Of a stretch of 64,000 nt of DNA, positions 1 through 64,000 are shown in pieces (positions within the stretch are counted from its first letter, which is position 1; the number at the start of each line of letters is the position of its first letter). Source of the stretch: Vicinamibacterales bacterium (GTDB taxonomy: Bacteria > Acidobacteriota > Vicinamibacteria > Vicinamibacterales > 2-12-FULL-66-21); the NCBI GenBank assembly GCA_035495555.1, contig DATJFQ010000042.1, positions 75,893 through 139,892 of the forward strand. The letters are read 5' to 3'. The notes below the pieces were generated by a model. It ran no database searches and was not told where the DNA came from. It saw nothing but the letters and a program-made list of their open reading frames with translations. The position numbers and the translations under genes are program-made.

Positions 1-109
1 CGGATCGAAGCCGGCGCGTCTGGGTCGCGCACGCGTCGCCGCCTTCGTACATCGCGCGTTCGTAGATCCGGCCGAGGGGGCCGCCGCCGGCGAGCGCTAT
101 ATCGGTCGC

Positions 110-1360
110 GTGCTCACAGCCCTCGAACAGCGGCTGCCGGCCGGCGAGCTGCAGACGGTCGTCGTCGGTCCACGGCGAAGTTTCCGGAAGCGGCGGTGGT
201 GGGATCCCATGGTTGGCGGTCAGGAGGGGCTTGCCGCGATCGAATCGCTCGGCGGCGCCCGATCCGAACGTGATCAGCAGGTCTGGGCGTCCCGTCACGA
301 GTGTCTCGCAGCGCTCGAGGCCAGCCCTGATCTTCGACATCACGCGATGGTCGACGGAACGGACTGCTGGGCGATCGTGCACGCGCAGCTCGTCGGCGTC
401 ATCTGGCTCCAGTGGCCGTGGTCGGTCCGATCGATGGATCGCGCGGGCACCGCGTTCGACGAGCTCCAACCGCGCGTGGCCGTCACCTATGCGGAGGCCG
501 GCGGCTGGGGACGCGCGCTCGCCCTGGAAGCGCGGCGCCGCGGTATTCCTCTCGTCGGCATCCAGCACGGGTTCATCTATCGACACTGGCTCAACTACGT
601 CCACGAGCCGGACGAGCTGGCGCCATCGGAGGAACGTCCGGAGGATTCGGGATTCCCTCGTCCTGCGCGCACGCTGGTGTTCGACCGGTATGCGCAGCGA
701 CATCTGCTCGAGCGCGCGCATTTCCCGGAGAGCGCCGTCGAGATCGTCGGAAGCGCGGAACGGGATGCCCTCGTCGAAACGGTTCGCGCCACAACACAGA
801 ATGATCGCGACGCTGCCAGACAGCGCCTGGGGATCGCCGCCGGGCGTCATGTGATTCTGTGCGCCACCAAATTCAGCGAGGCGAAGGACGTGCTTCCGCT
901 GCTCGCCGCTGCCGTCCGGTCGCTGACGACGGTGCACATGATTATCAAGGCGCACCCGGCGGAAGGGACCGATGGCTATGCGGCGGTGGCCGGCGGCAAC
1001 ATCTCCGTCGTGCCCGCCGCCGAACCCCTGGGCGCGCTGCTGGCAATGGCGGACGCCGTGGTGACCGTGAATTCCACAGTGGCGGTCGATGCCCTGGTGC
1101 TTGGGATTCCGGCGCTCACCATCGGTCAGCCGAACAATCTGCTTCCATTCGTCGAAGCGGGCGCCATGCTCGGCGCGAACACCGAACGGGACATCGGCGA
1201 TGCTTTGTCGCAGCTCGTCGCCGACGTCCGGCTCCGCGCAGTGCTGGTGGAGAGAGGCGTGGCGATGGTCGGCGATTCCTCGAACGGCAACGCCACAGAG
1301 AACGCGGCTCAGGCGATTCTCGCGATGGCGGAGACGTTCTCACGGCAGCCGATTCCGTAA
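110..1360 (+). CDS. GT-B-like glycosyl- or glycerophospho-transferase / capsule-synthesis-like protein (family uncertain). The frame is open back to base 2, so the true start may lie upstream of the window.
   Basis: 416-aa ORF. The C-terminal half has a Rossmann-like pattern (HVILCATKF..., VVTVNSTVAVDALVLGIPALTIG). TAATG stop/start overlap with the next gene. Confidence 0.45.
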   Translation: MLTALEQRLPAGELQTVVVGPRRSFRKRRWWDPMVGGQEGLAAIESLGGARSERDQQVWASRHECLAALEASPDLRHHAMVDGTDCWAIVHAQLVGVIWLQWPWSVRSMDRAGTAFDELQPRVAVTYAEAGGWGRALALEARRRGIPLVGIQHGFIYRHWLNYVHEPDELAPSEERPEDSGFPRPARTLVFDRYAQRHLLERAHFPESAVEIVGSAERDALVETVRATTQNDRDAARQRLGIAAGRHVILCATKFSEAKDVLPLLAAAVRSLTTVHMIIKAHPAEGTDGYAAVAGGNISVVPAAEPLGALLAMADAVVTVNSTVAVDALVLGIPALTIGQPNNLLPFVEAGAMLGANTERDIGDALSQLVADVRLRAVLVERGVAMVGDSSNGNATENAAQAILAMAETFSRQPIP

Positions 1361-2718
1361 TGCGCTGGCTGACGCTGCCGGAGCGCGCCCCCGGCACCAC
1401 GATCGCGTGCATCGGCCTCATCTTTGTGATCGCGTACTCGCTGGGCCTCCTGCTCCTCGCGAAGCCTGACGGACGGATCGTCGTCGGCGACGCGATGCAC
1501 GAGTACGTGCAGCTCCGATCGGCGGTTTTCGATCACGACCTGCGCTTCACGAACGAGTACCTGCATCTCTACGGCCTCACACCTGAAACCGTGGACGATG
1601 AGACGCGGTGGATCGTGGACGCGAACGAGACGGGCCACGTGAGAAATCTGATGCCGGTCGGCCCTGCACTGCTCTGGGCACCGGCGTATCTGATGACGAC
1701 TGCCGGCGTGTGGATTGCCGACCACCTCGGTGCCGCGTATCCGCTCGACGGCTACGGCCGTCTGTTTCAGGCGTCGGCCGGCTATACCGGGATTGCCGCT
1801 GCCACGCTCGCCGCGTGGCTGTCCTTCCTCGCGGCGGCGGCGTTCTTCGATCGGCGAAGCGCCATCTGGGCCACGCTCGCGATCTGGCTCGCATCGAGCG
1901 CGCTGTATTACTCCGTCATCTCCCCAACCTATTCGCACGCGCCGTCGATGCTCGCCGTCAGCGTGTTCGTTCTCGTCTGGATTCGAACCTTGAACGAGCA
2001 GCGTGTCGGACGGTACGTGCTGCTGGGCGTTCTCGTCGGGATCGCCGCGCTGATGCGCTGGCAGGATGCCGTGCTCTTCGTGGTCCCAGCGCTCGATGCG
2101 GCGGTTCGATGGCGCGCGCGCGCCTGGGCGGCGGGGCTCCAGCGCATCGCGGCCGCCGGAGCCGGTGCGTTCGTCGCGTTTACGCCGCAGATGTTTGTGT
2201 GGCAGCGGCTCTACGGCCATCCGCTGACGATCCCGCAGGGCGCTTCGTTCATGCAGTGGCAGTCGCCGGCGCTCGTGGCGGTGCTGTTCTCCGACAACCA
2301 CGGACTCTTCACCTGGACGCCGGTGATTGCGCTCGGCTGCGCCGGCCTGATCTGGCTCGTCCGGCGCGCACCGCTCGCGGGCGCCGCATCGATCGCCTTC
2401 CTCGCGATTTCCTGGTACGTCAATGCCGCCGTAGCGGACTGGTGGGCGGGCGAAGCGTTCGGCGCGCGACGCTTCGTCGGCTGTTTTCCCATTTTCGTGC
2501 TCGGGACCGCGGCCGTGTTCGAGCGCTGGAAGGACCACCCGGCTCGAGCCGTGGTGTGCACGATGATCTTCACCGCGCTGACGCTCCTGCTGCTCGTGCA
2601 GTACCAGGCGTTCATGCACGGCGCGCGGACGCTGGCGCCGTATCCAAAGGGATTCGAGCATTTGTGGCTTTCCCGTTTCGTCGTACCGTTTCGTCTTCTG
2701 GGAGCGATCGTGAAATGA
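1360..2718 (+). CDS. Polytopic membrane protein, GT-C-like (ArnT/PMT-like) putative glycosyltransferase
   Basis: In-frame ATG at 1360 overlaps the upstream stop (TAATG). The product has many hydrophobic segments (MRWLTLPERAPGTTIACIGLIFVIAYSLGLL...). The 619-aa track ORF starting at 859 is an over-extension into the upstream gene. Confidence 0.45.
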   Translation: MRWLTLPERAPGTTIACIGLIFVIAYSLGLLLLAKPDGRIVVGDAMHEYVQLRSAVFDHDLRFTNEYLHLYGLTPETVDDETRWIVDANETGHVRNLMPVGPALLWAPAYLMTTAGVWIADHLGAAYPLDGYGRLFQASAGYTGIAAATLAAWLSFLAAAAFFDRRSAIWATLAIWLASSALYYSVISPTYSHAPSMLAVSVFVLVWIRTLNEQRVGRYVLLGVLVGIAALMRWQDAVLFVVPALDAAVRWRARAWAAGLQRIAAAGAGAFVAFTPQMFVWQRLYGHPLTIPQGASFMQWQSPALVAVLFSDNHGLFTWTPVIALGCAGLIWLVRRAPLAGAASIAFLAISWYVNAAVADWWAGEAFGARRFVGCFPIFVLGTAAVFERWKDHPARAVVCTMIFTALTLLLLVQYQAFMHGARTLAPYPKGFEHLWLSRFVVPFRLLGAIVK

Positions 2719-2743
2719 TGTCCATCCTCCGGAGTATTCCAGC

Positions 2744-3706
2744 ATGCGTGTGTTGATCACCGGCGGCGCCGGTTTCATCGGATCTCATCTGTCTGACGCG
2801 TTGCTCGAACGCGGCGACGAGGTATTCGTTCTCGACGACTTGTCCACGGGCTCGATCGACAACATCGCGCACCTGAAAAACCACCCGAGATTTCACTACA
2901 CGATTGACACGGTCACCAACGAGCCGGTGCTCGCGGAGCACATCGACCGCGCAGACGTCGTCGTCCACCTCGCCGCAGCCGTGGGCGTGAAACTGATCGT
3001 CGAGCAGCCGGTACACACGATCGAGACGAACGTCCACGGCACAGAAGTCGTCCTCAAGCACGCGAACAAGAAGAAGAAGCTCGTGCTCATCGCCTCGACG
3101 TCAGAGGTCTACGGCAAGAGCGCGAACGTTCCGTTCCACGAGGACGCGGATCTGGTGCTCGGGCCGACGCTGAAGCATCGGTGGGCCTACGCGTGCAGCA
3201 AATTAATTGACGAGTTCCTGGCGCTGGCGTATTGGAAGGAAAAGAAGCTGCCGGTCATCATCGTCCGGCTCTTCAATACGGTCGGACCGCGGCAGACCGG
3301 CCACTATGGGATGGTCATTCCCACCTTCGTACGGCAGGCGCTCTCGGGCGTCCCTATCACCGTGTTCGGGGATGGGACCCAGTCGCGCAGTTTTACGTAC
3401 GTCGGCGACGTCGTGCGCGCTATGGTAGCCTTGATCAACGAGCCAAAAGCCGTCGGGCAGGTCTTCAACATCGGCAACGGCCGGGAGATCACCATCGGTG
3501 CGCTCGCCGAACGCATCCGGGACGTGACCGGCAGTTCATCGCCGATCGTGACCGTGCCGTACGAACAGGCATACGAAGCCGGGTTCGAAGACATGCCGCG
3601 GCGGGTTCCGGCGATCTCGAAAATCCAGGCGCTCGTCGGATACGCCCCGACGGTGGAACTCGACGAGATCCTCGCCCGCGTCATCGAATACAGTCGCCAG
3701 CAGTAG
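2744..3706 (+). CDS. NAD-dependent nucleotide-sugar epimerase/dehydratase (extended SDR family)
   Basis: N-terminal GGAGFIGSH Rossmann motif and a YACSK catalytic YxxxK motif. Length is typical at 320 aa. Confidence 0.85.
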   Translation: MRVLITGGAGFIGSHLSDALLERGDEVFVLDDLSTGSIDNIAHLKNHPRFHYTIDTVTNEPVLAEHIDRADVVVHLAAAVGVKLIVEQPVHTIETNVHGTEVVLKHANKKKKLVLIASTSEVYGKSANVPFHEDADLVLGPTLKHRWAYACSKLIDEFLALAYWKEKKLPVIIVRLFNTVGPRQTGHYGMVIPTFVRQALSGVPITVFGDGTQSRSFTYVGDVVRAMVALINEPKAVGQVFNIGNGREITIGALAERIRDVTGSSSPIVTVPYEQAYEAGFEDMPRRVPAISKIQALVGYAPTVELDEILARVIEYSRQQ

Positions 3707-3721
3707 GTCTTCAGTCCTTTC

Positions 3722-4681
3722 ATGTCCCGATCGACGGGTGTCAAGTCCGCCGTGCGCCGCAGCGCCGAGTCGCTTCTGAAGCGCAACGCGAAGCCCGTTC
3801 GCCGCCTCCTGCTCGCCACGGGACGGGATCGCGCGCCGCGCGTCCCCGACATCGTGCAGATCGAAAGCACGAACATGTGCAACGCCAAGTGCGTGTTCTG
3901 TCCTCGCGACGAGATGCATCGCGAGGAAGGGATCATGGACATGGCGTTGTACCGGAAGATCGTCGACGAGTGCGCAGAACTCGGCATCACGCACGTGCGC
4001 ATGCACAACTACGGCGAGGCGTTTCTCGACCGGACGCTCGTCGAGAAGATCCAGTACGCGAAACAGGCGGGCATCACGGAAGTCGGGCTGATCAGCAATG
4101 GCTCGCTCATCACCGACCGTGTGGCACGCGGCATCGTCGACGCGGGACTCGACGCCATCAACATCAGCGTCGACGCGTCCGGGCGCGAGGTCTTCGAGTC
4201 GACGCGCCTCGGGCTGAATTACGACAAGGTCATTGCGAACGTCGAACGCCTCGTACGCATTCGAGCCGAGGCCGGGAAGCGGCGGCCGAAGCTCATTCTG
4301 TCGTTCGTCCGCCAGAACAACTCCGCCGACGAGCAGGCGTTCATCGAGCACTGGCGGAACATCGCCGACAAGATTCACATCACGGACCTGCACAACTGGG
4401 CGGGAACGCTCAACACGGAGTCGGATGTGAACTATCCCTGCTATCGTCCGTGGCTCACGTTCACGGTGCTGTGGGACGGACGCGTGTCGCTGTGCTGCGC
4501 CGACTTCGACGGGCGGACGGTGCTCGGCGACCTCAACGCCTCGTCGATCCGTGAGATCTGGAACGGCGAGGCTTACCGCGACGTTCGCCGCCAGCATCTG
4601 GAAAGCGGCGGCCCGGAGATCTGCCGGTCCTGCGATTTGCCTCGGAAAGACTCGCCGCTCTGGATCGCTCGCCTGCGGTAG
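3722..4681 (+). CDS. Radical SAM enzyme with C-terminal SPASM/twitch-type Cys cluster
   Basis: CNAKCVFC (CxxxCxxC) near the N-terminus. C-terminal CYRPW...CCADFDG...IWNG...CRSC pattern. Confidence 0.8.
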   Translation: MSRSTGVKSAVRRSAESLLKRNAKPVRRLLLATGRDRAPRVPDIVQIESTNMCNAKCVFCPRDEMHREEGIMDMALYRKIVDECAELGITHVRMHNYGEAFLDRTLVEKIQYAKQAGITEVGLISNGSLITDRVARGIVDAGLDAINISVDASGREVFESTRLGLNYDKVIANVERLVRIRAEAGKRRPKLILSFVRQNNSADEQAFIEHWRNIADKIHITDLHNWAGTLNTESDVNYPCYRPWLTFTVLWDGRVSLCCADFDGRTVLGDLNASSIREIWNGEAYRDVRRQHLESGGPEICRSCDLPRKDSPLWIARLR

Positions 4682-4697
4682 ACCGCTCGCGAAAGTC

Positions 4698-4777
4698 GCA
4701 ATTCCCAACTGCTCATCCACGCAAGGCGGCAATTCCCAAGTCCTTGTCCGGGTGGGAATTGCGGAGTTGTGCAGTTG
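4698..4777. repeat. CCAA/TTGG low-complexity dyad element (intergenic hairpin)
   Basis: gcaattccca (4730-4739) pairs with tgggaattgc (4753-4762), and caactgc (4706-4712) pairs with gcagttg (4771-4777). Confidence 0.7.
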
Positions 4778-4831
4778 ACGGCCGCCACGATGGCGGCGTC
4801 GTCTTATGAGGCGTATACTGGAAAATCCCTT

Positions 4832-5563
4832 ATGAAGAACACCCTTTGGCGCGGCCTGTACCTGACGGCCCTCGCACTGCTCTTCGCGATCCCCGCCGCG
4901 GCCGGGGAGCTGAAGCTCAGCATCAACTCGGGGCGAGTGACGCTCATCGCTACCGACGTTCCGCTCACGCAGGTGCTCCAGGAATGGGCGCGCGTGGGGC
5001 ATACGCGTTTCGTGAACGCTGAACGGCTGGGAGGCCCACCGGTCACCGTTCAGCTCGTCAACGTCCCGGAAAAAGAAGCGCTGGATATCATTCTCCATTC
5101 GGCGAGCGGGTACGTCGCGGCGCCGCGAGCCCAGCTCGTCGCGGACTCGTCGCTGTATGACCGCATCATGATCATGCCGACGAGCGCCGCGCCAGCCGCG
5201 CTGCCCGTCACCACCACAGCCGCTGCACCGCCGACGTTCCAGCGTCCGCAGATGCCGACGCCGATCGACGATGACGACGAGCCGGTGATGGTGAACGTGC
5301 CGCCGCCGGCGCCGCAGAATCCGAACTCGCCGTCGCCGTTCGCGACGGTCAGGCCGGAGCTGTCGCAGCCGGGCGGGATGCCCGGACCTCCGACCGCGAC
5401 CGGACCGGGGCAGACCACCCCAGGGCCGTTCCTCTCGACCACGCCAGGCGTCGTCGTGGGCGCGCCGGCAAATGGTCAGCCCGGCCAGCCTGGGCAGCCG
5501 AACCCGTATCAGCCGGCGGTCGTGAAGCCGGTTGGCCCGGGCGGTGGCGGCGGCGGGGCGTAA
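4832..5563 (+). CDS. Secreted protein with an N-terminal STN/secretin-N-like domain and a long Pro/Thr/Gly-rich tail
   Basis: Start chosen at MKNTLWRGLYLTALALLFAIPAAAG (signal peptide). The VTLIATDVPLTQVLQEWARVGHTRFV segment resembles STN domains. The C-terminal half is low-complexity P/T/G/Q. Confidence 0.55.
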   Translation: MKNTLWRGLYLTALALLFAIPAAAGELKLSINSGRVTLIATDVPLTQVLQEWARVGHTRFVNAERLGGPPVTVQLVNVPEKEALDIILHSASGYVAAPRAQLVADSSLYDRIMIMPTSAAPAALPVTTTAAAPPTFQRPQMPTPIDDDDEPVMVNVPPPAPQNPNSPSPFATVRPELSQPGGMPGPPTATGPGQTTPGPFLSTTPGVVVGAPANGQPGQPGQPNPYQPAVVKPVGPGGGGGGA

Positions 5564-5580
5564 GCTACAATCCTCCGGGA

Positions 5581-6288
5581 ATGGGCAGTCCACCGATGGT
5601 CCGGCGCGGCGAATACGCCGCGCGCGGCGAGTATCATCGTACGCCTGACCCCGCCTGGGACTACTATCCGACCTATATCGCGAAGCTCGAGGCGGTGCGC
5701 GGGTATCTGGACGCACTGCCCCGAGGCTCGCGCGTGCTCGACGCCGGGTGCGGCGAAGGGGTGCTCGTCTCCGAGTACGCGGATCGGCTCGAGATCTCCG
5801 GTGTGGACGCCAACTATGCGTCTGATCGCGTGATGCACGGCTCGGTGACCGCGCTGCCTTTCCCCGATGCGACGTTCGACCGCGCGCTGTGTCTGGACGT
5901 TCTCGAGCACCTCTCGTTCGAGGACCAGCCGCGCGCGCTCGGTGAGCTGCATCGGGTCCTGAAGCCTTCAGGCGAACTGCTCGTGTCGGTCCCCAACCTC
6001 GCGCACCTGCAGTCGCGCGTGCAGTTCGCGCTGCGGGGGCGGCTGATTCGCACTGCCTCAGAACTGAAGCACCCCGGCGATCGGCCCGCGGGCGAGTACA
6101 TGGCACTCGGGCGGCGCGCAGGGTTCAGGCTGGTCCGACGCGCCGGCATCTTCCCCACTGTTCCGGTCATCACGCATTACATCCGGCGGCACCCGAAGGC
6201 GCTCGCTCCGCTCCATCGCCTGCTGACGCGAGCACTGCCGGTTCCGGGGTGGTGCTTCCTGAACCTGCTCTTCTTCCGCAAGGGATAA
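5581..6288 (+). CDS. Class I SAM-dependent methyltransferase
   Basis: VLDAGCGEGV motif I, followed by LDVLEHL and LKPSGELLV motifs. Confidence 0.8.
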   Translation: MGSPPMVRRGEYAARGEYHRTPDPAWDYYPTYIAKLEAVRGYLDALPRGSRVLDAGCGEGVLVSEYADRLEISGVDANYASDRVMHGSVTALPFPDATFDRALCLDVLEHLSFEDQPRALGELHRVLKPSGELLVSVPNLAHLQSRVQFALRGRLIRTASELKHPGDRPAGEYMALGRRAGFRLVRRAGIFPTVPVITHYIRRHPKALAPLHRLLTRALPVPGWCFLNLLFFRKG

Positions 6289-6297
6289 GCCGGCCGC

Positions 6298-7950
6298 TTG
6301 GGATCCAGACTTCGCGAGCTCTCGAAGAACATCACGATCTACGGCCTGGGCGACGTGGCGGTCTCGATCGTCAGCTTCTTCCTGCTGCCGATCTTCGTCG
6401 ACTATCTCGACGCGCGCGACTACGGGGTGCTCGCGATCCTCGGCAGCATCGAAGTCGTCGGCAAGATCGTTTTCCGGTTCGGCCTCGACGGCTCCTTCAT
6501 GCGGTTCTTCTACGACTGCGAAGCAGACGAGGACCGCCGGCGGCTCGCAAGCACCATCTTCTTCTTTCTGCTGGCGCTCAACGGAGTCGTGCTCGCGCCG
6601 CTCCTGATCTTCGCCCCGCAGATCGCCTCGTGGCTGTTCGGCACGAGCGGATACACGATGGCGCTGCGCCTGCTCCTCGTGAACACGTTCGCGATCGGCT
6701 TCACCTTTCTCCCCTTCCACGTGCTGCGCATCGAGCGGCAATCGACGATTTTCAGCGCGCTCACGCTCGCACGATCGGTGATGACGATCGTGCTCCGCGT
6801 CGTCTTCGTCATTTTTCTGCGCATGCACGTGACGGGTATCTACCTCGCCGACGTGCTCGTGACCGCGTGCGTCATGGTTGCGCTGGCGAAGTGGTTCGCG
6901 CCGCTGATCCGGCCTGTGTTCTCGTGGGCGACGCTGCGGGAGACGCTGGCGTTCGGACTGCCCCGTGTGCCGCACGCAGGGGCGCAGCAGGTCATGGCGG
7001 TCGGCGACCGCTTCATCCTGAACATGTTCGCAAAGGTCGACGAGGTCGGCATCTATCAGATCGCCGTCTCGTTCGGCCTGACCGAGAAGCTGTTCCTGAG
7101 CGCGTTTGAGTCCGCATGGGCGCCGTTCTACTACGCGACGGTGAAGGACGCCGACGCCCGCCGCGTATTCCGCACCGTGACGACGTATGGATTCGCGGTC
7201 CTCGTGCTGCTCACGGCGGGGTTGTCCGCGACCGGGCGGGACCTGGTGGAGGCCATGACGCACGGCCGGATCATGGCGCCAGCGGATCCGCGCTGGGCGG
7301 ACGTGGCGACCGTCATCACGTGGACCGCGGTCGGCGTGCTGCTGCAAGGCGTCTATCTCTTGACGTCGATCGGCCTGAATCTCACCAAGCGGACGCAGTA
7401 TTACCCGATCGCGACAAGCATCGCGGCCGCGACGAACGTCGGCCTGAATTTCCTGCTGATTCCGCGGTTCGGCATGGTCGGGGCGGCATGGGCCAACGGC
7501 GCGTGCTACGCCGTGCAGGCGCTGCTCGGCTATCTGTTTTCGCAGCGGTTCTACAACATCTCGTACGAGTGGGGCCGCCTGGCACGAGTCGCCGCAGCAG
7601 GCCTGATTGCGACGCTGGCTGCACATGCGCTTCCCGCTGTCCGCCTTGCCTCCGTGGATGCGCGGTCGGTCATGGCGGCGCTTCCCGACGCCTTCGCACG
7701 CGGCATCGTCGTCATCGCTGTCTACGTCGCATTGCTCGCCGCGACAGGGTTCCTGCGCGCCGAGGAATTGAGAGCGGTGCGCGCCATGTGGCGGCGCCAG
7801 CGTACGCCGCGGGTCGCAGGGACGCCCGACAGTACCGAACTGGCGGGGGCGATCGTCGCAACCGATGTCGTCGCGACGGCCGATGACGTGGCGATCGAGG
7901 AGAGCGGCGAACAGCCGTCAGCGTTGACAGCCGGGAGCCGGCGGACGTGA
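6298..7950 (+). CDS. Polysaccharide/oligosaccharide flippase (MOP superfamily, Wzx-like)
   Basis: 550 aa with many TM segments. The N-terminus LSKNITIYGLGDVAVSIVSFFLLPIFVDYL is typical of the Polysacc_synt family. TTG start. Confidence 0.75.
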   Translation: MGSRLRELSKNITIYGLGDVAVSIVSFFLLPIFVDYLDARDYGVLAILGSIEVVGKIVFRFGLDGSFMRFFYDCEADEDRRRLASTIFFFLLALNGVVLAPLLIFAPQIASWLFGTSGYTMALRLLLVNTFAIGFTFLPFHVLRIERQSTIFSALTLARSVMTIVLRVVFVIFLRMHVTGIYLADVLVTACVMVALAKWFAPLIRPVFSWATLRETLAFGLPRVPHAGAQQVMAVGDRFILNMFAKVDEVGIYQIAVSFGLTEKLFLSAFESAWAPFYYATVKDADARRVFRTVTTYGFAVLVLLTAGLSATGRDLVEAMTHGRIMAPADPRWADVATVITWTAVGVLLQGVYLLTSIGLNLTKRTQYYPIATSIAAATNVGLNFLLIPRFGMVGAAWANGACYAVQALLGYLFSQRFYNISYEWGRLARVAAAGLIATLAAHALPAVRLASVDARSVMAALPDAFARGIVVIAVYVALLAATGFLRAEELRAVRAMWRRQRTPRVAGTPDSTELAGAIVATDVVATADDVAIEESGEQPSALTAGSRRT

Positions 7951-9677
7951 AGAGACGCACCGGCCGCGAGGCTGCGGCGGTCCTCGTGACGATCGTGGCG
8001 CTCGCGGCGGCGCTTCGGTTGTGGGCCGTGTCGTACGGCCTGCCCGCGATTTTCAATCCCGACGAAATCCCGATTCTCAGCCGAGCGCTCGCGTTCGCGA
8101 AGGGAGATCTGAATCCGCACAACTTCCTGTATCCGACGCTGTACTTCTACGCGCTGTTCGTCTGGGAAACGCTGTATTTCGTCGTGGGACGCGTCGCTGG
8201 CCTCTACCACTCCGTCGCGGACTTTCAGAACGCGTTTTTCGTCGATCCGTCGCGCCTCGTCCTCGTCGGCCGCACGCTGACCGCGGCATTCGGGGTCGCG
8301 AGCGTCGTTGCGGTGTACGAGGCCGGCCGCCGATTCTTCGACCGGCAGGTCGGGATCGGAGCGGCCCTGTTCCTCGCGGTCGCGCCGTTCGCCGTGCGCG
8401 ACGCGCACTACGTGAAGCTCGACGTTCCGACCGCCTTTTTCGTGACGCTGGCGTATGCCGCGCTCGCGCGGCTCGTCGTCGGCGACCCAGGCGGTCCCGC
8501 GTCTCGGCCGTGGTCGTGGGTGCTCGCCGGGTATATCGGCGGCCTGGCGATGGCATCGCACTATTACGCGCTCTTCATCTGTGTGCCTTTCGCGGCCGCC
8601 GCGGTTATTCAGGGAGAGCGAACCGGCAATTGGCGCGCGGCGGCCGGCCTGCTCCTCGCCGCCGCGCTCGGCACGATCGCGGGGTTCGTCACTGGCTGTC
8701 CTTTCTTCTTCGTCGAGCCGCGGACGGCAATGCGCGACATCGCAGGCGTGCGTCAAGTCGACATCGATCGCGCGGTCGGCTCTGCGCAGGGCGCGTTTCC
8801 AACGCTCGACGTGTACTTCCACATGCTTTGGACCGACGCGATCGGCTGGCCCGTGTTCGCGGCTTCGCTGCTCGGCCTCGCCACCGCCGGCTGGCGGCGC
8901 AGTCTCGTCCTGGTGAGCTTTCCGGTTGCGTTCCTCGCCTTTATCGGTCACACGGTGCCGGAAAGCCGCTACCTGAACGTGCTGCTGCCGGTGATTGCCG
9001 TCGCCGGCGCCGCCGGTGTGGTCTGGACGCTGCGCCGTCTGCGTGCTGCGACTGTCCCGGCGACCGCAGCCGCGTTCCTGCTCTGCGCCACTCCGGGGCT
9101 GCTCCTCAGCGCCCGCTCGGATCGCTTCTTCCTGATGCGAGATACGCGTGCACTGGCAGCCGATTACATCGTGGAGCACGTCGCGCCGGGCGCCTCGATC
9201 CTGATCCAGCCATATAGCGCACCGCTCGCTCGCACGCGCGAGTCCATCATCGAAGCGTTGCGGCGCCACCTCGGCTCGGAGACCTCGGCGTCGATCAAGT
9301 TTCAGTTACAGCTCTCCGCCACCCCGTATCCTTCGCCGGCGTACCGGCTCATCTACCTCGGCGATGGCGGTGACGATCCCGACAAGATCTACGTGTCACC
9401 TCGAGCATTCCACGACGATTCACTGACACCGATCCTGACGCTTGGAGTGGATTACGTGGTGCTGAAGCGGTACAATATCGACAATCCAGCTCTGGGTCCC
9501 CTCGAGTCGGCTCTTCGGCAGCATGCGACGCTCGTGACGACGGTCTCGCCGTATCGGGCCGATGCGAGCGCCGCGGAGCGGGCGGCAACGGCTCCGTTTC
9601 TCCACAACACGGCGGCGCGCATCCAGCCCGCGCTCGAGCGCCCCGGACCAATCGTCGACGTCTGGCAGATCAAGTAA
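7947..9677 (+). CDS. GT-C membrane glycosyltransferase, GT39/ArnT-PMT-like
   Basis: GTGA start/stop overlap with the flippase. LRLWAVSYGLPAIFNPDEIPIL carries the DE motif in the first loop. Polytopic N-terminal half plus a soluble C-terminal domain. Confidence 0.65.
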   Translation: MKRRTGREAAAVLVTIVALAAALRLWAVSYGLPAIFNPDEIPILSRALAFAKGDLNPHNFLYPTLYFYALFVWETLYFVVGRVAGLYHSVADFQNAFFVDPSRLVLVGRTLTAAFGVASVVAVYEAGRRFFDRQVGIGAALFLAVAPFAVRDAHYVKLDVPTAFFVTLAYAALARLVVGDPGGPASRPWSWVLAGYIGGLAMASHYYALFICVPFAAAAVIQGERTGNWRAAAGLLLAAALGTIAGFVTGCPFFFVEPRTAMRDIAGVRQVDIDRAVGSAQGAFPTLDVYFHMLWTDAIGWPVFAASLLGLATAGWRRSLVLVSFPVAFLAFIGHTVPESRYLNVLLPVIAVAGAAGVVWTLRRLRAATVPATAAAFLLCATPGLLLSARSDRFFLMRDTRALAADYIVEHVAPGASILIQPYSAPLARTRESIIEALRRHLGSETSASIKFQLQLSATPYPSPAYRLIYLGDGGDDPDKIYVSPRAFHDDSLTPILTLGVDYVVLKRYNIDNPALGPLESALRQHATLVTTVSPYRADASAAERAATAPFLHNTAARIQPALERPGPIVDVWQIK

Positions 9678-9680
9678 TCG

Positions 9681-10907
9681 ATGCAGTTGCGCCGCCGTCT
9701 CAAGGAATCGCTCGCCCGCCGTGCACGCGGCACGCGTGTGCTGACGCACGCCTGGGCGCGCTACCGCCGGCAGCGCTACGAGCGGCGCATCGCGAAATTC
9801 GTGGAAGCAGGCTCCGGCAGGGCCGACCGCCTGCCGATGGGGGCGGTCTACGAGGCGACGATGCGGTGCAACCTGCACTGTGAGTTCTGCTACGTGGGCG
9901 ACCTGCTGAACATCGAAGGCGAGTGGCGCCAGGAACTCACGCTGGAACAGCTCGAGCGTGCCTTTCCGGCTCGCGAAGACCTGCAGGTGAGCCTCACGGG
10001 CGGCGAGATCTTCATGCGGAAGGATATCCTGTCGGTCCTCGATCTCTTCCGCCGGAAGGGGTATGCCTGCGGCTACCTGACGACGAACGGGACGATCATC
10101 TCCGAGGAGCGCGCGGAAGCGCTGGCGGATCTCGCGGCGCAAGGCTTTCTCAAGCACATCAGCGTATCCGTCGATGGCCCCCGGGAGCTCCACGACGCAG
10201 CTCGCGGCGTGAAAGGCACGTTCGAGCGGACGTGCACGGGATTGCGCCGCCTCCAGCAAGCGGCGCGGCGCAAAGGTGCGCCGCTGCGCGTGTCGATCAA
10301 CACGACGGTGGCGCACGAGAGCCTGGAGGCCCTCGACACGATGGTCGATGTCGCCGAAGAACTCGGTGTCGATGCCATCGGGTTGAACCATCTGATGTTC
10401 AGCACGCCGGAGGAAGTCGCCGAAACGGTGCGATTGACCGGCGCGACTGACGCATCGCAGATCGCGACGTTCGTCACGCCTGATCCGGGACTCGACATCG
10501 CCCGCGTGCGCGCGCAGGTCGGCGCGCTCGAACGGCGGTGCCGCGAGCGCGGCATCCTCTTCGACTATCGCCCGAAGGTGCATCAGCCGCTGGTCGAGAA
10601 CTACTACACGCCGGGCACCCCGATGGCCGGCCGCTGCCTGTATCCGTTCCTCCACGCGCGTGTGTCGTTCTCGGGCAAGGTCTACTTCTGCCCGTTCATC
10701 CGGGTCGAGGTCGGCGATCTGGCCACATCGACGCTCGAAGAGGTCTGGAACGGCGACAAGTTCGTCGATATGCGCAAACGGCTCCTCGACAACGGCCTGT
10801 TTCCGGTGTGCCGCCGCTGCTGCAAGGTGGAACTCGCGCCGGAACCGCTTCCCCGCCCCGCCGTGGCCGCGCCGCGCCGGGCCATCCCGCTCACGGTGGT
10901 GCGCTGA
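9681..10907 (+). CDS. Radical SAM enzyme with SPASM-type C-terminal domain
   Basis: CNLHCEFC radical SAM motif. C-terminal CLYPF...CPFIRVEVGDL...VWNG...CRRCCK. Confidence 0.8.
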   Translation: MQLRRRLKESLARRARGTRVLTHAWARYRRQRYERRIAKFVEAGSGRADRLPMGAVYEATMRCNLHCEFCYVGDLLNIEGEWRQELTLEQLERAFPAREDLQVSLTGGEIFMRKDILSVLDLFRRKGYACGYLTTNGTIISEERAEALADLAAQGFLKHISVSVDGPRELHDAARGVKGTFERTCTGLRRLQQAARRKGAPLRVSINTTVAHESLEALDTMVDVAEELGVDAIGLNHLMFSTPEEVAETVRLTGATDASQIATFVTPDPGLDIARVRAQVGALERRCRERGILFDYRPKVHQPLVENYYTPGTPMAGRCLYPFLHARVSFSGKVYFCPFIRVEVGDLATSTLEEVWNGDKFVDMRKRLLDNGLFPVCRRCCKVELAPEPLPRPAVAAPRRAIPLTVVR

Positions 10908-10909
10908 CG

Positions 10910-12400
10910 ATGCTCGGACGTCGAACGCTGCTCGTCAACCCGCCGCTGGTCAACGGCATCGCGTTCACCCGCCAGGGCCGCTGCCAGGAGCGTGAGGAAG
11001 TGCTCGGCACCACGAAGCCGCCCTACACGCTCGCGGTGATCGCATCACTGCTGCGCCAGAACGGCTGCGACCTGCGTCTGGTGGATCTCACGGCGCAGCG
11101 GCGGACCCCCACTGACCTGATTGCCGACCTCGATGCCGAGGGCTTCATCCCGACGCTCATCCTCTTTCCCAGCACGACGCCAACGCTCGCGGCCGATGTC
11201 GCGGCGATGGCGGCGCTCAAAGCGCGCTACAACGCGCCGATGTTCTGCTTCGGGCCGCACGCCTCGACGACGCCGCAGCAGTCGATGCTGCGCGCTCCCG
11301 ACGTCGACGGCATGTTCGTCGGCGAGCCCGAGGACGCGGCCGTGCAGCTCGCCATGCTCGAATCGATCGACGCGTTGCCCGCCGTGGCGAGCCTCACATG
11401 GCGCCGCGCAGGCACGATTTTCCCCAATACGGCCCACGGCTCGTACGGCGGATTTCTCTCGATGCCGTATCCATCGTGGGATCTGGTACCGCTGAAATCG
11501 TACTCGCTGCCGCTCGTCAATCGGCCATACGTCATCGTCGAAACGAGCCGCGGATGTCCCTACTCCTGCGACTTCTGCGTCGCGCCGATTCATCAGGGCC
11601 ACAAGTTCCGCGAACGCAGCGCAAAGGCGCTCGTCGACGACATCGAGCGAGGCTATCGCGAGTTCGGCATCGACTTCTTCTATCTGTGGGGCGACACGGT
11701 GACGCTCAACGTCAAGAGCTTCACCGCGTTCTGCGACGAGCTCATCGCGCGGAACCTGCCCATCCAGTGGTTCGGAAACGCGCGCGCGGACAACCTCACG
11801 GATCCGGCGTTTGTCCACCGCCTGCGCAAGGCCGGCTGCTGGATGCTCGCGCTCGGCATCGAGACCGAGTCGGAAGACATCCGTAAGAACATGGTGAAGC
11901 GGCTCGAGCGCCAGAAGATTCAGACCGCGTTCCGCAACATGCGCGAGGCGGGGATCAGGTCGTTCGCGTTTTTCATCTTCGGGTACCCCGGCGAGACGAT
12001 CGACACGATGGATCACACCGTCGACTACGCCATCGAACTCGACCCCGATTTCGCGAACTTCTACCCGGCCGTTCCTTATCCCGGCACGGCGCTCTACGCG
12101 AAAGCGGTGCAGGAAGGCTGGCTGGTCGAAGAAGACTGGTCGCGGATGGAGTACTCGTTTTACCTGATGAACGGCAACGGCCTCGACGAACGCGTCGTGT
12201 TCGACGCGATCAATCGCGCCAAGCGCCGGTTCTTTCTGAGGCCGTCCTATGTGGCGCGACGGCTCGGCGACGTCGTGAAGCTGATGGCGACCAAACCCGC
12301 CATCGTGCGGCAGGTGCTCGCACGCGCGATCTTCGGGACGCGAGTGCCGGCGCCGCCGCGTGCTGAAGCCGTCAGCCCTGGCGGCGCGGCCCGAATCTGA
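10910..12400 (+). CDS. B12-binding-domain radical SAM enzyme
   Basis: ATG at 10910 lies 2 nt after the upstream stop. The N-terminal LLVNPP...PPYTLAVIASLL resembles a B12-binding domain. CPYSCDFC radical SAM motif. The track ORF starting at 10538 is over-extended. Confidence 0.75.
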   Translation: MLGRRTLLVNPPLVNGIAFTRQGRCQEREEVLGTTKPPYTLAVIASLLRQNGCDLRLVDLTAQRRTPTDLIADLDAEGFIPTLILFPSTTPTLAADVAAMAALKARYNAPMFCFGPHASTTPQQSMLRAPDVDGMFVGEPEDAAVQLAMLESIDALPAVASLTWRRAGTIFPNTAHGSYGGFLSMPYPSWDLVPLKSYSLPLVNRPYVIVETSRGCPYSCDFCVAPIHQGHKFRERSAKALVDDIERGYREFGIDFFYLWGDTVTLNVKSFTAFCDELIARNLPIQWFGNARADNLTDPAFVHRLRKAGCWMLALGIETESEDIRKNMVKRLERQKIQTAFRNMREAGIRSFAFFIFGYPGETIDTMDHTVDYAIELDPDFANFYPAVPYPGTALYAKAVQEGWLVEEDWSRMEYSFYLMNGNGLDERVVFDAINRAKRRFFLRPSYVARRLGDVVKLMATKPAIVRQVLARAIFGTRVPAPPRAEAVSPGGAARI

Positions 12401-12407
12401 CTCCGTC

Positions 12408-14240
12408 TTACGGCTCGAAGGTGCCGCCGAGGATCAGCGGACTGTCGGGCGGCAGCCAGTTCCCCTGCCTGCAATACCAGCCTGCCACCGGCGCCGTGCC
12501 GCTGCACGTTCCGTCGTTCGTCGATACGATTAACAAGCTGCCTGGCGGCAGCCAGCCGCCGTTCTGACACACCCACCCGGCGCCGGGCTGCACGGACGTG
12601 CAGGAGCTGGTCGTCGTCGTTGTCGTCGTCGTCGTGCTGCCCGGCGGGAGCCAGTTGCCGTTTACGCACGTCCAGCCGGTCCCTGGCTGCACGCTCGTGC
12701 AGGAGCTGGTCGACGAGGTGGTCGTGGTCGTGCTGCCTGGAGGCAGCCAGTTGCCGTTCACGCACGTCCAGCCGGTCCCTGGCTGCACGCTGGTGCAGCT
12801 CCCCGTTGATCCTGTGCCGCCGGTGCTGGTCGTCGGCGGGAGCCATCCACCATTGACGCATGTCCAGCCCGGACCCGGCTGCACGGTCGTGCACCCGCCC
12901 GTCGTGCTGGTCGTTCCGCCGGTCGTCGTGCTCCCTGGCGGCAGCCAGCCGCCATTCACGCACGTCCAGTCCGCTCCGGGTTGAACCGTCGTGCAGCCGC
13001 CGGTCGTTCCCCCTGTTGAACCGCCGCCCGAGGTCGTGCCGCCGCCACCCGTGTAGCTGCCGCCAGGACCGCCACCGGTGGTTCCCGTTTGAAGGACCAC
13101 TTCACCGATCCCCTGGAACTGGGAGAAGTTGGGGGATCCTGAGCCGCGGCTGACGACGGTGAAGAAGCGGGACATCGTGGCGCTGGCAGCGACCCGCGGG
13201 TAGCGGACCGGATTGAAGCCGGTCGAGAGGGTCTGATCCGAGCCGAACCGGACGCCGCTTGCGTTCAGCTCCGCCACATGCAGTTCATCGGATCCGTCGA
13301 TTCCAACGATTGCGGAGGTGCCGCTGTTGCGGTTGTAGGCGATCGCCAGCGCGTCGTAGGACCCGAAGTTCGCGGCCGTGCCAAACCCGATGAGACCGCC
13401 GCTGTTGTCGAACTCCGCCACCTTGGCGTTTCGCGTGCCGGCCACGTCCTGATACCACGCCATGAGGTAATGCTGCGTCGAGGAATTGAACGCCACGTCC
13501 GTCATGAAGGCCTTGGCGCCGGAAAGAGAATTGAAGGCGGTCCGGCGGAACCCGGACGGATTGGATGCGGGAACGATCGCGAGCGCGGATGACAAGCCGT
13601 CGTTATCGCTGATCGAGACGCCGAATTCGTCTCGGACCGAATTCCATGCGACGCTGGGGTTTTCGCCCTGGCCCGCGGAGACGGTCACCGGCCCCGTCAG
13701 CGTGCTTCCGTCCCCCGCGAGGAGCTGAACTTGCGTGATGTGCGTGATCGTCTCGTACGCGACAAGAAACTTTCCGGAGGTTCGCGAGAAATCGATCCCT
13801 GGCCCTCGTTCGCCGTACGGTGATGCGCCCGAAACCGTCATGGTCGTCCCCATCGCACCTGATGGACACGCAATGGTCCGGGCTTTCAGGAGCATTCCGC
13901 TGGTCTGCTCTTCCGGCCAGACGACGAGGAAATTCCCGGCGTTCGGATTGAATCTCGCGCGCGGGAACGAACCGAACGGATGTCCCTGCGCAGGCTTCAT
14001 GAGGACGGTTCCGCTGGCGACACCATCGGAGCCGATGCACTGCGCGTAAATGTAGTCGACCCCGCCGACGATCAGCCCCCCGCCCGACTCGTCGTGCGCG
14101 ACGTCCACGCCTCGGATGAAGGTCGAAAGCGTGGTGAGGGTGTTCACCTTGCTGATTTGCGCAAACGACGGCGCGGACAGCAGGGCCATGGCCCCGATCA
14201 GCATCAGAGTGACGCGGCGAAATTGCACAGGCTGCTCCAT
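12408..14240 (-). CDS. Secreted protein: N-terminal beta-propeller-like region plus six C-terminal Cys-pair mini-domain repeats with Thr/Gly/Ser linkers
   Basis: Signal peptide RRVTLMLIGAMALLSAPSFAQ. Recurrent blade-like motifs (FLVVW, FLVAYE, PSVAWN, YLMAWY). Six copies of C-x4-P-x-x-GW-x-C-x-x-G-x-WLPP. Confidence 0.8.
   Translation of the reverse strand: MEQPVQFRRVTLMLIGAMALLSAPSFAQISKVNTLTTLSTFIRGVDVAHDESGGGLIVGGVDYIYAQCIGSDGVASGTVLMKPAQGHPFGSFPRARFNPNAGNFLVVWPEEQTSGMLLKARTIACPSGAMGTTMTVSGASPYGERGPGIDFSRTSGKFLVAYETITHITQVQLLAGDGSTLTGPVTVSAGQGENPSVAWNSVRDEFGVSISDNDGLSSALAIVPASNPSGFRRTAFNSLSGAKAFMTDVAFNSSTQHYLMAWYQDVAGTRNAKVAEFDNSGGLIGFGTAANFGSYDALAIAYNRNSGTSAIVGIDGSDELHVAELNASGVRFGSDQTLSTGFNPVRYPRVAASATMSRFFTVVSRGSGSPNFSQFQGIGEVVLQTGTTGGGPGGSYTGGGGTTSGGGSTGGTTGGCTTVQPGADWTCVNGGWLPPGSTTTGGTTSTTGGCTTVQPGPGWTCVNGGWLPPTTSTGGTGSTGSCTSVQPGTGWTCVNGNWLPPGSTTTTTSSTSSCTSVQPGTGWTCVNGNWLPPGSTTTTTTTTTSSCTSVQPGAGWVCQNGGWLPPGSLLIVSTNDGTCSGTAPVAGWYCRQGNWLPPDSPLILGGTFEP
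12411..12995 (-). repeat. In-frame tandem coding repeats (six units of about 96-102 bp) within the secreted protein gene
   Basis: Units 12603-12701 and 12702-12797 are near-identical at DNA level (ccagttgccgtt[t/c]acgcacgtccagccggtccctggctgcacgct...). Confidence 0.9.
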
Positions 14241-14435
14241 CTACTCAAACCGCGGACTCGAGTGCCGCGGATTCAGGCGCGTTCCGGTTATCGACAGGTG
14301 GGGAACAGATCTTTAGCCAGGCAGAAGCCTGGACACTCGGACGTCCTGACAGGACCCACATCCAGCCCTGCCATTCGACATCTCCTGGTGACTATAACGG
14401 AGGAAACGCTTCATTTCCAAGCGCAAATTCGTGTG

Positions 14436-15605
14436 TCAGCGGGTCAACGTGAGAATTCTGGCGGCAGCCTGAACTCTGGCGAGTGCATCCCCGCCGTGCA
14501 GCAGTTGCCTGAGTGCCGTGAGGTCGCTGGCCGTCAGCACTTCGGGGAGGGCCCGGGTCGCCATCTCGCGGATGGCAATATTTGGATCCGCCGAAGCCGC
14601 TTCCAGGACGCGCTTTGCGGATTCGGGGTCGTGAGGCGCCAGCAACCGTGCAGCCTGCACCCTGATTTCGGGCTCGGGCGACGACGTCAGGTCCCGCACG
14701 AGCGACATCCACGTGGGGTCGGGCGAGGTGGACATTGCTTCGGCCGCCGCAATCCGGCCGGAGGGGATGTCGCCGGCCGCGAGCTGCTGCAGCAGCGGCA
14801 GGCCGCTCATGTCCCCCAGCCGGAACAAGGCACGGGCGGCGTGCGTCCGGACAAACGCGCTCGAGTCCGAGAGAAGCGTCCTGAGCACGCCGATCTGATC
14901 GTCGGCGTGGAGTTCCGCCAGCGCGTCGGCGACGGACGCACGCACTTCGTCTCGCGGATCGGTCGCCTGCGCCGCGATGGCTGGCAGCGCCGACCGCCGG
15001 CGGCTCTGACCGAGCGCTTCGACGATCCGAGCCTTGTCGGGATTGCCCGCCGCGAGCTGCCCGCTCAGCTCTCGCACCGCCTGCGCGCTTCCGAGCGCCG
15101 CGAGCGTGCGCGTGTTCGCGGGAAGGGTTGACGCCTCCAGGGCCGACACGGCTTCCTGCTGTCCATCCTCCGCAAGCGCCCGCAGCGCTTCGAGGCGCAC
15201 CTGCGTATCCGATTGCTGGCTGCCCGCTTCGTGGAGCACCGCGCTGCCAATCCGCCGCAGCACTGCCGGCTCTTCGTACGGGCGGCTCCCCAACCACTGC
15301 TCGTATTGCGCGATCCCGTTCGACGCCCCCCCGCGCGCGATCGCCGCCTCGACGCCCAGCGACAAGGCTGCCGCGCTCCGCGGATAGCGGACGAGCACCT
15401 CGTTCGCCTTCCGATACGCGTCGTCGACAAGGCCCTGCGACAGCAGAGCCCACCCGTTCGTCAGCAGAATCGCTTCCGTCGAAGCGCTTCCCGGCGCCGG
15501 CTTCTGCTGGTTACGCGTGCGCGACGCGGGCGTCGATTGCGCAGCGGGGGCGGCACCGGCGATGAGAGCCGAAAGCGTAAGGGCGACGCAACCTGACAAC
15601 GTCAT
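14436..15605 (-). CDS. Secreted HEAT/TPR-like repeat protein
   Basis: Start chosen at MTLSGCVALTLSALIAGAAPAAQ (signal peptide). Repeated Ala/Leu-rich helical units with DP..VR motifs typical of HEAT repeats. Confidence 0.6.
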   Translation of the reverse strand: MTLSGCVALTLSALIAGAAPAAQSTPASRTRNQQKPAPGSASTEAILLTNGWALLSQGLVDDAYRKANEVLVRYPRSAAALSLGVEAAIARGGASNGIAQYEQWLGSRPYEEPAVLRRIGSAVLHEAGSQQSDTQVRLEALRALAEDGQQEAVSALEASTLPANTRTLAALGSAQAVRELSGQLAAGNPDKARIVEALGQSRRRSALPAIAAQATDPRDEVRASVADALAELHADDQIGVLRTLLSDSSAFVRTHAARALFRLGDMSGLPLLQQLAAGDIPSGRIAAAEAMSTSPDPTWMSLVRDLTSSPEPEIRVQAARLLAPHDPESAKRVLEAASADPNIAIREMATRALPEVLTASDLTALRQLLHGGDALARVQAAARILTLTR

Positions 15606-15636
15606 GTGGTACGAGTTCAGACGACTGCGGCGGCAA

Positions 15637-16395
15637 TCAGGCCGGTGACAGCCGCCGGTATTCGCGGCGCGCGCGATGCCGCTCGCGCCATCGCACGCGG
15701 TACAAGCTGCGCAATTGCAGCAGATAGCCGAGCGCTTCACGGGTGCTCATCTTGCTCTCGCCGGCCTCGCGATCGTCGAAGCGATACGGCACTTCGACCA
15801 GGCGATGCGGCCACGCGCGCACGATCAGCTCGAGACAGATTTTGAAGCCGCCGGCGTGGATCTGCACCCCTTCCGCAACTTCGCGGCGCAGCAGAAAAAA
15901 GCCCGATGCGGCGTCACGAATCGGCGACAGCGGCCGTGCGAGCAGGCACGCGGCCCGTGAGAGCACCTTGCGGCGGAGCGGCCAGTCCGGCGTGCTGCCG
16001 CCGGGCACGTATCGGCTGGCGACGACGAGATCGGCCCCCGTCGCACGCTGCGCCGCAAGGAGTTTCGGCACGAGGGACGGCGGGTGGCTGAAATCGGCAT
16101 CCATGACGCCCAGAATCGGCGCGGCCGCCACGTCGAATCCCGCTACGACGGCGGTGCCGAGCCCGAGCTTTCCCGTCCGATGGACGACCCGAATGCGTCG
16201 GGTGCGGGCGAGATCGTCCGCCAGCGCACCAGTGCCGTCGGGTGAGTTGTCGTCGACGATGACGAGTTCGAGATCGAGCCCGGCGTCACGGGTGACGGAA
16301 AAGAGGGCATCGACGAGCTCGCCCAGGCGCTCACGCTCGTTATAGGTTGGAATGACGATCGTCAGGTCCGGCGCGCCCGGCGTCGGAGAAGGCAC
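15637..16395 (-). CDS. Polyprenyl-phosphate mannose (or related hexose) synthase, GT2 Dpm1/Ppm1-like
   Basis: LTIVIPTYNERERL, VIVDDNSPDGTG, VMDADFSHPP and ASRYVPGGS motifs match the DPM1/Ppm1 family. GTG start. Confidence 0.8.
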   Translation of the reverse strand: MPSPTPGAPDLTIVIPTYNERERLGELVDALFSVTRDAGLDLELVIVDDNSPDGTGALADDLARTRRIRVVHRTGKLGLGTAVVAGFDVAAAPILGVMDADFSHPPSLVPKLLAAQRATGADLVVASRYVPGGSTPDWPLRRKVLSRAACLLARPLSPIRDAASGFFLLRREVAEGVQIHAGGFKICLELIVRAWPHRLVEVPYRFDDREAGESKMSTREALGYLLQLRSLYRVRWRERHRARREYRRLSPA

Positions 16396-16430
16396 GACGT
16401 ACTATAATTCATGCGCCCGCACCACTCTGC

Positions 16431-18104
16431 ATGACCGCGCGCGCCCGTTCGTTCGTTCCAGTGCTGCTCGCGCTCGTGGCTTTGGGCGCGGTGCTCCGCA
16501 CGGCGTGGCTTCGCGCCGACCCGCCATGGTTTCCCACCGTCGGCATTATCTGGCATGACGAAGGCGCGTGGGTGCACAACGCACGCAACAAGGCGTTGTT
16601 CGGCGCCTGGCGGGAGGACGAATGGAATCCGATGTACGTGGCGCCGGTGTTCACGGTCGCCGAGTACGCCTCGTTCAGCGCCTTCGGCGTCGGCACGTGG
16701 CAGGCGCGCCTCGTGTCCGCCGTGGCGGGGACGATATCGATTGCGCTGCTCGCGCTCGGCGTGCGCCGGCTCGCCGGGACGTCGGCGGGCGCTATCGCCG
16801 CAGCGCTCCTGGCGACGGATTACGTTTACGTCATGTACGACCGCGCCGCGATCATGGAGGCGCTGATGGTCGCGTGCATCGTTGCCGCCTGGTGGGCGTC
16901 GACGAGGGCGGAAGACCGACCGGAATGGGGTGCGCTGGCAGGCGTGTTGGCGGCGGCCGCGTACTTCACGAAGGCGGCTGCAGCGTTCTACGTAGCCGCG
17001 CTCGCGATTGCCGCTGCGTGGAGTCTCCTTCGCCCGCGCGTCAGCCACGAACGAAAAGCCGCGGTGTGGACGATCGCGGGCCTGGCGGTGGCGTTCGGCG
17101 CTGCAGCCCTCTTGTTCGTGCTGCCGCACTGGACGGACTATCGCTTCTACAACTGGCAAATGTCGGTCACCCGGAAACCGTCGTACGATCTCCGGTCGAT
17201 CGTGACGCGAGTGTCCTGGTTCCCGATTCTCCACGATCAGTTCTCGCGCACGTGGCTGATCGTAGTTGTCGGCACCTTGGGCGGGTGGTCGATCCTGGTC
17301 CGATGGGCGCGGGCGCTGACGTCCGAACGCCTGCTGCTGCTGTGGCTGGCCGTCGGAATCGCCGAGCTGCTGGTGCACGACGTCGGCAACGAACGGCGGT
17401 TCGTGTTCCTGATCCCGGTGCTCATCGCGATCACCGCGATCGTGCTCGCGCGAGGCAAGGGCCTGCTCCCGGAAGACGTCCGCCTCGTCTCCTCGAAGAC
17501 GGTGTGGCTGCTGTCGCCCGCCATTCTCTACAGCGCGTACATCGTCTGCGGACCCGTCGCACGGCTTGCGTTCATTTACGAGGTGAAGGAGGAAGCGCGG
17601 CTCTCCGGGATTCTTGGAGTGGCGCTGGGGCTGGTGGTGCTCGTATTCTGGGAACGGCTCGCCGTATGGCTCAGCGCGGGCCGCTGGTCCACCCGGGTTG
17701 CGGCCGCCCTCACCGCGGCGCTCGTTGGCGCAAACCTCGTCGAGTTCACGCAGTACGCCATGCGGCGCACCTACAAGAACTATTACGCGTCGGTGGAACT
17801 CGGGCGGGTGCTCCCGCCAGGCACTGAAGTGCAGGGAAAACTCGCGAACGGGCTCGCGCTCGAGAATGGCATCCGTCCCATCTTCATCGGCCACGGTTTC
17901 GGGAACTTCGCGGACCGGAAGCGGCGCGAAGATGTGCGGTATATTTTGACGTATACAGCGCCAGCGCTCGGCTACGAAGGGTCCCAAATCGAGGATGTGC
18001 TCGCCGCATATCCGGGCTGGCGGGTCATCATGAGCTTCGACGTCGCAGAGACTCCGTCCGGACACGATCGCGCCGCATTGATCGACAAGCGTGCGGGTCA
18101 TTGA
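16431..18104 (+). CDS. GT-C membrane glycosyltransferase, GT39/ArnT-PMT-like
   Basis: LRTAWLRADPPWFPTVGIIWHDEGAWVHNARN carries the DE loop motif. It has more than 10 TM segments. It is divergent from the Dpm1-like gene across 35 bp. Confidence 0.7.
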   Translation: MTARARSFVPVLLALVALGAVLRTAWLRADPPWFPTVGIIWHDEGAWVHNARNKALFGAWREDEWNPMYVAPVFTVAEYASFSAFGVGTWQARLVSAVAGTISIALLALGVRRLAGTSAGAIAAALLATDYVYVMYDRAAIMEALMVACIVAAWWASTRAEDRPEWGALAGVLAAAAYFTKAAAAFYVAALAIAAAWSLLRPRVSHERKAAVWTIAGLAVAFGAAALLFVLPHWTDYRFYNWQMSVTRKPSYDLRSIVTRVSWFPILHDQFSRTWLIVVVGTLGGWSILVRWARALTSERLLLLWLAVGIAELLVHDVGNERRFVFLIPVLIAITAIVLARGKGLLPEDVRLVSSKTVWLLSPAILYSAYIVCGPVARLAFIYEVKEEARLSGILGVALGLVVLVFWERLAVWLSAGRWSTRVAAALTAALVGANLVEFTQYAMRRTYKNYYASVELGRVLPPGTEVQGKLANGLALENGIRPIFIGHGFGNFADRKRREDVRYILTYTAPALGYEGSQIEDVLAAYPGWRVIMSFDVAETPSGHDRAALIDKRAGH

Positions 18105-18936
18105 CGAACGCGCCATCAAGGCGCACGCGGATCTGCGTTTCCGCTCCGAATACGATTACGCGCTGTTCGAGTACTACCGCAGCGCCAAGGTGATCGCCTT
18201 TCTCGAACGCGCCGGCGTTCGCCTGCATGGCGCGGTGCTCGACGCCGGGTGCGGCGGCGGGGGCATGCCGCTCTCGCTCGCCGAAGAGGCGGGCCCGGTG
18301 GTCGGCATCGATCCGATCAACCGGTTCGGCGACGCAGGCGTTCGGCTTGCGGCGGAGCGCGGGCTCACGAACCTGCATTTCGCGCTCGCGGACGGCATGC
18401 AGTTGCCGTTCCCGAAGGGTGTCTTCGATCTCGTGCTGTCGCACGCGGTGATCGAGCATGTGGCTGACGCGCCTCTGTATCTGCGCGAGTGCGCGCGCGT
18501 CCTCGCGCCGGCTGGACGCATCTATCTGTCGACGGCGCCGTATCTGTCGTTCGCGGGCGCTCACCTGCCGAGGCTGAAAGTGCCGGTGCCGCTGCATCTC
18601 CTCGTGGGCCGCCGGCTGGCGTTCAGCACCTTCCGCGCGCTGGCGCGGCACGCCACGTGGGCCTTGCGCGAGCCGGCAAACGAAAATTCGTTCATCAAGC
18701 TCGCCCGTCGCGGGGAAAGCAAGGAAGACGACCTGCTCGAAAAGGTGCGCGTCGCGCGTTTGCGGCGGCAGATCGCGGGCGCGGGACTGCGGATCGTCCG
18801 GGAGGAGCTGAACGTCACGGCGACGGTTCGTCGGCTGCCGGCCGCGCTCGCGCGGGCCGTACAGAACAGCCGTTTGATTCAGGACGTGTTCATCAGCAGC
18901 ATGGAATACGTTTTGGCTCATAAGGCACCCGCCTGA
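18091..18936 (+). CDS. Class I SAM-dependent methyltransferase
   Basis: VLDAGCGGGG motif I, plus FDLVLSHAVIEHV and LAPAGRIYLS. Confidence 0.75.
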   Translation: MRVIDERAIKAHADLRFRSEYDYALFEYYRSAKVIAFLERAGVRLHGAVLDAGCGGGGMPLSLAEEAGPVVGIDPINRFGDAGVRLAAERGLTNLHFALADGMQLPFPKGVFDLVLSHAVIEHVADAPLYLRECARVLAPAGRIYLSTAPYLSFAGAHLPRLKVPVPLHLLVGRRLAFSTFRALARHATWALREPANENSFIKLARRGESKEDDLLEKVRVARLRRQIAGAGLRIVREELNVTATVRRLPAALARAVQNSRLIQDVFISSMEYVLAHKAPA

Positions 18937-18937
18937 T

Positions 18938-19981
18938 ATGGCCGACGTCACCCGATACCGCCCGGACGACCGACGCGCCGTCGAAGCGCTCTACCGCCGC
19001 GTCTTCGGCAACGACGCCGCCGAGAGCAGCCGTCTGCGCTGGGAATGGCAGTACCGGCGCAATCCCAACAATCCTGGCGGCGAGCCCGAAATCTGGATCG
19101 CGCGCGAGGGCACGGCGCTCGTCGGCCAATACGCGACCATGCCGGTCAAGCTCTCGGTCAAGGGCGACGAGATCAAGGGGTCCTGGGGGATGGACGTCAT
19201 GGTCGCGCCGGAACGCCAGCGCCAGGGCCTGGGCGAGGTGCTGTTCCGCACGTGGGACCGCAACGTCGGCGCGTCGCTCGGCCTGGGACTGTCCGACGCC
19301 TCGTACCGGCTGTTCCAGAAGCTGCGCTGGCCCGACGTCGGTCCGATCCCGTGCCTCGTCAAGCCGTTGTCAAGGCGCGCGTTCCGCCATCCCCGCTGGC
19401 CGACAGCCATCAATCGCCTCATCTCCGCCGTGACCTTTCCTGTCGTGCTGCTGGTGGCGCGCAGCCGTCCACTGCGCGCGGAGGTGCGGCTCGTGCCCCG
19501 ATTCGACGACAGCTTCACGGAGCTGTGGGACGCGCTCGCTCCACGCTTCGACGTAGCCGTCCGCCGCGACGCCGCATATCTGAACTGGAAGTTCGCGACG
19601 GCACCGCACGTGCGCTATACGATGGCGGCGTTGCTGCGGCAGGGAAAAGTCGCCGGGTATGCGGTGTACCGGCACGTCCACGAACCGCGCGGCCGAGTCA
19701 CACTGCTGGTCGATTTCCTGACGGATCCGGACGACGAGAACGGGTTCACGACGCTGCTCCGCTGGGTGGACCGCGAAGCGCGCGAGGCGGACTCCGACAA
19801 GATCCGCGTCTTCGCGCTCCACGCCGCGTTCCGGCGGCTGCTCAAGAAATCCGGGTACTTTCAGGTGAAGTCCACGATGGAGTTCGTCATCAAGGTGAAC
19901 GACGCAGAAGTACCGCACGACTTTTACGAGAACACCGACGGATGGCACGTAACGCTGGGCGACTCGGATCAGGATCGGTAG
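18938..19981 (+). CDS. GNAT-family acetyltransferase
   Basis: VMVAPERQRQGLGEVLF acetyl-CoA binding motif (Q/R-x-x-G-x-G). 347 aa. Confidence 0.65.
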   Translation: MADVTRYRPDDRRAVEALYRRVFGNDAAESSRLRWEWQYRRNPNNPGGEPEIWIAREGTALVGQYATMPVKLSVKGDEIKGSWGMDVMVAPERQRQGLGEVLFRTWDRNVGASLGLGLSDASYRLFQKLRWPDVGPIPCLVKPLSRRAFRHPRWPTAINRLISAVTFPVVLLVARSRPLRAEVRLVPRFDDSFTELWDALAPRFDVAVRRDAAYLNWKFATAPHVRYTMAALLRQGKVAGYAVYRHVHEPRGRVTLLVDFLTDPDDENGFTTLLRWVDREAREADSDKIRVFALHAAFRRLLKKSGYFQVKSTMEFVIKVNDAEVPHDFYENTDGWHVTLGDSDQDR

Positions 19982-20010
19982 GAGACTGCTGAAGAGCGCG
20001 GCAGATAACG

Positions 20011-20105
20011 CCCAACGCCCAATTCCCAAGTCCCAAGCTGACCCCAGCCGGAGTGTCAAGAAACTTGGGAGAGAACTTGGAGTTGGAAGTTGGGAGTTGG
20101 GAATT
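20011..20105. repeat. CCAA/TTGG low-complexity dyad element (intergenic hairpin)
   Basis: Left arm cccaacgcccaattcccaagtcccaag. Right arm cttgggagagaacttggagttggaagttgggagttgggaatt. It ends 6 nt before the ATG at 20111. Confidence 0.75.
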
Positions 20106-20110
20106 TCTTG

Positions 20111-21070
20111 ATGCACCTTTTGGTCGGCATCGATACCGAAGGCGACAATCAATGGGACGCGGCCGCGCGCGCGAACCAGCGGTTCGAGAACATCTATGCG
20201 CTGCCCCGGCTGCATGCCTTGTTCGCACGGCACGGTGTGCGGCCGACGTACGTGATCACCTACCCGGTCGCCACGGATCCCGCGTCGGCGGCGGTGCTGC
20301 GCGATCTGCGCGCGGGCGGCGACTGCGAAATCGGCGCTCACCATCACGCGTGGGAGACGCCGCCGTGCACGGCCGGGGACGTCCAGCGGCATCCCTATGC
20401 CGCCAACCTGCCGCTCGAGCAGTTCGAGGCGCAACTTGCGTCCCTCACTGATGCGATTGCCAGCGCCGTCGGCGCGCGGCCTGTGTCGTACCGCTCGGGC
20501 CGATTCGGCTTCGCAGCGGCTCACGTATCGGCCCTCGAGCGTCTCGGGTATCTCGTCGAATCGAGCGTGGCGCCGTTGTTCTACGAAGCGCACAAGCACG
20601 GTCCGGATTTCGTCGAAGCGCCGCTGCGGCCGTATTTTCTCGCATACGACAGCGCGACCGCGCCGGGATCCAGCGGCGTCCTCGAGGTACCGGTGTCGGC
20701 GGCGCTGAATCGTCGCTGGCCGTCCGCGCTGCGGTATCTCTACGCGCGCGCGCCGCGTCCGTACACGACCAGGCGCGTGCTCAAGAAGCTCGGCATTGCC
20801 CGAGTACGCTGGCTGCGCCCGTCGTATTCGTCGCTCGACGACATGATTGCCCTCGCGCGGGACCTGGCGCATGCGGGTGAACCCGTCCTGAATCTGCTGT
20901 TTCATTCGAGCGAAGCGATCGTCGGCGGGAGTCCCTATAACCGCACCGAATCGGAACTGCAGGCGTTCTGCGATCGTCTGGAGCGCTTTTTCGAGTTCGC
21001 GCAACGCGGGTTGAAGGCGGCCCCTGCGACGTTCGCGGAATTCCGCGCCGCGTATCTCGCCACCTCGTGA
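20111..21070 (+). CDS. Polysaccharide deacetylase-like (WalW-like) protein
   Basis: MHLLVGIDTEGDNQWD...PTYVITYPVATD...EIGAHHHAWE pattern. ATG at 20111 is preferred over the track start at 20090, which lies inside an intergenic repeat. Confidence 0.55.
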   Translation: MHLLVGIDTEGDNQWDAAARANQRFENIYALPRLHALFARHGVRPTYVITYPVATDPASAAVLRDLRAGGDCEIGAHHHAWETPPCTAGDVQRHPYAANLPLEQFEAQLASLTDAIASAVGARPVSYRSGRFGFAAAHVSALERLGYLVESSVAPLFYEAHKHGPDFVEAPLRPYFLAYDSATAPGSSGVLEVPVSAALNRRWPSALRYLYARAPRPYTTRRVLKKLGIARVRWLRPSYSSLDDMIALARDLAHAGEPVLNLLFHSSEAIVGGSPYNRTESELQAFCDRLERFFEFAQRGLKAAPATFAEFRAAYLATS

Positions 21071-22203
21071 GAATCCTGCACCTCACGCCGCACCTGCCGC
21101 CGGATCAGGCCGCGAACGCGCTCCTGCCCTATCAACTCGGCGAGTGGGCGGCAGCCCGCGGCGACGCCGTGCAGTACCTCGCGCACCCACCCCGCGCCGG
21201 CGCATCCGCCGCCCTACCGGGAGACGTCACGTGGATGCCGCGCACGCGCGCGGGGCTGGCGCAAAAGCTGATGCGCGCCGGGTCGATCGCGGCTGCCGCG
21301 CGCATCTGGCGCACCGCCGCCCCGCTCGTCGCCGCCGCCGATGTGGTCCACATTCACAGCAACGGGTTGCTTGCCGAGGTCGGCGCACTGGTCGCCGCAC
21401 GGCAGCGGAAGCCGTACGTGTTGACGCTCTACGGCACCGAGATCTGGCACTACCGGCCGAAACGCCGCGTCGATCTGTTCACACGTGCCTACCGCGGCGC
21501 AAACGCCGTCGTCTTCTACAGCGAACGGCTGTTGCTGCGCGCCCGCGAACTGGCGCTCGGCCGCCCGGATTGCCACGTCATTTATCCGCCGGTTTCGAAC
21601 GCCTTCTCGTTTCACGACTGGGTGACACAACAGGAAGAGCGCCTGCGGCTGGGCCTCACGGCGCGGCACGTGATCGTGAACGTCAAGCGGCTGCACCCGC
21701 TCGCCGGGCAGCGATTCCTGATCGAAGCAATGGGCGAGGTGATCCGGGAGCATCCGGACGCGCGCCTGATCATCTGCGGGACCGGCGATTTGCTCTCGGA
21801 GCTGCAGCACGTCGCGCGCGCCGCCGGTGTCGAACGTCACGTCACCTTTGCCGGCCTGGTCGACAACACGATGGTCGCAAAATACTGCGCGGCGGCCGAT
21901 CTGTTCGTCCTGCCGTCGTTGCTCGAGGCGCTCCCGACCGTCGCGGTCGAGGCGCTCGCGTCGGGGACGCCGGTCCTGTCGAGCGACAATCCCGGCGGCC
22001 TCGAACTGAACGATGTCTTCGGCAGCGACGTCGAGGTCGTCCCGCGGGAAGACTGGCTCGCGCTCGCCGACGCGATCCGCTCGAAACTCCGCAACAAACG
22101 GCGGACGATGAGCGCGACGGCGGACGTGATCGCGGCGCGGTTCCGCCCTGATGCCGTCGCGCGCCAGTATTGGGACGTGTACGATGGTGTGAGGAGGAAG
22201 TAG
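21067..22203 (+). CDS. GT4-family (GT-B) glycosyltransferase
   Basis: MRILHLTPHLPPD N-terminus. C-terminal LFVLPSLLEALPTVAVEALASGTPVLSSD (E-x7-E region). GTGA overlap with the upstream gene. Confidence 0.8.
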   Translation: MRILHLTPHLPPDQAANALLPYQLGEWAAARGDAVQYLAHPPRAGASAALPGDVTWMPRTRAGLAQKLMRAGSIAAAARIWRTAAPLVAAADVVHIHSNGLLAEVGALVAARQRKPYVLTLYGTEIWHYRPKRRVDLFTRAYRGANAVVFYSERLLLRARELALGRPDCHVIYPPVSNAFSFHDWVTQQEERLRLGLTARHVIVNVKRLHPLAGQRFLIEAMGEVIREHPDARLIICGTGDLLSELQHVARAAGVERHVTFAGLVDNTMVAKYCAAADLFVLPSLLEALPTVAVEALASGTPVLSSDNPGGLELNDVFGSDVEVVPREDWLALADAIRSKLRNKRRTMSATADVIAARFRPDAVARQYWDVYDGVRRK

Positions 22204-22206
22204 CGC

Positions 22207-22656
22207 ATGGCCCTCACCGAACGGATCACACAGGACATCGCCGACGCCATGAAATCGCGCGACCAGATGCGGCTCTCCGCGTTGCGGATGGCCAAAGCGG
22301 CGCTCATGAACGCGGCCGTGTCCAAAGGCCGCGACCTGGACGAGGCAGAGTCGGCGCAGGTGGTCGCGTCCCTCCTCAAGCAGCGGCGCGATTCAATCGA
22401 ACAGTTCACGTCCGCGGGCCGGACTGACCTCGTCGACAAGGAACGGGCGGAGATGGCTGTGCTCGAGGCCTACGCGCCCCCAGCCGCCACCGAACAGGAT
22501 CTCTCGGCGGCGGTGGACGCGGCCATTGCCGAAACGGGCGCCACCACCGCAAAGGACGTCGGCCGTGTGATGAAAACGGTGATGGCCCGGCTGGCCGGAC
22601 GCACAGTCGACGGGAAGGCGGTGAACGAACTGGTCCGCCGCAAACTCACCGCATAG
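22207..22656 (+). CDS. GatB/YqeY domain protein
   Basis: LTERITQDIADAMKSRDQMRLSALRMAKAAL...VMKTVMARLAGRTVDGKAVNELVRRKL is characteristic of YqeY. Confidence 0.8.
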   Translation: MALTERITQDIADAMKSRDQMRLSALRMAKAALMNAAVSKGRDLDEAESAQVVASLLKQRRDSIEQFTSAGRTDLVDKERAEMAVLEAYAPPAATEQDLSAAVDAAIAETGATTAKDVGRVMKTVMARLAGRTVDGKAVNELVRRKLTA

Positions 22657-22734
22657 TTCAGCAAACTTTTTTCGATGGGGGCCGTCTAATCTCTACGAAA
22701 GGCAACGCACAAGCCTCTCATCCATCCTCCATGG

Positions 22735-22764
22735 GGCCTCCGTCGCAAGGCGGAGGCCTTTTTT
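22735..22764 (+). terminator. Rho-independent terminator after the GT4-yqeY genes
   Basis: ggcctccg-tcgcaagg-cggaggcc stem-loop followed by six T (22759-22764). Confidence 0.8.
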
Positions 22765-22893
22765 CGTTTGGGCTCTGGCAGATTGTCCGGAACGTCCGAA
22801 ATCGCAGACGCGAAACCGCACACGGGGCGCGAATCCGGACGGGATGCGGCGTAGTCTTTGCGTGGTACGATACTCGGTCTGGATCGTCGCACG

Positions 22894-23637
22894 ATGCCTC
22901 GTTCGCCCCGCATCTCATCCATCGCGTATTCGTTCGGCCCCGGTCCCATCACCCCTGCGGTGCGGCTGCTCCTGTGGGCCAACGGAGTGGTCTGGATTGC
23001 GACGCTGGTGTTCCCGCGCCTCGTCGAATGGCTGGGCCTCGTACCACAGTACGTGCTGCACGACTACTGGCTGTGGCAGCCGGTCACCTACATGTTCGTG
23101 CACGCGCGCAACCCGACGCACATCCTCTTCAACATGCTCGGGCTCTGGATGTTCGGCGTCGAACTCGAACGCATGTGGGGCACGAAATTCTTCGCGCGCT
23201 ACTACGCGATCACCGGCGTCGGTGCCGGCCTGACGACGATCCTCGTATCGCTGCTGCCGTTCGCCCAGACGGCGGCAACGTACTACTCAGTCACGATTGG
23301 CGCTTCCGGCGCGCTGTTCGGGTTGCTGCTCGCCTACGCGCTCTACTTCCCCAACCGGCCGATCCTCATGTTCCTGCTGTTTCCGATCCCCGCGAAATAC
23401 TTCGTGATGATCATCGGCGGGATCGCGTTTCTCACGGCCGCGGACGGGAACAGCGGGGTCGCCGCCGCCACGCATCTTGGCGGGCTCGTCATCGGGTATC
23501 TCTACCTCCAGGGCGGACGCGGCGGGCTGAGCGCTGAGATAAAGTACCGCTACCTCAAGTGGAAGATGAACCGCCTCCGCCGCAAGTTCGACGTCTACTC
23601 AGGCGGCCGCTCAGACTGGGATCGGCACGTACATTAG
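22894..23637 (+). CDS. Rhomboid-family intramembrane serine protease
   Basis: HILFNMLGLWMFG and GASGALFGLL (GxSG) motifs, plus a later AATHLGG histidine. Start chosen at MPRSPRISS. Confidence 0.8.
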   Translation: MPRSPRISSIAYSFGPGPITPAVRLLLWANGVVWIATLVFPRLVEWLGLVPQYVLHDYWLWQPVTYMFVHARNPTHILFNMLGLWMFGVELERMWGTKFFARYYAITGVGAGLTTILVSLLPFAQTAATYYSVTIGASGALFGLLLAYALYFPNRPILMFLLFPIPAKYFVMIIGGIAFLTAADGNSGVAAATHLGGLVIGYLYLQGGRGGLSAEIKYRYLKWKMNRLRRKFDVYSGGRSDWDRHVH

Positions 23638-23657
23638 CGCTTCGCCCTGATAACCAC

Positions 23658-23719
23658 GCAACTGCCAACTACCAACGACGCAAGGAACCTTGCGTAGGCA
23701 ATTGTGGAGTTGGCAATTG
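23658..23719. repeat. CCAA/TTGG low-complexity dyad element with a central perfect palindrome
   Basis: gcaactgccaactaccaacg / acgcaaggaaccttgcgt / aggcaattgtggagttggcaattg. Confidence 0.75.
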
Positions 23720-25072
23720 TCACTGAGACGCGTTCTTCTCTCGATCGCCTTCCTGGCCGGCCTCGCGGTGCACCTCGTCACGTTGACGATGCCCGGGACC
23801 GACGATGTGATGGTCTGGAAGACGTGGAGCTATGGCGCCGCGACCGACCTCACGTCGATGTACGGCGTGGGCGGGACGCCCCCGCACCGCGGTGTCGTCA
23901 AGTGGCACACCAGAAGCACCACCGTCGATTACCCTCCCGGTACGTTGTACCTCCTTGGAATCGTTGGACGGGCATACCGAGCAACCTCGCCATCGTTCGA
24001 TGACTCCGCCGCGCTGACAGCCACGCTCAAGCTGTTCACGCTCGCCTTCGATGCCGCGACAGCGATCTTCCTCTGGGCGCTGGCGCGGCGGTATGTCGAC
24101 GGGCCAGCCGCTGCCGCGGCCGCGCTTGGGTACTGGGTGAATCCGGCGACGCTCCTTGACGGCTCAGTGCTTGGTTATCTGGATCCCTGGATGGCTGCCC
24201 CCGCGGTTGCTGCCCTCCTTGCCGCCGATGCGGGAATGTCGCTCGTCGCAGGGGCGCTGCTGGCGGCGGCCGTGCTGATCAAAGCACAAGCAATCTTCGT
24301 CGCGCCCGTCGTCGCACTCCTGCTCGTTCAGGCGTCGGGACGCCCGTGGCGGAGCGCACTGCTCGGGGTCCTCGGGTTCGGAGTCATCGCGGCCGGCGCA
24401 CTCTGGCCATTTGCGTCACGCGGCGCGCTCCCCAACGTTGCGCAGGGCGTCACCGCGCTGCTGCATCACGACATGCTGTCGGGCACCGCGGCCAATGTGT
24501 GGTGGCTCCTCACGTGGGTGCTGCGCGCAGCCTATGCGGTCCACGACCTCGGGCGCTGGGCAGCCTGGACGATGACGGTGAAAATTCTCGCGATTTCGAG
24601 GGTGGTGGCGCTGGGGTATCCGAATCCGCGGCCGGTCGCGCTCGCGCTGGTGCTGCTCGCGAGCGCCTGGGCCCTTTTCCGCGCGCACGGTGCGGCGAGC
24701 CGCGGGGCCTCGTCTGCCGTCCTCGTCGCCGCCGGCGCATTCGCGGTGCACGCGTACTTCACGCTTGGCGTCCAGGTGCATGAGAACCATCTGTTCCTGG
24801 CGGTTCCACTGCTCGCCGTCTGCGCGGTTGTGCTGCCCGGGTACCGCGGCGTCCTGCTGAGCGTCAGCGCGGTCGCCGCGCTGAATCCATTTCTGTTCTA
24901 CGGCGTGGGCCGCGGTTTTCCGCTTCCGTCCCGGCACTGGACGGTCGTCGATACGACCGTCATCCTTGCGGCATTCAACGTCGTCGCGCTCTGGTGGCAC
25001 GCGATGACGCTCAGCGACACCTGCGATCGAGCCTCGCGCGCGGCGAGTGCGGCCGGCTATTTGTGGAAGTAA
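23690..25072 (+). CDS. Polytopic membrane protein, GT-C-like (ALG6/8- or GT87/DUF2029-like) putative glycosyltransferase. The start is uncertain (TTG 23690 or TTG 23717).
   Basis: VDYPPGTLYLLG loop motif and about 10 or more TM segments. The first 9 codons of the track ORF lie inside an intergenic dyad repeat. Confidence 0.45.
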   Translation: MRRQLWSWQLSLRRVLLSIAFLAGLAVHLVTLTMPGTDDVMVWKTWSYGAATDLTSMYGVGGTPPHRGVVKWHTRSTTVDYPPGTLYLLGIVGRAYRATSPSFDDSAALTATLKLFTLAFDAATAIFLWALARRYVDGPAAAAAALGYWVNPATLLDGSVLGYLDPWMAAPAVAALLAADAGMSLVAGALLAAAVLIKAQAIFVAPVVALLLVQASGRPWRSALLGVLGFGVIAAGALWPFASRGALPNVAQGVTALLHHDMLSGTAANVWWLLTWVLRAAYAVHDLGRWAAWTMTVKILAISRVVALGYPNPRPVALALVLLASAWALFRAHGAASRGASSAVLVAAGAFAVHAYFTLGVQVHENHLFLAVPLLAVCAVVLPGYRGVLLSVSAVAALNPFLFYGVGRGFPLPSRHWTVVDTTVILAAFNVVALWWHAMTLSDTCDRASRAASAAGYLWK

Positions 25073-25416
25073 TGATCCGTATGATCGAGCCAGTCCTGTC
25101 GAATGGGACTGAACACGTCCAGCTCGAACGTGTCGTCGAGCGCCTCGGCCTGGTGCTCGACCCATGACGGAATGTGCAGGACTTCCCCTTCGCGGACGGT
25201 GATCTCTTCGCCAGCGATCAGGAACTTCAAGGCGCCCTGCAGCACGTACGTCATCTGCTCGCTCTCGTGCGAGTGCATCGGCACGAGCGCCCCTTTTTTC
25301 AGGTAAATCTGCGCCAGCATTTCGCGCTCGCCCGTGACGATCTTGCGCGAAATCATCTCGGTCACCTTCTCGAGCGCGAGCTCGTCCCAGCGGTGCAGGC
25401 TCACGGTAGTGTGCAT
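25057..25416 (-). CDS. Cupin-domain protein
   Basis: 119 aa starting MHTTVSLHRW. PMHSHESEQMTYVLQG...HIPSWVEHQ cupin motifs. The upstream part of the 251-aa track ORF is antisense to the E1 gene. Confidence 0.75.
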   Translation of the reverse strand: MHTTVSLHRWDELALEKVTEMISRKIVTGEREMLAQIYLKKGALVPMHSHESEQMTYVLQGALKFLIAGEEITVREGEVLHIPSWVEHQAEALDDTFELDVFSPIRQDWLDHTDHYFHK

Positions 25417-25426
25417 GAAAGCCAAG

Positions 25427-25432
25427 TATAAT
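25427..25432 (+). promoter_or_regulatory. Putative -10 hexamer TATAAT, 8 nt upstream of the E1 dehydrogenase ATG (leaderless-type geometry)
   Basis: gccaagTATAATcggacgacATG. No Shine-Dalgarno sequence is present. Confidence 0.35.
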
Positions 25433-25440
25433 CGGACGAC

Positions 25441-27573
25441 ATGAAAGCGACCGCGGTGAGCCCCGGGAAAGCTGCGCCCGCCCGCTCGTACAACGGTCTT
25501 GCGCCGGCAGATCTCCTGCGTGCGTACCGGACGATGGTGCTGTCGCGGAAGCTGGATGACAAGGAGATTCAGCTCAAGAATCAGAGCCTCATCTTCTTCC
25601 AGATCAGCGGCGCCGGTCACGAAGCCGTCCTGACGGCGGCCGGCATGGTGCTGAAGCCGGGCCACGACTGGTTTTATCCCTACTACCGCGATCGTGCGCT
25701 GTGCCTCATGCTCGGCATGACGCCGCTCGAGATGCTGCTGAGCGCGGTCGGTTCCAAGGACGACCCGAACTCCGGCGGTCGCCAGATGCCTTCGCACTGG
25801 GGACACAAGCAACTGAACATCGTCTCGCAGTCGTCGCCGACCGGAACGCAGTGCCTCCAGGCGATTGGGTGCGCCGAAGCCGGACGCGTCTATCAGACTG
25901 TCGACGCAATCCCTGACGCAGAGCGCCGTTTCCGGTCTGACGAAGTTGTCTACGTATCGATCGGCGAAGGCACGACGAGCGAAGGCGAGTTCTGGGAATC
26001 ACTCAACTCCGCGTGCACGCTGAAGCTGCCCGTCGTCTATCTCATCGAGGACAACGGGTACGCGATCTCCGTCCCCGTCGAAGTGCAGACCGCGGGCGGC
26101 GATATCTCCAAGCTGGTGTCCTCGTTCCCCGGTCTCTTCGTGCAGAGCATCGACGGCACCGATTTCCTCAGCAGCTACAAGGCGGTGTCGAGCGCGGTCG
26201 ATTACGCGCGTGCGCGCAAAGGTCCCGCGTTCGTTCACGCGAAGGTCATCCGTCCGTACTCGCACTCGTTGTCGGACGACGAAAAGCTGTACAAGACATC
26301 GGATGAGCGTGCCGCCGAGTCCAGGCGGGATCCGATCACGCGGCTCGCGACGTTCCTGGTCAACGAGCAGATCGCGACGGAGGACGACCTGAAGGCGCTC
26401 GTCCGCGAGGTCGAAGCGGAGATCGCAGCTGCCGCCGAGCAGGCGGTGCGGGCACCCAAACCCGCGCCCGATACGGCGATGCTGTACGTGTACTCCCCCG
26501 ACGTAGACCCCTCGTCAGGCGCGTTCGACACCGCCGCCGAGCCGCAGGGGAAACCGGACACGATGGTCGCGGCCATCAACCGCACGCTGAAAGACGAGAT
26601 GGCGCAGGATCACCGGATCGTGGTGTTTGGCGAAGACGTGGCGGATTGCAGCCGCGAGGCGTCGCTGGAGACCGTTCCCGGGAAGGGCGGCGTGTTCAAG
26701 GTGACCCACGGGCTGCAGCGTGCCTTCGGCAGCAGGCGTGTGTTCAACTCGCCGCTCGCCGAAGCCAACATCATCGGCCGGGCCGTCGGAATGGCGACCA
26801 GAGGCATCAAGCCCGTCGCCGAAATCCAGTTCTTCGACTACATCTGGCCCGCCATGATGCAGCTCCGCGACGAGATGTCGATGATGCGGTATCGGTCGAA
26901 CAACGCGTTCTCCTGTCCGCTCGTGGTTCGCGTGGCCACCGGCGGGTATCTTCGCGGCGGCGCGCCGTATCACAGCCAGTCCGGCGAGAGCATCTTCGCG
27001 CACTGCCCCGGCATCCGGATCGTGTTCCCGTCGAACGCGCAGGACGCCGCCGGGCTGTTGCGCACCGCCATCCGCTGCGATGACCCGGTGATGTTTCTCG
27101 AGCACAAGCACCTGTACCGCCAGACGTACAACAAGGGCGAGTACCCCGGACCCAACTACATGGTGCCTTTCGGGAAGGCGGTTACGAAGCGGGAGGGCAC
27201 TGACGTTGCCGTGATCACCTACGGAGCCCTCGTCCAGCGGTCGCTGCTCGCGGCGCAGCAGGCGGAGAAGGACGGCATCAGCGTGATGGTCGTCGATCTG
27301 CGATCGATTGCGCCCTATGACTGGGACGCGATTGCCAGCGCGGTTCGCGCGACGAGCCGCGTCGTCATCGCGCACGAAGATCAGTTGACGTGCGGATTCG
27401 GCGCCGAACTCGCCGCCCGCATCGGAGACGACCTGTTCGAATTCCTCGACGCGCCAATCCGTCGCGTGGCAGCGCTCGACGCGCCGGTGGCGTACTCACC
27501 GGACCTCGAAGAAGTCATCCTGCCGCAGTCGAGCGACGTCCTGAAGGCCATTCAGGAAATCGCGAAGTACTGA
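25441..27573 (+). CDS. Fused 2-oxoacid dehydrogenase E1 component (alpha+beta, TPP-dependent)
   Basis: 710 aa. The N-terminal half resembles E1-alpha ([23 protein letters not shown]). The C-terminal half resembles E1-beta/transketolase-like (VFGEDV..., [11 protein letters not shown]). Confidence 0.85.
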
Positions 27574-27575
27574 CG

Positions 27576-28637
27576 ATGCCGTGCCCACGCCTTGCTGGCG
27601 CCCTCGCGCTGGCGGGTTTGTGGGCGTTCAGCCCATCCGGGCCGGATGCCGCGAACGGGCGGTCGGACGCCGTCATCCCCGTTGAAACGCTTCGCGCCAC
27701 GGCTGCGCTCCCGGCGCACATCGCGGATGCGTTCGAATCACCGCGCAACTTCGAGCAGACCGATGCGGGCGAGTACTTCGTCTTCGACCGCCGCGGACAC
27801 GCGGTCTATACGGTCTCCGGCGACACGGCGCGCAAGATCATCGAGATCGGGGCGGAGCCCGGCAGGATTCTCGACCCGTCCGCGTTCGACATGGATCCGC
27901 GCGACGGCACGTTCGTCGTCGCCGACGCGCCGAACCAGCGGGAACGGATCCAAGTCTTCACCGCCGCCGGCAGCCGTCTTTCCGGGTTCACGCTTCCTGG
28001 CCGTGAACTGCCACGGATCACCTTCGACACCTTCGTGCTGAACGGCGTCGGTACCCTGCAGTTCACCGGCAATCGACTCCTCCTCAACCAGCCTGAGCGC
28101 AGCGCGCTCATCACCGAAATGATGATCGACGGGACTCCCGTGCGCACGTTCGGCAGACTGCGCCCGACGGGACACGAAGGAGATCCCGGCGTTCACACGG
28201 CGTTCAATTCGGGATTTCCGCTCGTCGATCCGGCAGGCGGTTATTACTTCGTCTTCGCTGCGGGCCCGCCGATGTTCCGGAAATACGACGCGACGGGCGA
28301 ACTGCTCTTCGAGCGTCACATCGAAGGACCGGAGATCGACGAGTACCTGCGGGCGCTCCCGACGACCTGGACGCGCCAGAAACAGCCCGACGGCACGTTG
28401 ATTCCGCTCGTCAACCCCGCGGTGCGGGCCGCCGGCGTCGATCGCCAGGGCCGCCTGTGGGTGTCACTCATCCAGCCGATGACGTATGTGTACGACCGGA
28501 CGGGAGACAAGATTCACACCGTGCAGTTCCGGGGCGCCGACATCATCGCGCCGAACAGCCTTTTTTTCACCAGGGACGGCAGGGTGCTTGTGACGCCGGG
28601 ATGTTACGAATTTTCGATCAAGAGCGTGAATCCCTAA
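27576..28637 (+). CDS. Secreted beta-propeller-like (NHL-like) protein of unknown function
   Basis: ATG lies 2 nt after the E1 stop. Signal peptide MPCPRLAGALALAGLWAFS. Repeated YFVFD/FVVAD/YYFVFA strand motifs. Confidence 0.5.
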   Translation: MPCPRLAGALALAGLWAFSPSGPDAANGRSDAVIPVETLRATAALPAHIADAFESPRNFEQTDAGEYFVFDRRGHAVYTVSGDTARKIIEIGAEPGRILDPSAFDMDPRDGTFVVADAPNQRERIQVFTAAGSRLSGFTLPGRELPRITFDTFVLNGVGTLQFTGNRLLLNQPERSALITEMMIDGTPVRTFGRLRPTGHEGDPGVHTAFNSGFPLVDPAGGYYFVFAAGPPMFRKYDATGELLFERHIEGPEIDEYLRALPTTWTRQKQPDGTLIPLVNPAVRAAGVDRQGRLWVSLIQPMTYVYDRTGDKIHTVQFRGADIIAPNSLFFTRDGRVLVTPGCYEFSIKSVNP

Positions 28638-28971
28638 TCCCTCATCGCCAATCCTCGGATCCCTCATCCGAAATCCTGAATCCCCAATCCTGAATCCCGA
28701 ATCCTCGAATCCTCGAATCCTCGAATCCCGGATCCTCAATCCGCCAATCGCTGAGGGTGGTACCCCGACTGCCAGGAGTGGAACCGCGGATCCCGAATGG
28801 TGTCAGATCGGGCCTCGAGTAGCGGATTAAGGATCTGATTCGGGGATCTGGGATTCGAAGATCCGGGATTCGAAGATCCGGGATTCGAGGATCCGCGATT
28901 CGGGATTGGGGATTCAGGATTTCGGATGAGGGATCCGAGGATTGGCGATTAGGGATGAGGGATTGACCGCT
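28638..28971. repeat. Large low-complexity inverted repeat (AATCC-rich left arm, GGATT-rich right arm) that fills the whole convergent intergenic region
   Basis: A 45-nt perfect complement (cgccaatcctcggatccctcatccgaaatcctgaatccccaatcc at about 28646-28690, against its reverse complement at about 28904-28948). Inside the arms are degenerate 6-8-nt units, e.g. gaatcctc x3 and ggattcgaagatccg x2. Confidence 0.9.
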
Positions 28972-29376
28972 CTACAACAGTTTTCCCACTGCAAGATCGA
29001 GATTGAGTTCCGCCGGATCGATGTCGAACTGCTGCGCGAGATCCGTGATTGTCTCCTGCAGCTTCATCAGGGCCATGCCGACGTTCTCGGTTTCCTCGTC
29101 CGTGAGCGTCTGATTCTCCATCCGGCGAATCGCCTGCCGCTCGAGAATCTGGCGAATCAGATCGACGAGCGTCAGCACCAGTTTCATCACCGAACGGCGG
29201 ACGTCTTCCGGGTCCGCGTTCCATCTGGGCGGACCGTGTGACGCGGCCTGGGCGATCTGTTGTCGAATCGCGTCGATCTCACGCTCGGCGCTGACAACGG
29301 CGCGCGGGCGTGTGCGCTTGACCGGTGTATGTCGGCGACCGGCAGGCTGTCTGGCGCTCGGCTTTTTACGCGTCAC
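28972..29376 (-). CDS. gvpK: Gas vesicle protein GvpK
   Basis: KLVLTLVDLIRQILERQAIRRMENQTLTDEETENVGMALMKLQE matches the GvpK family. GTG at 29376 forms a GTGA overlap with the upstream stop. The alternative GTG at 29421 would add 15 aa. Confidence 0.85.
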   Translation of the reverse strand: MTRKKPSARQPAGRRHTPVKRTRPRAVVSAEREIDAIRQQIAQAASHGPPRWNADPEDVRRSVMKLVLTLVDLIRQILERQAIRRMENQTLTDEETENVGMALMKLQETITDLAQQFDIDPAELNLDLAVGKLL

Positions 29377-30023
29377 AACAGTTCCGGCGCGAACGCGTAC
29401 GGCGCGAAAGGGCCGGACCACGTCAGCCCTGGCGCGTGGGTCCGCACGTCGGCGGCAGCCGACGCGTACGCGCCGGCGCGCACGCGATCGACGAGATGGT
29501 ACAGCGCTGCGGGCACGATTGTCGTCGCCTCAGCAAAGCGCTCTTCGGCCGCGAGGTTCGCCAGACGTCGGACACGGCGGAACGACGAGGGCGCCGGCGG
29601 GTGCGCTGCGCGAGCGGCGCGCCGCAGATAGTCGGTGCCTGAACGCGTCCGCGCCGCTTGGGCGCGGGCGCGGGCGACGGGCTCCGCCCCCGCACTGCGC
29701 CATGTGAACTGCACGCGTCCCCGGACACGATCGAAGGCCTCGCGCAGTTCCTCGCGGCGCTCGACGAACGACGTCTCCAGGTCGGACGAACTGAGCAGCG
29801 TCCCGAAGCGCACCGGAAGAATGGCTGGAACGAGCGCGGCGAGGCGCTCGACGATACGTTCGTGGGCCTGCAGCGTTCCGAAGTCGAAAGGAGGCACATC
29901 CGCGCGCCGTTCGACCACCGCGAATCCTCCATCGATCCGCCGGACGGCGAGCGGACCGCTGAGGCCGCGTCCCGGTTTCGGGGGCGGCGCGTCGACGACC
30001 GCGAACACGTACCACGCCATCAC
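29373..30023 (-). CDS. Gas vesicle protein, GvpF/GvpL family (third copy)
   Basis: WYVFAVVD...AHERIVERLAALVPAILPVRFGTLLSS...RGRVQFTW matches the GvpL_GvpF pattern. Confidence 0.8.
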   Translation of the reverse strand: MMAWYVFAVVDAPPPKPGRGLSGPLAVRRIDGGFAVVERRADVPPFDFGTLQAHERIVERLAALVPAILPVRFGTLLSSSDLETSFVERREELREAFDRVRGRVQFTWRSAGAEPVARARAQAARTRSGTDYLRRAARAAHPPAPSSFRRVRRLANLAAEERFAEATTIVPAALYHLVDRVRAGAYASAAADVRTHAPGLTWSGPFAPYAFAPELL

Positions 30024-30394
30024 CGTGAGCGGAGCGGCAACACGCGATCCGCGGCGCAGAGCAGGGCGGACAGGCGCAGGTACACAAGATCGACGTTCGC
30101 GAGCGCCAGGATCACTTCCGCATTGAGCACGACGCCTTTGCTGAGCAGGTTATCCACGATGTCGAGAAGCGTTGCGTCGTCTGAATCGATGATGCGGCCC
30201 GCTTGACGCCTCGCGGACGCACCCGTGCGCGGACCCGGCTTGCGGCTGGACGGCGGACGCCGCCGAGGCGCAGACGGCTTCAGCGCCGGCCGGGCACGCC
30301 GGCCGCCGACGGTTGTATGCCGCGGTCGCGGTCCCACGGTGCTTCGGAGGGCAGCGCGCGGTGGACGCGGGCGGCCTTTACGTCTTTTCGCCAT
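30020..30394 (-). CDS. GvpA/J/M-family small gas vesicle protein (GvpM-like) with a roughly 70-aa basic N-terminal extension
   Basis: ATLLDIVDNLLSKGVVLNAEVILALANVDLVYLRLSALL core. The N-terminus MAKRRKGRPRPPRAALRS... is rich in R/P/K. Confidence 0.8.
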   Translation of the reverse strand: MAKRRKGRPRPPRAALRSTVGPRPRHTTVGGRRARPALKPSAPRRRPPSSRKPGPRTGASARRQAGRIIDSDDATLLDIVDNLLSKGVVLNAEVILALANVDLVYLRLSALLCAADRVLPLRSR

Positions 30395-31184
30395 CGTTCC
30401 CGATGAAATTGTAGGCCGGCCACGGTCCGGTCAGCGTCATCCTGGCCCCCGCGGCCGCGCAGCGCGCCGCCTCTTTCCGCGCTGCCGCCTTGAACCGCGC
30501 GCGCGAGGAACTCGGGACGAGAAACGCGGCATCGAGAAGCGGCGGTGTGGCGCCCTCATCGCGGCGTTCGGGCCGTTGCCGGGCGGCGCGAGTGATTGCC
30601 GCCAGCGATTCATACGCCTCTTCCGCGGCCGCCGCGGTTCGGAGGCGGAAATCGTGCTGCGCATCCCGGACAGCCTTGCGCGACGCGAGGAAAGCGGACC
30701 CCGTCAGGGGCGCTGACGTCCGCGCGCGTCGCACCGCCACCGACTGGACACCCGGTTCCGCGAACACCCTGATCCCCCACTCCTCACATCCGGCGATACG
30801 CCGCACCGCGCGGCGGATGTCTTCGCGCTCGCGCAGCAATTCTTCACGCGCGCTCTCGACGGACGAGAAGATTGTCAGCAGTTTCATGGGAATCACCGTC
30901 GATCCGCGGCGACGCGTGAAGTATTCGACGACCGCCTCGTGGCCGACCGCGATTGCAGACACCCACTCCAGGTCGCGCAATCCGGCATTCACCGCGTGCT
31001 CTCCGTACATCGCGATGGGCACCCCCGCGGCGATGAACCACAGCTTTCCCGTGAGCAGCACCGGCTCCGGCCGTGCAGCGCCGGGGATACCGGCGGGCAC
31101 GCCGCCGAGCGGCGGCCGCGAGGGCGACGCGACGACACAGTAGACGTACGTCGCGTTCACGGTGCTCAATTGACGGCGCGCCAT
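30378..31184 (-). CDS. Gas vesicle protein, GvpF/GvpL family (second copy)
   Basis: Start at MARRQLSTVNATYVYCVVAS. HEAVVEYFTRRRGSTVIPMKLLTIFSS...EEWGIRVF. The 407-aa track ORF is over-extended into the ArsA-like gene. Confidence 0.8.
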   Translation of the reverse strand: MARRQLSTVNATYVYCVVASPSRPPLGGVPAGIPGAARPEPVLLTGKLWFIAAGVPIAMYGEHAVNAGLRDLEWVSAIAVGHEAVVEYFTRRRGSTVIPMKLLTIFSSVESAREELLREREDIRRAVRRIAGCEEWGIRVFAEPGVQSVAVRRARTSAPLTGSAFLASRKAVRDAQHDFRLRTAAAAEEAYESLAAITRAARQRPERRDEGATPPLLDAAFLVPSSSRARFKAAARKEAARCAAAGARMTLTGPWPAYNFIGNDGEKT

Positions 31185-33061
31185 CGTGATCTCCACGCCT
31201 GCAGCACGTCGACGCCATGAGGCGGGGGCAGGGCGGATGGAGTGACGATGATAGCGTAAGGCCCGCGGTCCGCCAGTTGCGCGCGGAGGGAGCCGAGTTC
31301 GCGGCGCTGTCTCCCCTCGATCGAACGACAGCGGGGGCACGAGCCGGCGCCGAACGCGTTCACGATCACCGCGCGGACAGCCACACCAAGGGCGTCGAGC
31401 GACCGTTGAAGCGCCAGCGTTTCCTCGCGCGGCACCGCTGCGGCGCGGGTGACGATGACGAAGGCGGTTTGGTTCCTGTCGCGAACGATCGTGTCGAGCG
31501 CGCGCAGCCGCTGCGACAGATCGACAAGGAGCTGCGCGAACGCACCAGGGCGCACGATCTCGCGATACTTCAGGAGAATGGCCATCAAGGCCTGCGTCCA
31601 CTCGCGAAGGATTGCCGGTGTCTCGAGCAGCCGCAGCGCGTGGCCCGTCGGCGCCGTGTCGGTGACGATCGTGCGGTACGAACCGCGTCCGTTCAGCAGT
31701 TCTGCGACCTCCGCAATGGCGATCACTTCGTCGAGACCGGGCGGTGTGAATTCGATGAGTTCGCGGAGGGCGCTCCGGTCGGGGGTCGGGTCGAGCGTCG
31801 ACCGCGTCAGGCCGTCGAACATCGCGTCAACGGCGCCCGTGTAGCGGGCGCGAAACTGCTGCAGGCCGCGAGCGGCATCGATTTCGCGCACGTCGAGATT
31901 CGGAAGGCCCCCGGCCAACGGCGCTGCCGAATCGCTTACGCGCACGCCGAGCACGTCGCCGAGCGAGTGCGCGGGGTCGGTAGACAGGAGCAGAAACGAT
32001 TCGTTCGGACTCGCCCGTGCGAGATCGACCGCCAGCGCGGCGCCGCACGTCGTTTTCCCCACACCCCCCTTCCCGCTCACGAGCAGCCACCGCGCATCGA
32101 AGATCGACTTGCCAACAGCAGTCGTTCGAATGCCGTGGGCAATGGCTCCATACAGCCGCCGGCGAAGCGGTGACGGGCGCGTGACCTGTTGCGCCCGCGA
32201 ACAGGTGGATGCAAGCGACCGGAGCGCGGCGGCATTACGAGGTTCCGTCTCGGATTCCGCGACCGTTCTGACGCGGATGGCCGGAAAGCATGCGGCGATC
32301 GGTGCCAGCGCGCGCGCCTCGAAGCGGCGGCGCGCCGCATCCCACTCGCAGCCGCCGCGAGGCGTCGCGCGGTTCACGATGAGCGTTCGTACGCGAATGC
32401 GGCTGGCGGCGAGCGCGGTGAGCGCGTCGGCCGTCTCTTCCAGCGCCATTGGCTCCGGAAGCGTCACCCACACGAACTCGGATTGCCTCTCGTCTCGCAG
32501 GCGGGTCGTCAGCAGCGTCGAATCCTCGGCGAGCGACGCAATCAACCGGTCCGCCGCGTCCTCCCGATAGCGCCCCGTGAGCGCCCGGACCACACCCCGG
32601 TGGTGCAACTGCAGGCCGTCCAGCACCTCCGCCATACGGGCGGCGAGCACCGGCATCGCGAGGAGCCGCAGCGTGTGGCCAGTCGGCGCCGTGTCCACCA
32701 CGACTCGTTCGTAGCGTGATTCCGAGAGACGCACGATCTCGAGCAGCGCCGCGACTTCGTCGATTCCCGGGAGCGAGAGCGCCAGCAGCCGGTGGACATC
32801 GTCCTCGTCGAGGTACGTCCCGCGCACCGCGATGGCTGCGAGGAGATCCTCGCGCGGTGCCAGCCAGGCCCGGAATGCGGCCCTCGCATCGATCGCGCGC
32901 ACGTCCAGCCGCGCCGGACGGCCGGAAAATCCAAAGCTCCGACGGACGGAGGCCGCGGGGTCAGTGGAAACGAGCAGCGTCCGGCAGTGGTGGGCGGAGC
33001 GGAACGCGATGGCTGCTGCGCAGGTGGTCTTGCCGACCCCGCCTTTGCCGCCCACGAGCAC
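31166..33061 (-). CDS. Tandem-duplicated ArsA/Get3-type P-loop ATPase
   Basis: Two halves, each with a deviant Walker A GKGGVGKTT(C) and the DTAPTGH(T/A)LRLL signature. There is a CPRC pair near the C-terminus. GTG start 11 nt after the gvpG stop, and the 3-prime end overlaps the next gvpF/L by 19 nt. Confidence 0.85.
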   Translation of the reverse strand: MLVGGKGGVGKTTCAAAIAFRSAHHCRTLLVSTDPAASVRRSFGFSGRPARLDVRAIDARAAFRAWLAPREDLLAAIAVRGTYLDEDDVHRLLALSLPGIDEVAALLEIVRLSESRYERVVVDTAPTGHTLRLLAMPVLAARMAEVLDGLQLHHRGVVRALTGRYREDAADRLIASLAEDSTLLTTRLRDERQSEFVWVTLPEPMALEETADALTALAASRIRVRTLIVNRATPRGGCEWDAARRRFEARALAPIAACFPAIRVRTVAESETEPRNAAALRSLASTCSRAQQVTRPSPLRRRLYGAIAHGIRTTAVGKSIFDARWLLVSGKGGVGKTTCGAALAVDLARASPNESFLLLSTDPAHSLGDVLGVRVSDSAAPLAGGLPNLDVREIDAARGLQQFRARYTGAVDAMFDGLTRSTLDPTPDRSALRELIEFTPPGLDEVIAIAEVAELLNGRGSYRTIVTDTAPTGHALRLLETPAILREWTQALMAILLKYREIVRPGAFAQLLVDLSQRLRALDTIVRDRNQTAFVIVTRAAAVPREETLALQRSLDALGVAVRAVIVNAFGAGSCPRCRSIEGRQRRELGSLRAQLADRGPYAIIVTPSALPPPHGVDVLQAWRSRWRAVN

Positions 33062-33072
33062 GAGCGGCGCGT

Positions 33073-33372
33073 TCAGTGCTCGTCGCCCTCGAACGTGGCT
33101 TCGATGCCGGTGATGCGCATGTCGGACGAAGACGCGATGGCGGCTTCGCCGCCCCGCTGCCGTTCCCGAATTTCCCGGATACGCGCGAGGATCTCTGCTT
33201 CGAGCGCGTCGAACTCGCCCTGTGTCATCTCCCCCAGCTCGACGCGCATTTGCGCCGCGAGGAGGTGCTCGTGCAGCGCCGACTCGTCGTTCATCTCCGT
33301 GTCGACGGCCGCAGCCACCTTGTCGAGCACGAAGCGAATCCCCGAAATCAGCAGACTGTCAACGATCAGCAT
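33073..33372 (-). CDS. gvpG: Gas vesicle protein GvpG
   Basis: MLIVDSLLISGIRFVLDKVAAAVDTEMNDESALHEHLLAAQMRVELGEMTQGEFDALEAEILARIREI matches the GvpG family pattern. Confidence 0.8.
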   Translation of the reverse strand: MLIVDSLLISGIRFVLDKVAAAVDTEMNDESALHEHLLAAQMRVELGEMTQGEFDALEAEILARIREIRERQRGGEAAIASSSDMRITGIEATFEGDEH

Positions 33373-33402
33373 TCAGCTTCGCCGTTCGGCACTCGCCATG
33401 GC

Positions 33403-34320
33403 TCAATGCGCCCGTTCGAGCTTCAGCCGGATGTTCACGAAATTGTACGGCGGCCACGGGCCGGTGTACTTGAACGTGAGCTTGTCGAACTGCTGTCCGA
33501 TCTGCTTGACGCGCGCGTCGAAGGCGCCTTCCGTCTCACGCGAGACGAGGAACGCGGCGTTCATGATCATCCGATCCCCGATAGGCTTGTTCGATCGCGA
33601 CGCCACCGACACGTTGCGGAGCGCGTTGAAGATGTCTGCCACGTATCGTTCGGAACGCGACTGCAGGGCGGCGTCGATCAAGCGCCCGTACTGCATCCGC
33701 GCGAAATAGGTGGAGCCCTTCTGCGACGAGATCTCGGTTTTCAACCGCCGGATGTCTTCGTCGTCCTCTTCGATTTCGCGGATGATCTGATCGCGGTCCC
33801 AGAGCACTTTCAGGCCGAACTCGAACTTTTCCTGCATCTTGTTCAGCACGTCGCTGAACGCGTCGTACGCCGAGCGCAGCAGCTCCATGATGTCGTCGTC
33901 GGTCTTGAACACGGTGCCGAACGACATCGGGATGACCGTGTGCTTCTGCATGACGGTCTCGTTCACGCGCTGGTGCGCCAGCACGTTCTCGCGCGTCGGA
34001 TCCTGAATCACGATCGGCGTGTTCGATACGACGGCCCCGATGTCGCGATAGTGCACCGTGTGCACGTCGGCGGGCTCGGGGCCGAGTCCCAGCGGGCCGA
34101 AGCTCAGAGGCTGCTCCGATCGGATGATGCAGTAGACATACTTGCCTTCCGGCCGGTCCTCACGCCTGGTCGTCTGCGGGACCCGCACGCGTTCGAGCTT
34201 GCCCCGGCCGGCGTCCTGGCGGGCGATGCTGGCGCGCTCGAGCGGCGGCTTTCGCGCCGGCGGTTCCGGCTTGCGGGGCGAGGTCTTCGATTTCGACGCT
34301 TTCTTTGCCGCTTTTGCCAT
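33403..34320 (-). CDS. gvpF: Gas vesicle protein GvpF/GvpL family (first copy) with a roughly 60-aa Lys/Pro-rich N-terminal extension
   Basis: KYVYCIIRSEQ...IGAVVSNTP...AHQRVNETVMQKHTVIPMSFGTVFKTDDD...FEFGLKV...YTGPWPPYNF. Confidence 0.85.
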   Translation of the reverse strand: MAKAAKKASKSKTSPRKPEPPARKPPLERASIARQDAGRGKLERVRVPQTTRREDRPEGKYVYCIIRSEQPLSFGPLGLGPEPADVHTVHYRDIGAVVSNTPIVIQDPTRENVLAHQRVNETVMQKHTVIPMSFGTVFKTDDDIMELLRSAYDAFSDVLNKMQEKFEFGLKVLWDRDQIIREIEEDDEDIRRLKTEISSQKGSTYFARMQYGRLIDAALQSRSERYVADIFNALRNVSVASRSNKPIGDRMIMNAAFLVSRETEGAFDARVKQIGQQFDKLTFKYTGPWPPYNFVNIRLKLERAH

Positions 34321-34332
34321 ACGGTCTGAGCC

Positions 34333-34767
34333 TCAGGATCGCTTCCGGGTGCCGCGGGACGCCCGTCCGTCGGCCCCCGTCGGCTGCCGATCGAGCAGCC
34401 GCCGGATCTCTGCCACCAAGGCGTCCGGCAGGCACGGCTTGGTCACGAACGCATCACAACCGGCCTGCCTCGCGCCTTCGGCGTGTCCGGCGAGCGCATG
34501 GCCGGTCAACGCGACGACGGGGATCTTCCGGGTCCGTTCATCACTCTTGAGGCGCCGTGTCGCCTCCCACCCGTCCATGCGGGGGAGCGCGAGGTCCATG
34601 AGGATGATGTCGGGCATCAGGCGCTGCGCCTTCTCGATGGCCTCGATGCCGTTGGTCGCTTCCGCGACCTCGTACCCGGAGAACTGCAGGTACGCCGCGT
34701 ACATCTCACGTGCATCCTGATAGTCCTCCACGACGAGCACCAGGGGCTGGTCGCGCCGGCTCTTCAT
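34333..34767 (-). CDS. Single-domain (CheY-like) response regulator with no output domain
   Basis: LVLVVEDYQD...DIILMDLALPRMDGWE...PVVALTGH...FVTKP. Its ATG overlaps the kinase stop (ATGA). Confidence 0.85.
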   Translation of the reverse strand: MKSRRDQPLVLVVEDYQDAREMYAAYLQFSGYEVAEATNGIEAIEKAQRLMPDIILMDLALPRMDGWEATRRLKSDERTRKIPVVALTGHALAGHAEGARQAGCDAFVTKPCLPDALVAEIRRLLDRQPTGADGRASRGTRKRS

Positions 34768-36896
34768 CGCCGCCTCGGGCGCGCGGGCAGCCGCAGTGTA
34801 AACGTCGATCCTTCTCCCTGTGTACTGGTCAAGTCGATCGTGCCTCCGAGCATCTGTGACAATCTCCGGCAAATCGAGAGACCAAGACCCGTGCCGCCAT
34901 AGCCGCGCGTGGGTGAGCTGTCGAGCTGACGGAAGTCCTCGAAGACCTTGGCCTGATCTTCCTTCGCAATGCCGACACCCGTATCTCGCACGGAGATCGA
35001 CATCTGCTTGGCGCGGCGCTCGAATGCCGCCTGGATGGTGACCGATCCCGCCGGCGTGAACTTCAAGGCATTGCTGAGCAGGTTCAGCACGATCTGCTTG
35101 ACCTTCTGGCGGTCGCTCCGGAGTTTCGGCAGCGGTCCTTTGGCCTTCGACGTGACGGCGAGATTGCTGCGGCGGATGATCGGCTCGAGCTCCGCCATCA
35201 CCTCCGCGATCAAATCCCCCACAGCGAACGAGGTCACGTTCAGCGGCATCCGGCCGGCTTCGATCCGTGTGATGTCGAGGATGTCGTTGATCAGGGCGAG
35301 CAGGTGCCGCGAGTTCGAGTCAATCCGCGTCAGGCTCTTGCGCTGCGGCTCGGTCACCTGTCCGGTCACGTTGTTGAGCAGCATGTGCGTGTAGCCGAGG
35401 ATCGCGTTCAGCGGCGTCCGGAACTCGTGCGACATGTTGGCGAGGAACTGCGATTTCAGCGCGGACGCCTGCTCGAGCTCGATGTGCTGCCGCCGCAGCA
35501 GCTCGTTCTGTTCGGCGAGTTCGGCCGTCGCTTCCTGCACTTTCCGTTCGAGCTGTTCCGATGCGTGCTTCAACTGCTCGTACAGCTTTCCCTTCTCGAT
35601 CGCCTCCGTGAGATCGTGCAGGATCGTCACGACCCACATCAGTTCGCCCTGTTCCGACAGGATCGTGCCCGCCAGCGCTTCGACCGGCAGCGGACGACCT
35701 GTGACGGGGTCGGCCAGCTGGATCTCACCGCGATAGCGCTGCTCTCCCGAGCGCGTCAGCACGTTGGACACGAACGAGGTCAGGTTTGCGCCGTTCGCGC
35801 GCACGCGCCGCAGCGCGGCTTCCATCTCCGTCGCCGGCGACGGGCTGAACAGCCGTTCCGCCGGTGTATTCATCAACACGATGTCGCCTTCCTGATCCGT
35901 CACGAGGATCGGGTCGGCAACCGAGTCGATGATCAGATCCAGCCGGTGGCGCTCGTCGCGCACTTCCGCCTGAGCGACCCGCAGCGTCCGATAGCTCTCT
36001 TCGATTTCTTCCTTCGCGCGCGCCAGGTCCGTCACGTTGCGGAGGATCGATACGACGAACGTCCCCTGCCGCTCGTCCTTCGCGCGGGAGCTGAGCAGCT
36101 CGAACAGCAGATCGGACCCTTCGAGCGGGTCCACCAGCAGCAGCTCGCGGCGCGCGAGCTCCGACATCGTGACGGCGCTCGTGGACAACGCCGCAGAGAA
36201 CAACATGTTGTTGAGCGCGACGGCCCGGCGCCAGCCCTCGCTCGACTCTTCAGGGGCGGCAAACAGCTTCTCCGCATGGCTGTTCGCGATGATCAGTTTG
36301 CCTTCCGTGTCGGTGAGCAGAATCGGGTCGGTGACCGCATTGATGATGCTGTAGAGCAGCATCCGCTCCTGGCCGAATCGCGTCTCCGCCAGCAGTTGTC
36401 GGCTGAGCAGCCTCGAAACCTGTTTTCCGAGCGTGCGCGCCAGCCACAGCGTGTCCGGATCGATCTGCGGGGACGCCGTGCTGGCAAGGAGGAGCCCCTG
36501 CGCCGTTTCACGGGTGTCGGCCCGCAGCGGGATCGCGTGAAACGCGCGCGCCTCGATGGGCGCTCGCAGATGGGGCGGCAGGGTGGAGATGAAGACCGGC
36601 TCCGGACTCGAGAGCGCCTGGACGAGCGGGTGCTTCCCATCGTCCCGGCTCAGCGCGAAGTCCATGATCGCGGCGCTCGAAACGCCGTGCTCCGCGACGA
36701 GCAGCATCTCGTTCGAGAGCGCCTCGACGACGAGCACGACGGCCTGCTCCACGGGCGCGTGAGCGACGACCCAGTCCACGGCCCGCCGCGCGGACTCCTG
36801 GATGTCCATGCTCGTCAGCAGAAATTCGACGAGCGCGAGCTTCGGTTCCGAATCCAGCGACGACACGGACGCCATCTGCGCCGCCACGCGCGACAC
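34764..36896 (-). CDS. Cytoplasmic GAF/PAS-PAS sensor histidine kinase
   Basis: H-box SHEFRTPLNAILGY, N/G boxes LLSNALKFT and GTGLGLSICRRL, and two PAS-like segments (VTDPILLTDTEGKLIIAN, VADPILVTDQEGDIVLMN). No obvious TM segment. GTG start 6 nt after the gvpA stop. Confidence 0.85.
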   Translation of the reverse strand: MSRVAAQMASVSSLDSEPKLALVEFLLTSMDIQESARRAVDWVVAHAPVEQAVVLVVEALSNEMLLVAEHGVSSAAIMDFALSRDDGKHPLVQALSSPEPVFISTLPPHLRAPIEARAFHAIPLRADTRETAQGLLLASTASPQIDPDTLWLARTLGKQVSRLLSRQLLAETRFGQERMLLYSIINAVTDPILLTDTEGKLIIANSHAEKLFAAPEESSEGWRRAVALNNMLFSAALSTSAVTMSELARRELLLVDPLEGSDLLFELLSSRAKDERQGTFVVSILRNVTDLARAKEEIEESYRTLRVAQAEVRDERHRLDLIIDSVADPILVTDQEGDIVLMNTPAERLFSPSPATEMEAALRRVRANGANLTSFVSNVLTRSGEQRYRGEIQLADPVTGRPLPVEALAGTILSEQGELMWVVTILHDLTEAIEKGKLYEQLKHASEQLERKVQEATAELAEQNELLRRQHIELEQASALKSQFLANMSHEFRTPLNAILGYTHMLLNNVTGQVTEPQRKSLTRIDSNSRHLLALINDILDITRIEAGRMPLNVTSFAVGDLIAEVMAELEPIIRRSNLAVTSKAKGPLPKLRSDRQKVKQIVLNLLSNALKFTPAGSVTIQAAFERRAKQMSISVRDTGVGIAKEDQAKVFEDFRQLDSSPTRGYGGTGLGLSICRRLSQMLGGTIDLTSTQGEGSTFTLRLPARPRRR

Positions 36897-36902
36897 GGGT
36901 GT

Positions 36903-37223
36903 TTACCCCTCGACGTTTCGGCGGCGCCCGCTGCGTCCTTTGGACGCGGCGAGTTCGGCACGCAGTGCCGCGTTCTCGGCAATGACGTCCTGGTGGGAGG
37001 GCAGTTCGGCCGCGGGACGCGACACCGGGGCGACCTGGCCGACCGCTTCGGAATACTTCAGATAGGTGTCGATTGACGCCACCACGACGCGCGCCTCGAC
37101 GGTGATCAGGTCGATGCCCACCAGCGACACGCGAACCCACGCGTCGATGACGATGCCTTTGTCGAGCACGCGGTCGAGGACGTCGATGAGACTCGTGCCG
37201 CCTGCAGCTCGTTCAACTGCCAT
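36903..37223 (-). CDS. gvpA: Major gas vesicle structural protein GvpA (with C-terminal extension)
   Basis: [52 protein letters not shown] is near-canonical GvpA. A GGGAGAG Shine-Dalgarno lies 7 nt upstream of the ATG. Confidence 0.95.
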
Positions 37224-37247
37224 GTCATGTCTCTCCCAAGCTACCGT

Positions 37248-37583
37248 TCAACGCCGGCGGCGGGTCGCGCCCCGGGGGACTGAAAGTGCATCCACACGTG
37301 CCTGCAACTCCTGCAGCTGGGCTCGCAACTGGTCGTGTTCGGCGATGCCGGCGCGCGTCGCGCCGGGCGAGAGATCACGATCGTACCGCCACCAGTCGAG
37401 ACCGATCTCCTGAGCCTTGTCGAGCGAGCAGACGAGAAGGCGGATACGAATCGTCAGCAGCTCGACTTCGGCCAGGGACACCTTGATGTCGCCGGCGATG
37501 ACGAGCCCCTTGTCGAGCACGCGGTCCAGGACGTCGACCAGTCCTGTCCCGCGCTGGTGGGACCCTGGGAGCTCGAGAGGCAT
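37248..37583 (-). CDS. gvpJ: GvpJ-like small gas vesicle protein (GvpA/J family)
   Basis: [52 protein letters not shown]. Start at MPLELPG. The track ORF extending to 37721 runs into gnd. Confidence 0.85.
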   Translation of the reverse strand: MPLELPGSHQRGTGLVDVLDRVLDKGLVIAGDIKVSLAEVELLTIRIRLLVCSLDKAQEIGLDWWRYDRDLSPGATRAGIAEHDQLRAQLQELQARVDALSVPRGATRRRR

Positions 37584-37592
37584 GCGGTTGCG

Positions 37593-37598
37593 AATATA
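37593..37598 (-). promoter_or_regulatory. Putative -10 element (TATATT, preceded by TGG) of the gvp operon, 9 nt upstream of the gvpJ-like ATG
   Basis: Minus strand reads ...gcgtggTATATTcgcaaccgcATG. This is the only AT-rich hexamer in the 46-nt gnd-gvp spacer, and there is no clear -35. Confidence 0.3.
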
Positions 37599-37629
37599 CC
37601 ACGCAGATCTGAACAGCCTTATTGATGAG

Positions 37630-39066
37630 CTAGCGCGGGTCAGGCGCAGCCTGCAAACCCCAGTCGGCGTGGATGAAGCCGGGCCGCTCGATCCGTTCGA
37701 ACGTGTGGGCGCCAAACGCATCGCGCTGCGCCTGCGTCAAGTTCTGGGGTAAGCGCGCCGTTCGATAACTGTCGAAGTAAGCGAGGCTCGCCGTCATGGC
37801 GGGAATCGGAATGCCTGCCGCTACCGCTGACGCGGCGATGCGGCGCCAGCCGGCCTGCGCGCCCTGCACCTGGCGCCCGAGGCGTTCGTCCATGAGGAGA
37901 TTCACGAGCGCAGGGTCGCGCGTGAACGCAGCCCGGACGTCGTCGAGTACGCGCGCGCGGATGATGCACCCGCCTGTCCAGATTCGCGCCATCTCCGACA
38001 GGTTCACGTGCCAGTCGTAGTGCGCAGAGCCGGCCGCGATGAGCGCCATGCCCTGCGCGTAGCTGCAGATGCGCGACGCGTGCAGCGCATCGGCGACCGA
38101 GTCGACGATCAGTTCGCGGTCCGATGCGGTGAATGCGTCGCTCGTGACGGGTCCATCGAAGCGCGCCGATGCGGATACGCGCTGCTCCTTCATACTCGAG
38201 AGGACGCGCGCGTCGAGTGCGGCGGCAATCGTCGGAATGGGAACGCCGAGGTCGAGCGCGACCTGCGCCGTCCAGAGGCCGGTCCCCTTCTGGCCTGCCT
38301 TGTCCTGAATCACGTCGACGAGTGGCGTGCCCGTCCGGGCATCGATCACGTGACAGACGTGCGCCGTCAATTCGACGAGGAACGACTCGAGGACGCCGGT
38401 GTTCCAGCGCGCGAAGATGTCTCCGATGTCCGGCGTCGACAGCCCGAGCCCGCGATGCAGCACGTCGTAGGCTTCGGCGATGAGTTGCATGTCGCCGTAC
38501 TCGATGCCGTTGTGGACCATCTTCACGAAGTGGCCCGCGCCGTCGGGTCCGACGTGCGTCACGCACGCGCCGGCATCGGTCTTCGCGGCAATCGCCGTCA
38601 GCACATCCTCGATGCGGGCCCACGCGTCAGCGGACCCGCCGGGCATGAGCGACGGCCCGAACCGCGCCCCTTCTTCGCCGCCGGATACGCCGCACCCGAC
38701 GAAGTTCAGTCCCGCGGCCCGCATCTGCGCTTCGCGCCGGCGCGTGTCCTCGAAAAACGAGTTGCCGCCGTCGATGAGGATGTCGCCGCGTTCGAGCAGC
38801 GGTGTGAGCTGGTCAATCATCGAATCCACGGGCGCCCCCGCAGGAATCATCATCATCATGCGGCGCGGCCGCTCGAGTGACGACACGAGATCCTGCAGCG
38901 TCTTCGTGCCCGTGAATGTCGACCCGCGGTGGTCGGCGAGAAATCTGTCCGTCCAGTCCCCCTCGAGGTTCCAGACGGCCACGCTGAAGCCGTGCGATTC
39001 GATGTTGAGCGCCAGATTGCGCCCCATGGTGCCGAGGCCGATCATGCCGAAGCTGCTCACTGCCAT
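37630..39066 (-). CDS. gnd: 6-phosphogluconate dehydrogenase (decarboxylating)
   Basis: MAVSSFGMIGLGTMGRNLALN..., GGNSFF, GVSGGEEGAR and HFVKMVHNGIEYGDMQ. Confidence 0.95.
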   Translation of the reverse strand: MAVSSFGMIGLGTMGRNLALNIESHGFSVAVWNLEGDWTDRFLADHRGSTFTGTKTLQDLVSSLERPRRMMMMIPAGAPVDSMIDQLTPLLERGDILIDGGNSFFEDTRRREAQMRAAGLNFVGCGVSGGEEGARFGPSLMPGGSADAWARIEDVLTAIAAKTDAGACVTHVGPDGAGHFVKMVHNGIEYGDMQLIAEAYDVLHRGLGLSTPDIGDIFARWNTGVLESFLVELTAHVCHVIDARTGTPLVDVIQDKAGQKGTGLWTAQVALDLGVPIPTIAAALDARVLSSMKEQRVSASARFDGPVTSDAFTASDRELIVDSVADALHASRICSYAQGMALIAAGSAHYDWHVNLSEMARIWTGGCIIRARVLDDVRAAFTRDPALVNLLMDERLGRQVQGAQAGWRRIAASAVAAGIPIPAMTASLAYFDSYRTARLPQNLTQAQRDAFGAHTFERIERPGFIHADWGLQAAPDPR

Positions 39067-39980
39067 GCCGGAATCTCCAACGCCGCGGCGAGTGCGCGCT
39101 CGAACGCCAGATCCCGGGTCCGCACGCCGAGTTCCTCGCCGATGACGGCGGTCAACGTGCCCTCGCCGAGCGGTACCACCCGCGTCGATGCATCGCGCCC
39201 CGCGATCTCGGCGCGGAGACAGCCGCGGGTAGCGCGCCGCGCGATCGACACGTGATGGCCGTCCGCGTCGAGCTCCACGGAATCCAGCGGCGCGCGCTGG
39301 TCGCTGCTCCCCGACGGACGCAGATCGATCGTGACGTCCGTCCCCCAGTGCAGCGCCGACCGCAGCCAGCCGGCAAACAGCCGCGCGGCAAACGGATCCG
39401 CGCCCGCGATCGACAGCCGTGTCACCGGCACGCTGCGCACCTCGGGCAGGTCGAACAGGTGCGCGATCACCGACCGCCAGCGCGTGAGGCGCGTCCAGCG
39501 GAGATCCGTCACGGCGCTCTGCTCCACGATGGTATCGACGATCGACCACGCACTCGACGGGTCGAGGACGTCGATGATCAGCCGATCGGCCAGATGCGCG
39601 ATCTCCTGGAGCGACTCTGGCGCTCCTCCGCGCCACCACACGGCGGTCGGCAGGCTCGAGAGCCGCAGCGCGGCCACCGCGTTGTTGAGAAACTTGGGCG
39701 CGAGGCCCGCAATGCCGATCGCGTGCTCCGTGACGCGCGCCGTGGGCGTCGTCTCGCCTCCCTCGGAGATGAGAATCGCGCGGACGCCTTCGGCCTCGCT
39801 GAGGTGCGCCAGCGCGTCCGCAGCGTCGATCAGACGATCGTGTTCACCGACAACGACAACCGTCGCCGTCAGCGCCCGCGCCGGTCCGCCTTTGCGCCGG
39901 CGGCCGTCGCGGGCCAGCCGCGCCAGCGTTGCTTCGATGTCGGCAAACGGCACCTCGCGTCCGTTCGGCAGCAGTGTCAT
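39057..39980 (-). CDS. opcA: Glucose-6-phosphate dehydrogenase assembly protein OpcA-like
   Basis: Lies between zwf and gnd. LPTAVWWRG...DRLIIDV...DLRWTRLTRWR motifs are typical of OpcA. Confidence 0.7.
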   Translation of the reverse strand: MTLLPNGREVPFADIEATLARLARDGRRRKGGPARALTATVVVVGEHDRLIDAADALAHLSEAEGVRAILISEGGETTPTARVTEHAIGIAGLAPKFLNNAVAALRLSSLPTAVWWRGGAPESLQEIAHLADRLIIDVLDPSSAWSIVDTIVEQSAVTDLRWTRLTRWRSVIAHLFDLPEVRSVPVTRLSIAGADPFAARLFAGWLRSALHWGTDVTIDLRPSGSSDQRAPLDSVELDADGHHVSIARRATRGCLRAEIAGRDASTRVVPLGEGTLTAVIGEELGVRTRDLAFERALAAALEIPAWQ

Positions 39981-39991
39981 GTCAGGGGAAG

Positions 39992-41530
39992 TCACAGCGT
40001 CCTCCAACGGCGGCCGTCCGCCTGGATCAAGTGGTCGGCCTCGGGCGGTCCCCACTCGCCCGCCTCATACGTCGGGATCGACTCGAGGCCCGACGCTTCC
40101 CACATCTGGTGCACGGGCGTGATCAACGCCCACGAGTTCTCGACGAAATCGTGGCGCGCGAACAGCGTGGGGTCGCCGAGCAGCGCGTCGAGCAGCAGCG
40201 TCTCGTAGGCTTCCGGCACCGGCTTCCCGAAGGCGCTCCCGTAGCGGAAATTCATCATCACCGGCGCGAGCTGCATCCGGCTGCCCGGCAGTTTCGCCTC
40301 GAACCGCAGCGAGATCCCTTCGTCGGGCTGGACGTTCACGATCAGGAGGTTCGGCGCGATCGGAGTCGGGCTGACCCGTTTGAAGATGTGCAGCGGCGGA
40401 CGCCGGAACTGAATCGCGATTTCCGTCGTGCGTTTGGGCAGGCGCTTGCCGGTGCGGAGGAAGAAGGGAACGCCCGCCCAGCGCCAGCTATCGAGCTGCA
40501 GGCGCAGCGCGACGAATGTCTCGGTCACCGACGTCGGACTGACACCGTCCTCCTGCCGATACCCCGGCACTTCTTTGCCGTTCACCCAGCCCGCGGTGTA
40601 CTGCGCCCGAACGACGTTGTGCGCGCCGCCGTTCTCGCCGTTCTGGGGCACGAGCGGCTGAATGCTCAGCAGCGCGTCCAGCTTGCGATCCCGCACGTTC
40701 TCGGCCGAAAAGCGGATCGGGGGCTCCATCGCCACCAGTGTGAGGACCTGCATCAGATGGTTCTGTACCATGTCGCGCAGCGCACCCGCACCTTCGTAGT
40801 AGCCGGCGCGGCGTTCGACGCCGACGGTCTCCGCTGCGGTGATTTGCACATGATCGATATAGCGCCGGTTCCACACCGGCTCGAACATACCGTTGGCAAA
40901 CCTGAAGACGAGCAGGTTCTGTACCGTTTCCTTCCCGAGGTAGTGATCGATACGAAAGATCTGCGGCTCGTCGAGGTGCTGGTGGAGAACGGCGTTGAGA
41001 TCCCGCGCGGTCTTCAGGTCCGTACCGAACGGCTTCTCGACGATCACCCGCCGCCAGCCGGCCGGCGTACGCGGCTTCACGAGACCCGCCTCGCTTAACC
41101 GCTTCACGACATCCCCATAGACCGACGGCGGAATCGCAAAGTAGAACAGCACCCCGTCGGGCCAGCCCGGCTCCGAAATTTTCGCCGCGATCCGCGAGTA
41201 CAGCGCCGGATCATCCATCTCACCGCCGACGTAGAAGAGATCCGACGCGAGCGCGGTGGATACGTCGTCGGGTTGGGCGAGACCCGCGAACTGCTTCAGG
41301 CTGTCGTGGAAATGCGCGCGGAACGCGTCGTCAGTCCAGTCGGTACGCGCGACGCCAAGGACCTTGAACTGCGCCGGCAGCCGCTGGCCGCGCGCGAGTT
41401 GGTAGAGCGCCGGAAGCAGCTTGCGATTGGTGAGGTCGCCCGAGGCGCCGAAGATGACCAGAACCGTCGGTTCGGGCGTGGGCTCGATACGGAGCCCGTC
41501 GAGCAAGGGATTCGTCGCCGCAACGTCCAC
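39992..41530 (-). CDS. zwf: Glucose-6-phosphate 1-dehydrogenase
   Basis: VIFGASGDLTNRKLLPAL, RIDHYLGKE and EKPFG motifs. Confidence 0.95.
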   Translation of the reverse strand: MDVAATNPLLDGLRIEPTPEPTVLVIFGASGDLTNRKLLPALYQLARGQRLPAQFKVLGVARTDWTDDAFRAHFHDSLKQFAGLAQPDDVSTALASDLFYVGGEMDDPALYSRIAAKISEPGWPDGVLFYFAIPPSVYGDVVKRLSEAGLVKPRTPAGWRRVIVEKPFGTDLKTARDLNAVLHQHLDEPQIFRIDHYLGKETVQNLLVFRFANGMFEPVWNRRYIDHVQITAAETVGVERRAGYYEGAGALRDMVQNHLMQVLTLVAMEPPIRFSAENVRDRKLDALLSIQPLVPQNGENGGAHNVVRAQYTAGWVNGKEVPGYRQEDGVSPTSVTETFVALRLQLDSWRWAGVPFFLRTGKRLPKRTTEIAIQFRRPPLHIFKRVSPTPIAPNLLIVNVQPDEGISLRFEAKLPGSRMQLAPVMMNFRYGSAFGKPVPEAYETLLLDALLGDPTLFARHDFVENSWALITPVHQMWEASGLESIPTYEAGEWGPPEADHLIQADGRRWRTL

Positions 41531-41534
41531 GGGG

Positions 41535-41620
41535 CGATCTTATCGGAGATCGATGGCCGATGACCGATGTTCGATGACCGATGTTCGATGGCCGATGGCC
41601 GATGGCCGATGGCCGATGGC
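41535..41620. repeat. Heptanucleotide tandem array that fills the spacer between the HEAT-protein stop and the zwf start
   Basis: Ten consecutive CGATGNN units at 41551-41620 (cgatggc, cgatgac, cgatgtt, cgatgac, cgatgtt, then cgatggc x5), preceded by degenerate units. Confidence 0.95.
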
Positions 41621-41622
41621 CG

Positions 41623-42795
41623 CTAACGCCTCTCGAGGAATGCGAGCGCTTTGGGTGTCCCAAGGAGGCGGAGGTTCGTGCGGGCGACCGCGCGAAGGGC
41701 CGGGTCGGGGTCGGACTGCGCGATGCGAATGAGCTCGTCTTCGTCGCGCGCGTTGAAGAGCGCCGTCAGCAATGCCTTGCGGCTGTCGGCGGGCACCGCC
41801 TTGTAGAGGATGCGCAGCTCGTCGCGGCCGCCGGCGCGGCCGAGCGTGACGATCGCGGTGTTGCGAACCGTCACGTCGCCCTCCGACTGCGCGATGCGCA
41901 GGAGCGCCGATTTGTCGGACCGTTCGCCGAGGGACGTCACCACCTCGCGCTTCACCCGCGGCGTACCGGCGTGATACACGTCCAGCAACTCCCGCGATAC
42001 GTTCGGATTGGCAAAGCGTCCCAGTTCCTTGACGGCTTCAACCCGCACCGGCTCCGCCGCAAGCTTTGCGACTTCCAGCACCGACGACTGCGCCTTCGGG
42101 TTCGAGGACTGCGCGAGCACGAACACCGCGCGGCGGCCGTCACCGGGCGATGCGGGATCCAGCGCAATTTCCTTCAGCAGGGGAATGACGCGATCCGGGT
42201 GCGTCTGCATCAGGCTCCCGAGCGCCTGAATCCTGAGATTCGTGTCCGGCGGCAGCGGCGACATGACCCAGACATTCGCCTCCGGCGCGAGCGGCGGATT
42301 CGACGGTACGGCGAGCGCCGGCTGCGGCGGCAGCGGCGCGATGACAGGGGTGGGACGCGGTGACCGCGGTCGCATCGAGGTCGCGGGCGCAGCAGGCGCG
42401 GGCGGTGCAGGAGCGACGGCCGGCGTTTCGGGGCGCGCCGTCTGCCAGAGCACGTCGTCGCGATTCAGCTTCTGGGCAATCTCGAGGCGAAGCGACTGCG
42501 CGAACCGGATCCACGGACTCGACGGAAATTCCCGCTGCAGGCGCGCAATGGTTTCGAGCGCCGCGACCTGCTCGCCTGTCTGATTCTGACAATGCGCCAG
42601 CCAGAACATCGCTTCGGCGCGGCTCGGCTCTTTGGGATCGGCCGCGGCGGCTTTGAGATCCGCGATCGCGCTCACCCAATGCTCGTCCGCGATGGCGTCC
42701 TTGGCATGCGCCATCCGCCTGGATTCTGCCGGTGCCGCCGAAGCCGCCGCAGCGATCATCGAGTACCCAACCAGGAAAACAAAGAATCGTCGCAT
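41623..42795 (-). CDS. Secreted TPR/HEAT-repeat protein downstream of the ECF sigma/anti-sigma pair
   Basis: Start at MRRFFVFLVGYSMIAAAASA (signal peptide). The C-terminal half has HEAT-like repeats (DPALRAVA...). Confidence 0.6.
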   Translation of the reverse strand: MRRFFVFLVGYSMIAAAASAAPAESRRMAHAKDAIADEHWVSAIADLKAAAADPKEPSRAEAMFWLAHCQNQTGEQVAALETIARLQREFPSSPWIRFAQSLRLEIAQKLNRDDVLWQTARPETPAVAPAPPAPAAPATSMRPRSPRPTPVIAPLPPQPALAVPSNPPLAPEANVWVMSPLPPDTNLRIQALGSLMQTHPDRVIPLLKEIALDPASPGDGRRAVFVLAQSSNPKAQSSVLEVAKLAAEPVRVEAVKELGRFANPNVSRELLDVYHAGTPRVKREVVTSLGERSDKSALLRIAQSEGDVTVRNTAIVTLGRAGGRDELRILYKAVPADSRKALLTALFNARDEDELIRIAQSDPDPALRAVARTNLRLLGTPKALAFLERR

Positions 42796-42796
42796 G

Positions 42797-43579
42797 TCAG
42801 ATCCCCGAACCCACCACATTCATCTTGACGACCAGATCGCGACGCGCGATCAATCGCTGCACGCGCTGCAGCGCGTCGGGATCGGCGCGTTCGCTCATCG
42901 ACGTCTCGAGCAGGACGGTCTCCAGATCGCCGAGGACGCGCGCGAGGTCCGTCATCCCGCGATCCTCCGCCGCCAGTCGATACAAGCGCGTGTCGGGCAG
43001 CAGCGACGTCGCGAGCTGACGCTCGTGCTGCCAGTCGGTCGCGCGCGCGTGCTGCGGATCGAGCGTCGCGAGCCCGAGCACGACGAGTTTCGACCGTTCG
43101 AAATGTTCTTCGCTGTGCTCCACGAGCGACCGGTCGCCGACCGTCGCGGCGGTGCGATCCAGCCCGGAATCCGGGTCCGCTGGAATCGCCCCCACGCGCG
43201 CGGGGGTCGCCGGCGCTGACGCTGGCGAAGACGGTTCCTGCCGCGCCCGACTCGTCAACAGAGCACCGCTCGCGACGATCGTCAGGGTCGCCGCGATCGC
43301 CAGCCACGGCATGATCCGGCGGCTCCGCTCCGGAGCGGCTGTCGTCGCGATTGCCGCCTCCAGCCGTCGACTGAAGCCGGACCAGTCGCCCGCCGGCGGC
43401 CCCTCGACACGGCCGCGCGAGGCGAGCGCCGCGCGAATCGACCGCAAATCATCGAGGTGCTGGCGGCACGTGGCGCACCGCTGCAGATGCTGTTCGAGCC
43501 GCGCGCGCGCCGCCGCCTCGAGCTCGCCGTAGAAGTACTGCTCGATCGCCGCGGCGTCCACGAATTCGCAGGCTTTCAT
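42797..43579 (-). CDS. Anti-sigma factor (zf-HC2 type)
   Basis: HLQRCATCRQHLDDL (H-x3-C-x2-C) near the N-terminus and a central TM segment. ATGA overlap with the sigma gene. Confidence 0.75.
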   Translation of the reverse strand: MKACEFVDAAAIEQYFYGELEAAARARLEQHLQRCATCRQHLDDLRSIRAALASRGRVEGPPAGDWSGFSRRLEAAIATTAAPERSRRIMPWLAIAATLTIVASGALLTSRARQEPSSPASAPATPARVGAIPADPDSGLDRTAATVGDRSLVEHSEEHFERSKLVVLGLATLDPQHARATDWQHERQLATSLLPDTRLYRLAAEDRGMTDLARVLGDLETVLLETSMSERADPDALQRVQRLIARRDLVVKMNVVGSGI

Positions 43580-44175
43580 GCGCGCCCTCCAACCGTAACC
43601 CGTGACGCCAGCAGGGCCGCGCGCAGCCGGTGCACCGCCGCATGCAGCTGGCGCTTGACGGTGCCTTCTGCAAGCCCCAGCGCCTCCGCGATTTCGCAGA
43701 GCTTCAGCCCTTCATGATGCCGCATGGTGAAGATCAGACGCTGGCCGGCGGGGAGCCGTGCGATCTCCGCCTGCAGCACGTCCCCGAGCTGAAGCCCGTA
43801 TGCGGCGTCCTCCGGGCCTGGGCGTTCCTCGGGCGCGTTCAACATCTTTTGCTCCGCATCCTCGGTGAACGGCGCCCATCCCGCGGGCGCCTGCCTCCGC
43901 CGGTGGTCGATGCAGGCGTTCATCGCGATGCGATACAGCCATGACGTGAGCTGCGCGTCGTAGCGGAAGCGGTCGAGCGACCGGTACACCTTGATGAACA
44001 CGTCCTGCGCAATGTCTTCCGCGTCGTGGTGATTGCCCGCAAACTGATACGCGACGCGATACACCATGGCGCGATGGCGCTCCACCAGCGCATGAAAGGC
44101 GGACGCGTCCCCGGCGGCCGCACGGGCGACAAGGTCCGAATCGGCCGCCGAACGGAATGCGCCGTCCACTGTCAT
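43576..44175 (-). CDS. ECF-type RNA polymerase sigma factor (sigma-70 family)
   Basis: Region 2 (DAEDIAQDVFIKVY, SWLYRIAMN) and region 4 (LKLCEIAEALGLAEGTVK). Confidence 0.9.
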   Translation of the reverse strand: MTVDGAFRSAADSDLVARAAAGDASAFHALVERHRAMVYRVAYQFAGNHHDAEDIAQDVFIKVYRSLDRFRYDAQLTSWLYRIAMNACIDHRRRQAPAGWAPFTEDAEQKMLNAPEERPGPEDAAYGLQLGDVLQAEIARLPAGQRLIFTMRHHEGLKLCEIAEALGLAEGTVKRQLHAAVHRLRAALLASRVTVGGRA

Positions 44176-44256
44176 GTTTATGACGAGCCCCGTCCGCCGA
44201 CGGTTGATCGGGCGTGCAAGATTGCCAACTTACGTAATCGTGGCGTGACGCGGCTT

Positions 44257-44262
44257 TATACT
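44257..44262 (+). promoter_or_regulatory. Putative -10 hexamer TATACT, 6 nt upstream of the typA ATG (leaderless-type geometry)
   Basis: ggctTTATACTgtttagATG. No Shine-Dalgarno sequence is present. Confidence 0.3.
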
Positions 44263-44268
44263 GTTTAG

Positions 44269-46107
44269 ATGCCTTCGTCAGGATCCATGCCGGCCATAGC
44301 CAACCTTTTTCGCCGCAACGTCGCCATCATCGCGCACGTCGACCACGGGAAAACCACGCTCGTCGACGGCCTCTTACGGCAGAGCGGCACCTTCAGGTCC
44401 AACGAGCGCGTCGCCGAGCGCGCCATGGACAACACCGACCTGGAACGTGAACGCGGCATTACGATTCTGGCAAAGAACACCGCGGTCCATTACCACGACG
44501 TGCTCATCAATATCGTTGACACCCCCGGCCACGCCGATTTCGGCGGCGAGGTCGAGCGCGTGCTCGCGATGGTCGACGGCGTGATGCTGCTCGTCGACGC
44601 GTCCGAGGGGCCGCTCCCGCAGACCCGCTTCGTCCTGCGCAAAGCGCTGGAACGCCGGCTGCCTCCCATCGTCGTGATCAACAAGATCGACCGTCCCGAC
44701 GCTCGAATCGGCGAAGTATTGAACGAAATCTACGACCTCTTCATCGATCTCGATGCGACCGAGGAGCAGCTTGATTTTCCGGTGCTCTACACGAGCGCGA
44801 AGGCCGGCACGTCCTCGCCGTCGGTCGACACGCCTGGCGAGGATCTCCGGCCGCTGTTCGACGCGATCGTCGATTTCGTCCCGCCGCCGCGCGGCAGCGC
44901 CGACGCCCCTCTCCAGCTCCTCGTCGCCAACCTCGACTCGAGCGACTATCTGGGCCGGATCGCGATCGGCCGTGTCTTCAACGGACGGATTCGTGTGGGT
45001 GATCCGATTGCCATCTGCAAGCTCGATGGCTCCTTTCAGGAGACGAAGGTCACGAAACTGTTCGCGTTCGACGGCCTGAAGCGCATCGATATTCCCGAGG
45101 CGGCGGCGGGCGACATCGTGTGCGTGGCGGGCATCGAGGACATCACGATCGGCGAAACGATTGCGGACATCGAGCATAGAAAGCCGATGCCGGCCATCGC
45201 CGTCGACGAGCCCACGGTCTCGATGATCTTCGGCGTCAACACCTCTCCGATGTCAGGGCGCGACGGCCAGTTCGTCACCTCGCGGCAACTGAAGGACCGC
45301 CTCGATCGGGAGCTGCTCGGCAACGTGTCGATCCGCGTCGAACCGACGGACACACCCGAACAGATGAAGGTCCTCGGGCGCGGCGAGCTCCAGTTGTCGA
45401 TCCTGATCGAGATGATGCGCCGTGAGGGGTACGAGCTGCAGGTGTCGCGGCCGGAAATCGTGACGAAGGAACACCACGGGCAGGTCGTCGAGCCTGTTGA
45501 AGATCTCGTCATCGATGTCGCCGAGGAGTTTCAGGGCGTCGTCATCGCGCTGGTCGGCACGCGCCGCGGGACGATGACGAAGATGGTCAACCATGGCAGC
45601 GGGCGGGTGCGGCTCGAATTCCGCATTCCCGCGCGCGGGCTCATCGGCTTTCGCTCGCAGTTCCTGACAGACACGAAAGGCACCGGCATCATGAACCACA
45701 TCTTTGCCGGGTGGGAGCCGTGGCACGGCGCGATTCCATCGCGCACGACAGGAGCGCTCGTCGCCGACCGGGCGGGAGTGGCGACCGCCTATGCGATCTG
45801 GAACCTGCAGGAGCGCGGGGAGATTTTCATCGACCCCGCGGAAAAAGTGTACGAAGGCATGATCATCGGCGAGAACGCGCGCGCCAACGACCTCGACGTG
45901 AACGTCACGAAGGAAAAGAAACAGACGAACATGCGCGCGTCGACGGCCGACGAAGCCGTGCGTCTCATCCCGGCGCGCAAGCTCGGCCTCGAGCAGGCGA
46001 TCGAATTCATCAACGATGACGAACTCGTCGAAGTGACGCCGAAGAGCATCCGCCTCCGCAAGCGCGTGCTCGCCGCGAACATGCGGCCAAGGAAGAACGC
46101 CGAGTAA
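44269..46107 (+). CDS. typA: Translational GTPase TypA/BipA
   Basis: [32 protein letters not shown] and NKIDR motifs. About 610 aa. Confidence 0.95.
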
Positions 46108-46203
46108 ACTGCGCTGCGCGCGTCATTTCGCAACGGCGCAACTTCCAACTACCCGAGGAGCTCTCGGAGGCTGCGATCGGCAGGGCGCCGTCTATGGAAC
46201 GCC

Positions 46204-46737
46204 TCAGATTCGAAGATGCCTGACCCGATTGGTCCGGGAATTCAGGAATCGCTCGAGTCCCTCCCAGGAGACGACGACCGACGCGGTGTTGATATTCGGA
46301 TGGAAAATCAGCCCGGCCGCGCCGCGCAGATCTTCATCGACGAGCACGACGACGGATCCGTCGGGATCGTTCAGCAGCCCGAACGGGGAGACCGAACCCG
46401 GCGTCAGCCCCAGTTCCCCTATGAGCCGCTCCGGCGATCCAAAGCTCAGGCGATCGTCGCCAAGCGTTTTTACGAGATCTTTCAGATCGACCCGTTTGGC
46501 GATCGGCACGATCGCCAGGTAATGCCGATCTCCTTTCTTGTTTCGCAGGAACAGGTTCTTGCACGGCACACCGGGCAGGCCGCGCCAGTGCACCTCAGCC
46601 TCTTCGCTCGTGAACACGGGCGGATGCTCGAATCGTTGGTACGGGATGCCGAGCGCCTCGAGGGCCGCATAGACGGGAGGGGCGGGATCCACGGCGTCAA
46701 TTCTAGAGGACAATACCGCGAGGAGCCGCCATGCCAC
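46204..46737 (-). CDS. YbaK/ProX-type aminoacyl-tRNA editing domain protein (an alternative GTG start at 46692 would remove the overlap with the divergent gene)
   Basis: LEALGIPYQRFEHPPVFTSEEA...CKNLFLRNKKGDRHYLAIV...SFGSPERL...LGLTPGSVSPFG. Confidence 0.75.
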   Translation of the reverse strand: MAWRLLAVLSSRIDAVDPAPPVYAALEALGIPYQRFEHPPVFTSEEAEVHWRGLPGVPCKNLFLRNKKGDRHYLAIVPIAKRVDLKDLVKTLGDDRLSFGSPERLIGELGLTPGSVSPFGLLNDPDGSVVVLVDEDLRGAAGLIFHPNINTASVVVSWEGLERFLNSRTNRVRHLRI

Positions 46738-47303
46738 CGCTGACGAGCCGGTTCGACGACGCGTTCATCTACGCGCACGCTGCTCACGCCCGACAGACGC
46801 GCAAGAACACACCGGTTCCTTACGTCGGGCATCTGATGGGCGTCGCCTCAATCGTGCTGGACGACGGCGGGACGGAAGACGAAGCGATCGCGGCATTGCT
46901 GCACGACGCCGCGGAAGATGCCGGCGGCCGCGCACGGATGGACAACATCCGGCAGCGGTTTGGCGACGTCGTCGCCAGAATCGTCGAAGACTGCACCGAT
47001 TCGTGGACGACGCCAAAGGAACCGTGGGCGGAGCGCAAGCAGAAGTATCTGGAGCATGCGCGCACACTGTCACCTTCGAGCCTCCGCGTGTCGGCGGCCG
47101 ACAAAGTGCACAACGCGTACGCAATTCTGAGAGACCTGCGCACCATCGGCGACGAGGTGTGGAAGCGCTTCAACGCGAAGCCGGACGACGTGCTCGCCTA
47201 TTACCAGGGTCTGGTGCGCGCATACCGAGAGGCGGGCGGTGGGCACCTCGTGGACGAACTGGATCGCATCGTCCGGGGAATCGAGCGCGAGATCGGATAC
47301 TGA
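46731..47303 (+). CDS. HD-domain phosphohydrolase
   Basis: PYVGHLMGVASIVL...AALLHDAAED HD motif. Confidence 0.75.
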   Translation: MPPLTSRFDDAFIYAHAAHARQTRKNTPVPYVGHLMGVASIVLDDGGTEDEAIAALLHDAAEDAGGRARMDNIRQRFGDVVARIVEDCTDSWTTPKEPWAERKQKYLEHARTLSPSSLRVSAADKVHNAYAILRDLRTIGDEVWKRFNAKPDDVLAYYQGLVRAYREAGGGHLVDELDRIVRGIEREIGY

Positions 47304-47499
47304 CGGAGGGCTGCTGCCGAATGGCGGCGGCATCCGTCAGGCTCGTCTCGGCGCGCGCGACTCGGCGAGCCGCGCGAGATGAGACAACATCCGCTGCCGA
47401 TGCGTGATCTCGCGGACGGTCAGCGCGCGGCGATTCGGCGCGATACGGCGTTCGCGTTCAGTGACGGATGCGTCGGAGTCATGGCGCCGGCGAAACGGG

Positions 47500-48204
47500 A
47501 TGACCATGATCGCGAGGATAACGGCCCCGTGTGACAGAACAGGTCACGCCGCGCGGCGGCTGCTCACCGCCGCCTTCCTGCTCCTCACTGTGACCGTTCC
47601 GGCGCGTGCTGATTGGACGGTGGCCGCCTACATGGGCGCGAGCTTCACGCGCCGGTCGACGCTCACGATCACCCAAGGCTCCGGATCCCGCGAAGCCCGC
47701 GGCGTCCACTTCGATGGGAGGCCTTTTGCGTCGCCTCCTTACTATGGCTACCGTGCCGGATGGCGTTCAAGAGAGGCGTTCGGCATCGACGTCGAGCTCA
47801 TTCACCTCAAGGTGTACGCGCACGCCGCGGATTTGCCGCCGAACGTGGAACGGTTCTCGATGTCCCACGGCCTGAATCTGCTCCTCGGGAACGTGACCTG
47901 GCGGCCTGCCCCGCAAGGCCGCGTGCAGCTCGAAGCCCGCGCAGGTGCGGGGGTCGCGATTCCGCATGGCGAGAGCGAGATCGACGGCGTCGCACAGGAA
48001 CAGTACGAGGTGTCGTCGCTGGCGCTGCAGGGCGCGGCCGCGATCCGGCTGCGCCTGGCGAGGCAACTCGGCGCATTCGGCGAGTACAAGCTGACGACGG
48101 CGGCGCCCACTGTTTCGGTCGCCGGCGGCCGCATCAACGGCCGCTACACATCACACCACGTCGCTGTCGGCCTGGAGTGGGTGTTTTCGAAACGGCAGGA
48201 TTGA
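47500..48204 (+). CDS. Outer-membrane beta-barrel protein
   Basis: Start at MTMIARI... with signal peptide LLTAAFLLLTVTVPARA. Alternating-hydrophobicity strands, ending ...VAVGLEWVF. Confidence 0.6.
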   Translation: MTMIARITAPCDRTGHAARRLLTAAFLLLTVTVPARADWTVAAYMGASFTRRSTLTITQGSGSREARGVHFDGRPFASPPYYGYRAGWRSREAFGIDVELIHLKVYAHAADLPPNVERFSMSHGLNLLLGNVTWRPAPQGRVQLEARAGAGVAIPHGESEIDGVAQEQYEVSSLALQGAAAIRLRLARQLGAFGEYKLTTAAPTVSVAGGRINGRYTSHHVAVGLEWVFSKRQD

Positions 48205-48225
48205 CGTCCCGGCGCTGAACGCAGT

Positions 48226-49245
48226 TCAGCTCTTTGCGACGCGCGAGCGGCGGGTTGCGATCGGGGCCGGGGGAGTCTCGTGGCCAGCGGATTCGGACCA
48301 GTCAGTGTGGGGCGCGTGATTTTCCACCAGCCACCCGTACACAAGCTGCCCGTACGTGCGCCAGCGCATCTTTTTCTGTTCGTAGAACGGCACGAGCGCC
48401 CGCTGCAGTTCAGGGAGCCGATAGAACGGCACCCCCGGGAAATAGTGGTGCTCCAGATGGTAGTTGGAGTTCAGGAATGCGAAGTCCCAGAACCAACTGC
48501 CCTTCATGAGCGTGCCCCATTTAGCGGGGTCGTTCGGATCGATGTCGTAATGCTGCCCGAGCCTGTTGAGTGTGAAGGCGATCGGGAAGATGAAAAAGAC
48601 CGGGATGATACTCGTTCGGAGCGCGGCGTAGAACCCGAAAACGTACCAAATCACGCCGAGCGCGGTGAGGTGAGCGGCAAGCGACAGCCACCGTTCACGT
48701 TTGATCTTCGCCTGCAGATCCGCCGGGTACGTGGACGACTCCTTCCGCGCGGCGCGGAAGTAGATCGGAAAGAGCGCGGGCGTGCAGTACAGCAGCTTGA
48801 ACCACGGTTTGTTGACCTTCGGCGAGAGGTGGTGCCGCTTCGGGTCGTCCTCGTCCGATCCCAGTTCCGCGTGATGATCCAGGTGCCAGCGCGTGAACTG
48901 GCTCGCCGAGATGCCGCTGGGCACCGCATAGAGAAATCCGAGCATCCGCTCCGCGAACTGATGCCTGCGGTCGAAGATGGTGTGATGCACGACTTCGTGC
49001 AGCAGGACGGTGAAATTGAACACCGTGAACCCCTGCACGAACGCGAGCGGGATCCAGATGAGCGGGTTGTCGAACCGGATCAATCCCCACGTGGCGAGCC
49101 CCAGCATCGCGAATTGCCGGACCGCAATCGCGAAGTGCCTCCAGGGCTGCTTGCGGTGCAGTGACCGCATGAGCTCGCGCGAGATGACCGTGCCGAGCTC
49201 TGCCCGCAGCGTTCCTGCGTGCTGCGAGTAATAGTGGGATTTCAC
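48226..49245 (-). CDS. Membrane fatty acid desaturase
   Basis: Three His boxes: HEVVHH, HLDHH and HLEHHYFP. Confidence 0.85.
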   Translation of the reverse strand: MKSHYYSQHAGTLRAELGTVISRELMRSLHRKQPWRHFAIAVRQFAMLGLATWGLIRFDNPLIWIPLAFVQGFTVFNFTVLLHEVVHHTIFDRRHQFAERMLGFLYAVPSGISASQFTRWHLDHHAELGSDEDDPKRHHLSPKVNKPWFKLLYCTPALFPIYFRAARKESSTYPADLQAKIKRERWLSLAAHLTALGVIWYVFGFYAALRTSIIPVFFIFPIAFTLNRLGQHYDIDPNDPAKWGTLMKGSWFWDFAFLNSNYHLEHHYFPGVPFYRLPELQRALVPFYEQKKMRWRTYGQLVYGWLVENHAPHTDWSESAGHETPPAPIATRRSRVAKS

Positions 49246-49344
49246 GACAGAGCTATTTTACCAGCCTGGGGTGCGGGTGGATGGAGCCTGGTGAGGCCGG
49301 GCCGGCCCCACCATGGCTCAGGCGGCTGGACGCCGCCGGCGTGC

Positions 49345-49680
49345 TTACTTCCCGAACGGCGTCAGGAAGAAGAGGATGAGCGAGATCAGCAGGACGTAGA
49401 TGACGAGCGATTCAATGAGCACGAGGCCGAGAATCAGCGCGCCGCGGATGTCGCCCGTGGCACTCGGGTTCCGCGCGATCGCCTCGCAGGCAGCGGCAAT
49501 CGACCGCCCCTGACCGAGCGCGCCGCCGAACGCCGCAATGCCCAGCGCGAACCCGGCGGTGATGATCGACCAGCGGGCCACTTCGCTGCCCGCGGCGGCA
49601 TCCGTCCCCTGCGCGTAGAGCGGCGCGAACGCCCCCGCGAGAACGACGAGCGCGATTGTCATGAGACTGCGTTTACTCAC
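49345..49680 (-). CDS. atpE: F0F1 ATP synthase subunit c
   Basis: GFALGIAAFGGALGQGRSIAAACEAIARNP...GLVLIESLVIY. GTG start preceded by GGGAGGA. Only the last 111 codons of the 388-aa track ORF are real. Confidence 0.85.
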   Translation of the reverse strand: MSKRSLMTIALVVLAGAFAPLYAQGTDAAAGSEVARWSIITAGFALGIAAFGGALGQGRSIAAACEAIARNPSATGDIRGALILGLVLIESLVIYVLLISLILFFLTPFGK

Positions 49681-49724
49681 CACGTTCCTCCCTGATGTCG
49701 ACGGTTGAATGACGAATGCCGAAG

Positions 49725-50534
49725 TTACGCCGCCGCCGGGGCATGGATGCCCGACGGTGCGTCGTGCCCGTGTTGATCGTGCTCGTGCTCCACGGCGACG
49801 GCGCCCTGCAGGTAGATGATGGAGAGCAGCACGAAGATGAACGCCTGCAGACCGCCCGTGATCAGGCCGAGCAGCATCATGGGGACCGGGATGACGAACG
49901 GAATGATGCTGCCGAGGATCAGGATCACGAGCTCTTCGCCGAAGATGTTCCCGAACAGCCGCAGCGACAACGACATGATGCGCGACGTGTGGCTGATGAT
50001 CTCGATCGGGAACATGACGAACCCGATCCACCACGGCGCGCCGGGCGGCGCCCAGAAATGCTTCACGTAGTTGACGATCCCGTTCTGCCTGATGCCTTCG
50101 AAGTGGTAGTAGACCCAGATCGTGAGGGCGCAGCCGAGCGTCACGTTGATGCTGCTCGTGGGCGCCATCAGCCCCGGCACGAGGCCCGCGTAGTTGCCAA
50201 TCAGGATGAACAGCCCGAGTGCCGAGATGAGCGGCAGGTATCGCTTCCCCGTGCCCGGCCCGATCCATTCCTCGATCATCCCGTTCATCATCACCACGCC
50301 GTCTTCCAGCAGGATCTGGAACCGGCTCGGATGCTCGACGCTGAGACGCGATCGCACGAGGAGGCACATGACCGTAATCGCGGCGACGATGAGGATCGTC
50401 ATCACGATGTAGTTGGGAATAATCTCGGGCCCCTGGAGATGAAACCCGAAGGGCGCCAGCGCGGCGGCCACGATCGGACCGAGGACCGCGTTGACGGCCT
50501 CCACGATCCACAAGGGATGTTCGAGCTTCTCCAT
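49725..50534 (-). CDS. atpB: F0F1 ATP synthase subunit a
   Basis: Start at MEKLEHPLW. SLSLRLFGNIFGEE signature. Confidence 0.9.
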   Translation of the reverse strand: MEKLEHPLWIVEAVNAVLGPIVAAALAPFGFHLQGPEIIPNYIVMTILIVAAITVMCLLVRSRLSVEHPSRFQILLEDGVVMMNGMIEEWIGPGTGKRYLPLISALGLFILIGNYAGLVPGLMAPTSSINVTLGCALTIWVYYHFEGIRQNGIVNYVKHFWAPPGAPWWIGFVMFPIEIISHTSRIMSLSLRLFGNIFGEELVILILGSIIPFVIPVPMMLLGLITGGLQAFIFVLLSIIYLQGAVAVEHEHDQHGHDAPSGIHAPAAA

Positions 50535-50562
50535 CTCTTCCCGCCGGAAGTCCGCGCTGCCG

Positions 50563-50949
50563 CTATTTGTGCCTGAAGAGCCGTGCAGCTTCGACAGCCG
50601 CCACGGCCACGAACGAAGACGCGCCCGCAATGAGCCCTATCGGGTGCAGGCGCAAACGCGCAATCATAACGTACGCCAGAAACGCGAGTAAAGCGTATCG
50701 GCCCGTCAGCTTGACGAGGGCAAACCCCGTATTGACGCGGGGCGCCGGCGACCGCGGATCGTCCGCAAACGCGGTCACATCGAGGATCGCGCCCTTGATC
50801 AACAGAAAGCTGATGCCGGCGAGAATCCCCCCGCCGGCGACCGCCGCGGCCGCGCCGCCGCCGGACACCCCGAACGCGATCGCCGCGAAGAGCACGCATG
50901 CCACGCACGCGTTCCGCTGGAGGCGGCGAAGCAGATCGTCGCCCGCCAC
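50563..50949 (-). CDS. atpI: ATP synthase protein I (AtpI-like)
   Basis: Small 4-TM protein immediately upstream of atpB. Confidence 0.6.
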   Translation of the reverse strand: MAGDDLLRRLQRNACVACVLFAAIAFGVSGGGAAAAVAGGGILAGISFLLIKGAILDVTAFADDPRSPAPRVNTGFALVKLTGRYALLAFLAYVMIARLRLHPIGLIAGASSFVAVAAVEAARLFRHK

Positions 50950-50950
50950 G

Positions 50951-51193
50951 CTACTTGATTGACCGGCTCGCGCGGACGACGCTTACGACGCCCGCCGCAA
51001 GGCCCAGGAAGAACCCGATGAAGAACCCCCAGTGGCCGCGGCCGACGAAGTGATCGACCAGCAGCCCGGCGCCGCATCCGATGACGATCGACAGGACGAA
51101 CGCGAAACCGACGCTGCCGAGCGTGCCCATTTCCCGCATCGCGTCGGCGGTCGAGTTGGGCCCCTGTGGTTTCTTCTGTGGCTCTTCGGTCAT
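50951..51193 (-). CDS. AtpZ/AtpI-family small membrane protein (putative F0F1-ATPase subunit)
   Basis: 80 aa with two TM segments (LGSVGFAFVLSIVIGCGAGLLVD..WGFFIGFFLGLAAG), at the head of the atp genes. Confidence 0.6.
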   Translation of the reverse strand: MTEEPQKKPQGPNSTADAMREMGTLGSVGFAFVLSIVIGCGAGLLVDHFVGRGHWGFFIGFFLGLAAGVVSVVRASRSIK

Positions 51194-51200
51194 GGCGCGC

Positions 51201-51455
51201 TCACCGCGCCTTCCGGGACGGCGCGGCCGTCTCGCCGCAGGATCCGAATGCCGCGTCGAAGCCCGGCGGCACGCTCGGCGCGGGCACTGCCGCCGTTGTC
51301 ACAGGAGCGGGGGAGGCCGAGCAATCGGCAGCGGCTTTCACCGGCAGCCGGCGGGTCGACCGGGCGAGCGCCAGCGTCAGATTGAAATAGAGCACCACGG
51401 CGGCGAACGCCACCAGCAGCACCCGGAACACCACGGCAGAGGCAGCGCGGGTCAT
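51201..51455 (-). CDS. Hypothetical small membrane protein
   Basis: 84-aa ORF with one N-terminal TM segment, 7 nt upstream of atpZ. No recognisable family. Confidence 0.3.
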   Translation of the reverse strand: MTRAASAVVFRVLLVAFAAVVLYFNLTLALARSTRRLPVKAAADCSASPAPVTTAAVPAPSVPPGFDAAFGSCGETAAPSRKAR

Positions 51456-51482
51456 GCTGACACCTTACCTTGCTTAAACCAT

Positions 51483-51504
51483 TGATCCCAAGATCTTTAG
51501 ATCA
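51483..51504. promoter_or_regulatory. 22-bp near-palindrome (TGATCccAAGATCTTtaGATCA) in a divergent promoter region. Candidate operator.
   Basis: 18 of 22 positions are self-complementary. It lies in the AT-richer spacer between the atp-side genes (minus strand) and the VWA genes (plus strand). Confidence 0.35.
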
Positions 51505-51577
51505 GAGCATCCTGCTCCGTACAGGCCCCGGATCCCTGCAGCTTTGCTCTATACTCGAAACGAAAGGCACGTGCCAC

Positions 51578-52453
51578 ATGACTCGACGGTTGAGCGCTCT
51601 CGTTCTCGCGGCGTCCTGTCTGACACCCGTCACCGCACTCGGTCAGGCGAAGCCGATCAGCGTGTATGCGAGCGTCCTCGACGCGAACGGCCATCCTGTC
51701 CAGGGCCTGTCCGCCGCGGACTTCAAGGTGCGGGAAGACAACGTCGCGCGGGAGGTGCTCTCGGTCAAGCCGGCGGCCGAGCGGCTCACCATCGCGCTGC
51801 TCCTCGATAACAGTCAGGCGGCGTCGGGCGCGACGCAGATGATCCGGGACGGCGCCCGTGACTTCATCAAGGCGCTTTCCGGCAAGGCTGAAATCGCCGT
51901 GGTCACGTTTGGCGACCGTCCCACGATTGTCCAGGACTATACGACGGACGAGAAACGCCTGCTCGACGCGGTCGGCCGCTTCTTTCCGCAACCCGGCGCG
52001 GGCGCGTATTTCGACGACGCGGTCTATGAGGTCAGCCGCGGATTGCAGAAGCGCGACGCCCCCCGCGGCGTGATCGCGGCCCTCCTCGTTGAGGATGCGC
52101 ACGAATTCAGCAATCGTTTCTATCAGCAGATCCTGGACGAACTCGCGAAGAGCGGCGCGACCCTCGACGTGCTCGCGCTGGGGCAGCCGAGCGGCGCGCA
52201 AACCGATGAATTGCGTAATCGCAACCAGGTGCTGGCGCTTGGCACCGACCGCACCGGCGGCCGCCGCGATCAACTGCTGGCGGCAACGGCCATCCCTGGC
52301 GCGATGAAGCAGCTCGCCGACGAACTCGCCAGCCAATATGTCGTTACCTATGCGCGTCCCGAGACTCTGATCCCTCCAGAGAAGGTATCGGTGACGGCGA
52401 CCAAGCCGGGCCTCACGGTGCGCGCACGCACACAGGCTCCACAAGTGAAATGA
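51578..52453 (+). CDS. VWA-domain protein (VWFA-related, acidobacterial type), secreted
   Basis: Start at MTRRLSALVLAASCL. SVYASVLDANGHPVQGLSAADFKVREDN...IALLLDNSQ. Confidence 0.7.
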   Translation: MTRRLSALVLAASCLTPVTALGQAKPISVYASVLDANGHPVQGLSAADFKVREDNVAREVLSVKPAAERLTIALLLDNSQAASGATQMIRDGARDFIKALSGKAEIAVVTFGDRPTIVQDYTTDEKRLLDAVGRFFPQPGAGAYFDDAVYEVSRGLQKRDAPRGVIAALLVEDAHEFSNRFYQQILDELAKSGATLDVLALGQPSGAQTDELRNRNQVLALGTDRTGGRRDQLLAATAIPGAMKQLADELASQYVVTYARPETLIPPEKVSVTATKPGLTVRARTQAPQVK

Positions 52454-53376
52454 CCCGTCAGACCTGTCTGGTCCTCGTCGCCGCGGCGCTCGCGGCGGTC
52501 GGTCTCGCTGCGCAGCAGCGGTTTCGCGCCGGCGTCGAACTGGTCTCGTTGACCGTGACGGCGACGGATACGACCGGCAAATACATTACCGACCTGAACC
52601 AGGACGATTTCGACGTTTACGAAGACGGCGCAAAGCAGCAGATCACCTTCTTCTCGAAGAGCCAGCAGCCCATCTCGCTGGCGCTGCTGCTCGACACGAG
52701 CGCGAGCATGGAAGAACGCATGGGCATCGCGCAGGAGGCCGCGATCGGCTTCGCGCGGCAGCTTCATCGGAATGACCAGGCCGAAGTCATCGACTTCGAC
52801 AGCCAGGTGCGCATCCTCGCGCCGTTCACCAGCGACGCCGCCGCGCTGGAAAAAGCCATCCGGTCGACGACCGCGAACGGATCGACATCGCTCTACAACG
52901 CCATCTACATCTCGCTCAAGGACCTGAAGAAGGCGCGCGCGGCATCGCCGGACGATATCCGGCGGCAGGCGATCGTGCTGCTCTCCGACGGCGACGACAC
53001 GTCGAGCCTCGTGGAATTCGACGAAGTGCTCGATCTCGCGAAACGCAGCGAGACGGCGATCTACGCGATCGGCCTGCGGCAGGGAGAGATCGCGCGCCGC
53101 GAGTTCAAGGAGGCGGAATTCGTCCTGCGGCAGCTCGCCCAGGAAACGGGCGGACATGTGTACTTTCCGACCGACGCACGCGAACTGCCGAAGATCTATC
53201 AGCAGATCTGGGAAGAGCTCGCCAGCCAGTACACCATCGCGTATTCCTCGTCGAATCCGAAGCGCGACGGCGCGTGGCGGCGGATCCAGATCCGGGTGCA
53301 CCGGCCCGGGGTGATCGCGCGCACGAAAACGGGCTACTACGGCCCGACCACCACCGCCTCATCAGAATCCAGATGA
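52450..53376 (+). CDS. VWA-domain protein (VWFA-related, acidobacterial type), secreted
   Basis: FRAGVELVSLTVTATDTTGKYITDLNQDDFDVYEDGAKQQITFF...LALLLDTSASM...TSLYNAIY. Confidence 0.8.
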   Translation: MTRQTCLVLVAAALAAVGLAAQQRFRAGVELVSLTVTATDTTGKYITDLNQDDFDVYEDGAKQQITFFSKSQQPISLALLLDTSASMEERMGIAQEAAIGFARQLHRNDQAEVIDFDSQVRILAPFTSDAAALEKAIRSTTANGSTSLYNAIYISLKDLKKARAASPDDIRRQAIVLLSDGDDTSSLVEFDEVLDLAKRSETAIYAIGLRQGEIARREFKEAEFVLRQLAQETGGHVYFPTDARELPKIYQQIWEELASQYTIAYSSSNPKRDGAWRRIQIRVHRPGVIARTKTGYYGPTTTASSESR

Positions 53377-54200
53377 CGATAGGGTCATGGCTTCCGGCGG
53401 TGCTGTACACGGCGGCGGCCGCGGTCTATCTGGCGAACTTCGCCCGGCCGAAGCCGGGGGTCGGCCGCGCCGGCACCGCGCTGCTCGGCGCCGGTGTGCT
53501 CGCGCACACGTTCCTCATCGGCATGCAGACTGTCCAGGCCGGGTACGCGCCGCTCGTCGGCACGACGGCCGCGGTGTCTGCGTTCGTGTGGCTGCTCGGC
53601 CTCGCGTACCTTTACATCGAGCTGTCGACCGACGAGCGCGCCATGGGCGCGTTCGTGGCCGTGCTGATGGCCGCGCTCGCGGTGCTGCCTGCGCTCAACC
53701 CCGGTGTCGAATCGCGGCCGCCGCTGCTCCGCAGCCCGCTGTTCACCATCCACGTGCTCTCGCTTCTCTTTGCCTACGCGAGCTTCGCGCTCGCGTTCGT
53801 GATCGGCATCACGTACGTGCTGCTGTTCAAGGAGATCAAGGCGAAACACCTGGGCTTCTTCTACGCGCGGCTCCCCAGCCTGCAGGCGCTCGACATGATG
53901 AACGCCCGGGCCATCGGCGTCGGCTGGGCGCTGCTGACAGCCGGCGTCATCGTCGGCGCGATCTGGGCGACGCAGGTGCACGCGTCGCCGGATCCGCGCG
54001 CGAAGGCGATGTCGTTCGCGGATCCGAAGATTCTGCTCGCGGTTCTCTGCTGGGCGATGTACACGTTCGCCTTCGTCGCGCGCGGCGCGATCGGGTGGAG
54101 CGGCCGCCGTGCGGCGTGGCTGTCGGCCATCGGGTTCGTCATCGTGCTGTTGAATTTCCTGCCGGTGGGATATTTCCTGACCAGGAGTCATAACTTCTAG
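53373..54200 (+). CDS. Cytochrome c assembly protein family (CcsA/HemX-like) membrane protein
   Basis: ATGA overlap with the upstream stop. Polytopic with a W-rich segment (GVGWALLTAGVIVGAIWA). Sits immediately before hemA. Confidence 0.65.
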   Translation: MTIGSWLPAVLYTAAAAVYLANFARPKPGVGRAGTALLGAGVLAHTFLIGMQTVQAGYAPLVGTTAAVSAFVWLLGLAYLYIELSTDERAMGAFVAVLMAALAVLPALNPGVESRPPLLRSPLFTIHVLSLLFAYASFALAFVIGITYVLLFKEIKAKHLGFFYARLPSLQALDMMNARAIGVGWALLTAGVIVGAIWATQVHASPDPRAKAMSFADPKILLAVLCWAMYTFAFVARGAIGWSGRRAAWLSAIGFVIVLLNFLPVGYFLTRSHNF

Positions 54201-55510
54201 TGAGGCTGTTCGCCGTCGGCGTTACGCATCGGACCGCGCCCATCGAACTGCGCGAATGCGTCGACTTTGCGCGCACCGGGGTCGACTCGGCGCTGCTGGC
54301 GCTCACGTCGAACGGCGTTGCACGCGAAGCGGTCGTGCTCTCGACGTGCAACCGGGCGGAAATCTATGCCGTCGCAGACGACGACCGGGCCGGCGAGGCG
54401 GTAGGGCGCTTCATCGGCGACTATCATCGCGTGCCCTGGGACCGGCTCGCGCCGCACGTCTTCCAGCACCGCGGGGCCGAGGCCGCCGACCACCTGTTCC
54501 GCGTCGCCGCCGGCCTCGACTCGCTCGTCGTGGGGGAGCCGCAGATCCTCGGCCAGGTCAAGGATGCCTTCGCCACGGCCAATGGTCTCAAGCAGACGGG
54601 TGCCGTGACGCACCGGTTGTTCAACACGGCGTTCACGGTCGGCAAGCGCGTCCGCACCGAAACAGGATTGGGCGAAGGCGCCGTGTCGGTGAGCTACGCC
54701 GCTATCGCGCTTGCAAAGAAGATCTTCGGCGACCTGACCGGACTCGAGGTGTTGATCCTCGGCGCGGGCGAGATGGCCAAACTCACCGGCGTCCACCTTC
54801 GGGCGCAGCGCGTCAAGGGGCTCACGATTGCAAGCCGCACGGCATCGTCTGCTGACGCGCTTGCCCGGCAGGTGAACGGACGCGCCGTCGCGTGGTCGCA
54901 GCTTCCCGATGCCCTCGCCGACGCGGATATCGTGATCGGCGCGACCGGCGCACCCGAACCGGTGCTCACGCGCGCGCGCGTCGAGGAGACCATGCGCCCC
55001 CGGCGCAGCCGCCCGCTGTTCGTCATCGACATCGCCGTTCCGCGCGACGTCGAGTCGGCGGTCGGCGATCTCGATCAGGTGTTTCTCTATAACATCGACG
55101 ACCTGCGAACGATCGTGAAAGAGAACCTGGCGCGCCGATCGGCGGAACTCGACCGGGCCGAGCGCATCGTCACCGAGGAGGTCGCGCGGTTCGCGACCTG
55201 GATGCAGTCGCGCGAAATCCTCCCCACGGTGGTCGCGCTGCGGCAGCGGTTCGAAGCCATCCGCCGCGCGGAACTGCTGCGCCTCGAACCGAAGCTGGCG
55301 GGGCTGCCGCCCGAGGCGAGGGCGCGGATCGACGAAATCACCCATCTCATCGTCGAAAAACTCCTGCTCTCCCCCACCGAGCAGCTCAAATCGGTCACCG
55401 ACGAGGCGCTGATGGTCAGCTACTCGGACGCGGTGAACAGGCTGTTCGGCCTGGCTTCCGACGACAGCGCGCCCGCGATCGACAGGCGCCGCGGGCAGAA
55501 GGCGTCCTGA
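54200..55510 (+). CDS. hemA: Glutamyl-tRNA reductase
   Basis: RLFAVGVTHRTAPIELRE, STCNRAEIY, GEPQILGQVK and ILGAGEM. Confidence 0.95.
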   Translation: MRLFAVGVTHRTAPIELRECVDFARTGVDSALLALTSNGVAREAVVLSTCNRAEIYAVADDDRAGEAVGRFIGDYHRVPWDRLAPHVFQHRGAEAADHLFRVAAGLDSLVVGEPQILGQVKDAFATANGLKQTGAVTHRLFNTAFTVGKRVRTETGLGEGAVSVSYAAIALAKKIFGDLTGLEVLILGAGEMAKLTGVHLRAQRVKGLTIASRTASSADALARQVNGRAVAWSQLPDALADADIVIGATGAPEPVLTRARVEETMRPRRSRPLFVIDIAVPRDVESAVGDLDQVFLYNIDDLRTIVKENLARRSAELDRAERIVTEEVARFATWMQSREILPTVVALRQRFEAIRRAELLRLEPKLAGLPPEARARIDEITHLIVEKLLLSPTEQLKSVTDEALMVSYSDAVNRLFGLASDDSAPAIDRRRGQKAS

Positions 55511-56457
55511 TGCCGCGGGTGCGGCTCGGCACGCGCGGCAGCCAGCTTGCGCTCTGGCAGGCGCGCGCCGTGGAAACACAGCTCGAGCAGCGCGGCCACA
55601 TCGTCGAAATCTGCGTCATCAGCACGTCCGGCGATCGACTCCATGACGCCTCGCTCGCGGGAATCGGCGGCAAGGGGCTGTTCGTCAAGGAAATCGAAGA
55701 GGCGCTCGCGGCGCGCACCATCGACGCCGCCGTGCACAGCGCGAAGGACATGCCGGCGTCACTGCCTGAGTGGGCGCTGGTGGGCGCCGTCCTGCCGCGC
55801 GAGGATCCGCGCGACGCGCTCGTGCTGCCGAATGCGCCCGCCGTGTCGGACATCGCGAGCGCCGTGACGATGATCGGCGACAGCCCGACAATCGGGACGA
55901 GCAGCGTTCGACGTATTGCGCAGCTCTCGATGCTGTTGCCGCGGGCGAGGTTCGAGCCGGTCCGTGGAAACGTGGACACCCGGCTGCGGAAGCTGGACGC
56001 GGGAGGATTCGACGCAATCGTGCTCGCCGCCGCCGGGATGAAACGCCTCGGCCTGAGCGGCCGGATCTCGGCTGCGATTCCTCCGACCGCGTGCATCCCG
56101 GCGCCAGGCCAGGGCATCGTCGCGGTCGAGGTCCGCGCGGACGACGAAACGACGCGCGCTGCGGTCGAAGCGATCAATGATGAGGAGTCCGCAGCCGCGC
56201 TCGCGGCCGAGCGCGCCGTCGTCCAAGCGCTGGGCGGCGGATGTCAACTGCCGCTCGGAGCCATCGCGACAATCGATGGCAGCGACATGGACGTGCAGGC
56301 GATTGTCGCGTCGATCGACGGCCATCGGAGCGTCAAGCGAGGCGCCCGCGGGCCGGCGAACCGGCCGCGTGATCTGGGGCAGCAGCTCGCGGATGCGCTG
56401 ATCGCAGGCGGTGCGGCGGCGATCCTCGACGAATGCCGGACAACCCACGACGATTGA
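55510..56457 (+). CDS. hemC: Hydroxymethylbilane synthase (porphobilinogen deaminase)
   Basis: VRLGTRGSQLALWQA, GGKGLFVKEIE, HSAKDMP and GNVDTRLRKL. Confidence 0.95.
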   Translation: MPRVRLGTRGSQLALWQARAVETQLEQRGHIVEICVISTSGDRLHDASLAGIGGKGLFVKEIEEALAARTIDAAVHSAKDMPASLPEWALVGAVLPREDPRDALVLPNAPAVSDIASAVTMIGDSPTIGTSSVRRIAQLSMLLPRARFEPVRGNVDTRLRKLDAGGFDAIVLAAAGMKRLGLSGRISAAIPPTACIPAPGQGIVAVEVRADDETTRAAVEAINDEESAAALAAERAVVQALGGGCQLPLGAIATIDGSDMDVQAIVASIDGHRSVKRGARGPANRPRDLGQQLADALIAGGAAAILDECRTTHDD

Positions 56458-56473
56458 CAATGGCGAGCGACGA

Positions 56474-58006
56474 ATGACCAAAGAGCCGTGCGTATTCATT
56501 GTCGGCGCGGGTCCGGGGGATCCGGGGCTCATCACCGTTCGCGGACAGCGCTGCCTCGAATCGGCTGATGTCGTGATCTACGACCATCAGGTGCATCATC
56601 GCCTGCTCAGGCTTGCGCCGCCCGAGGCCGAAAAGATCGACGTCGGTCCGGCTGCCCCGCGTCCGATGGATCAGGACGCCATCTCGCTCCTGATTGCCGA
56701 GAAAGCCCGCGAACGCCGGGTCGTCGTGCGCCTGAAATGGGGCGACCCGTTCGTGTTCGACAGCGGCGGAAAAGAAGCGCTCTTCCTGCACGAGCAACGG
56801 ATCCCGTTCCAGGTGATCCCGGGCGTCCCCGCGGCTGTCGGTGTCCCGGCGTATGCCGGCATACCGGTGACGTATCCGGGCGCCGGCGACGTGGTGATGC
56901 TGGTGCGGGGCCACGAATCGCCTTCGGACGCTCCGCCGGCGCTCCACTGGAGCACGCTGGCCCGGGTCGAAGGCACACTCATGTGCTACGCCGGCCAGGC
57001 GCAGATCAGCGCGATTGTGGAGGCGCTGCTCGGCCATGGCCGGGCGGGAGATGACGCGGCGGCACTCATCTATCGCGGCACGAGCCCCGCACAGCAGACG
57101 ATTACGGCGCCGCTGAGCGAGATCGCCTCACGCGCACGCGCGGGCGAGGCCGCCCTGTTCATGGTGGGCGCGGTGGTCGGCTTGCGCGAACACCTCCGGT
57201 GGTTCGACGATCGGCCGCTGTTCGGCCGGCGCATCGTCGTGACCCGGGCGCGCGAGCAGGCGTCTGAATTCGTGGACATGCTCGAAGAGCGCGGCGCGGA
57301 GGCGATTCACGCGCCTGCCCTTCGCATCGTTTCGCCCGAAGACGTCGAGCCTCTCGATGCCGCGTGCCGCACGATCGCTGATTTCGACTGGCTCGTGCTG
57401 ACGAGCGTGAATGCCGCGGACTATTTCATGCGGCGCTTGCTCGCGGTATCGGACATCCGCGAGCTGAAGGGCGTTCGTATCTGCGCGATCGGATCGTCGA
57501 CCGCGGAGCGCGTCCAACGCTATGGCATCCGGGTGGATCTCGTTCCGGAGGAATATCACGCCGACGCGTTGATGGACGCGCTGCGCGCGAAGGGGGATCT
57601 CGCGGGACGCCGATTCCTGATGCCGAAGGCGGACATCGCGCGTGAAGTCCTCCCGGACGAATTGCGGGCGAGCGGTGCCGAGGTGACGGAGGTGGTCGCA
57701 TATCGCACATTGCTGGCGTCCGCGGAGCGTGACAGCGATCAGGACATCTATCGCATGCTGCTCGACCACCAGATCGACGCCGTGACCTTCACGAGTCCTT
57801 CGAGCGTTCGCAATTTCGTGAAGATGCTCGGCGAGGAACAGGCCGTCGATCTGCTCCGCGCGACCGTTGTTGCCTGCATCGGCCCCGTCACGGCCGAAGC
57901 CGCGCAGCAGCTTGGCATTGCGACCGACGTGATGCCGGAGCGGTTCACGATCGCGGACCTCGTCGACGCGCTCGTCGACCGTTTCACGTCGCAGGTGCCG
58001 GCCTAG
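56474..58006 (+). CDS. Fused uroporphyrinogen-III C-methyltransferase / uroporphyrinogen-III synthase
   Basis: N-terminal VFIVGAGPGDPGLITVRG...LKWGDPFVF (CobA/CysG type). The C-terminal half resembles HemD (IVVTRAREQ...FTSPSSVRNF). Confidence 0.85.
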   Translation: MTKEPCVFIVGAGPGDPGLITVRGQRCLESADVVIYDHQVHHRLLRLAPPEAEKIDVGPAAPRPMDQDAISLLIAEKARERRVVVRLKWGDPFVFDSGGKEALFLHEQRIPFQVIPGVPAAVGVPAYAGIPVTYPGAGDVVMLVRGHESPSDAPPALHWSTLARVEGTLMCYAGQAQISAIVEALLGHGRAGDDAAALIYRGTSPAQQTITAPLSEIASRARAGEAALFMVGAVVGLREHLRWFDDRPLFGRRIVVTRAREQASEFVDMLEERGAEAIHAPALRIVSPEDVEPLDAACRTIADFDWLVLTSVNAADYFMRRLLAVSDIRELKGVRICAIGSSTAERVQRYGIRVDLVPEEYHADALMDALRAKGDLAGRRFLMPKADIAREVLPDELRASGAEVTEVVAYRTLLASAERDSDQDIYRMLLDHQIDAVTFTSPSSVRNFVKMLGEEQAVDLLRATVVACIGPVTAEAAQQLGIATDVMPERFTIADLVDALVDRFTSQVPA

Positions 58007-58060
58007 CGCCGCCGGACGGCCTGCGGCTGGGCGGCCGTTGCAGGGGACCGGTGTTTGACC

Positions 58061-59059
58061 ATGACTTCTACACACACGACGCAGTTTCGACTCGACCTTC
58101 GCCATCGCCCGAGGCGCCTTCGCCGTTCTGCGGCGATGCGGGCGCTCGTGCGCGAGACGCGGCTGTCACCCGAGAACTTCATCTACCCCTTGTTCGTCGT
58201 TCCCGGCGAGGGGCGGCGGCGCGAAGTGCCTTCGATGCCGGGCGTGTATCAGCTCTCGGTCGACGAAGCCGTACAGGAAGCGAGACTGGCGAACGCTGAG
58301 GGTATCTCGGGCGTGCTGCTGTTCGGGCTGCCCGACAACAAGGACGACGTCGGCAGTGCGGCGTTCGATCCCGAAGCGCCGGTGCAGAGCGCCGTGCGCG
58401 CGCTGAAGCTGGAAGTGCCGGACCTGCTCGTTGTCACCGACGTCTGCCTCTGCGAATACACCTCGCACGGGCACTGCGGGATCCTCATCGACGACGAGAT
58501 CGAGAATGATGGGACCGTCGAGCAGCTCACGCGCGCGGCGCTTTCGCATGCGTCGGCCGGCGCCGACATCGTCGCGCCTTCCGACATGATGGACGGCCGC
58601 GTCGGCCGCATCCGTGAGGCGCTCGACGCCGGCGGCTTCGTGAACACCGCGATCATGTCGTACGCGGCGAAGTACTGCTCCGCCTTTTACGGGCCGTTTC
58701 GCGATGCCGCCGACAGCGCTCCGGCGTTCGGCGATCGGCGCTCGCACCAGATGGATCCGGCAAATGCCGCCGAAGCCTTGCGCGAGGTCGCGCTCGATCT
58801 GGACGAAGGGGCGGACATCGTCATGGTGAAGCCGGCGGTGACGTATCTCGACGTCATCGCGCGGGTGAAGGAGGAGTTCGGCGTCCCCACCGCCGCGTAT
58901 CACGTCAGCGGCGAATACGCGATGCTGAAGGCGGCGGCGGCACGCGGCTGGATCGATGAACGCCGGGCAATGCTCGAGACGCTGACGGCCATCCGGCGCG
59001 CCGGCGCGGACATCATCATCACCTACTACGCTCGCGAGGCGGCGCGCGCGCTCGCGTAA
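58061..59059 (+). CDS. hemB: Porphobilinogen synthase (delta-aminolevulinate dehydratase)
   Basis: [32 protein letters not shown] and VKPA. ATG at 58061 is preferred over TTG at 58055. Confidence 0.95.
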
Positions 59060-59069
59060 CGCAGGTAGT

Positions 59070-61472
59070 TCATTCCGTGCGAATCGCGACGAGCGGATCG
59101 ATGGCCGCCGCACGCCGCGCTGGCACGTAGGCCGCGGCGAGCGCCGAAAGGGCGATCAGGCCGACCGCGACGCCGAGCGCACCCGGATCGGCCGGCGATA
59201 CGCCGTAGAGTGATGCGCGCAGCGCTCGCGTTGCCGGCATCAGCGCCAGCGCGCCCGCGGCGAGTCCCGCCACGACCGGTGTCATCGCATCACGCAGGAT
59301 CATCCGGATGATGTCACCCGTGCTCGCGCCCAGGGCGACACGCACGCCGATTTCCGACCTGCGCTGTGCGACTGTGAACGAGACCACGCTTGCGATGCTG
59401 ATGATCGTCAGGCCGAGCGCAACCGACGCAAACGTGGACAACAGCCACGAGAGCGCGCGGCGATCGCCATATGTGCGCGCGAGCGCGTTGTCCAGCCGCT
59501 GAAGCGCCCCTGAAGCAACCGCCGGGTCTGTGGCGGCAACCGCCGCGCGAACTTCGGCGCCAAGGGCCAGCGGATTGGTCCCCGAGGTACGGACGATCAG
59601 GGTTGGCGCGTCGACGGCGAACTGCTTGTAGGAGACGTACATCTCCGGCACGGGCTCCTTCAGAGCGCCGCCGCGGCGTGTGTCGCCCACGATCCCGACG
59701 ATCGTGATGTGCTGCATCGGCGCGTCATATCCCACCGGGCTGACGTGCTTTCCGAGCGCACCCTCGCCGGCGAAAAACCGTTTCGCGAACGTCTGGTTGA
59801 CGACGAGGGTCATGCGCCCGCCGGGACGCTCGTCGGCGTCGAAGCCGCGCCCGCGCACGATCGGAATGCCCATGGTCCTGAAATAGCCGTCGCTCACCGC
59901 GGCAGTCGCGACCGGCGGCCGGTGGCCGGGTTCGAAGGGGTGCTCGTCGATGTCGATGTTCGGCGCCCAGCTGCCGCCCGTGTAATCGAACGGCCACGAC
60001 ACCGCCGCCGCCTCGACTCCACCGCGTGCGGTGACGGCTGCAAGCAGGCGGTCGGCAAACACGAGCGACGTCTCGCCAGACCGGCGGTGCGGTGACTGCA
60101 TCGGGACAACGAGAAGACGATTGGCGTCGATGCCAAGGTCCACCGACGCCAACTGCTGCAGCGTGCGCTGCATCAGCGACGCGCCGGCGAGCAGCACCGC
60201 AAGCAGTGCGACCTCGGCGGCGAGAATCGCGCCTCTCAACCGTCTGCCGCGCGGAGACGCTGGCTCACCGCCGCCGGCTGGACGAAGAACACGCATCACG
60301 TCGACGCGAGACAATTGCAGCGCCGGCGCCAGCGCGAACAGCGCGGCCGTGCCGATCGCGAGCGCGGCCGCAAACCCGAGGACGTGGGGATCAATGGTCA
60401 CGTCCGCGCTGCGCGGGAGATTGAGACCGGGTACGTTCCGCAACAGACGGACACACCACCCCGCCAGGAGCACGCCGCCGGCAGCGCCCGCCACGCCGAG
60501 CGTCACGCCTTCCGCGACGAACAGGCGAATCAGCCGCCCTCGATCTGCACCGAGCGCGGAGCGGATCGAGGTCTCGCGCTCGCGTCGAAGTCCCTTCGCC
60601 AGCAGCAGGTTCGCGACGTTCGCGCACGCGATCAACAGCAGCACGCACACGCCGCCACCGAGCATCCGGAGCGTGGGACGAATGCCGCCCGCGACGGTCT
60701 CGAGCATCGGTCGCACCAAGACCCCCATCTCGCGGTTGGACGCCGGATACTCAATCGCCAGCGACGCCGCAATCGCGCTCATCTCGCGCTGAGCCTGCTC
60801 GACGTCAACGCCGTCCTTCAGCCGTCCGACGACGCGGAAGCCGGGATGGTTGTCGCGATCCAGCTGGCTCGGCGAGAGCAGGGCGGGACGGAACGGGAAC
60901 CAGACGTCGACGTTGAACGGCCGCACGCCCGGCGGCAGGACGCCAATCACCGTCACGTCGTCATCATTCATCCGGGTCGTCTTGCCCGTGACTCCGGGGT
61001 CCCCGCCGAACTGGCTGCGCCACATCGCGTCGCTGATCACCGCGACGGACGCTGCGTGCGGGTCCCGCTCGTCCGGCGCGAACAGGCGTCCGAACTGCGG
61101 GGCGATGCCCATCAGCGGCAGCAGCGTGACCTCGCCGGTCGCCATCGGGTAGATTTCCCCCGCGCCGTGCCCGCCGACGACGACAGAGCCGATTGCATTG
61201 AAAATCGCGAGCTGGCTGAAGACGTGATTCCGCGTCTGCCAGTCGAGATAGTTGGGATAGGCCACGTTCCATGGCAGCCCGCGGCGTGTTTCGCCCACAA
61301 CCATCAGGCGATCGGGACTGGCGTACGGCAGCGGCTTGAGCAGCACGCCATAGAGCACGGCGAAGATCGCGGTGTTCGCTCCAATGCCCAACGCAAGCGT
61401 CAGCGTCGCCGCGAGGGCGAACGCCGGGTGAATCAGGAGGGCACGGACCGCGTACCGAACATCTGAAATCAT
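59070..61472 (-). CDS. ADOP-family duplicated FtsX/MacB-type ABC permease (orphan; no adjacent ATPase)
   Basis: 800 aa with two MacB_PCD-plus-FtsX halves. The N-terminus MISDVRYAVRALLIHPAFALAATLTLALGIGANTAIF is typical of acidobacterial duplicated orphan permeases. Confidence 0.85.
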   Translation of the reverse strand: MISDVRYAVRALLIHPAFALAATLTLALGIGANTAIFAVLYGVLLKPLPYASPDRLMVVGETRRGLPWNVAYPNYLDWQTRNHVFSQLAIFNAIGSVVVGGHGAGEIYPMATGEVTLLPLMGIAPQFGRLFAPDERDPHAASVAVISDAMWRSQFGGDPGVTGKTTRMNDDDVTVIGVLPPGVRPFNVDVWFPFRPALLSPSQLDRDNHPGFRVVGRLKDGVDVEQAQREMSAIAASLAIEYPASNREMGVLVRPMLETVAGGIRPTLRMLGGGVCVLLLIACANVANLLLAKGLRRERETSIRSALGADRGRLIRLFVAEGVTLGVAGAAGGVLLAGWCVRLLRNVPGLNLPRSADVTIDPHVLGFAAALAIGTAALFALAPALQLSRVDVMRVLRPAGGGEPASPRGRRLRGAILAAEVALLAVLLAGASLMQRTLQQLASVDLGIDANRLLVVPMQSPHRRSGETSLVFADRLLAAVTARGGVEAAAVSWPFDYTGGSWAPNIDIDEHPFEPGHRPPVATAAVSDGYFRTMGIPIVRGRGFDADERPGGRMTLVVNQTFAKRFFAGEGALGKHVSPVGYDAPMQHITIVGIVGDTRRGGALKEPVPEMYVSYKQFAVDAPTLIVRTSGTNPLALGAEVRAAVAATDPAVASGALQRLDNALARTYGDRRALSWLLSTFASVALGLTIISIASVVSFTVAQRRSEIGVRVALGASTGDIIRMILRDAMTPVVAGLAAGALALMPATRALRASLYGVSPADPGALGVAVGLIALSALAAAYVPARRAAAIDPLVAIRTE

Positions 61473-61494
61473 CTGACGTCCTCTCGCCCCGCCG

Positions 61495-62637
61495 TCAGAG
61501 CGCAGCGACGATCAACGTGGCATCGTCCTCGTATTTGCCGGCGTTGAACCGCTCGATGTCCGCCAGCATGGCTGCGAGCATCGCGTCGGCGTCGAGAGCC
61601 CGGTGACGCCCGGCGAGCTCGGCGACGCCGTCGTCGGTGAACTCCTCCCCGGCGGCGTTTCGGGATTCGCTGATGCCGTCGGTGTAGAACACGAGGCGAT
61701 CGTGCGGGGCCAGCACCAGCTCTCCCTGCTCATACGCGTTCTCGGGGAAGACGCCGAGAACGGTGCCGCCCGGCGACAAACGGTCCATCGAGCCGTCGGC
61801 CCGAATGAGCAGCGGCGGGTTGTGCCCGGCATTGGAGTAGGTCAGGCGCCGCGCCGCGACGTCGATGCGCGAGTAGCAGAAGGTCACGAACCGGCCGCTC
61901 GCCATGTTGCGGCACAGCAGCCGGTTCACGCTCGCGCACACCGAGGCCGGCGGGGTGCCATCCTGCGCGAAGGCGCGGACCGCCGCCTGCAGGTTCGACA
62001 TCAGCAGCGCCGCCGGCACGCCTTTGCCCGCCACGTCGGCAATCGACAGCCCGACGGCATGCTCGCCGAACGTGAGCACGTCGAAGCAGTCGCCGCCGAC
62101 GCCATTTGCCGGACGCCACGACGATGACAGCGTCAGGCCCGCGATGTGCGGCATTGCCGTCGGAAGGAGCCCGCGCTGAATCAGGCGAGCTTCTTCGAGC
62201 TCGCGCTGCTGTTTGGCGTCCCGGCGTTTCGACGCGCGCGCGTCTTCGATCTCGCGCTGAAGAATCTCCAGCAGCGCCTCGTCCTCCCACGGCTTCTGGA
62301 CGAAGCTCTTCGCGCCCCGGCGCATGGCTTCCACCGCCGTGTCGACACTGCCCCACCCGGTCATCACGACGATCGGCATGGCCGCGTCACACGCGCGAAC
62401 CTGCGGGATGAGTTCGAGGCCCTCACGTCCCGAGGTCGTGTCCCGGCTGTAGTTCAAGTCCATCAGCAGGAGATCGAAGCGTCCGGCGCGCAGACGTTCG
62501 AGGACGCCATCCGTCGAGTTGACGAACTCCGGCTCGTACCCTTCGCCCGTGAGGAGCCAGCGCAACGCCTCGAGGACGTCGGCCTGATCGTCTGCGACGA
62601 GGACGCGGGCTGAGGATTCCGGGCGGATAACGGGCAT
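61495..62637 (-). CDS. Response regulator with PP2C/SpoIIE-type phosphatase output
   Basis: Receiver (VLVADDQADVLE...LLLMDLNY...VVMTGW...QKP) followed by a PP2C-like region (VGGDCFDV..., FYTDGISE). ATG at 62637 is preferred. Confidence 0.8.
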   Translation of the reverse strand: MPVIRPESSARVLVADDQADVLEALRWLLTGEGYEPEFVNSTDGVLERLRAGRFDLLLMDLNYSRDTTSGREGLELIPQVRACDAAMPIVVMTGWGSVDTAVEAMRRGAKSFVQKPWEDEALLEILQREIEDARASKRRDAKQQRELEEARLIQRGLLPTAMPHIAGLTLSSSWRPANGVGGDCFDVLTFGEHAVGLSIADVAGKGVPAALLMSNLQAAVRAFAQDGTPPASVCASVNRLLCRNMASGRFVTFCYSRIDVAARRLTYSNAGHNPPLLIRADGSMDRLSPGGTVLGVFPENAYEQGELVLAPHDRLVFYTDGISESRNAAGEEFTDDGVAELAGRHRALDADAMLAAMLADIERFNAGKYEDDATLIVAAL

Positions 62638-62658
62638 GCTGTACATGCGCAGCACTGG

Positions 62659-62676
62659 GCAACAAAGCCTGTGCCA
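62659..62676 (-). promoter_or_regulatory. Candidate sigma-54 (-24/-12) promoter for the PP2C response regulator gene
   Basis: Minus strand reads TGGCACaggctTTGTtgc (consensus TGGCAC-N5-TTGC), about 20 nt upstream of the ATG at 62637. A sigma-54 activator is encoded divergently. Confidence 0.3.
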
Positions 62677-62861
62677 CGCCGCTCCTGAAAATCACCGCGG
62701 GTTTGGGCCTCACGCCCCTGTGGCGTCCCGCCAGCGGGACGCGGCGGTCGCACCAGCGCGACCGGGACAGCCGCGGTTTCGGCTCATGATTGAAAATACG
62801 CAAACTTTGGCGATCTTCATCCCGTCAAACAATGGCACGCAAGTGAATACCATCACCGGTC

Positions 62862-64000
62862 ATGGCCCATACGACGCCTGACGCCCGCATCCTGATCGCC
62901 GACGATCAACAGGACATCATCGACGCGCTCAAGCTGTTGCTCGTCGACGAGGGATATGAGGTCACCCCGGCACGCTCGCCGGCCGAAGCGCTCGAGCGCC
63001 TCGAGGCGTCCGACTGCGACCTCGCCGTCCTCGACCTCAATTACACCCGGGACACGACGTCCGGCCAGGAAGGCTATGACCTGATCGAGCGGCTCCGCGC
63101 GCTCGATCCGACACTCCCGATTCTCGTCATGACCGCCTGGAGCAGTATCGCGGGCGCCGTCGAAGCGATGCGCCGCGGCGCACGCGATTACATCGAGAAA
63201 CCCTGGGACGACGAGAAACTCCTCGCGACCGTCCGGACGCAGATCGAGCTTCGCCGTGCGGTCCGTCGCAACCATCGGCTGCAGGAAGCAAACACGCGCC
63301 TCCAGCGCGGCGTGACGCCGCCCTTTATTGGCGAAACGGCCGCCATCCGTGAGGTGCGGCAGACCATCGAGCGGATCGCACCGTCCGATGCAAGCGTCCT
63401 GATCACCGGCGAGCACGGAACGGGCAAAGAGGTCGTCGCGGCCTGGGTGCACGGGCTGAGCGATCGGAGAAACAAGCCGCTCGTCACGATGAATGCGGGC
63501 GGGCTCGCCGAAGGGATCGCGGAGAGCGAGCTGTTCGGGCACGTGAAGGGGGCGTTCACCGACGCCCGGGTCGACCGCATCGGCTGCTTCGAGATGGCGG
63601 ACGAGGGCACGCTGTTCCTCGATGAAATCGCGAACATGCCGGTGCGGCTGCAGGCCAAGCTGCTGCGCGTCCTGCAGACGGGCGAGGTGCAGCGTGTCGG
63701 CTCGTCGCGGCTGCGCTACGTCAACGTGCGCATGCTCTCGGCCACCAACGCCGACCTCCAGGCGGAGATTGCCGCGGGACGGTTTCGCGAGGACCTGCTG
63801 TATCGCCTGAATACCGTCGTGATTCACCTGCCGCCTCTCCGGGAGCGGAAGGACGACATCGAGCCGCTCGCGCGGCACTTCCTCGCGCATTATGCCGCTC
63901 GGTACCGGAAGCCGTTGACGGGATTCGCTGGAGACGCGATCTCCGCCCTTCGCGAACACCCGTGGCCAGGAAATGTCCGGGAGCTGGCGCACGCGGTCGA
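62862..64000 (+). CDS. Sigma-54-dependent response regulator (NtrC family), 3-prime truncated by the window end. It is absent from the ORF track because it has no stop in the window.
   Basis: My own translation from ATG 62862: MAHTTPDARILIADDQQDIIDALK... receiver domain, then an AAA+ domain with GEHGTGKE, ESELFGHVKGAFTDA and GTLFLDEI. The track's 62853..63992 minus-strand ORF is its antisense shadow. Confidence 0.85.
   Translation, partial: MAHTTPDARILIADDQQDIIDALKLLLVDEGYEVTPARSPAEALERLEASDCDLAVLDLNYTRDTTSGQEGYDLIERLRALDPTLPILVMTAWSSIAGAVEAMRRGARDYIEKPWDDEKLLATVRTQIELRRAVRRNHRLQEANTRLQRGVTPPFIGETAAIREVRQTIERIAPSDASVLITGEHGTGKEVVAAWVHGLSDRRNKPLVTMNAGGLAEGIAESELFGHVKGAFTDARVDRIGCFEMADEGTLFLDEIANMPVRLQAKLLRVLQTGEVQRVGSSRLRYVNVRMLSATNADLQAEIAAGRFREDLLYRLNTVVIHLPPLRERKDDIEPLARHFLAHYAARYRKPLTGFAGDAISALREHPWPGNVRELAHAV

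Follow-up and report, generated by a model that had tools for sequence, protein, structure and literature searches.

The locus at 28972-37583 of the 64-kb stretch of Vicinamibacterales DNA analysed here (the window) raises the question of whether a gas-vesicle (gvp) cluster that carries an ArsA/Get3-like ATPase and a histidine kinase, with neither GvpN nor GvpC in sight, can be a working gas-vesicle operon, and of what kind. Its eleven tightly packed minus-strand ORFs (Table 1) are spaced, in the order of transcription, by +24, +6, -4 (ATGA), +12, +30, +11, -19, -17, -4 (GTGA) and -4 (GTGA) nt, and gnd lies upstream of gvpJ with 46 nt between them. The identities that a sequence-only reading had given to the eleven products were borne out by Pfam matches above cut-offs, a weak GAF call in the kinase excepted. 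All of the gvp products pass their gathering scores, both the three Gas_vesicle proteins (J-like about 62 bits, range 61.6-62.5; GvpA 61.4; M-like 45.2; cut-off 25) and the accessory GvpF/L, GvpG and GvpK proteins (cut-offs of 23.6, 30.6 and 25 bits, respectively). The attribution to Acidobacteria in the same reading also stands, with TypA 100% identical to the protein of an NCBI Vicinamibacterales MAG and an ADOP permease scoring 787 bits against a 622-bit cut-off. Its description of the system as minimal was overstated, since the operon holds three further genes in addition to those of the gvp set.

Table 1. Features of the gas-vesicle operon and its 3' flank, in the order of transcription.
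Feature	Coordinates	Strand	Remarks
gvpJ-like	37248..37583	-	111 aa; GvpA-family paralogue; first operon gene; JGI calls same 111-aa gene; dN/dS 0.04
gvpA	36903..37223	-	106 aa; shell-protein core residues 1-64 plus ~40-residue C-terminal tail; dN/dS 0.03
Sensor histidine kinase, cytoplasmic	34764..36896	-	710 aa; weak GAF-like, PAS, PAS, HisKA, HATPase_c; dN/dS 0.06-0.10
Stand-alone receiver	34333..34767	-	144 aa (JGI same); start overlaps kinase stop (ATGA); dN/dS 0.08-0.13
gvpF/L paralogue 1	33403..34320	-	305 aa; GvpL_GvpF 257.6 bits; dN/dS 0.04-0.06
gvpG	33073..33372	-	99 aa; Pfam GvpG 54.6 bits
Tandem ArsA/Get3-fold P-loop ATPase	31166..33061	-	631 aa from GTG at 33061; ArsA_ATPase 295 bits, two stretches
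gvpF/L paralogue 2	30378..31184	-	268 aa from ATG, 272 aa from upstream GTG; GvpL_GvpF 130.6 bits; dN/dS 0.28-0.36
gvpM-like	30020..30394	-	GvpA-family domain at residues 75-113; Gas_vesicle 45.2 bits; dN/dS ~0.2
gvpF/L paralogue 3	29373..30023	-	216 aa; GTGA overlap with gvpM; GvpL_GvpF 64.5 bits; dN/dS 0.15-0.19
gvpK	28972..29376	-	134 aa; GTGA overlap with gvpF/L-3; Pfam GvpK 98.2 bits
Heptamer-repeat hairpin, very long	28626..28967	.	directly 3' of gvpK, convergent intergenic region

Two gene models call for comment. The start of gvpK, earlier placed at 29421, is most likely at 29376, as judged by the GTGA overlap and by JGI gene calls of the same 134-aa length. The GvpM-like ORF has a long Arg/Pro-rich N-terminus that is uncertain, JGI calling proteins of 45-93 aa in close relatives, and in NCBIfam it comes closest to GvpM, with a score under the cut-off. 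Purifying selection acts on all eleven genes, with dN/dS of 0.03-0.36 in comparison with relatives of 89% and 80% ArsA identity, and gnd is comparable at 0.06.

GvpN has been stated to be conserved in all gvp clusters (PMC9501494). In the 64-kb window, three GvpN proteins, verified as queries by TIGR02640 scores above cut-off, gave no phmmer match at E <= 10, and Walker A motifs among window ORFs of at least 120 aa were confined to ArsA (two sites), TypA, a GNAT-domain ORF and one spurious antisense ORF. Pfam/NCBIfam scans of plausible ORFs selected across the window likewise returned no GvpO, GvpC, GvpH or Hsp20, nor, with respect to GvpC, is there a repeat protein within the cluster. The window is therefore without GvpN, GvpC and GvpO, as had been read from the sequence. 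A cluster lacking GvpN is not unprecedented, gvpOAFG-JLSK of Streptomyces having already been listed (PMC9501494). The window covers 64 kb of the genome, on a contig of at least 217 kb, so that gvpN, or a gvpC that may be divergent, could be encoded outside it, and with gvpN, and perhaps gvpC or gvpO, at another site the system would be canonical after all. We consider this improbable. Where ArsA-type clusters have gvpN the gene lies inside the cluster, directly after gvpA in 11 of the 12 loci in which the gene preceding gvpN is visible, and this slot is taken by the kinase in the GvpN-less clade. About 18 type I/II loci, which represent five phyla, showed no gvpN in 5-10 kb of flank per locus, and the GvpN-less state is accompanied by other derived characters, namely a GvpA tail, an orthologous kinase and a separate ArsA clade.

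The ATPase contains two GKGGVGKT loops and two ArsA_ATPase stretches, that is, two homologous P-loop halves in one chain, together with TDPA and DTAPTGH switch motifs. In sequence searches of the PDB it comes closest to Chlamydomonas ARSA1 (1.4e-58) and Get3 (1e-42), with E. coli ArsA at 9e-28, and it scores 302 bits with TIGR00345 (TRC40/GET3/ArsA subfamily; cut-off 135 bits) and 159 bits with TIGR04291 (cut-off 650 bits). The AF2 model (pLDDT 78.6) matches ArsA, ArsA1 and Get3 in Foldseek, a structure search that does not separate ArsA from Get3, and its predicted fold matches 9nbo and 1f48. That the gene encodes an arsenic-resistance ATPase merely sitting inside the operon, as its JGI name of arsenite-transporting ATPase and the ArsA structures that best match the predicted fold might be taken to mean, is in our view scarcely credible. 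Three alignment columns that are Cys in 9 of 11 non-gvp ArsAs, which we take to be the E. coli metalloid-binding triad C113/C172/C422, correspond to G99, E167 and G442 in the window protein, and the cysteines are missing from all 25 gvp-linked ArsAs. None of the arsenic-resistance families arsB, acr3, arsD, arsR and arsC was returned by Pfam scans of the window ORFs; in sequence, E. coli ArsA is more distant than Get3 and ARSA1; and in the majority of the gvp loci surveyed arsA comes immediately after gvpG, the adjacency recurring in more than 30 loci of more than 10 phyla. Castillo and Saier came to the same view in 2010, when they described ArsA homologues inside the gvp clusters of four phyla, with Acidobacteria bacterium Ellin345 among them (PMC2963123), and the presence of a different ATPase, earlier taken as a novelty, is thus not one. 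The label 'arsenite-transporting ATPase' on gvp-linked arsA genes is misleading.

The start of arsA is ill-defined, lying either at the GTG at 33061 or at a CTG at 33076 that overlaps the gvpG stop codon. The P-loop begins 23 nt after that stop, some relatives have no canonical start codon, and in one relative GvpG and ArsA are fused in frame, a single case that could be an assembly error. We propose that synthesis of the tandem Get3-like ATPase keeps pace with that of GvpG, as this tight coupling and the one fusion suggest, and that the ATPase would spend ATP on holding the hydrophobic proteins of the GvpA family or passing them on, which may be the only ATP-driven step when GvpN is absent. 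The protein shares its fold with Get3/TRC40 and chloroplast ARSA1, which are targeting ATPases for tail-anchored proteins, and is a tandem pseudo-dimer like ARSA1, but its clients would presumably be hydrophobic Gvp proteins in the soluble phase, not membrane proteins. To our knowledge, no Get1/2/4/5 partners have been described in bacteria. Two Get3-like CxxC motifs are found in most type I and III ArsAs, and neither in type II; in the window protein the second is present as C575-x-x-C578, whereas the first reads C238-x-x-D241 (CxxD). A reading of the ATPase as a stand-in for GvpN is not supported. In 15 of the loci surveyed ArsA adjoins GvpG in a cluster that also contains GvpN, and because the two co-occur in so many clusters ArsA is not simply a replacement for GvpN and need not take over its role.

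Judged by its sequence, the GvpA core is of the canonical shell-forming type. The protein scores 113 bits with NCBIfam NF006874 (cut-off 100 bits), over residues 1-70 it matches the Anabaena GvpA structure 8gbs from end to end (E 1.3e-24; 44/70 identical by manual count), and residues 1-64 also align with the core of B. megaterium GvpB (7r1c). Beyond the core extends a tail of some 40 residues, helical by prediction, which carries a 14-residue motif, tandemly repeated in some homologues, and an Arg-rich end (RRRxxxEG). This tail is found in each of the 17 GvpN-less loci and in none of the 11 bacterial GvpN loci. From this context, the amphipathic and conserved tail would do in cis what GvpC does in trans, that is, reinforce the vesicle surface. 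A likeness among studied systems is B. megaterium GvpB, which at 88 aa is longer than cyanobacterial GvpA and belongs to a cluster without gvpC; that cluster has gvpN, however (PMC9501494), and the window tail is longer, with its repeatable unit and RRRxxxEG end.

The gene that occupies the slot after gvpA encodes a histidine kinase with Pfam PAS, HisKA (74.8 bits) and HATPase_c (106.3 bits) domains, so that the earlier call of a GAF/PAS kinase holds for all but GAF, which is a full-length but sub-threshold match (19.4 against 22.4 bits, E 0.0016). The receiver (Response_reg, 91 bits) has no output domain, and the phospho-His and phospho-Asp sites of the pair are readable as SHEFRTPLN in the kinase and ILMDLALP in the receiver. 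It might be held that the pair is an unrelated neighbour captured by the operon and without a role in vesicle production, as no output domain or target is encoded and the receiver is missing in type II clusters. We think there is only a slight chance of this, given that orthologous kinases directly follow gvpA in every informative type I/II locus even where module order is swapped, with alignments that cover the full length in type I loci and, in type II, the stretch from about residue 65-172 to the C-terminus, sensor domains and catalytic core included. Moreover, the kinase begins 6 nt after gvpA and is translationally coupled to the receiver, and dN/dS for the two is 0.06-0.13. Since orthologues keep the same place in the cluster throughout the GvpN-less clade, and since the constraint on the kinase equals that on the gvp genes, it is best regarded as part of the gvp system, and the proposal that the operon has its own signalling module is supported to that extent. 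The PAS kinase and single-domain receiver would link an intracellular signal to vesicle production, and since no DNA-binding output is encoded in the operon they may act through an unlinked regulator or by direct protein-protein control. The GvrA-C system of Serratia includes an NtrC-type transcription factor. The gvp locus of Serratia sp. 39006 resembles the window in having dedicated regulatory genes, although gvrA/gvrB/gvrC are described only as specific regulatory genes (PMC9501494), and the module here is a cytoplasmic PAS kinase with an output-less receiver placed between gvpA and gvpF.

The operon belongs to a clade of GvpN-less clusters found in Acidobacteriota, Rokubacteria, Myxococcota, Planctomycetota and Gemmatimonadota. 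Two modules, [J-A-kinase(-receiver)] and [F-G-ArsA-F-M-F-K], reappear in five or more phyla; the gene order is identical in locus L004 at only 52% ArsA identity and is the same in Terriglobia, Rokubacteria, Labilithrix and Planctomycetota MAGs, with the same modules in permuted order in Gemmatimonadota. Four features are shared, namely a PAS kinase after gvpA, three GvpF/L paralogues, an ArsA without the Cys triad (mostly with CxxC) and a tailed GvpA, and such clade-level correlations represent one or two evolutionary events rather than independent replicates. In a neighbour-joining tree without support values, the ArsAs of GvpN-less clusters group in a clade of their own, separate from those of GvpN-containing clusters and from non-gvp ArsAs. 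The claim to novelty is therefore divided: ArsA in gvp clusters has been known since 2010, while a conserved GvpN-less clade with this four-feature combination appears to be undescribed. The closest published case within the phylum, Ellin345 (Ca. Koribacter versatilis), is known as a gene list only, which names two L/F genes and single J, K and M genes alongside arsA and contains no N, and no kinase, GvpA tail or vesicle phenotype is reported (PMC2963123). GvpN-containing ArsA clusters (Pelodictyon luteolum, Polaribacter irgensii, Anabaena/Nostoc, and type III loci such as L014, from an uncultured Desulfobacterium) share with the window a tandem ArsA beside gvpG, along with gvpA, F/L, G, J/M and K, and their ArsA is likewise without the arsenite cysteines and mostly with CxxC. 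They differ in having gvpN right after gvpA, a tailless GvpA of 71-74 aa and an arsA whose N-terminal leader and start codon are normal, and they have no orthologue of the PAS kinase. P. luteolum is a listed proven gas-vesicle producer (Hurt et al. 2023).

Taken as sequence evidence, these observations make it probable that the locus is a functional, vertically maintained gas-vesicle operon in a Vicinamibacterales chromosome and a member of a distinct, GvpN-less and GvpC-less ArsA class. GvpA would polymerise into the ribbed shell, with J/M, F/L, G and K nucleating and scaffolding it as in studied systems. The earlier statement that gas vesicles are undocumented in the phylum agrees with the titles and abstracts of the few papers that mention both gas vesicles and Acidobacteria/Acidobacteriota, among which we found no report of vesicles in the phylum (and for Koribacter no paper), and with the supplementary files of Hurt et al. 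2023, which hold no 'Acidobacter*' entry, the table of confirmed producers included. Nor did we find a report of gas vesicles from any organism that carries this type of cluster. The cluster may instead be cryptic for buoyancy, forming no gas-filled vesicles naturally or serving another GvpA assembly, for instance in soil stress or desiccation. Such an outcome would fit the soil lineage of the organism as well as the silence of those titles and abstracts, and it has a parallel in Streptomyces coelicolor, a soil bacterium whose gvpOAFG-JLSK cluster is, like the window, without gvpN and gvpC, although gvpO is present and neither arsA nor a kinase is listed for it (PMC9501494); vesicles did not form in E. 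coli carrying this cluster, nor is the species a reported producer (PMC10344784). We nonetheless hold it to be unlikely, in view of the strong purifying selection on GvpA and the near-identity of its core with proven shell proteins, the retention of the full accessory set across five phyla, and the great abundance of extended-tail GvpA in metagenomes.

If the operon is functional, a more far-reaching reading can be put forward tentatively, with less than even expectation that all its parts hold jointly. A third architectural class would be common among uncultured soil bacteria of at least five phyla, making vesicles without GvpN or GvpC by means of an in-cis GvpC-like repeat helix whose copy number varies between strains, a tandem Get3-like ATPase, translationally coupled or fused to GvpG, as the sole energy-consuming chaperone of the hydrophobic shell proteins, and a dedicated cytoplasmic PAS kinase as the gate on assembly. 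Should the class make vesicles, Acidobacteriota and other dominant soil phyla would be added to the groups with buoyancy organelles, raising the question of the use of flotation in water-filled soil pores or flooded soils. GvpN and GvpC would be dispensable where other solutions exist, and the long-noted gvp-linked ArsA would gain a testable role as a Get3-like chaperone in bacteria. A tail-reinforced, copy-number-variable shell protein and a GvpC-less cluster would, furthermore, provide new parts for acoustic reporter genes.

The operon is followed by the very long hairpin listed in Table 1, which is built from heptamer arrays and has arms of 87 nt that are 93% complementary. Its RNA fold is calculated at -252 kcal/mol (z -17.8), and it is possibly a bidirectional terminator or a transcript-stabilising structure. 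Analogous palindromes are found at the same position in the related loci L087, L086 and L004.

We propose that the gvp operon of the window belongs to a coherent GvpN-less class that spans several phyla and whose recognition seems to be new. Four features define this proposed class: a kinase placed after gvpA, three paralogues of GvpF/L, a Get3-like ArsA in tight coupling with GvpG, and a GvpA that carries a tail. The sequence-only reading had described an eleven-gene gvp operon, and the ORFs and Pfam matches bear this out with minor boundary corrections, all eleven ORFs lying on the minus strand. Its gene identities hold under the Pfam Gas_vesicle, GvpL_GvpF, GvpG and GvpK models, with the gvp products and the ATPase scoring above the curated thresholds: Gas_vesicle is found in three small proteins (the J-like first, then GvpA, then the M-like), GvpL_GvpF in three proteins, GvpG and GvpK in one each, and ArsA_ATPase as two halves within a single 631-aa protein. 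Response_reg is the sole domain of the 144-aa receiver, and the 710-aa kinase carries PAS, HisKA and HATPase_c; the PAS and histidine kinase parts of the GAF/PAS histidine kinase first described are thus retained, but support for GAF is weak (19.4 bits, cut-off 22.4 bits). Intergene spacing, in transcription order, is +24, +6, -4, +12, +30, +11, -19, -17, -4 and -4 nt, with an ATGA coupling between kinase and receiver and GTGA couplings at M/F3 and F3/K, and the N-terminus of gvpM is uncertain. The attribution to Acidobacteria also stands, with an ADOP permease at 787 bits against a 622-bit cut-off and a TypA 100% identical to a protein of an NCBI Vicinamibacterales MAG, which places the window in the order Vicinamibacterales of the Acidobacteriota. 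We judge the annotation correct and the operon very probably a working gas-vesicle system.

Features of the operon and its surroundings (window coordinates unless a related locus is named)
Feature	Coordinates	Strand	Remark
gvp operon	28972-37583	-	eleven genes
gvpA	36903-37223	-	
gvpG/arsA junction	33061-33076	-	CACTGA
arsA	31166-33061	-	
gvpK start	29376	-	probable
Heptamer-repeat palindrome	28626-28967		~340 nt
Conserved hypothetical gene	27577-28637	+	353 aa (JGI call), no Pfam match
ECF sigma factor, zf-HC2 anti-sigma factor, HEAT/TPR protein	41623-44175	-	
ORF with C-terminal repeats	12408-14240	-	610 aa
Surface-glycan-type region	2744-22203		
Hybrid kinase of related locus L004	6178-8757		HATPase segment out of frame
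Kinase and ArsA of related locus L021	6188-8817		fragmented

GvpN, GvpC and GvpO had been reported missing, and scans of the window likewise did not find them. Among ORFs of at least 120 aa, a six-frame Walker A scan picked out ArsA, with two sites, and otherwise TypA, an ORF with a GNAT domain and a single antisense ORF, and three GvpN proteins from related loci, each verified above the TIGR02640 cut-off, found no GvpN in the window at E <= 10. Furthermore, Pfam and NCBIfam models applied to selected plausible ORFs across the window gave no GvpO, GvpC, GvpH or Hsp20, with housekeeping functions found instead. An ArsA-profile scan of one genome per species yielded 80 loci, the source genome not being among them, and in 46 of these gvp genes lie beside ArsA, in three architectures. 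Type I, J-A-kinase-receiver-F-G-ArsA-F-M-F-K without GvpN, is that of the window and occurs in other Acidobacteriota and in Terriglobia, Rokubacteria, Labilithrix (Myxococcota) and Planctomycetota. Gemmatimonadaceae and Longimicrobiales have type II, F-G-ArsA-F-M-F-K-J-A-kinase, likewise without GvpN. Type III, A-N-F-G-ArsA-J-K-J, contains GvpN and is hosted by deltaproteobacterial lineages, a Gemmatimonas, Spirochaetes, Verrucomicrobia, a planctomycete, Chloroflexi, a firmicute and a methanogen.

Type I and type II kinases show orthology across both the PAS sensor region and the catalytic core (E ~1e-210 and 1e-140), so that the two types represent one pair of modules whose order is swapped; for kinases close to type III clusters the match is confined to the catalytic core. 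In a neighbour-joining tree of ArsA, computed without support values, types I and II form sister clades apart from type III and from ArsAs without gvp neighbours. Of the 12 loci in which the gene preceding gvpN is visible, 11 have gvpA directly before it, and in the GvpN-less clade the slot after gvpA is held by the kinase. ArsA itself had been put forward as a different ATPase; as ArsA and GvpN widely co-occur, it is no simple substitute for GvpN. A hybrid kinase in L004 was considered as evidence of receiver fusion and rejected, since its HATPase segment lies in another frame, marking it as a frameshift artefact of long-read MAG assembly or a pseudogene. The fragmentation in L021, also a long-read MAG assembly, is likewise due to frameshift artefacts or pseudogenes.

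We argue that ArsA would be dedicated to the Gvp system, in which it would work together with GvpG, and would not be a subunit of an arsenic pump, a reading that draws on its missing cysteines, CxxC motifs, relatedness to ARSA1 and Get3, fold, adjacency to gvpG, gene junction and fusion. Three columns, which we equate with the metalloid site of E. coli ArsA (C113/C172/C422), are cysteine in 9 of the 11 non-gvp ArsAs of the set and are occupied by other residues in all 25 gvp-linked ArsAs, the window protein having G99, E167 and G442. Most ArsAs of types I and III have a pair of CxxC motifs resembling the zinc-binding ones of Get3, the window protein having C238-x-x-D241 and C575-x-x-C578 at these positions. 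The nearest solved structures by sequence are Chlamydomonas ARSA1 (1.4e-58) and Get3 (1e-42), both tail-anchored-protein targeting factors, with E. coli ArsA at 9e-28. An AlphaFold model of the window ArsA (pLDDT 78.6) matches ArsA, ArsA1 and Get3 alike in Foldseek; as a means of telling ArsA from Get3 this comparison was set aside, as it confirms the fold and does not separate the families. In most gvp loci gvpG precedes arsA, and in the window's sub-lineage the first P-loop starts 23 nt past the gvpG stop. The start of the window arsA is non-obvious: a GTG lies four codons ahead of the first P-loop glycine, the 80% identical relative has GTC there, and related loci L005, L007 and L087 have no in-frame ATG, GTG or TTG for arsA. 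A CTG in the arsA frame overlaps the gvpG stop in the window and in related loci L086 and L087, and one metagenomic relative (protein P0024, locus L085) carries an in-frame GvpG-ArsA fusion. In type III ArsAs the P-loop is preceded by a normal leader, ~16-22 codons long. The dedicated role argued for here agrees with Castillo and Saier (PMC2963123), who found arsA associated with gvp genes in four phyla, with Acidobacteria bacterium Ellin345 among the hosts, and remarked that the cysteines are lacking in the non-arsenical homologues. JGI labels the window protein and its homologues 'arsenite-transporting ATPase', a name that is probably wrong across the gvp-linked clade because the arsenite-binding cysteines are absent.

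Residues 1-70 of GvpA align ungapped to Anabaena GvpA of the cryo-EM shell 8gbs (E 1.3e-24), and residues 1-64 to B. megaterium GvpB, 7r1c. Beyond this core, GvpA is 98-125 aa long in all 17 type I/II loci, with a conserved C-terminal segment (...SRP..., then ENAxLRxxL), followed in type I by an Arg-rich end. The GvpAs of the 11 bacterial type III loci are all 71-74 aa and terminate shortly past the core. In a search of 5.8 billion proteins the best 120 matches are all extended GvpAs of 106-175 aa, some in clusters of more than 100 member sequences, and the sole named source among these 120 is Vicinamibacterales. Alignment of the homologues shows a conserved RRRxxxEG terminus and, in several, the unit [14 protein letters not shown] in two or three tandem copies. 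The AlphaFold monomer is all-helical at pLDDT 54 and unreliable in the core, so the predicted helicity of the tail carries little weight, the monomer model of the core being wrong. That these clusters lack GvpC, and that their shell protein bears a repeated amphipathic helix, suggests a putative counterpart of GvpC acting in cis. Among near-identical metagenomic homologues (e.g. P0243, P0275, P0299 and P0316) the tail unit varies from one to three tandem copies and the core is invariant.

We read the operon as not decaying: against two metagenomic relatives that share its gene order, with ArsAs 89% and 80% identical, dN/dS is 0.03-0.36 across all eleven genes, and GvpA, GvpJ, GvpF1 and the kinase are as strongly constrained as gnd. 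The original claim of novelty was too strong, as the ArsA component and GvpN-less clusters have both been published. The review of Pfeifer 2022 (PMC9501494) gives gvpA, C and FGKLN as conserved in all clusters and lists Streptomyces coelicolor as gvpOAFG-JLSK; S. coelicolor is described as a species without reported vesicles, and expression of its cluster in E. coli was unsuccessful (PMC10344784). Hurt et al. 2023 compiled confirmed producers, Isosphaera included, and the words 'Acidobacter', 'Gemmatimon' and 'Planctomyc' are absent from its supplementary files. Full-text searching found no literature linking gas vesicles with Get3 or Koribacter, titles and abstracts revealed no paper evidently on gas vesicles in Acidobacteria, Acidobacteriota or Gemmatimonad, and we found no published description of this architecture.

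On the core chromosome the operon is flanked on one side by zwf-opcA-gnd and on the other by a conserved hypothetical gene and an E1 dehydrogenase, a context common only to close relatives. A functional link with the upstream zwf-opcA-gnd (46-nt gap, same strand) was rejected in favour of lineage synteny, because this neighbour is confined to Vicinamibacterales-like relatives and is missing from other phyla that have the same gvp architecture. The conserved hypothetical gene, convergent with gvpK, is a constant neighbour in the Vicinamibacterales-like loci L004, L021, L086 and L087 and not in other phyla. The ECF sigma, anti-sigma and HEAT/TPR genes share the strand of the gvp operon and lie immediately upstream of zwf-opcA-gnd. 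Between 28.4 and 41.8 kb a sigma-70 scan found no promoter-like sites and an intrinsic terminator scan found terminator-like sites at chance level, both scans being uninformative for this phylum; no Rfam family reached gathering score across the whole window, which therefore holds no known riboswitch or leader.

Immediately 3' of gvpK, the heptamer-repeat palindrome takes up the convergent intergenic region, with GAATCCC in one arm and GGGATTC in the other, arms of 87 nt that are 93% complementary and an RNA fold of -252 kcal/mol (z -17.8). The motif is absent elsewhere in the window, and analogous heptamer palindromes of diverged sequence occupy the same place in L087, L086 and L004. The surface-glycan-type region is large and contains an epimerase, radical-SAM proteins (two SPASM, one B12-binding), methyltransferases, two PMT_2 glycosyltransferases, GT2 and GT4 enzymes and a polysaccharide deacetylase. 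Finally, the ORF with C-terminal repeats, which falls outside the codon-bias filter, starts with a signal-like segment and has five or six repeats of ~33 aa (CT.VQPG.GWTCVNG.WLPPGS, then Thr/Ser/Gly runs).

Follow-up and report, generated by a model that had tools for sequence, protein, structure and literature searches.

A two-domain ATPase gene inside a gas-vesicle operon

The window, by which we mean the whole 64,000-nucleotide (64-kb) stretch of DNA analysed here, contains an 11-gene acidobacterial gvp operon, in which the gene of a two-domain ATPase lies between gvpG and gvpL. Apart from a histidine kinase and a response regulator, its companions in the operon are gvp genes:

28972–29421, minus strand: gvpK (Pfam; called as 134 aa, 28972–29376, in identical contigs)
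29373–30023, minus strand: second GvpF/L-like gene (Pfam)
30020–30394, minus strand: GvpM/J-like gene (Pfam; start uncertain)
30378–31184, minus strand: gvpL/F-family gene (Pfam GvpL/F), overlapping the 3' end of the ATPase gene
31166–33061, minus strand: tandem Get3/ArsA-family ATPase ORF, GTG start, 631 aa counted from the GTG
33073–33372, minus strand: gvpG (Pfam GvpG), immediately upstream of the ATPase gene
33403–34320, minus strand: gvpF (Pfam GvpL_GvpF, 258 bits)
34333–34767, minus strand: single-domain response regulator, lying inside the operon
34764–36896, minus strand: PAS-HisKA-HATPase histidine kinase, likewise inside the operon
36903–37223, minus strand: gvpA, major shell protein (Pfam; PRK09371, 113 bits)
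37248–37583, minus strand: gvpJ-like GvpA-family gene (Pfam; identical contigs have it called at 111 aa)

The original prediction placed the ATPase gene tightly between gvpG and a gvpF/L gene, and the DNA reads accordingly: 11 nt separate the gvpG stop from the GTG of the ATPase gene, whose last 19 nt are shared with gvpL if gvpL starts at the ATG at 31184 (31 nt if the alternative gvpL GTG at 31196 is used). The ATPase gene would share a transcript with gvpG and gvpL and have its translation coupled to theirs. The ATPase carries the following motifs:

33026–33049, minus strand: N-half deviant Walker A GKGGVGKT, residues 5–12
32675–32695, minus strand: N-half switch II DTAPTGH, residues 123–129
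32339–32350, minus strand: N-half zinc-clasp position CEWD, residues 238–241, aligning to the Get3 CxxC
32051–32074, minus strand: C-half deviant Walker A GKGGVGKT, residues 330–337
31640–31660, minus strand: C-half switch II DTAPTGH, residues 468–474
31328–31339, minus strand: C-half CPRC, residues 575–578, aligning to the Get3 zinc-clasp CxxC

Two homologous ArsA/Get3 halves and a CPRC pair near the C-terminus had been proposed for this product, and both are found: the halves, with their paired GKGGVGKT and DTAPTGH motifs, align to each other with 36% identity (E=2e-31), and CPRC is the only CxxC that a motif scan detects in the 631 residues. Both CPRC cysteines are invariant among 54 homologues, as are Walker A, switch I (TDPA) and switch II, which occur in both halves; in place of the N-half CEWD, at least 90% of family members have CxWC. 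The ATPase scores above the cutoff for Pfam ArsA_ATPase (PF02374; 295 bits against a cutoff of 24.3, in two stretches) and for NCBIfam TIGR00345 (GET3/ArsA/TRC40; 302 bits against 135 bits).

Get3-type features and the arsenite-pump alternative

Automatic annotation calls the product an 'arsenite-transporting ATPase', and its predicted fold matches ArsA. Nevertheless, that it is a bona fide arsenite-efflux ArsA is effectively refuted; the original prediction had called an arsenic-efflux role unsupported by the gene context. The ATPase reaches 159 bits with the ArsA equivalog model TIGR04291, whose cutoff is 650 bits, and alignment to Klebsiella ArsA, in agreement with a motif census, shows that the metalloid-binding cysteines C113, C172 and C422 are missing; the positions of C113 and C422 fall in the PG(I/L)DE motif of the ATPase and the C172 region is replaced. 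The neighbourhood is equally devoid of ars genes, as had been claimed: ArsR, ArsD, ArsB and ArsC seeds from a real ars operon gave zero matches in the 64-kb window, and none of the polytopic membrane proteins of the window is ArsB or ACR3.

Furthermore, the Get3-type PG(I/L)DE is present in both halves, and in a half-by-half alignment every gvp-linked homologue has, in each of its halves, a CxxC that lines up with the zinc clasp of Get3. The best sequence match among solved structures is ARSA1 (5zme, E=1.4e-58), with E. coli ArsA (1f48) at 9e-28, and the spacing from DTAP to VxN is 107 residues in the N-half and 100 in the C-half, compared with 93 in ArsA and, by hand count, about 114 in C. 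thermophilum Get3. A neighbor-joining (NJ) tree of the halves sets the gvp-type ATPase apart from ars-linked ArsA, with gvp-type N and C halves grouping together (83/100) and the ArsA halves apart (78/100). Judged from its sequence, the ATPase is of Get3 type and not an arsenite pump. Its ancestor would have been a Get3-like protein with CxxC that underwent an internal duplication of its own, and not the arsenite pump ArsA.

The AF2 model of the ATPase (pLDDT 84, pTM 0.83) has the ArsA/ARSA1/Get3 fold. On the fold alone, the model fits closed ArsA slightly better than Get3; a fold search as a means of telling ArsA from Get3 was dropped, as both match. With E. coli/Klebsiella ArsA (1f48; the arsRDABC locus L092) the ATPase shares the pseudo-dimer fold (TM about 0.6–0.7) and the nucleotide-binding motifs, whereas ArsA differs in sequence (about 26% identity), in having C113/C172/C422 and no CxxC, in its post-switch-II spacing (93 versus 100–107) and in its linkage to arsD/arsB. 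Chlamydomonas ARSA1 (5zme/5zmf) shares the fused two-domain build and PG(L/V)DE motifs at an identity of about 27–28% but, unlike the bacterial ATPase, is eukaryotic and serves tail-anchored clients of the chloroplast outer envelope. Yeast and mammalian Get3/TRC40 have in common with the ATPase the P-loop, switch I/II, PGIDE, the CxxC clasp position and a helical client-binding subdomain, yet are homodimers of single-domain subunits with an alpha8 lid and a methionine-rich groove, whereas the ATPase is one fused chain. Get3 works with Get1/2 as receptor and Get4/5 for loading, and we know of no bacterial counterparts of Get1/2/4/5.

Bacterial relatives with two Get3-like domains in one chain and CxxC, as here, were described by Bodensohn et al. 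(2019, PMC6593721), who reported tandem Get3 homologues with TRC40-insert and CxxC from Myxococcales, other Proteobacteria and cyanobacteria (CxxC being absent from those of cyanobacteria); gas vesicles go unmentioned in that paper.

As a pseudo-dimeric P-loop ATPase of the SIMIBI class with a deviant Walker A, the protein could alternatively belong with ParA/MinD-like positioning ATPases, spacing or segregating gas vesicles instead of aiding subunit assembly, and weak Pfam matches to CbiA/ParA/AAA_31 are indeed seen. This we regard as improbable, given that ParA-family models stay far under cutoff (50 versus 180 bits) and that the Get3-specific PGxDE, CxxC and extended helical subdomain are conserved; moreover, a covalently fused pseudo-dimer with a predicted metal clasp makes the monomer–dimer cycle of ParA/MinD unavailable.

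Linkage to gvp genes and coexistence with GvpN

All 17 sampled loci with the tandem PGxDE and CxxC architecture are gvp-linked, as against 0 of about 17 sampled true ArsA-type loci, and in 14 ars-linked control loci the accompanying genes are arsD/R/C, not gvp genes. No arsD, arsB, acr3 or arsR linkage was found for the gvp-linked sampled loci. The gene order gvpF-gvpG-arsA, the commonest arrangement of the 17 loci, persists as protein identity falls from 100% to about 31%. These samples, which bear on the co-occurrence analysis proposed in the original prediction, support the view that the ATPase gene belongs to the gvp operon as a conserved component. A general insertion factor for tail-anchored proteins, or a stress holdase, that sits in the gvp operon by chance would be in keeping with the tandem CxxC Get3 homologues that exist outside gvp clusters, for instance in Myxococcus (PMC2963123 cluster 6; PMC6593721), but is very improbable in view of the 17/17 linkage and of a gvpG–gvpL position retained, with stop/start overlaps, to about 31% identity.

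The association as such has been known since 2010 (PMC2963123), although the original prediction knew of no described gvp-associated ArsA-family protein, and the ATPase is a further member of this group. Castillo & Saier (2010, PMC2963123) found ArsA homologues with two domains and a length of about 640 aa encoded among the gvp genes of Bacteroidetes/Chlorobi, Geobacter, cyanobacteria and Acidobacteria. They observed that these homologues lack the ArsA cysteines and proposed that they energize a step of gas-vesicle biogenesis. The ATPase shares with their clusters 4 and 6 the length of about 640 aa, the two domains and the gvp location, likewise comes without arsR and without ArsA cysteines, and differs in nothing essential; the neighbours of their acidobacterial example (L/F twice, J, K and M) match the operon described here. 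It has the features of the gvp-linked tandem group, namely two domains, about 600–690 aa, a place in a gvp cluster and no ArsA cysteines. The CxxC/PGxDE motifs, the conserved gvpG-arsA adjacency and the start-codon anomaly go unremarked in that study. Besides it, literature with ArsA and gas vesicles handles the two topics separately, and a literature search returned none mentioning both 'gas vesicle' and 'Get3'.

The ATPase had also been suggested to stand in for a missing GvpN. That GvpN is missing from the window is borne out: across the long frames of the 64 kb, P-loops of the form G....GK[ST] occur just twice, both in the ATPase, GvpN seeds gave zero matches in the window, GvpN models do not match the ATPase itself, and no GvpN/CDC48 homologue was found in the window or within ±10 kb in 14 acidobacterial-type loci. 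As a general rule, however, the replacement fails. The loci L012, L014, L016 and L024 each hold the ATPase and a bona fide GvpN in one cluster (TIGR02640, 331–345 versus 267 bits), and the same company is documented for Bacteroidetes/Chlorobi, Geobacter and cyanobacteria (PMC2963123). Hence, the ATPase is not a general GvpN substitute, and it would do something other than the AAA+ protein GvpN, its companion in many clusters.

A narrower version, in which the ATPase powers shell growth in GvpN-less clusters where AAA+ GvpN would otherwise drive it, draws on the ATPase being the sole NTPase of the operon and on the GvpN-free acidobacterial-type loci. We consider it unlikely, because of the coexistence just described and because the two ATPases of gvp clusters have unrelated folds (SIMIBI pseudo-dimer versus AAA+); in addition, Streptomyces gvpOAFG-JLSK clusters, which lack gvpN, manage without such an ATPase (PMC9501494), and a gvpN gene could lie in another part of the genome, beyond the searched 64-kb window or ±10 kb. 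A lineage-specific compensation for GvpN loss in acidobacterial-type clusters is conceivable.

A putative assembly role and the gvpG junction

On balance, we lean towards the ATPase being a Get3-type pseudo-dimeric ATPase that acts as a dedicated gas-vesicle assembly factor, a client-shielding clamp whose role is distinct from that of GvpN. GvpA/J/M aggregate without chaperones, and GvpL and GvpF are the main partners of GvpG (PMC9501494). It is plausible that the ATPase acts as a chaperone or targeting factor of hydrophobic Gvp proteins. In the most likely cycle, a Cys-rich metal clasp (CxxD and CxxC here, CxxC and CxxC in most relatives) would join the halves, and ATP binding would close them so that the extended post-switch-II helices form a hydrophobic surface. 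This surface would shield an aggregation-prone segment of a GvpA/J/M-family member or of GvpG, and ATP hydrolysis would set the client free where GvpF/G/L/K form the nucleation complex. Not every gvp cluster needs the factor, as those of Anabaena and B. megaterium listed in PMC9501494 have no such ATPase gene.

The post-switch-II helical region is longer in gvp-linked ATPases than in ArsA. In the AF2 model it forms two long helices with a connection of 6 residues between them, and no separate lid helix is seen such as eukaryotic Get3 has in alpha8 (TRC40 insert); W488/L492/M493/L496/Y499 are conserved in the helices, and the groove helices are 38–65% hydrophobic with few methionines. This lack of a separate lid helix and the methionine-poor groove are counted against the clamp model, as is the nature of GvpA-family proteins, which are beta-hairpin-rich and not classic helical tail anchors. 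The GvpM-like protein has a basic N-terminal region, and its most hydrophobic segment ends 12 residues before the C-terminus; this hydrophobic C-terminus is tail-anchor-like.

Gas vesicles are under engineering as acoustic and MRI reporter genes. A Get3-like ATPase conserved in many gvp clusters, GvpN-less ones included, offers a concrete candidate for the chaperone step that keeps hydrophobic shell subunits soluble until they reach the growing shell and, if this is true, would give bacterial tandem Get3 homologues their first assigned function. What we add to the association published in 2010 (PMC2963123) is a sharper hypothesis.

The GTG start of the ATPase is uncertain, since it leaves just three residues ahead of the P-loop, and in several close relatives the stretch before this conserved first P-loop contains no canonical start codon. 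A conserved CTG in the ATPase frame (33076–33074 here) overlaps the gvpG stop codon and may be the true start. A joint reading can be built on this junction, in which the ATPase serves gas vesicles alone as a targeting chaperone and can be made only in connection with GvpG, through non-canonical CUG re-initiation at the CUGA stop-start overlap or through occasional GvpG-ATPase fusion. It would hand a tail-anchor-like hydrophobic GvpM/J/A-family subunit to the GvpF/G/L nucleation complex, and this system would make GvpN dispensable in Acidobacteria; we hold this combination to be unlikely.

A programmed -1 frameshift from gvpG into the ATPase gene was rejected, as an X_XXY_YYZ slippery site is absent, and the long open -1 frame is unremarkable (one stop per 124 codons, P about 0.3–0.5). 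One locus (L091, protein P0024) has a genuine fused GvpG-ArsA ORF, in which one G is lost in GAGGGC relative to the canonical junction. In a junction-targeted search, 118 of the 120 top matches were stand-alone GvpG of 98–99 aa and one was a 226-aa chimera. With this one-G loss and near-absence among the top junction matches, the fusion was dropped as Rosetta-stone evidence; it is probably an indel or a rare event.

Context and identity of the tandem ATPase

The ATPase of the gvp operon is Get3-like, gvp-dedicated and no arsenic pump, as the original prediction had it; its claim of novelty did not stand, nor did GvpN replacement as a general rule. The two-halved reading frame is real: each half has GKGGVGKT (residues 5 and 330) and DTAPTGH (residues 123 and 468), the N- and C-halves align with 36% identity (E=2e-31), and the product has two matches to Pfam ArsA_ATPase (295 bits) and scores 302 bits with NCBIfam TIGR00345 (TRC40/GET3/ArsA; cutoff 135). 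Its sole CxxC is CPRC at residues 575–578.

31166-33061, minus strand: ATPase ORF, GTG start, 631 aa
Operon order: gvpJ-like, gvpA, PAS histidine kinase, response regulator, gvpF, gvpG, ATPase, gvpL, gvpM/J-like, gvpF-like, gvpK

These 11 genes are tightly packed on one strand. As predicted, 11 nt separate the gvpG stop from the ATPase GTG and the ATPase 3' end overlaps the gvpL ATG by 19 nt; the gene is translationally coupled to both neighbors. Between gvpA and gvpF (34333-36896) lie a PAS-HisKA-HATPase kinase and a single-domain response regulator, a pair kept in all acidobacterial-type loci and fused in one of them (L008) into an 859-aa hybrid kinase. The pair probably provides vesicle formation with a signal input of its own. 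The oxidative pentose-phosphate genes zwf, opcA and gnd (37630-41530) lie directly upstream of the gvp operon on the same strand, a neighborhood kept in relatives down to ~52% identity (L006, L008, L009, L093-L095). Adjoining gvpK on the opposite strand is a gene for a 353-aa protein without Pfam match (27576-28637), and relatives have a similar-size gene, likewise without Pfam match, at the same spot. Elsewhere, the window encodes a protein of 460 aa that has no Pfam match and is predicted to span the membrane 10 times (23690-25072), and a SpoIIE/PP2C phosphatase domain joined to a response-regulator receiver domain (61495-62655).

ArsR, ArsD, ArsB and ArsC seeds from a genuine arsRDABC operon (Klebsiella, L092) found no match in the 64-kb window, and neither ArsB nor ACR3 is among its polytopic membrane proteins, in agreement with the predicted lack of ars genes. 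With the ArsA equivalog model the ATPase reaches 159 bits against a cutoff of 650, and plasmid arsA genes are ~26% identical to it. Alignment of the half-domains with Klebsiella ArsA, a C. thermophilum Get3 segment and distant homologues revealed a Get3-type PG(I/L)DE in place of the metalloid cysteines C113 and C422 of ArsA. The low model score and the missing cysteines rule out an arsenite pump, bearing out the doubt already expressed about an arsenic role.

Every gvp-linked homologue has, in both halves, a CxxC that aligns with the Get3 zinc clasp. In the N-half, at least 90% of family members have CxWC, while the window ATPase (32339-32350) and its closest relatives have CEWD, which may weaken the clasp or make it a Cys3Asp site; in the C-half, CPRC does not vary across 54 homologues. 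Switch II and the conserved strand that follows it are 107 residues apart in the N-half and 100 in the C-half, compared with 93 in ArsA and, by hand count, ~114 in Get3. Among solved structures, the best match by sequence is Chlamydomonas ARSA1 (E=1.4e-58), a fused Get3-type tail-anchor factor, followed by Get3 proteins (1e-42 and below); the E. coli ArsA structure gives 9e-28. The AF2 model, a confident one (pLDDT 84, pTM 0.83), resembles ArsA, ARSA1 and Get3 alike, hence the fold alone cannot discriminate. In a neighbor-joining tree of half-domains, a distance tree of moderate support, gvp-type N- and C-halves cluster (83/100) apart from ars-linked ArsA halves (78/100), with single-domain CxxC proteins and Get3 as nearest outgroups. 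This grouping suggests that a Get3-like ancestor was duplicated independently. The motif, the clasp and the ARSA1 match support the predicted Get3-like identity.

Linkage to gas-vesicle genes and the role of GvpN

Close relatives at 52–100% identity, from Vicinamibacterales/Acidobacteriota MAGs and soil metagenomes, have the entire operon. Scanning metagenomes with the family alignment yielded 80 loci at 22–47% identity, which were searched with the window's Gvp proteins and by a motif census and which separate cleanly into classes. Loci whose tandem proteins carry PGxDE as well as CxxC in each half (L001-L016, L091) are all gvp-linked, with the order gvpF-gvpG-arsA wherever upstream sequence exists, compared with none of ~17 loci whose tandem proteins have the ArsA cysteines and no CxxC. 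As ars-linked controls, 14 non-gvp tandem loci adjoin arsD, arsR or arsC. A single-domain CxxC relative (L024) also lies beside a large gvp cluster.

The original prediction knew of no described gvp-associated ArsA-family protein, yet Castillo & Saier 2010 had reported two-domain ArsA homologues of ~640 aa within gvp clusters of Bacteroidetes/Chlorobi, Geobacter, cyanobacteria and Acidobacteria, without the ArsA cysteines and without arsR, and had proposed that they energize one step of vesicle biogenesis (PMC2963123). Our survey reproduces this association with independent data. Bodensohn et al. 2019 list bacterial tandem Get3 homologues with CxxC, their function given as unknown (PMC6593721), and our literature search found neither a paper naming both "gas vesicle" and "Get3" nor experimental work. 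The ATPase is a further member of a class known from bioinformatics alone, to which we make modest additions: a sharper assignment to the Get3 type, the conservation of gvpG as its neighbor and a start-codon anomaly.

GvpN is indeed missing from the 64-kb window: its seeds found no match, and the only G....GK[ST] P-loops in the window's long frames are the two of the ATPase. The ATPase does not, however, replace GvpN in general, since bona fide GvpN occurs in its own cluster in four distant loci (L012, L014, L016, L024; TIGR02640, 331–345 bits, cutoff 267) and gvpN is listed alongside the ArsA homologue in three phyla (PMC2963123). Streptomyces gvpOAFG-JLSK has neither gvpN nor this ATPase (PMC9501494). 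Distant gvp clusters also encode CDC48-family double-AAA+ ATPases (L011:5676-7823, L012:1361-3715, L024:7189-9336, L022:1438-2847), scoring 867–946 bits (cutoff 803) in the three scanned (L011, L012, L024) and identified by phmmer only in L022; directly upstream of the CDC48 gene, both L024 and L022 have a Get3-type gene of the single-domain CxxC kind. Within ±10 kb, none of the acidobacterial-type loci encodes GvpN or an AAA+ protein of CDC48 type.

Putative mechanism and clients

Both nucleotide sites look competent for catalysis. Homologues conserve the clasp cysteines, and the post-switch-II helices carry a conserved hydrophobic face (W488, L492, M493, L496, Y499). We hypothesize that an ATP-driven clamp would keep a hydrophobic stretch of some Gvp protein covered until its release at the GvpF/G/L/K nucleation complex. 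As clients, we consider the GvpA/J/M family, whose members aggregate when chaperones are absent (PMC9501494), and GvpG, the constant upstream neighbor, to be candidates. Within the family, the operon's GvpM-like protein may be singled out: its most hydrophobic 19-residue segment stops 12 residues short of the C-terminus and lies behind a basic tail. The product of the gvpM/J-like gene (30020-30394) is laid out like a tail-anchored protein, with a long Arg/Pro-rich N-terminal extension and its GvpA-type hydrophobic domain at the very C-terminal end; gene callers place its start differently (45 to 125 aa). Against a strict analogy to Get3, the AF2 model shows no helix that would form a separate lid, methionines are few in the groove helices, and Gvp shell proteins are rich in β-hairpins.

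Start of the ATPase gene

In at least four independent relatives (L001/L094, L003, L004 and L095), the 77–141 open codons of the arsA frame that precede the first P-loop include no ATG, GTG or TTG. The window and L093 have GTGs only, 2–4 codons ahead of GKGG, and these valine codons differ synonymously among relatives, GTG not being conserved. As a consequence of the missing canonical start, gene callers truncate the protein, giving 556–589 aa in 9 of the 12 closest clusters. Purifying selection acts on the stretch that reaches from the gvpG stop to the P-loop and includes the latter: in its first 25 codons, synonymous differences exceed non-synonymous ones by 6:2 to 12:3.

33055-33076: start-region junction, also in L001, L003, L004, L093, L094 and L095

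The conserved junction reads ...TTC GAG GGC GAC GAG CAC TGA, where an arsA-frame CTG overlaps the gvpG stop (CACTGA), always seven codons ahead of GGC GGC and with GAGGG 10 nt upstream. Read most simply, this arrangement suggests that (re)initiation at the CUG is coupled to termination of gvpG. A frameshift fusion is less likely, as the junction offers no slippery site and an open -1 frame of this length is to be expected. One fused GvpG-ArsA ORF of 749 aa (P0024, L091:2601-4850) arose by the loss of one G in GAGGGC, compared with the canonical 3' end of gvpG, and a second chimera is 226 aa long (P0188). Because GvpG stands alone in 118 of its best 120 matches, the fusion probably reflects an indel or some rare event.

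Follow-up and report, generated by a model that had tools for sequence, protein, structure and literature searches.

Organization of the gas vesicle locus

The window, i.e. the complete stretch of 64,000 nucleotides of a soil acidobacterium that was analysed, carries on its minus strand a gas vesicle (gvp) operon of 11 genes in the order gvpJ-gvpA-kinase-receiver-gvpF-gvpG-(arsA)-gvpF-gvpS-gvpF-gvpK. The first gene is gvpJ-like, of the GvpA/J/M family (37248-37583; Pfam Gas_vesicle, E = 8e-17), and lies behind a promoter-like spacer that was recognized by comparison of upstream regions and reaches from the stop codon of gnd to the gvpJ-like ATG (37584-37629). It is followed by gvpA (36903-37223, stop codon TAA at 36903-36905), encoding the shell protein of 106 amino acids (Pfam Gas_vesicle, E = 9e-17), by the gene of a sensor histidine kinase of 710 amino acids, predicted to be soluble (34764-36896, GTG start), by the gene of a stand-alone receiver of 144 amino acids (34333-34767) and by the first gvpF/L copy, gvpF1 (33403-34320; Pfam GvpL_GvpF, E = 2e-76), whose product begins with a basic extension of about 55 amino acids. 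The remaining operon genes (28972-33372), assigned by Pfam and synteny, are gvpG (33073-33372), a gene for a two-domain ArsA/Get3-like ATPase (31166-33061), gvpF2 (30378-31184), a gvpS/M-like gene (30020-30394), gvpF3 (29373-30023) and gvpK (28972-29421), the last of which lay outside the Pfam scan and was named from its sequence. The genes gvpN, gvpC and gvpO are absent from this operon type, and neither Pfam nor synteny revealed a conserved DNA-binding protein in or beside the cluster.

The junctions around the kinase and receiver genes are as tight as originally noted. Six nucleotides (36897-36902) separate the gvpA stop codon from the kinase GTG, the kinase stop codon and the receiver ATG share the tetranucleotide ATGA (34764-34767), and gvpF1 starts 12 nucleotides after the receiver stop codon (gap 34321-34332). 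The kinase start is predicted at the GTG at 36896, with a Shine-Dalgarno-like GAGGGG 9 nucleotides ahead of it and an alternative ATG eight codons downstream. Across the compared loci the gap between gvpA and the kinase gene is 0-13 nucleotides in 22 of the 23 with a callable start, the start codon being usually GTG or TTG. Kinase and receiver genes are genetically paired by overlap or tight spacing: 15 of 26 loci show a 4-nucleotide overlap (ATGA, GTGA or TTGA), the gap is 10 nucleotides or less in 22 of the 26, and all ten Myxococcota loci with both ends read off likewise show the overlap. The gap between receiver and gvpF varies from 2 to 61 nucleotides. No promoter-like sites were found around the pair and terminator-like sites were fewer than in shuffled sequences, while RNA structure at the gvpA/kinase and receiver/gvpF junctions was not unusual (z = -1.9 and -0.9).

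Comparison of 25 upstream regions, 24 before a gvpJ-like start and one (locus L004) before gvpA, revealed the element TTGnnn-N16-18-TATAnT in 18 of them, at a constant position directly ahead of the start codon. The copy in the window contains the -10-like sequence TATATT (37593-37598) 9 nucleotides before the ATG; it fits a -10 element well and a -35 element weakly, and no Shine-Dalgarno sequence precedes the gvpJ-like ATG. Matches to a sigma-54-like -24/-12 element occur in only two of the 25 regions, at varying places. We predict the conserved gvpJ promoter to be of the sigma-70 type and near-leaderless. Its spacer contains in most loci a short GC-rich dyad, whose sequence differs between loci. 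Inside the operon no conserved promoter-like element was found, the only one being upstream of gvpJ. Co-transcription of the kinase and receiver genes within the gvp operon, as first proposed from the window alone, is strongly supported by this sequence comparison, through the tight junctions and the sole conserved promoter-like element before gvpJ.

Kinase and receiver

The domain order of the kinase is GAF, PAS, PAS, HisKA, HATPase. A GAF-like N-terminus and two PAS-like modules ahead of a HisKA/HATPase core had been noted at first, and Pfam, AlphaFold2 and Foldseek together agree with this. The divergent GAF domain comprises residues 13-173 (36378-36860). Pfam gave no match in residues 1-180 and a profile search of the N-terminal domain against PDB sequences returned nothing useful, so that the identity of this domain was revealed by fold search alone: the AlphaFold2 model of residues 1-175 (pLDDT 92, pTM 0.86) found almost exclusively solved GAF domains as top Foldseek matches (E = 1e-7, TM 0.64-0.71). 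On the basis of this model the N-terminal domain has a GAF fold. The full-length model then shows a pair of PAS-like modules, alike in topology, at residues ~182-290 and 318-430. Module A (residues ~182-290; 36027-36353) has a sub-threshold PAS-like Pfam match at residues 184-221, and the equivalent region of the Myxococcus xanthus orthologue matches PAS_4; module B (residues 318-432; 35601-35945) is recognized by Pfam as PAS (E = 6e-14). The HisKA dimerisation and phospho-acceptor domain (residues 481-548; 35253-35456; Pfam E = 6e-21) and the HATPase_c catalytic domain (residues 595-706; 34779-35114; Pfam E = 1.5e-30) complete the protein. For the whole kinase, fold search yielded generic multi-domain kinases and phytochromes only, and in NCBIfam every match was far under the cut-off, with no specific family among them.

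The histidine of the H-box, H490, lies in the motif SHEFRTPLN (codon at 35427-35429) and is invariant among 25 orthologues, in which DTGVGI and GGTGLGL, the N and G boxes of the HATPase_c domain, are invariant or nearly so; the protein has the features of a classical two-component kinase. HisKA carries the E/DxxT/N motif (HEFRT) that is typical of bifunctional kinase-phosphatases. Variability within the kinase is highest in the GAF domain (mean column identity 40%, versus 75% for the whole protein), and PAS-like module A is nearly invariant across phyla.

The kinase had also been described as cytoplasmic, and the Kyte-Doolittle scan agrees: the best 19-residue window scores 1.49 and no transmembrane segment is evident, which rules out a membrane sensor. 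Redox state, oxygen or light had been suggested as inputs, but the search for cofactor residues lent this no support. Cysteine is absent from residues 1-470 in the kinase of the window and in 15 of 24 aligned orthologues, and no conserved cysteine column exists in the sensor half of the 24. Because the sensor half is free of cysteine, LOV adducts, bilin thioethers, Fe-S clusters and thiol switches are ruled out; the chromophore-binding cysteine of phytochromes, cyanobacteriochromes and LOV proteins is accordingly missing. Haem binding of the FixL type is unlikely, as the F-alpha helix of either PAS module lacks a histidine. A non-covalent flavin or a metabolite is a possible ligand.

The receiver matches Pfam Response_reg only (residues 10-121) and, as noted at first, has neither a DNA-binding nor an enzymatic output domain. 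It possesses the acidic pocket, phospho-acceptor aspartate, Thr/Ser and lysine of a receiver: D15, D58 (codon at 34594-34596) and K110 are invariant and T88 nearly so, with F107 at the aromatic switch position. Judged from the aligned sequences, kinase and receiver keep every catalytic residue. Receiver identity is 63-79% across three phyla, above the 52-56% of the kinase (full-length matches outside the family of the window), and the conservation includes the alpha4-beta5-alpha5 face (ALTGHAL..GH...AGCD.FVTKPCLPD), which is the normal partner-binding surface of receivers.

Conservation of the operon type

A kinase orthologue occurs in 20 of 24 sampled genera of the family of the window, exactly the 20 with Gas_vesicle matches; in the four genera without gvp genes the kinase is absent as well. 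All 20 family loci share one gene order, which is also found in a Rokuibacteriota genome and in small-genome Myxococcota, and gvpJ-like is the first gene in all complete loci. With more than 35 loci, spread over three phyla, repeating the same order and tight junctions, the arrangement of kinase and receiver is far beyond chance. Where gvp genes remain, gvpF is always next after the receiver gene, with the exception of locus L127, whose copy is closer to gvpF2; in the partial copies L004 and L093 gvpA, kinase, receiver and gvpF stay together. Among family relatives, in which gvpA is 81-95% identical, arsA was undetected in 2 of 18 complete loci. Both keep the kinase and receiver genes, which, unlike arsA, are never lost from clusters, and this rules out the ArsA/Get3-like ATPase as obligate partner of the receiver.

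Median dN/dS is 0.10 for gvpJ, 0.06 for gvpA, 0.17 for the kinase, 0.11 for the receiver and 0.14 for gvpF1, and ranges from 0.23 to 0.45 for gvpG, arsA, gvpF2, gvpF3 and gvpK; by this measure kinase and receiver are as constrained as the shell genes. A metagenome search delivered 3829 kinase relatives at E <1e-5, the best 120 of the 3829 all being at least 82% identical, which marks the operon type as very common in soil Acidobacteriota. The comparisons identify the pair as an integral part of one widespread gvp operon type, neither an insertion nor a neighbour.

A relic of this operon in the Myxococcaceae is described here for the first time. In this family, including M. xanthus, a truncated GvpA, the kinase, the receiver and a GvpF-like gene are present and no other gvp genes; further loci were reached by an exact-match search with DNA of the receiver gene. 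The GvpA remnant has kept the N-terminal helix and lost the wall-forming beta-hairpin, the GvpF-like protein is intact (Pfam E = 1e-62), and its open reading frame overlaps that of the receiver. Among 40 kinase-positive Myxococcales genomes, 19 are without any Gas_vesicle match. Within the relic the GvpF-like and GvpA-like genes are under relaxed constraint (dN/dS 0.57-0.72 and 0.25-0.97), whereas receiver (0.08-0.30) and kinase (0.27-0.42) are still constrained. Archangium and Vitiosangium (Archangiaceae-type) have kept kinase and receiver with no Gvp gene adjoining, which indicates that the receiver can be useful without GvpF.

Comparison with known systems

Gas vesicles have been studied for their role in buoyancy and for their use as acoustic reporter genes, and to our knowledge the switching-on of their assembly is known in outline only, for GvpD/E of haloarchaea and GvrA/B/C of Serratia. 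Among known systems, the most similar one is GvrB/GvrC, with GvrA, of Serratia sp. ATCC 39006, together with the same layout in other Proteobacteria. There, too, kinase and receiver are encoded inside the gvp cluster, and a PAS kinase with an output-less receiver within such a cluster is a kind of arrangement already known. A Burkholderiales locus (L112) has the order NtrC-like gene, Hsp20, AAA ATPase, gvpF, kinase, receiver, gvpA; its kinase is PAS-HisKA-HATPase, and its receiver-only protein of 139 amino acids is encoded with a 1-nucleotide overlap with the kinase gene. A similar gvpF-kinase-gvpA layout occurs in two other families of the order of the window.

The operon type of the window is set apart from the GvrB/GvrC layout by the gene order gvpA-kinase-receiver-gvpF, by the GAF-PAS-PAS sensor instead of the single PAS of the GvrB-type kinase in L112, and by a sigma-70-like promoter in place of the -24/-12 type. 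A GvrA-type sigma-54 activator of the NtrC family is absent in or beside the cluster (no Sigma54_activat in the operon); the genome encodes about 28 NtrC-type activators, the nearest ~26 kb off (63327-63824 of the window). With no enhancer-binding protein in the cluster and no conserved -24/-12 element, sigma-54/GvrA-type control is ruled out. To the GvrB-like and GvrC-like proteins of the Burkholderiales the identity is 26% and 28%, which is no more than generic.

In Cph1-Rcp1 and LovK-LovR, too, a cytoplasmic kinase with GAF/PAS domains stands next to a partner that consists of a receiver only, and the output of these systems runs through protein contacts or phosphate flux. The kinase of the window differs from these in having no bilin or LOV cysteine and a domain order other than PAS-GAF-PHY, and the pair differs in being embedded among structural genes of an organelle. 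In haloarchaea the regulators GvpD and GvpE are encoded within the gvp cluster (PMC9501494; PMC4982088), as is the pair described here; they belong to unrelated protein families without two-component chemistry, GvpE being a transcriptional activator.

Possible role in gas vesicle formation

We regard the pair, tentatively and with less than even confidence, as a cognate two-component phospho-switch that gates the GvpA/GvpF step by protein-protein control. The soluble GAF-PAS-PAS kinase would bind a cytoplasmic ligand or partner, autophosphorylate on H490 and pass the phosphate to D58 of the receiver, which, because it has no output domain, would act by protein-protein contact. The leading candidate target is the GvpA/GvpF1 step; proteins translated from one shared transcript would then have their assembly gated post-translationally. 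Binding of GvpF to monomeric GvpA has been reported for Halobacterium (PMC9501494). The retention of the receiver together with a GvpF-like gene in Myxococcaceae favours such a post-translational output. Several observations speak against gating: with three copies of gvpF among the 11 operon genes, chance could well place the pair beside one of them, the constraint in Myxococcaceae has relaxed on the GvpF-like and GvpA-like genes and not on kinase and receiver, and GvrB/GvrC of Serratia, the only experimentally studied analogues, affect gvpA1 transcription (PMC4982088).

Protein-protein control of GvpA/GvpF is favoured over relay to an unlinked regulator, although the latter is a serious contender that we rate as somewhat doubtful. 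The phosphorylated receiver, or the kinase via a second target, would signal to a partner encoded elsewhere, such as a DNA-binding regulator, a factor associated with RNA polymerase or a phosphotransferase resembling ChpT, and would thereby set expression from the gvpJ promoter and possibly of other genes, in an autoregulated circuit comparable to the action of GvrB/GvrC on gvpA1. The retention of kinase and receiver alone in Archangiaceae-type genomes favours such a relay. The two are the most persistent genes as the cluster erodes, Myxococcaceae constrain them more than the Gvp remnants, and many single-domain receivers, among them DivK, MrrA, SdrG and LovR, work inside signalling networks. 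In Serratia, gvpA1 reaches full transcription only when GvrA, GvrB and GvrC are all present (PMC4982088). The GC-rich dyad before gvpJ could be an operator. Against a relay speak the variation of the dyad sequence between loci and the lack of a conserved DNA-binding protein in or beside the cluster. Moreover, the pair is encoded behind gvpA, so that its production would presuppose transcription of the operon. A stand-alone Hpt protein was not detected in the genome, whose sole Hpt match lies inside a 714-aa frame on another contig, although divergent Hpt or ChpT-like proteins could escape the search.

It is improbable that the receiver serves mainly as a phosphate sink or allosteric feedback partner of its own kinase, with the relevant output of the kinase elsewhere. 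LovR and DivK are known in this role, pairs of a soluble PAS kinase and a single-domain receiver often behave in this way, the HEFRT motif suits a bifunctional kinase-phosphatase, and translational coupling would fix the receiver to kinase ratio; against it, the receiver is more conserved across phyla than the kinase, including its partner face, and a second kinase substrate is not evident.

Quite unlikely, too, is an assembly checkpoint in which the nearly invariant PAS modules of the kinase read the pool of unassembled shell protein, via the GvpA N-terminal helix or a GvpA-GvpF complex, and not an environmental cue, and the phosphorylated receiver tunes the GvpF chaperone step. The Myxococcaceae relic, which has kept the GvpA N-terminal helix, kinase, receiver and GvpF-like protein, would fit this; it would then represent the sensing triad stripped to its essentials and put to a different use.

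That the pair is a passenger two-component system serving an unrelated pathway is hardly credible, despite its persistence in myxobacteria without gas vesicle genes, given its perfect co-occurrence with gvp genes in the family of the window, its identical position in three phyla, its constraint equal to that of shell genes and its retention where arsA is lost.

The preferred reading, control of the GvpA/GvpF step by the receiver, would place a phospho-switch between the gene of the shell protein and that of its likely chaperone. The Vicinamibacterales with the full operon are mostly uncultured, and the M. xanthus relic offers a genetically tractable route to the partner of the receiver. If assembly is indeed what the receiver acts on, the pair would represent the first case of gas vesicle formation being gated post-translationally by a signal, and might offer a handle for the engineering of reporters.

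Operon organization and promoter

The soluble sensor histidine kinase and the stand-alone receiver are confirmed as members of the gas vesicle (gvp) operon of the window, as the original prediction had observed; its interpretation of the pair is supported in part. As read from the ORF calls and the sequence itself, the operon starts on the minus strand with a gvpJ-like gene (37248-37583), followed on the same strand by gvpA (36903-37223, TAA stop at 36903-36905), the 710-aa kinase (34764-36896), the 144-aa receiver (34333-34767) and gvpF1 (33403-34320), the first of three gvpF/L copies. The predicted tight spacing was recovered at each junction: the GTG start of the kinase lies 6 nt past the gvpA stop, with GAGGGG 9 nt ahead of it, the receiver ATG overlaps the kinase TGA (ATGA), and 12 nt separate the receiver from gvpF1. 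Behind gvpF1 come gvpG, the gene of a two-domain ArsA/Get3-like ATPase and gvpF2, then a gvpS/M-like gene, gvpF3 and gvpK; each of them is backed by Pfam except gvpK, which was named from its sequence. The genes zwf-opcA-gnd are located upstream of the operon on the same strand.

A scan of the window sequence revealed no terminator-like or sigma-70-like site around the pair, and its junction RNAs fold no better than shuffled sequences. In an alignment of 25 upstream regions (24 ahead of the gvpJ-like start, L004 ahead of gvpA) a conserved element was found, consisting of TTGCC(T), a spacer of about 17 nt and (T)GnGATATAGT, and ending 9-10 nt before the ATG. The promoter-like element of the window lies in 37584-37629 (minus strand), with comparable elements in loci L001-L003 and L081-L100. 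TTGnnn-N16-18-TATAnT fits 18 of the 25 regions; sigma-54-like matches are rare and not conserved in position, and a Shine-Dalgarno sequence is absent from the aligned regions. The spacer holds a short GC-rich dyad, e.g. GCCCCCGGGGC, and CAGATCTG in the window, whose symmetry is kept ahead of the first gvp gene while its sequence is not; an operator is one possible role, a structural feature another. The conserved position of the element ahead of gvpJ argues for a near-leaderless promoter of sigma-70 type, predicted to be the operon's own, from which kinase and receiver would be expressed within the operon. The comparison thus bears out the proposed co-transcription of the pair.

Kinase and receiver

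Pfam assigns PAS (residues 318-432), HisKA (481-548) and HATPase_c (595-706) domains to the kinase, with a sub-threshold PAS-like match at residues 184-221 and no match at residues 1-180. An AlphaFold2 model of the full-length protein (25 orthologues as input, mean pLDDT 76) shows an identical PAS topology in two modules (approximately 182-290 and 318-430), each with a long helical insert, followed by a coiled coil running into the DHp helix. Residues 1-175, modelled separately with 35 orthologues (pLDDT 92, pTM 0.86), resemble solved GAF domains of Lcd1, PtsP and NtrC-like proteins (E 1e-7, TM 0.64-0.71). Since Pfam and the models together yield GAF, PAS, PAS, HisKA and HATPase, the domain order of the original prediction is correct. 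No transmembrane segment is indicated, the 19-residue Kyte-Doolittle mean peaking at 1.49, and Response_reg (residues 10-121) is the sole Pfam domain of the receiver, which agrees with the predicted lack of an output domain.

The suggested sensing of redox state, O2 or light found no support. The sensor half of the kinase is free of cysteine in the window's copy and in most orthologues, and the alignment contains no conserved cysteine column; this rules out thiol switches and Fe-S clusters as input, as well as a LOV adduct or attachment of a bilin. The F-alpha helix of each PAS module (220-241 and 358-381) is devoid of histidine, which argues against haem binding of the FixL type. Both PAS modules are near-invariant across phyla, whereas the GAF domain is variable (mean column identity 40%, with residues 176-470 almost invariant), a contrast pointing to a ligand or partner protein that is itself conserved.

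Conservation and comparison with known systems

A full-length kinase orthologue (68-91% identity) is encoded in 20 of 24 genomes that represent other genera of the window's family, and these are exactly the 20 with Gas_vesicle genes; the four genomes without gvp genes likewise lack the kinase. All 20 fetched family loci show the order gvpJ-gvpA-kinase-receiver-gvpF-gvpG-(arsA)-gvpF-gvpS-gvpF-gvpK up to the contig limits, and the pair is missing from none of them. Of the 18 loci that are complete, two (L086, L095) gave no match to the ArsA/Get3-like ATPase gene, and both contain the pair. One of the family genomes carries, in addition to locus L088 (G012:C29), a second, partial copy (L093, G012:C4) with a gvpJ bearing an internal deletion, gvpA, kinase, receiver and gvpF, followed by unrelated genes.

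When the start codon nearest downstream of the gvpA stop is taken, unchecked, as that of the kinase, the gap between the two genes is 0-13 nt in 22 of 23 loci with a callable start (54 nt in L004), and most loci have a putative GTG or TTG start. Such a start close behind gvpA suggests that translation of the kinase may be low and coupled, following a highly expressed shell gene. About half of the loci show a 4-nt overlap of kinase and receiver, and in most the two genes are at most 10 nt apart; the gap from receiver to gvpF is 2-61 nt. Median dN/dS values across 14 Acidobacteriota loci are 0.10 (gvpJ), 0.06 (gvpA), 0.17 (kinase), 0.11 (receiver) and 0.14 (gvpF1), and 0.23-0.45 for the other operon genes.

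The same gene order was recovered from a Rokuibacteriota genome (L003), which has a second pair of kinase and receiver-only protein between gvpF1 and gvpG (11474-12904), and from small genomes of the order of Pyxidicoccus. Receivers from the three phyla share 63-79% identity and keep D15, D58, T88, F107 and K110. A metagenome protein search returned 3829 kinase relatives (E <=1e-5), the best 120 of which show 82% identity or more.

A kinase gene and a receiver gene within a gvp cluster are a known kind of arrangement. A fetched Burkholderiales locus (L112) encodes a PAS kinase together with a receiver-only protein of 139 aa in the known layout of Serratia sp. ATCC 39006; the window's pair is 26-28% identical to these GvrB-like and GvrC-like proteins, a generic level. 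The window's type differs from the Serratia type in gene order, in the GAF-PAS-PAS sensor, and in the absence of GvrA, of a sigma-54 promoter and of gvpN, gvpC and gvpO. Two other families of the window's order (L243 and L244, from G037 and G038) show gvpF-(gvpF)-PAS kinase-gvpA, close to the Serratia/proteobacterial type, and thus two types of kinase-bearing gvp cluster exist within one acidobacterial order. Our literature search found no paper on the present operon type; Castillo and Saier (2010) reported the link between ArsA and gvp genes in Acidobacteria, with no mention of a kinase or response regulator (PMC2963123).

Erosion in Myxococcota

Of 121 genomes sampled from the order of Pyxidicoccus, 40 contain the kinase and 35 Gas_vesicle genes. 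The two lie side by side in 18 small genomes; five of six fetched small-genome loci hold the complete operon, and in the sixth (L122) the stretch fetched lacks arsA and otherwise follows the same order. Fourteen gvp-positive genomes lack this kinase and therefore have other gvp cluster types, and 19 kinase-positive genomes, mostly of 9-13 Mb, have no Gas_vesicle match genome-wide.

Large Myxococcaceae genomes, most of those sampled without a Gas_vesicle match, carry a four-gene relic of GvpA-like ORF, kinase, receiver and GvpF-like gene (L005, L117-L121, L210, L215, L224, L228). The GvpA-like ORF (63-72 aa) keeps the GvpA N-terminus and ARIVV and has lost the hydrophobic beta-hairpin; the Pfam match is confined to model positions 1-14 of 39 (E 0.017). 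The receiver overlaps the kinase (ATGA), and the GvpF-like protein is intact (Pfam E 1e-62), its ORF overlapping the receiver by 4 nt in AM003 (L215), a strain of the model organism M. xanthus. Relic dN/dS is 0.08-0.30 for the receiver, 0.27-0.42 for the kinase, 0.57-0.72 for the GvpF-like and 0.25-0.97 for the GvpA-like gene. A search for exact copies of a 41-nt stretch of the receiver gene identified as carriers Myxococcus xanthus, M. vastator, M. eversor, Corallococcus coralloides, C. exercitus, Pyxidicoccus fallax, Citreicoccus, Archangium and Vitiosangium. A Myxococcaceae-type receiver gene is also found in BNCN01000002.1 (L239), titled 'Comamonas sp. KCTC 72670'; either this name looks wrong or the assembly looks like that of a myxobacterium.

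Erosion has gone further in Vitiosangium and Archangium / MAG loci (L212, L209, L235), where kinase and receiver remain alone and the GvpA-like and GvpF-like genes are both absent. In Vitiosangium sp. (L212, 2814-4684) a 488-aa kinase with an unrelated N-terminus overlaps the receiver (ATGA), and the pair occupies the same chromosomal place as the M. xanthus relic, adjoining the same DUF4340 neighbour.

Proposed role of the pair

The comparisons support well the view that the pair would be a cognate switch integral to the operon; that it is a passenger is very improbable. For its output we tentatively prefer post-translational action on gas vesicle assembly, because the pair is produced only when its presumed clients are too, and sits between gvpA and gvpF1, GvpF being known to bind monomeric GvpA in Halobacterium (PMC9501494). 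The five-gene operon head is moreover the most constrained block, and GvpA(-like), kinase, receiver and GvpF(-like) stay together both in partial copies and in the Myxococcaceae relic. An unlinked target is only slightly less likely: kinase and receiver have survived the loss of all Gvp genes in Archangiaceae-type genomes, are more constrained than the Gvp remnants, and have Serratia analogues that act on transcription (PMC4982088). A role of the receiver as a sink or in feedback is unlikely.
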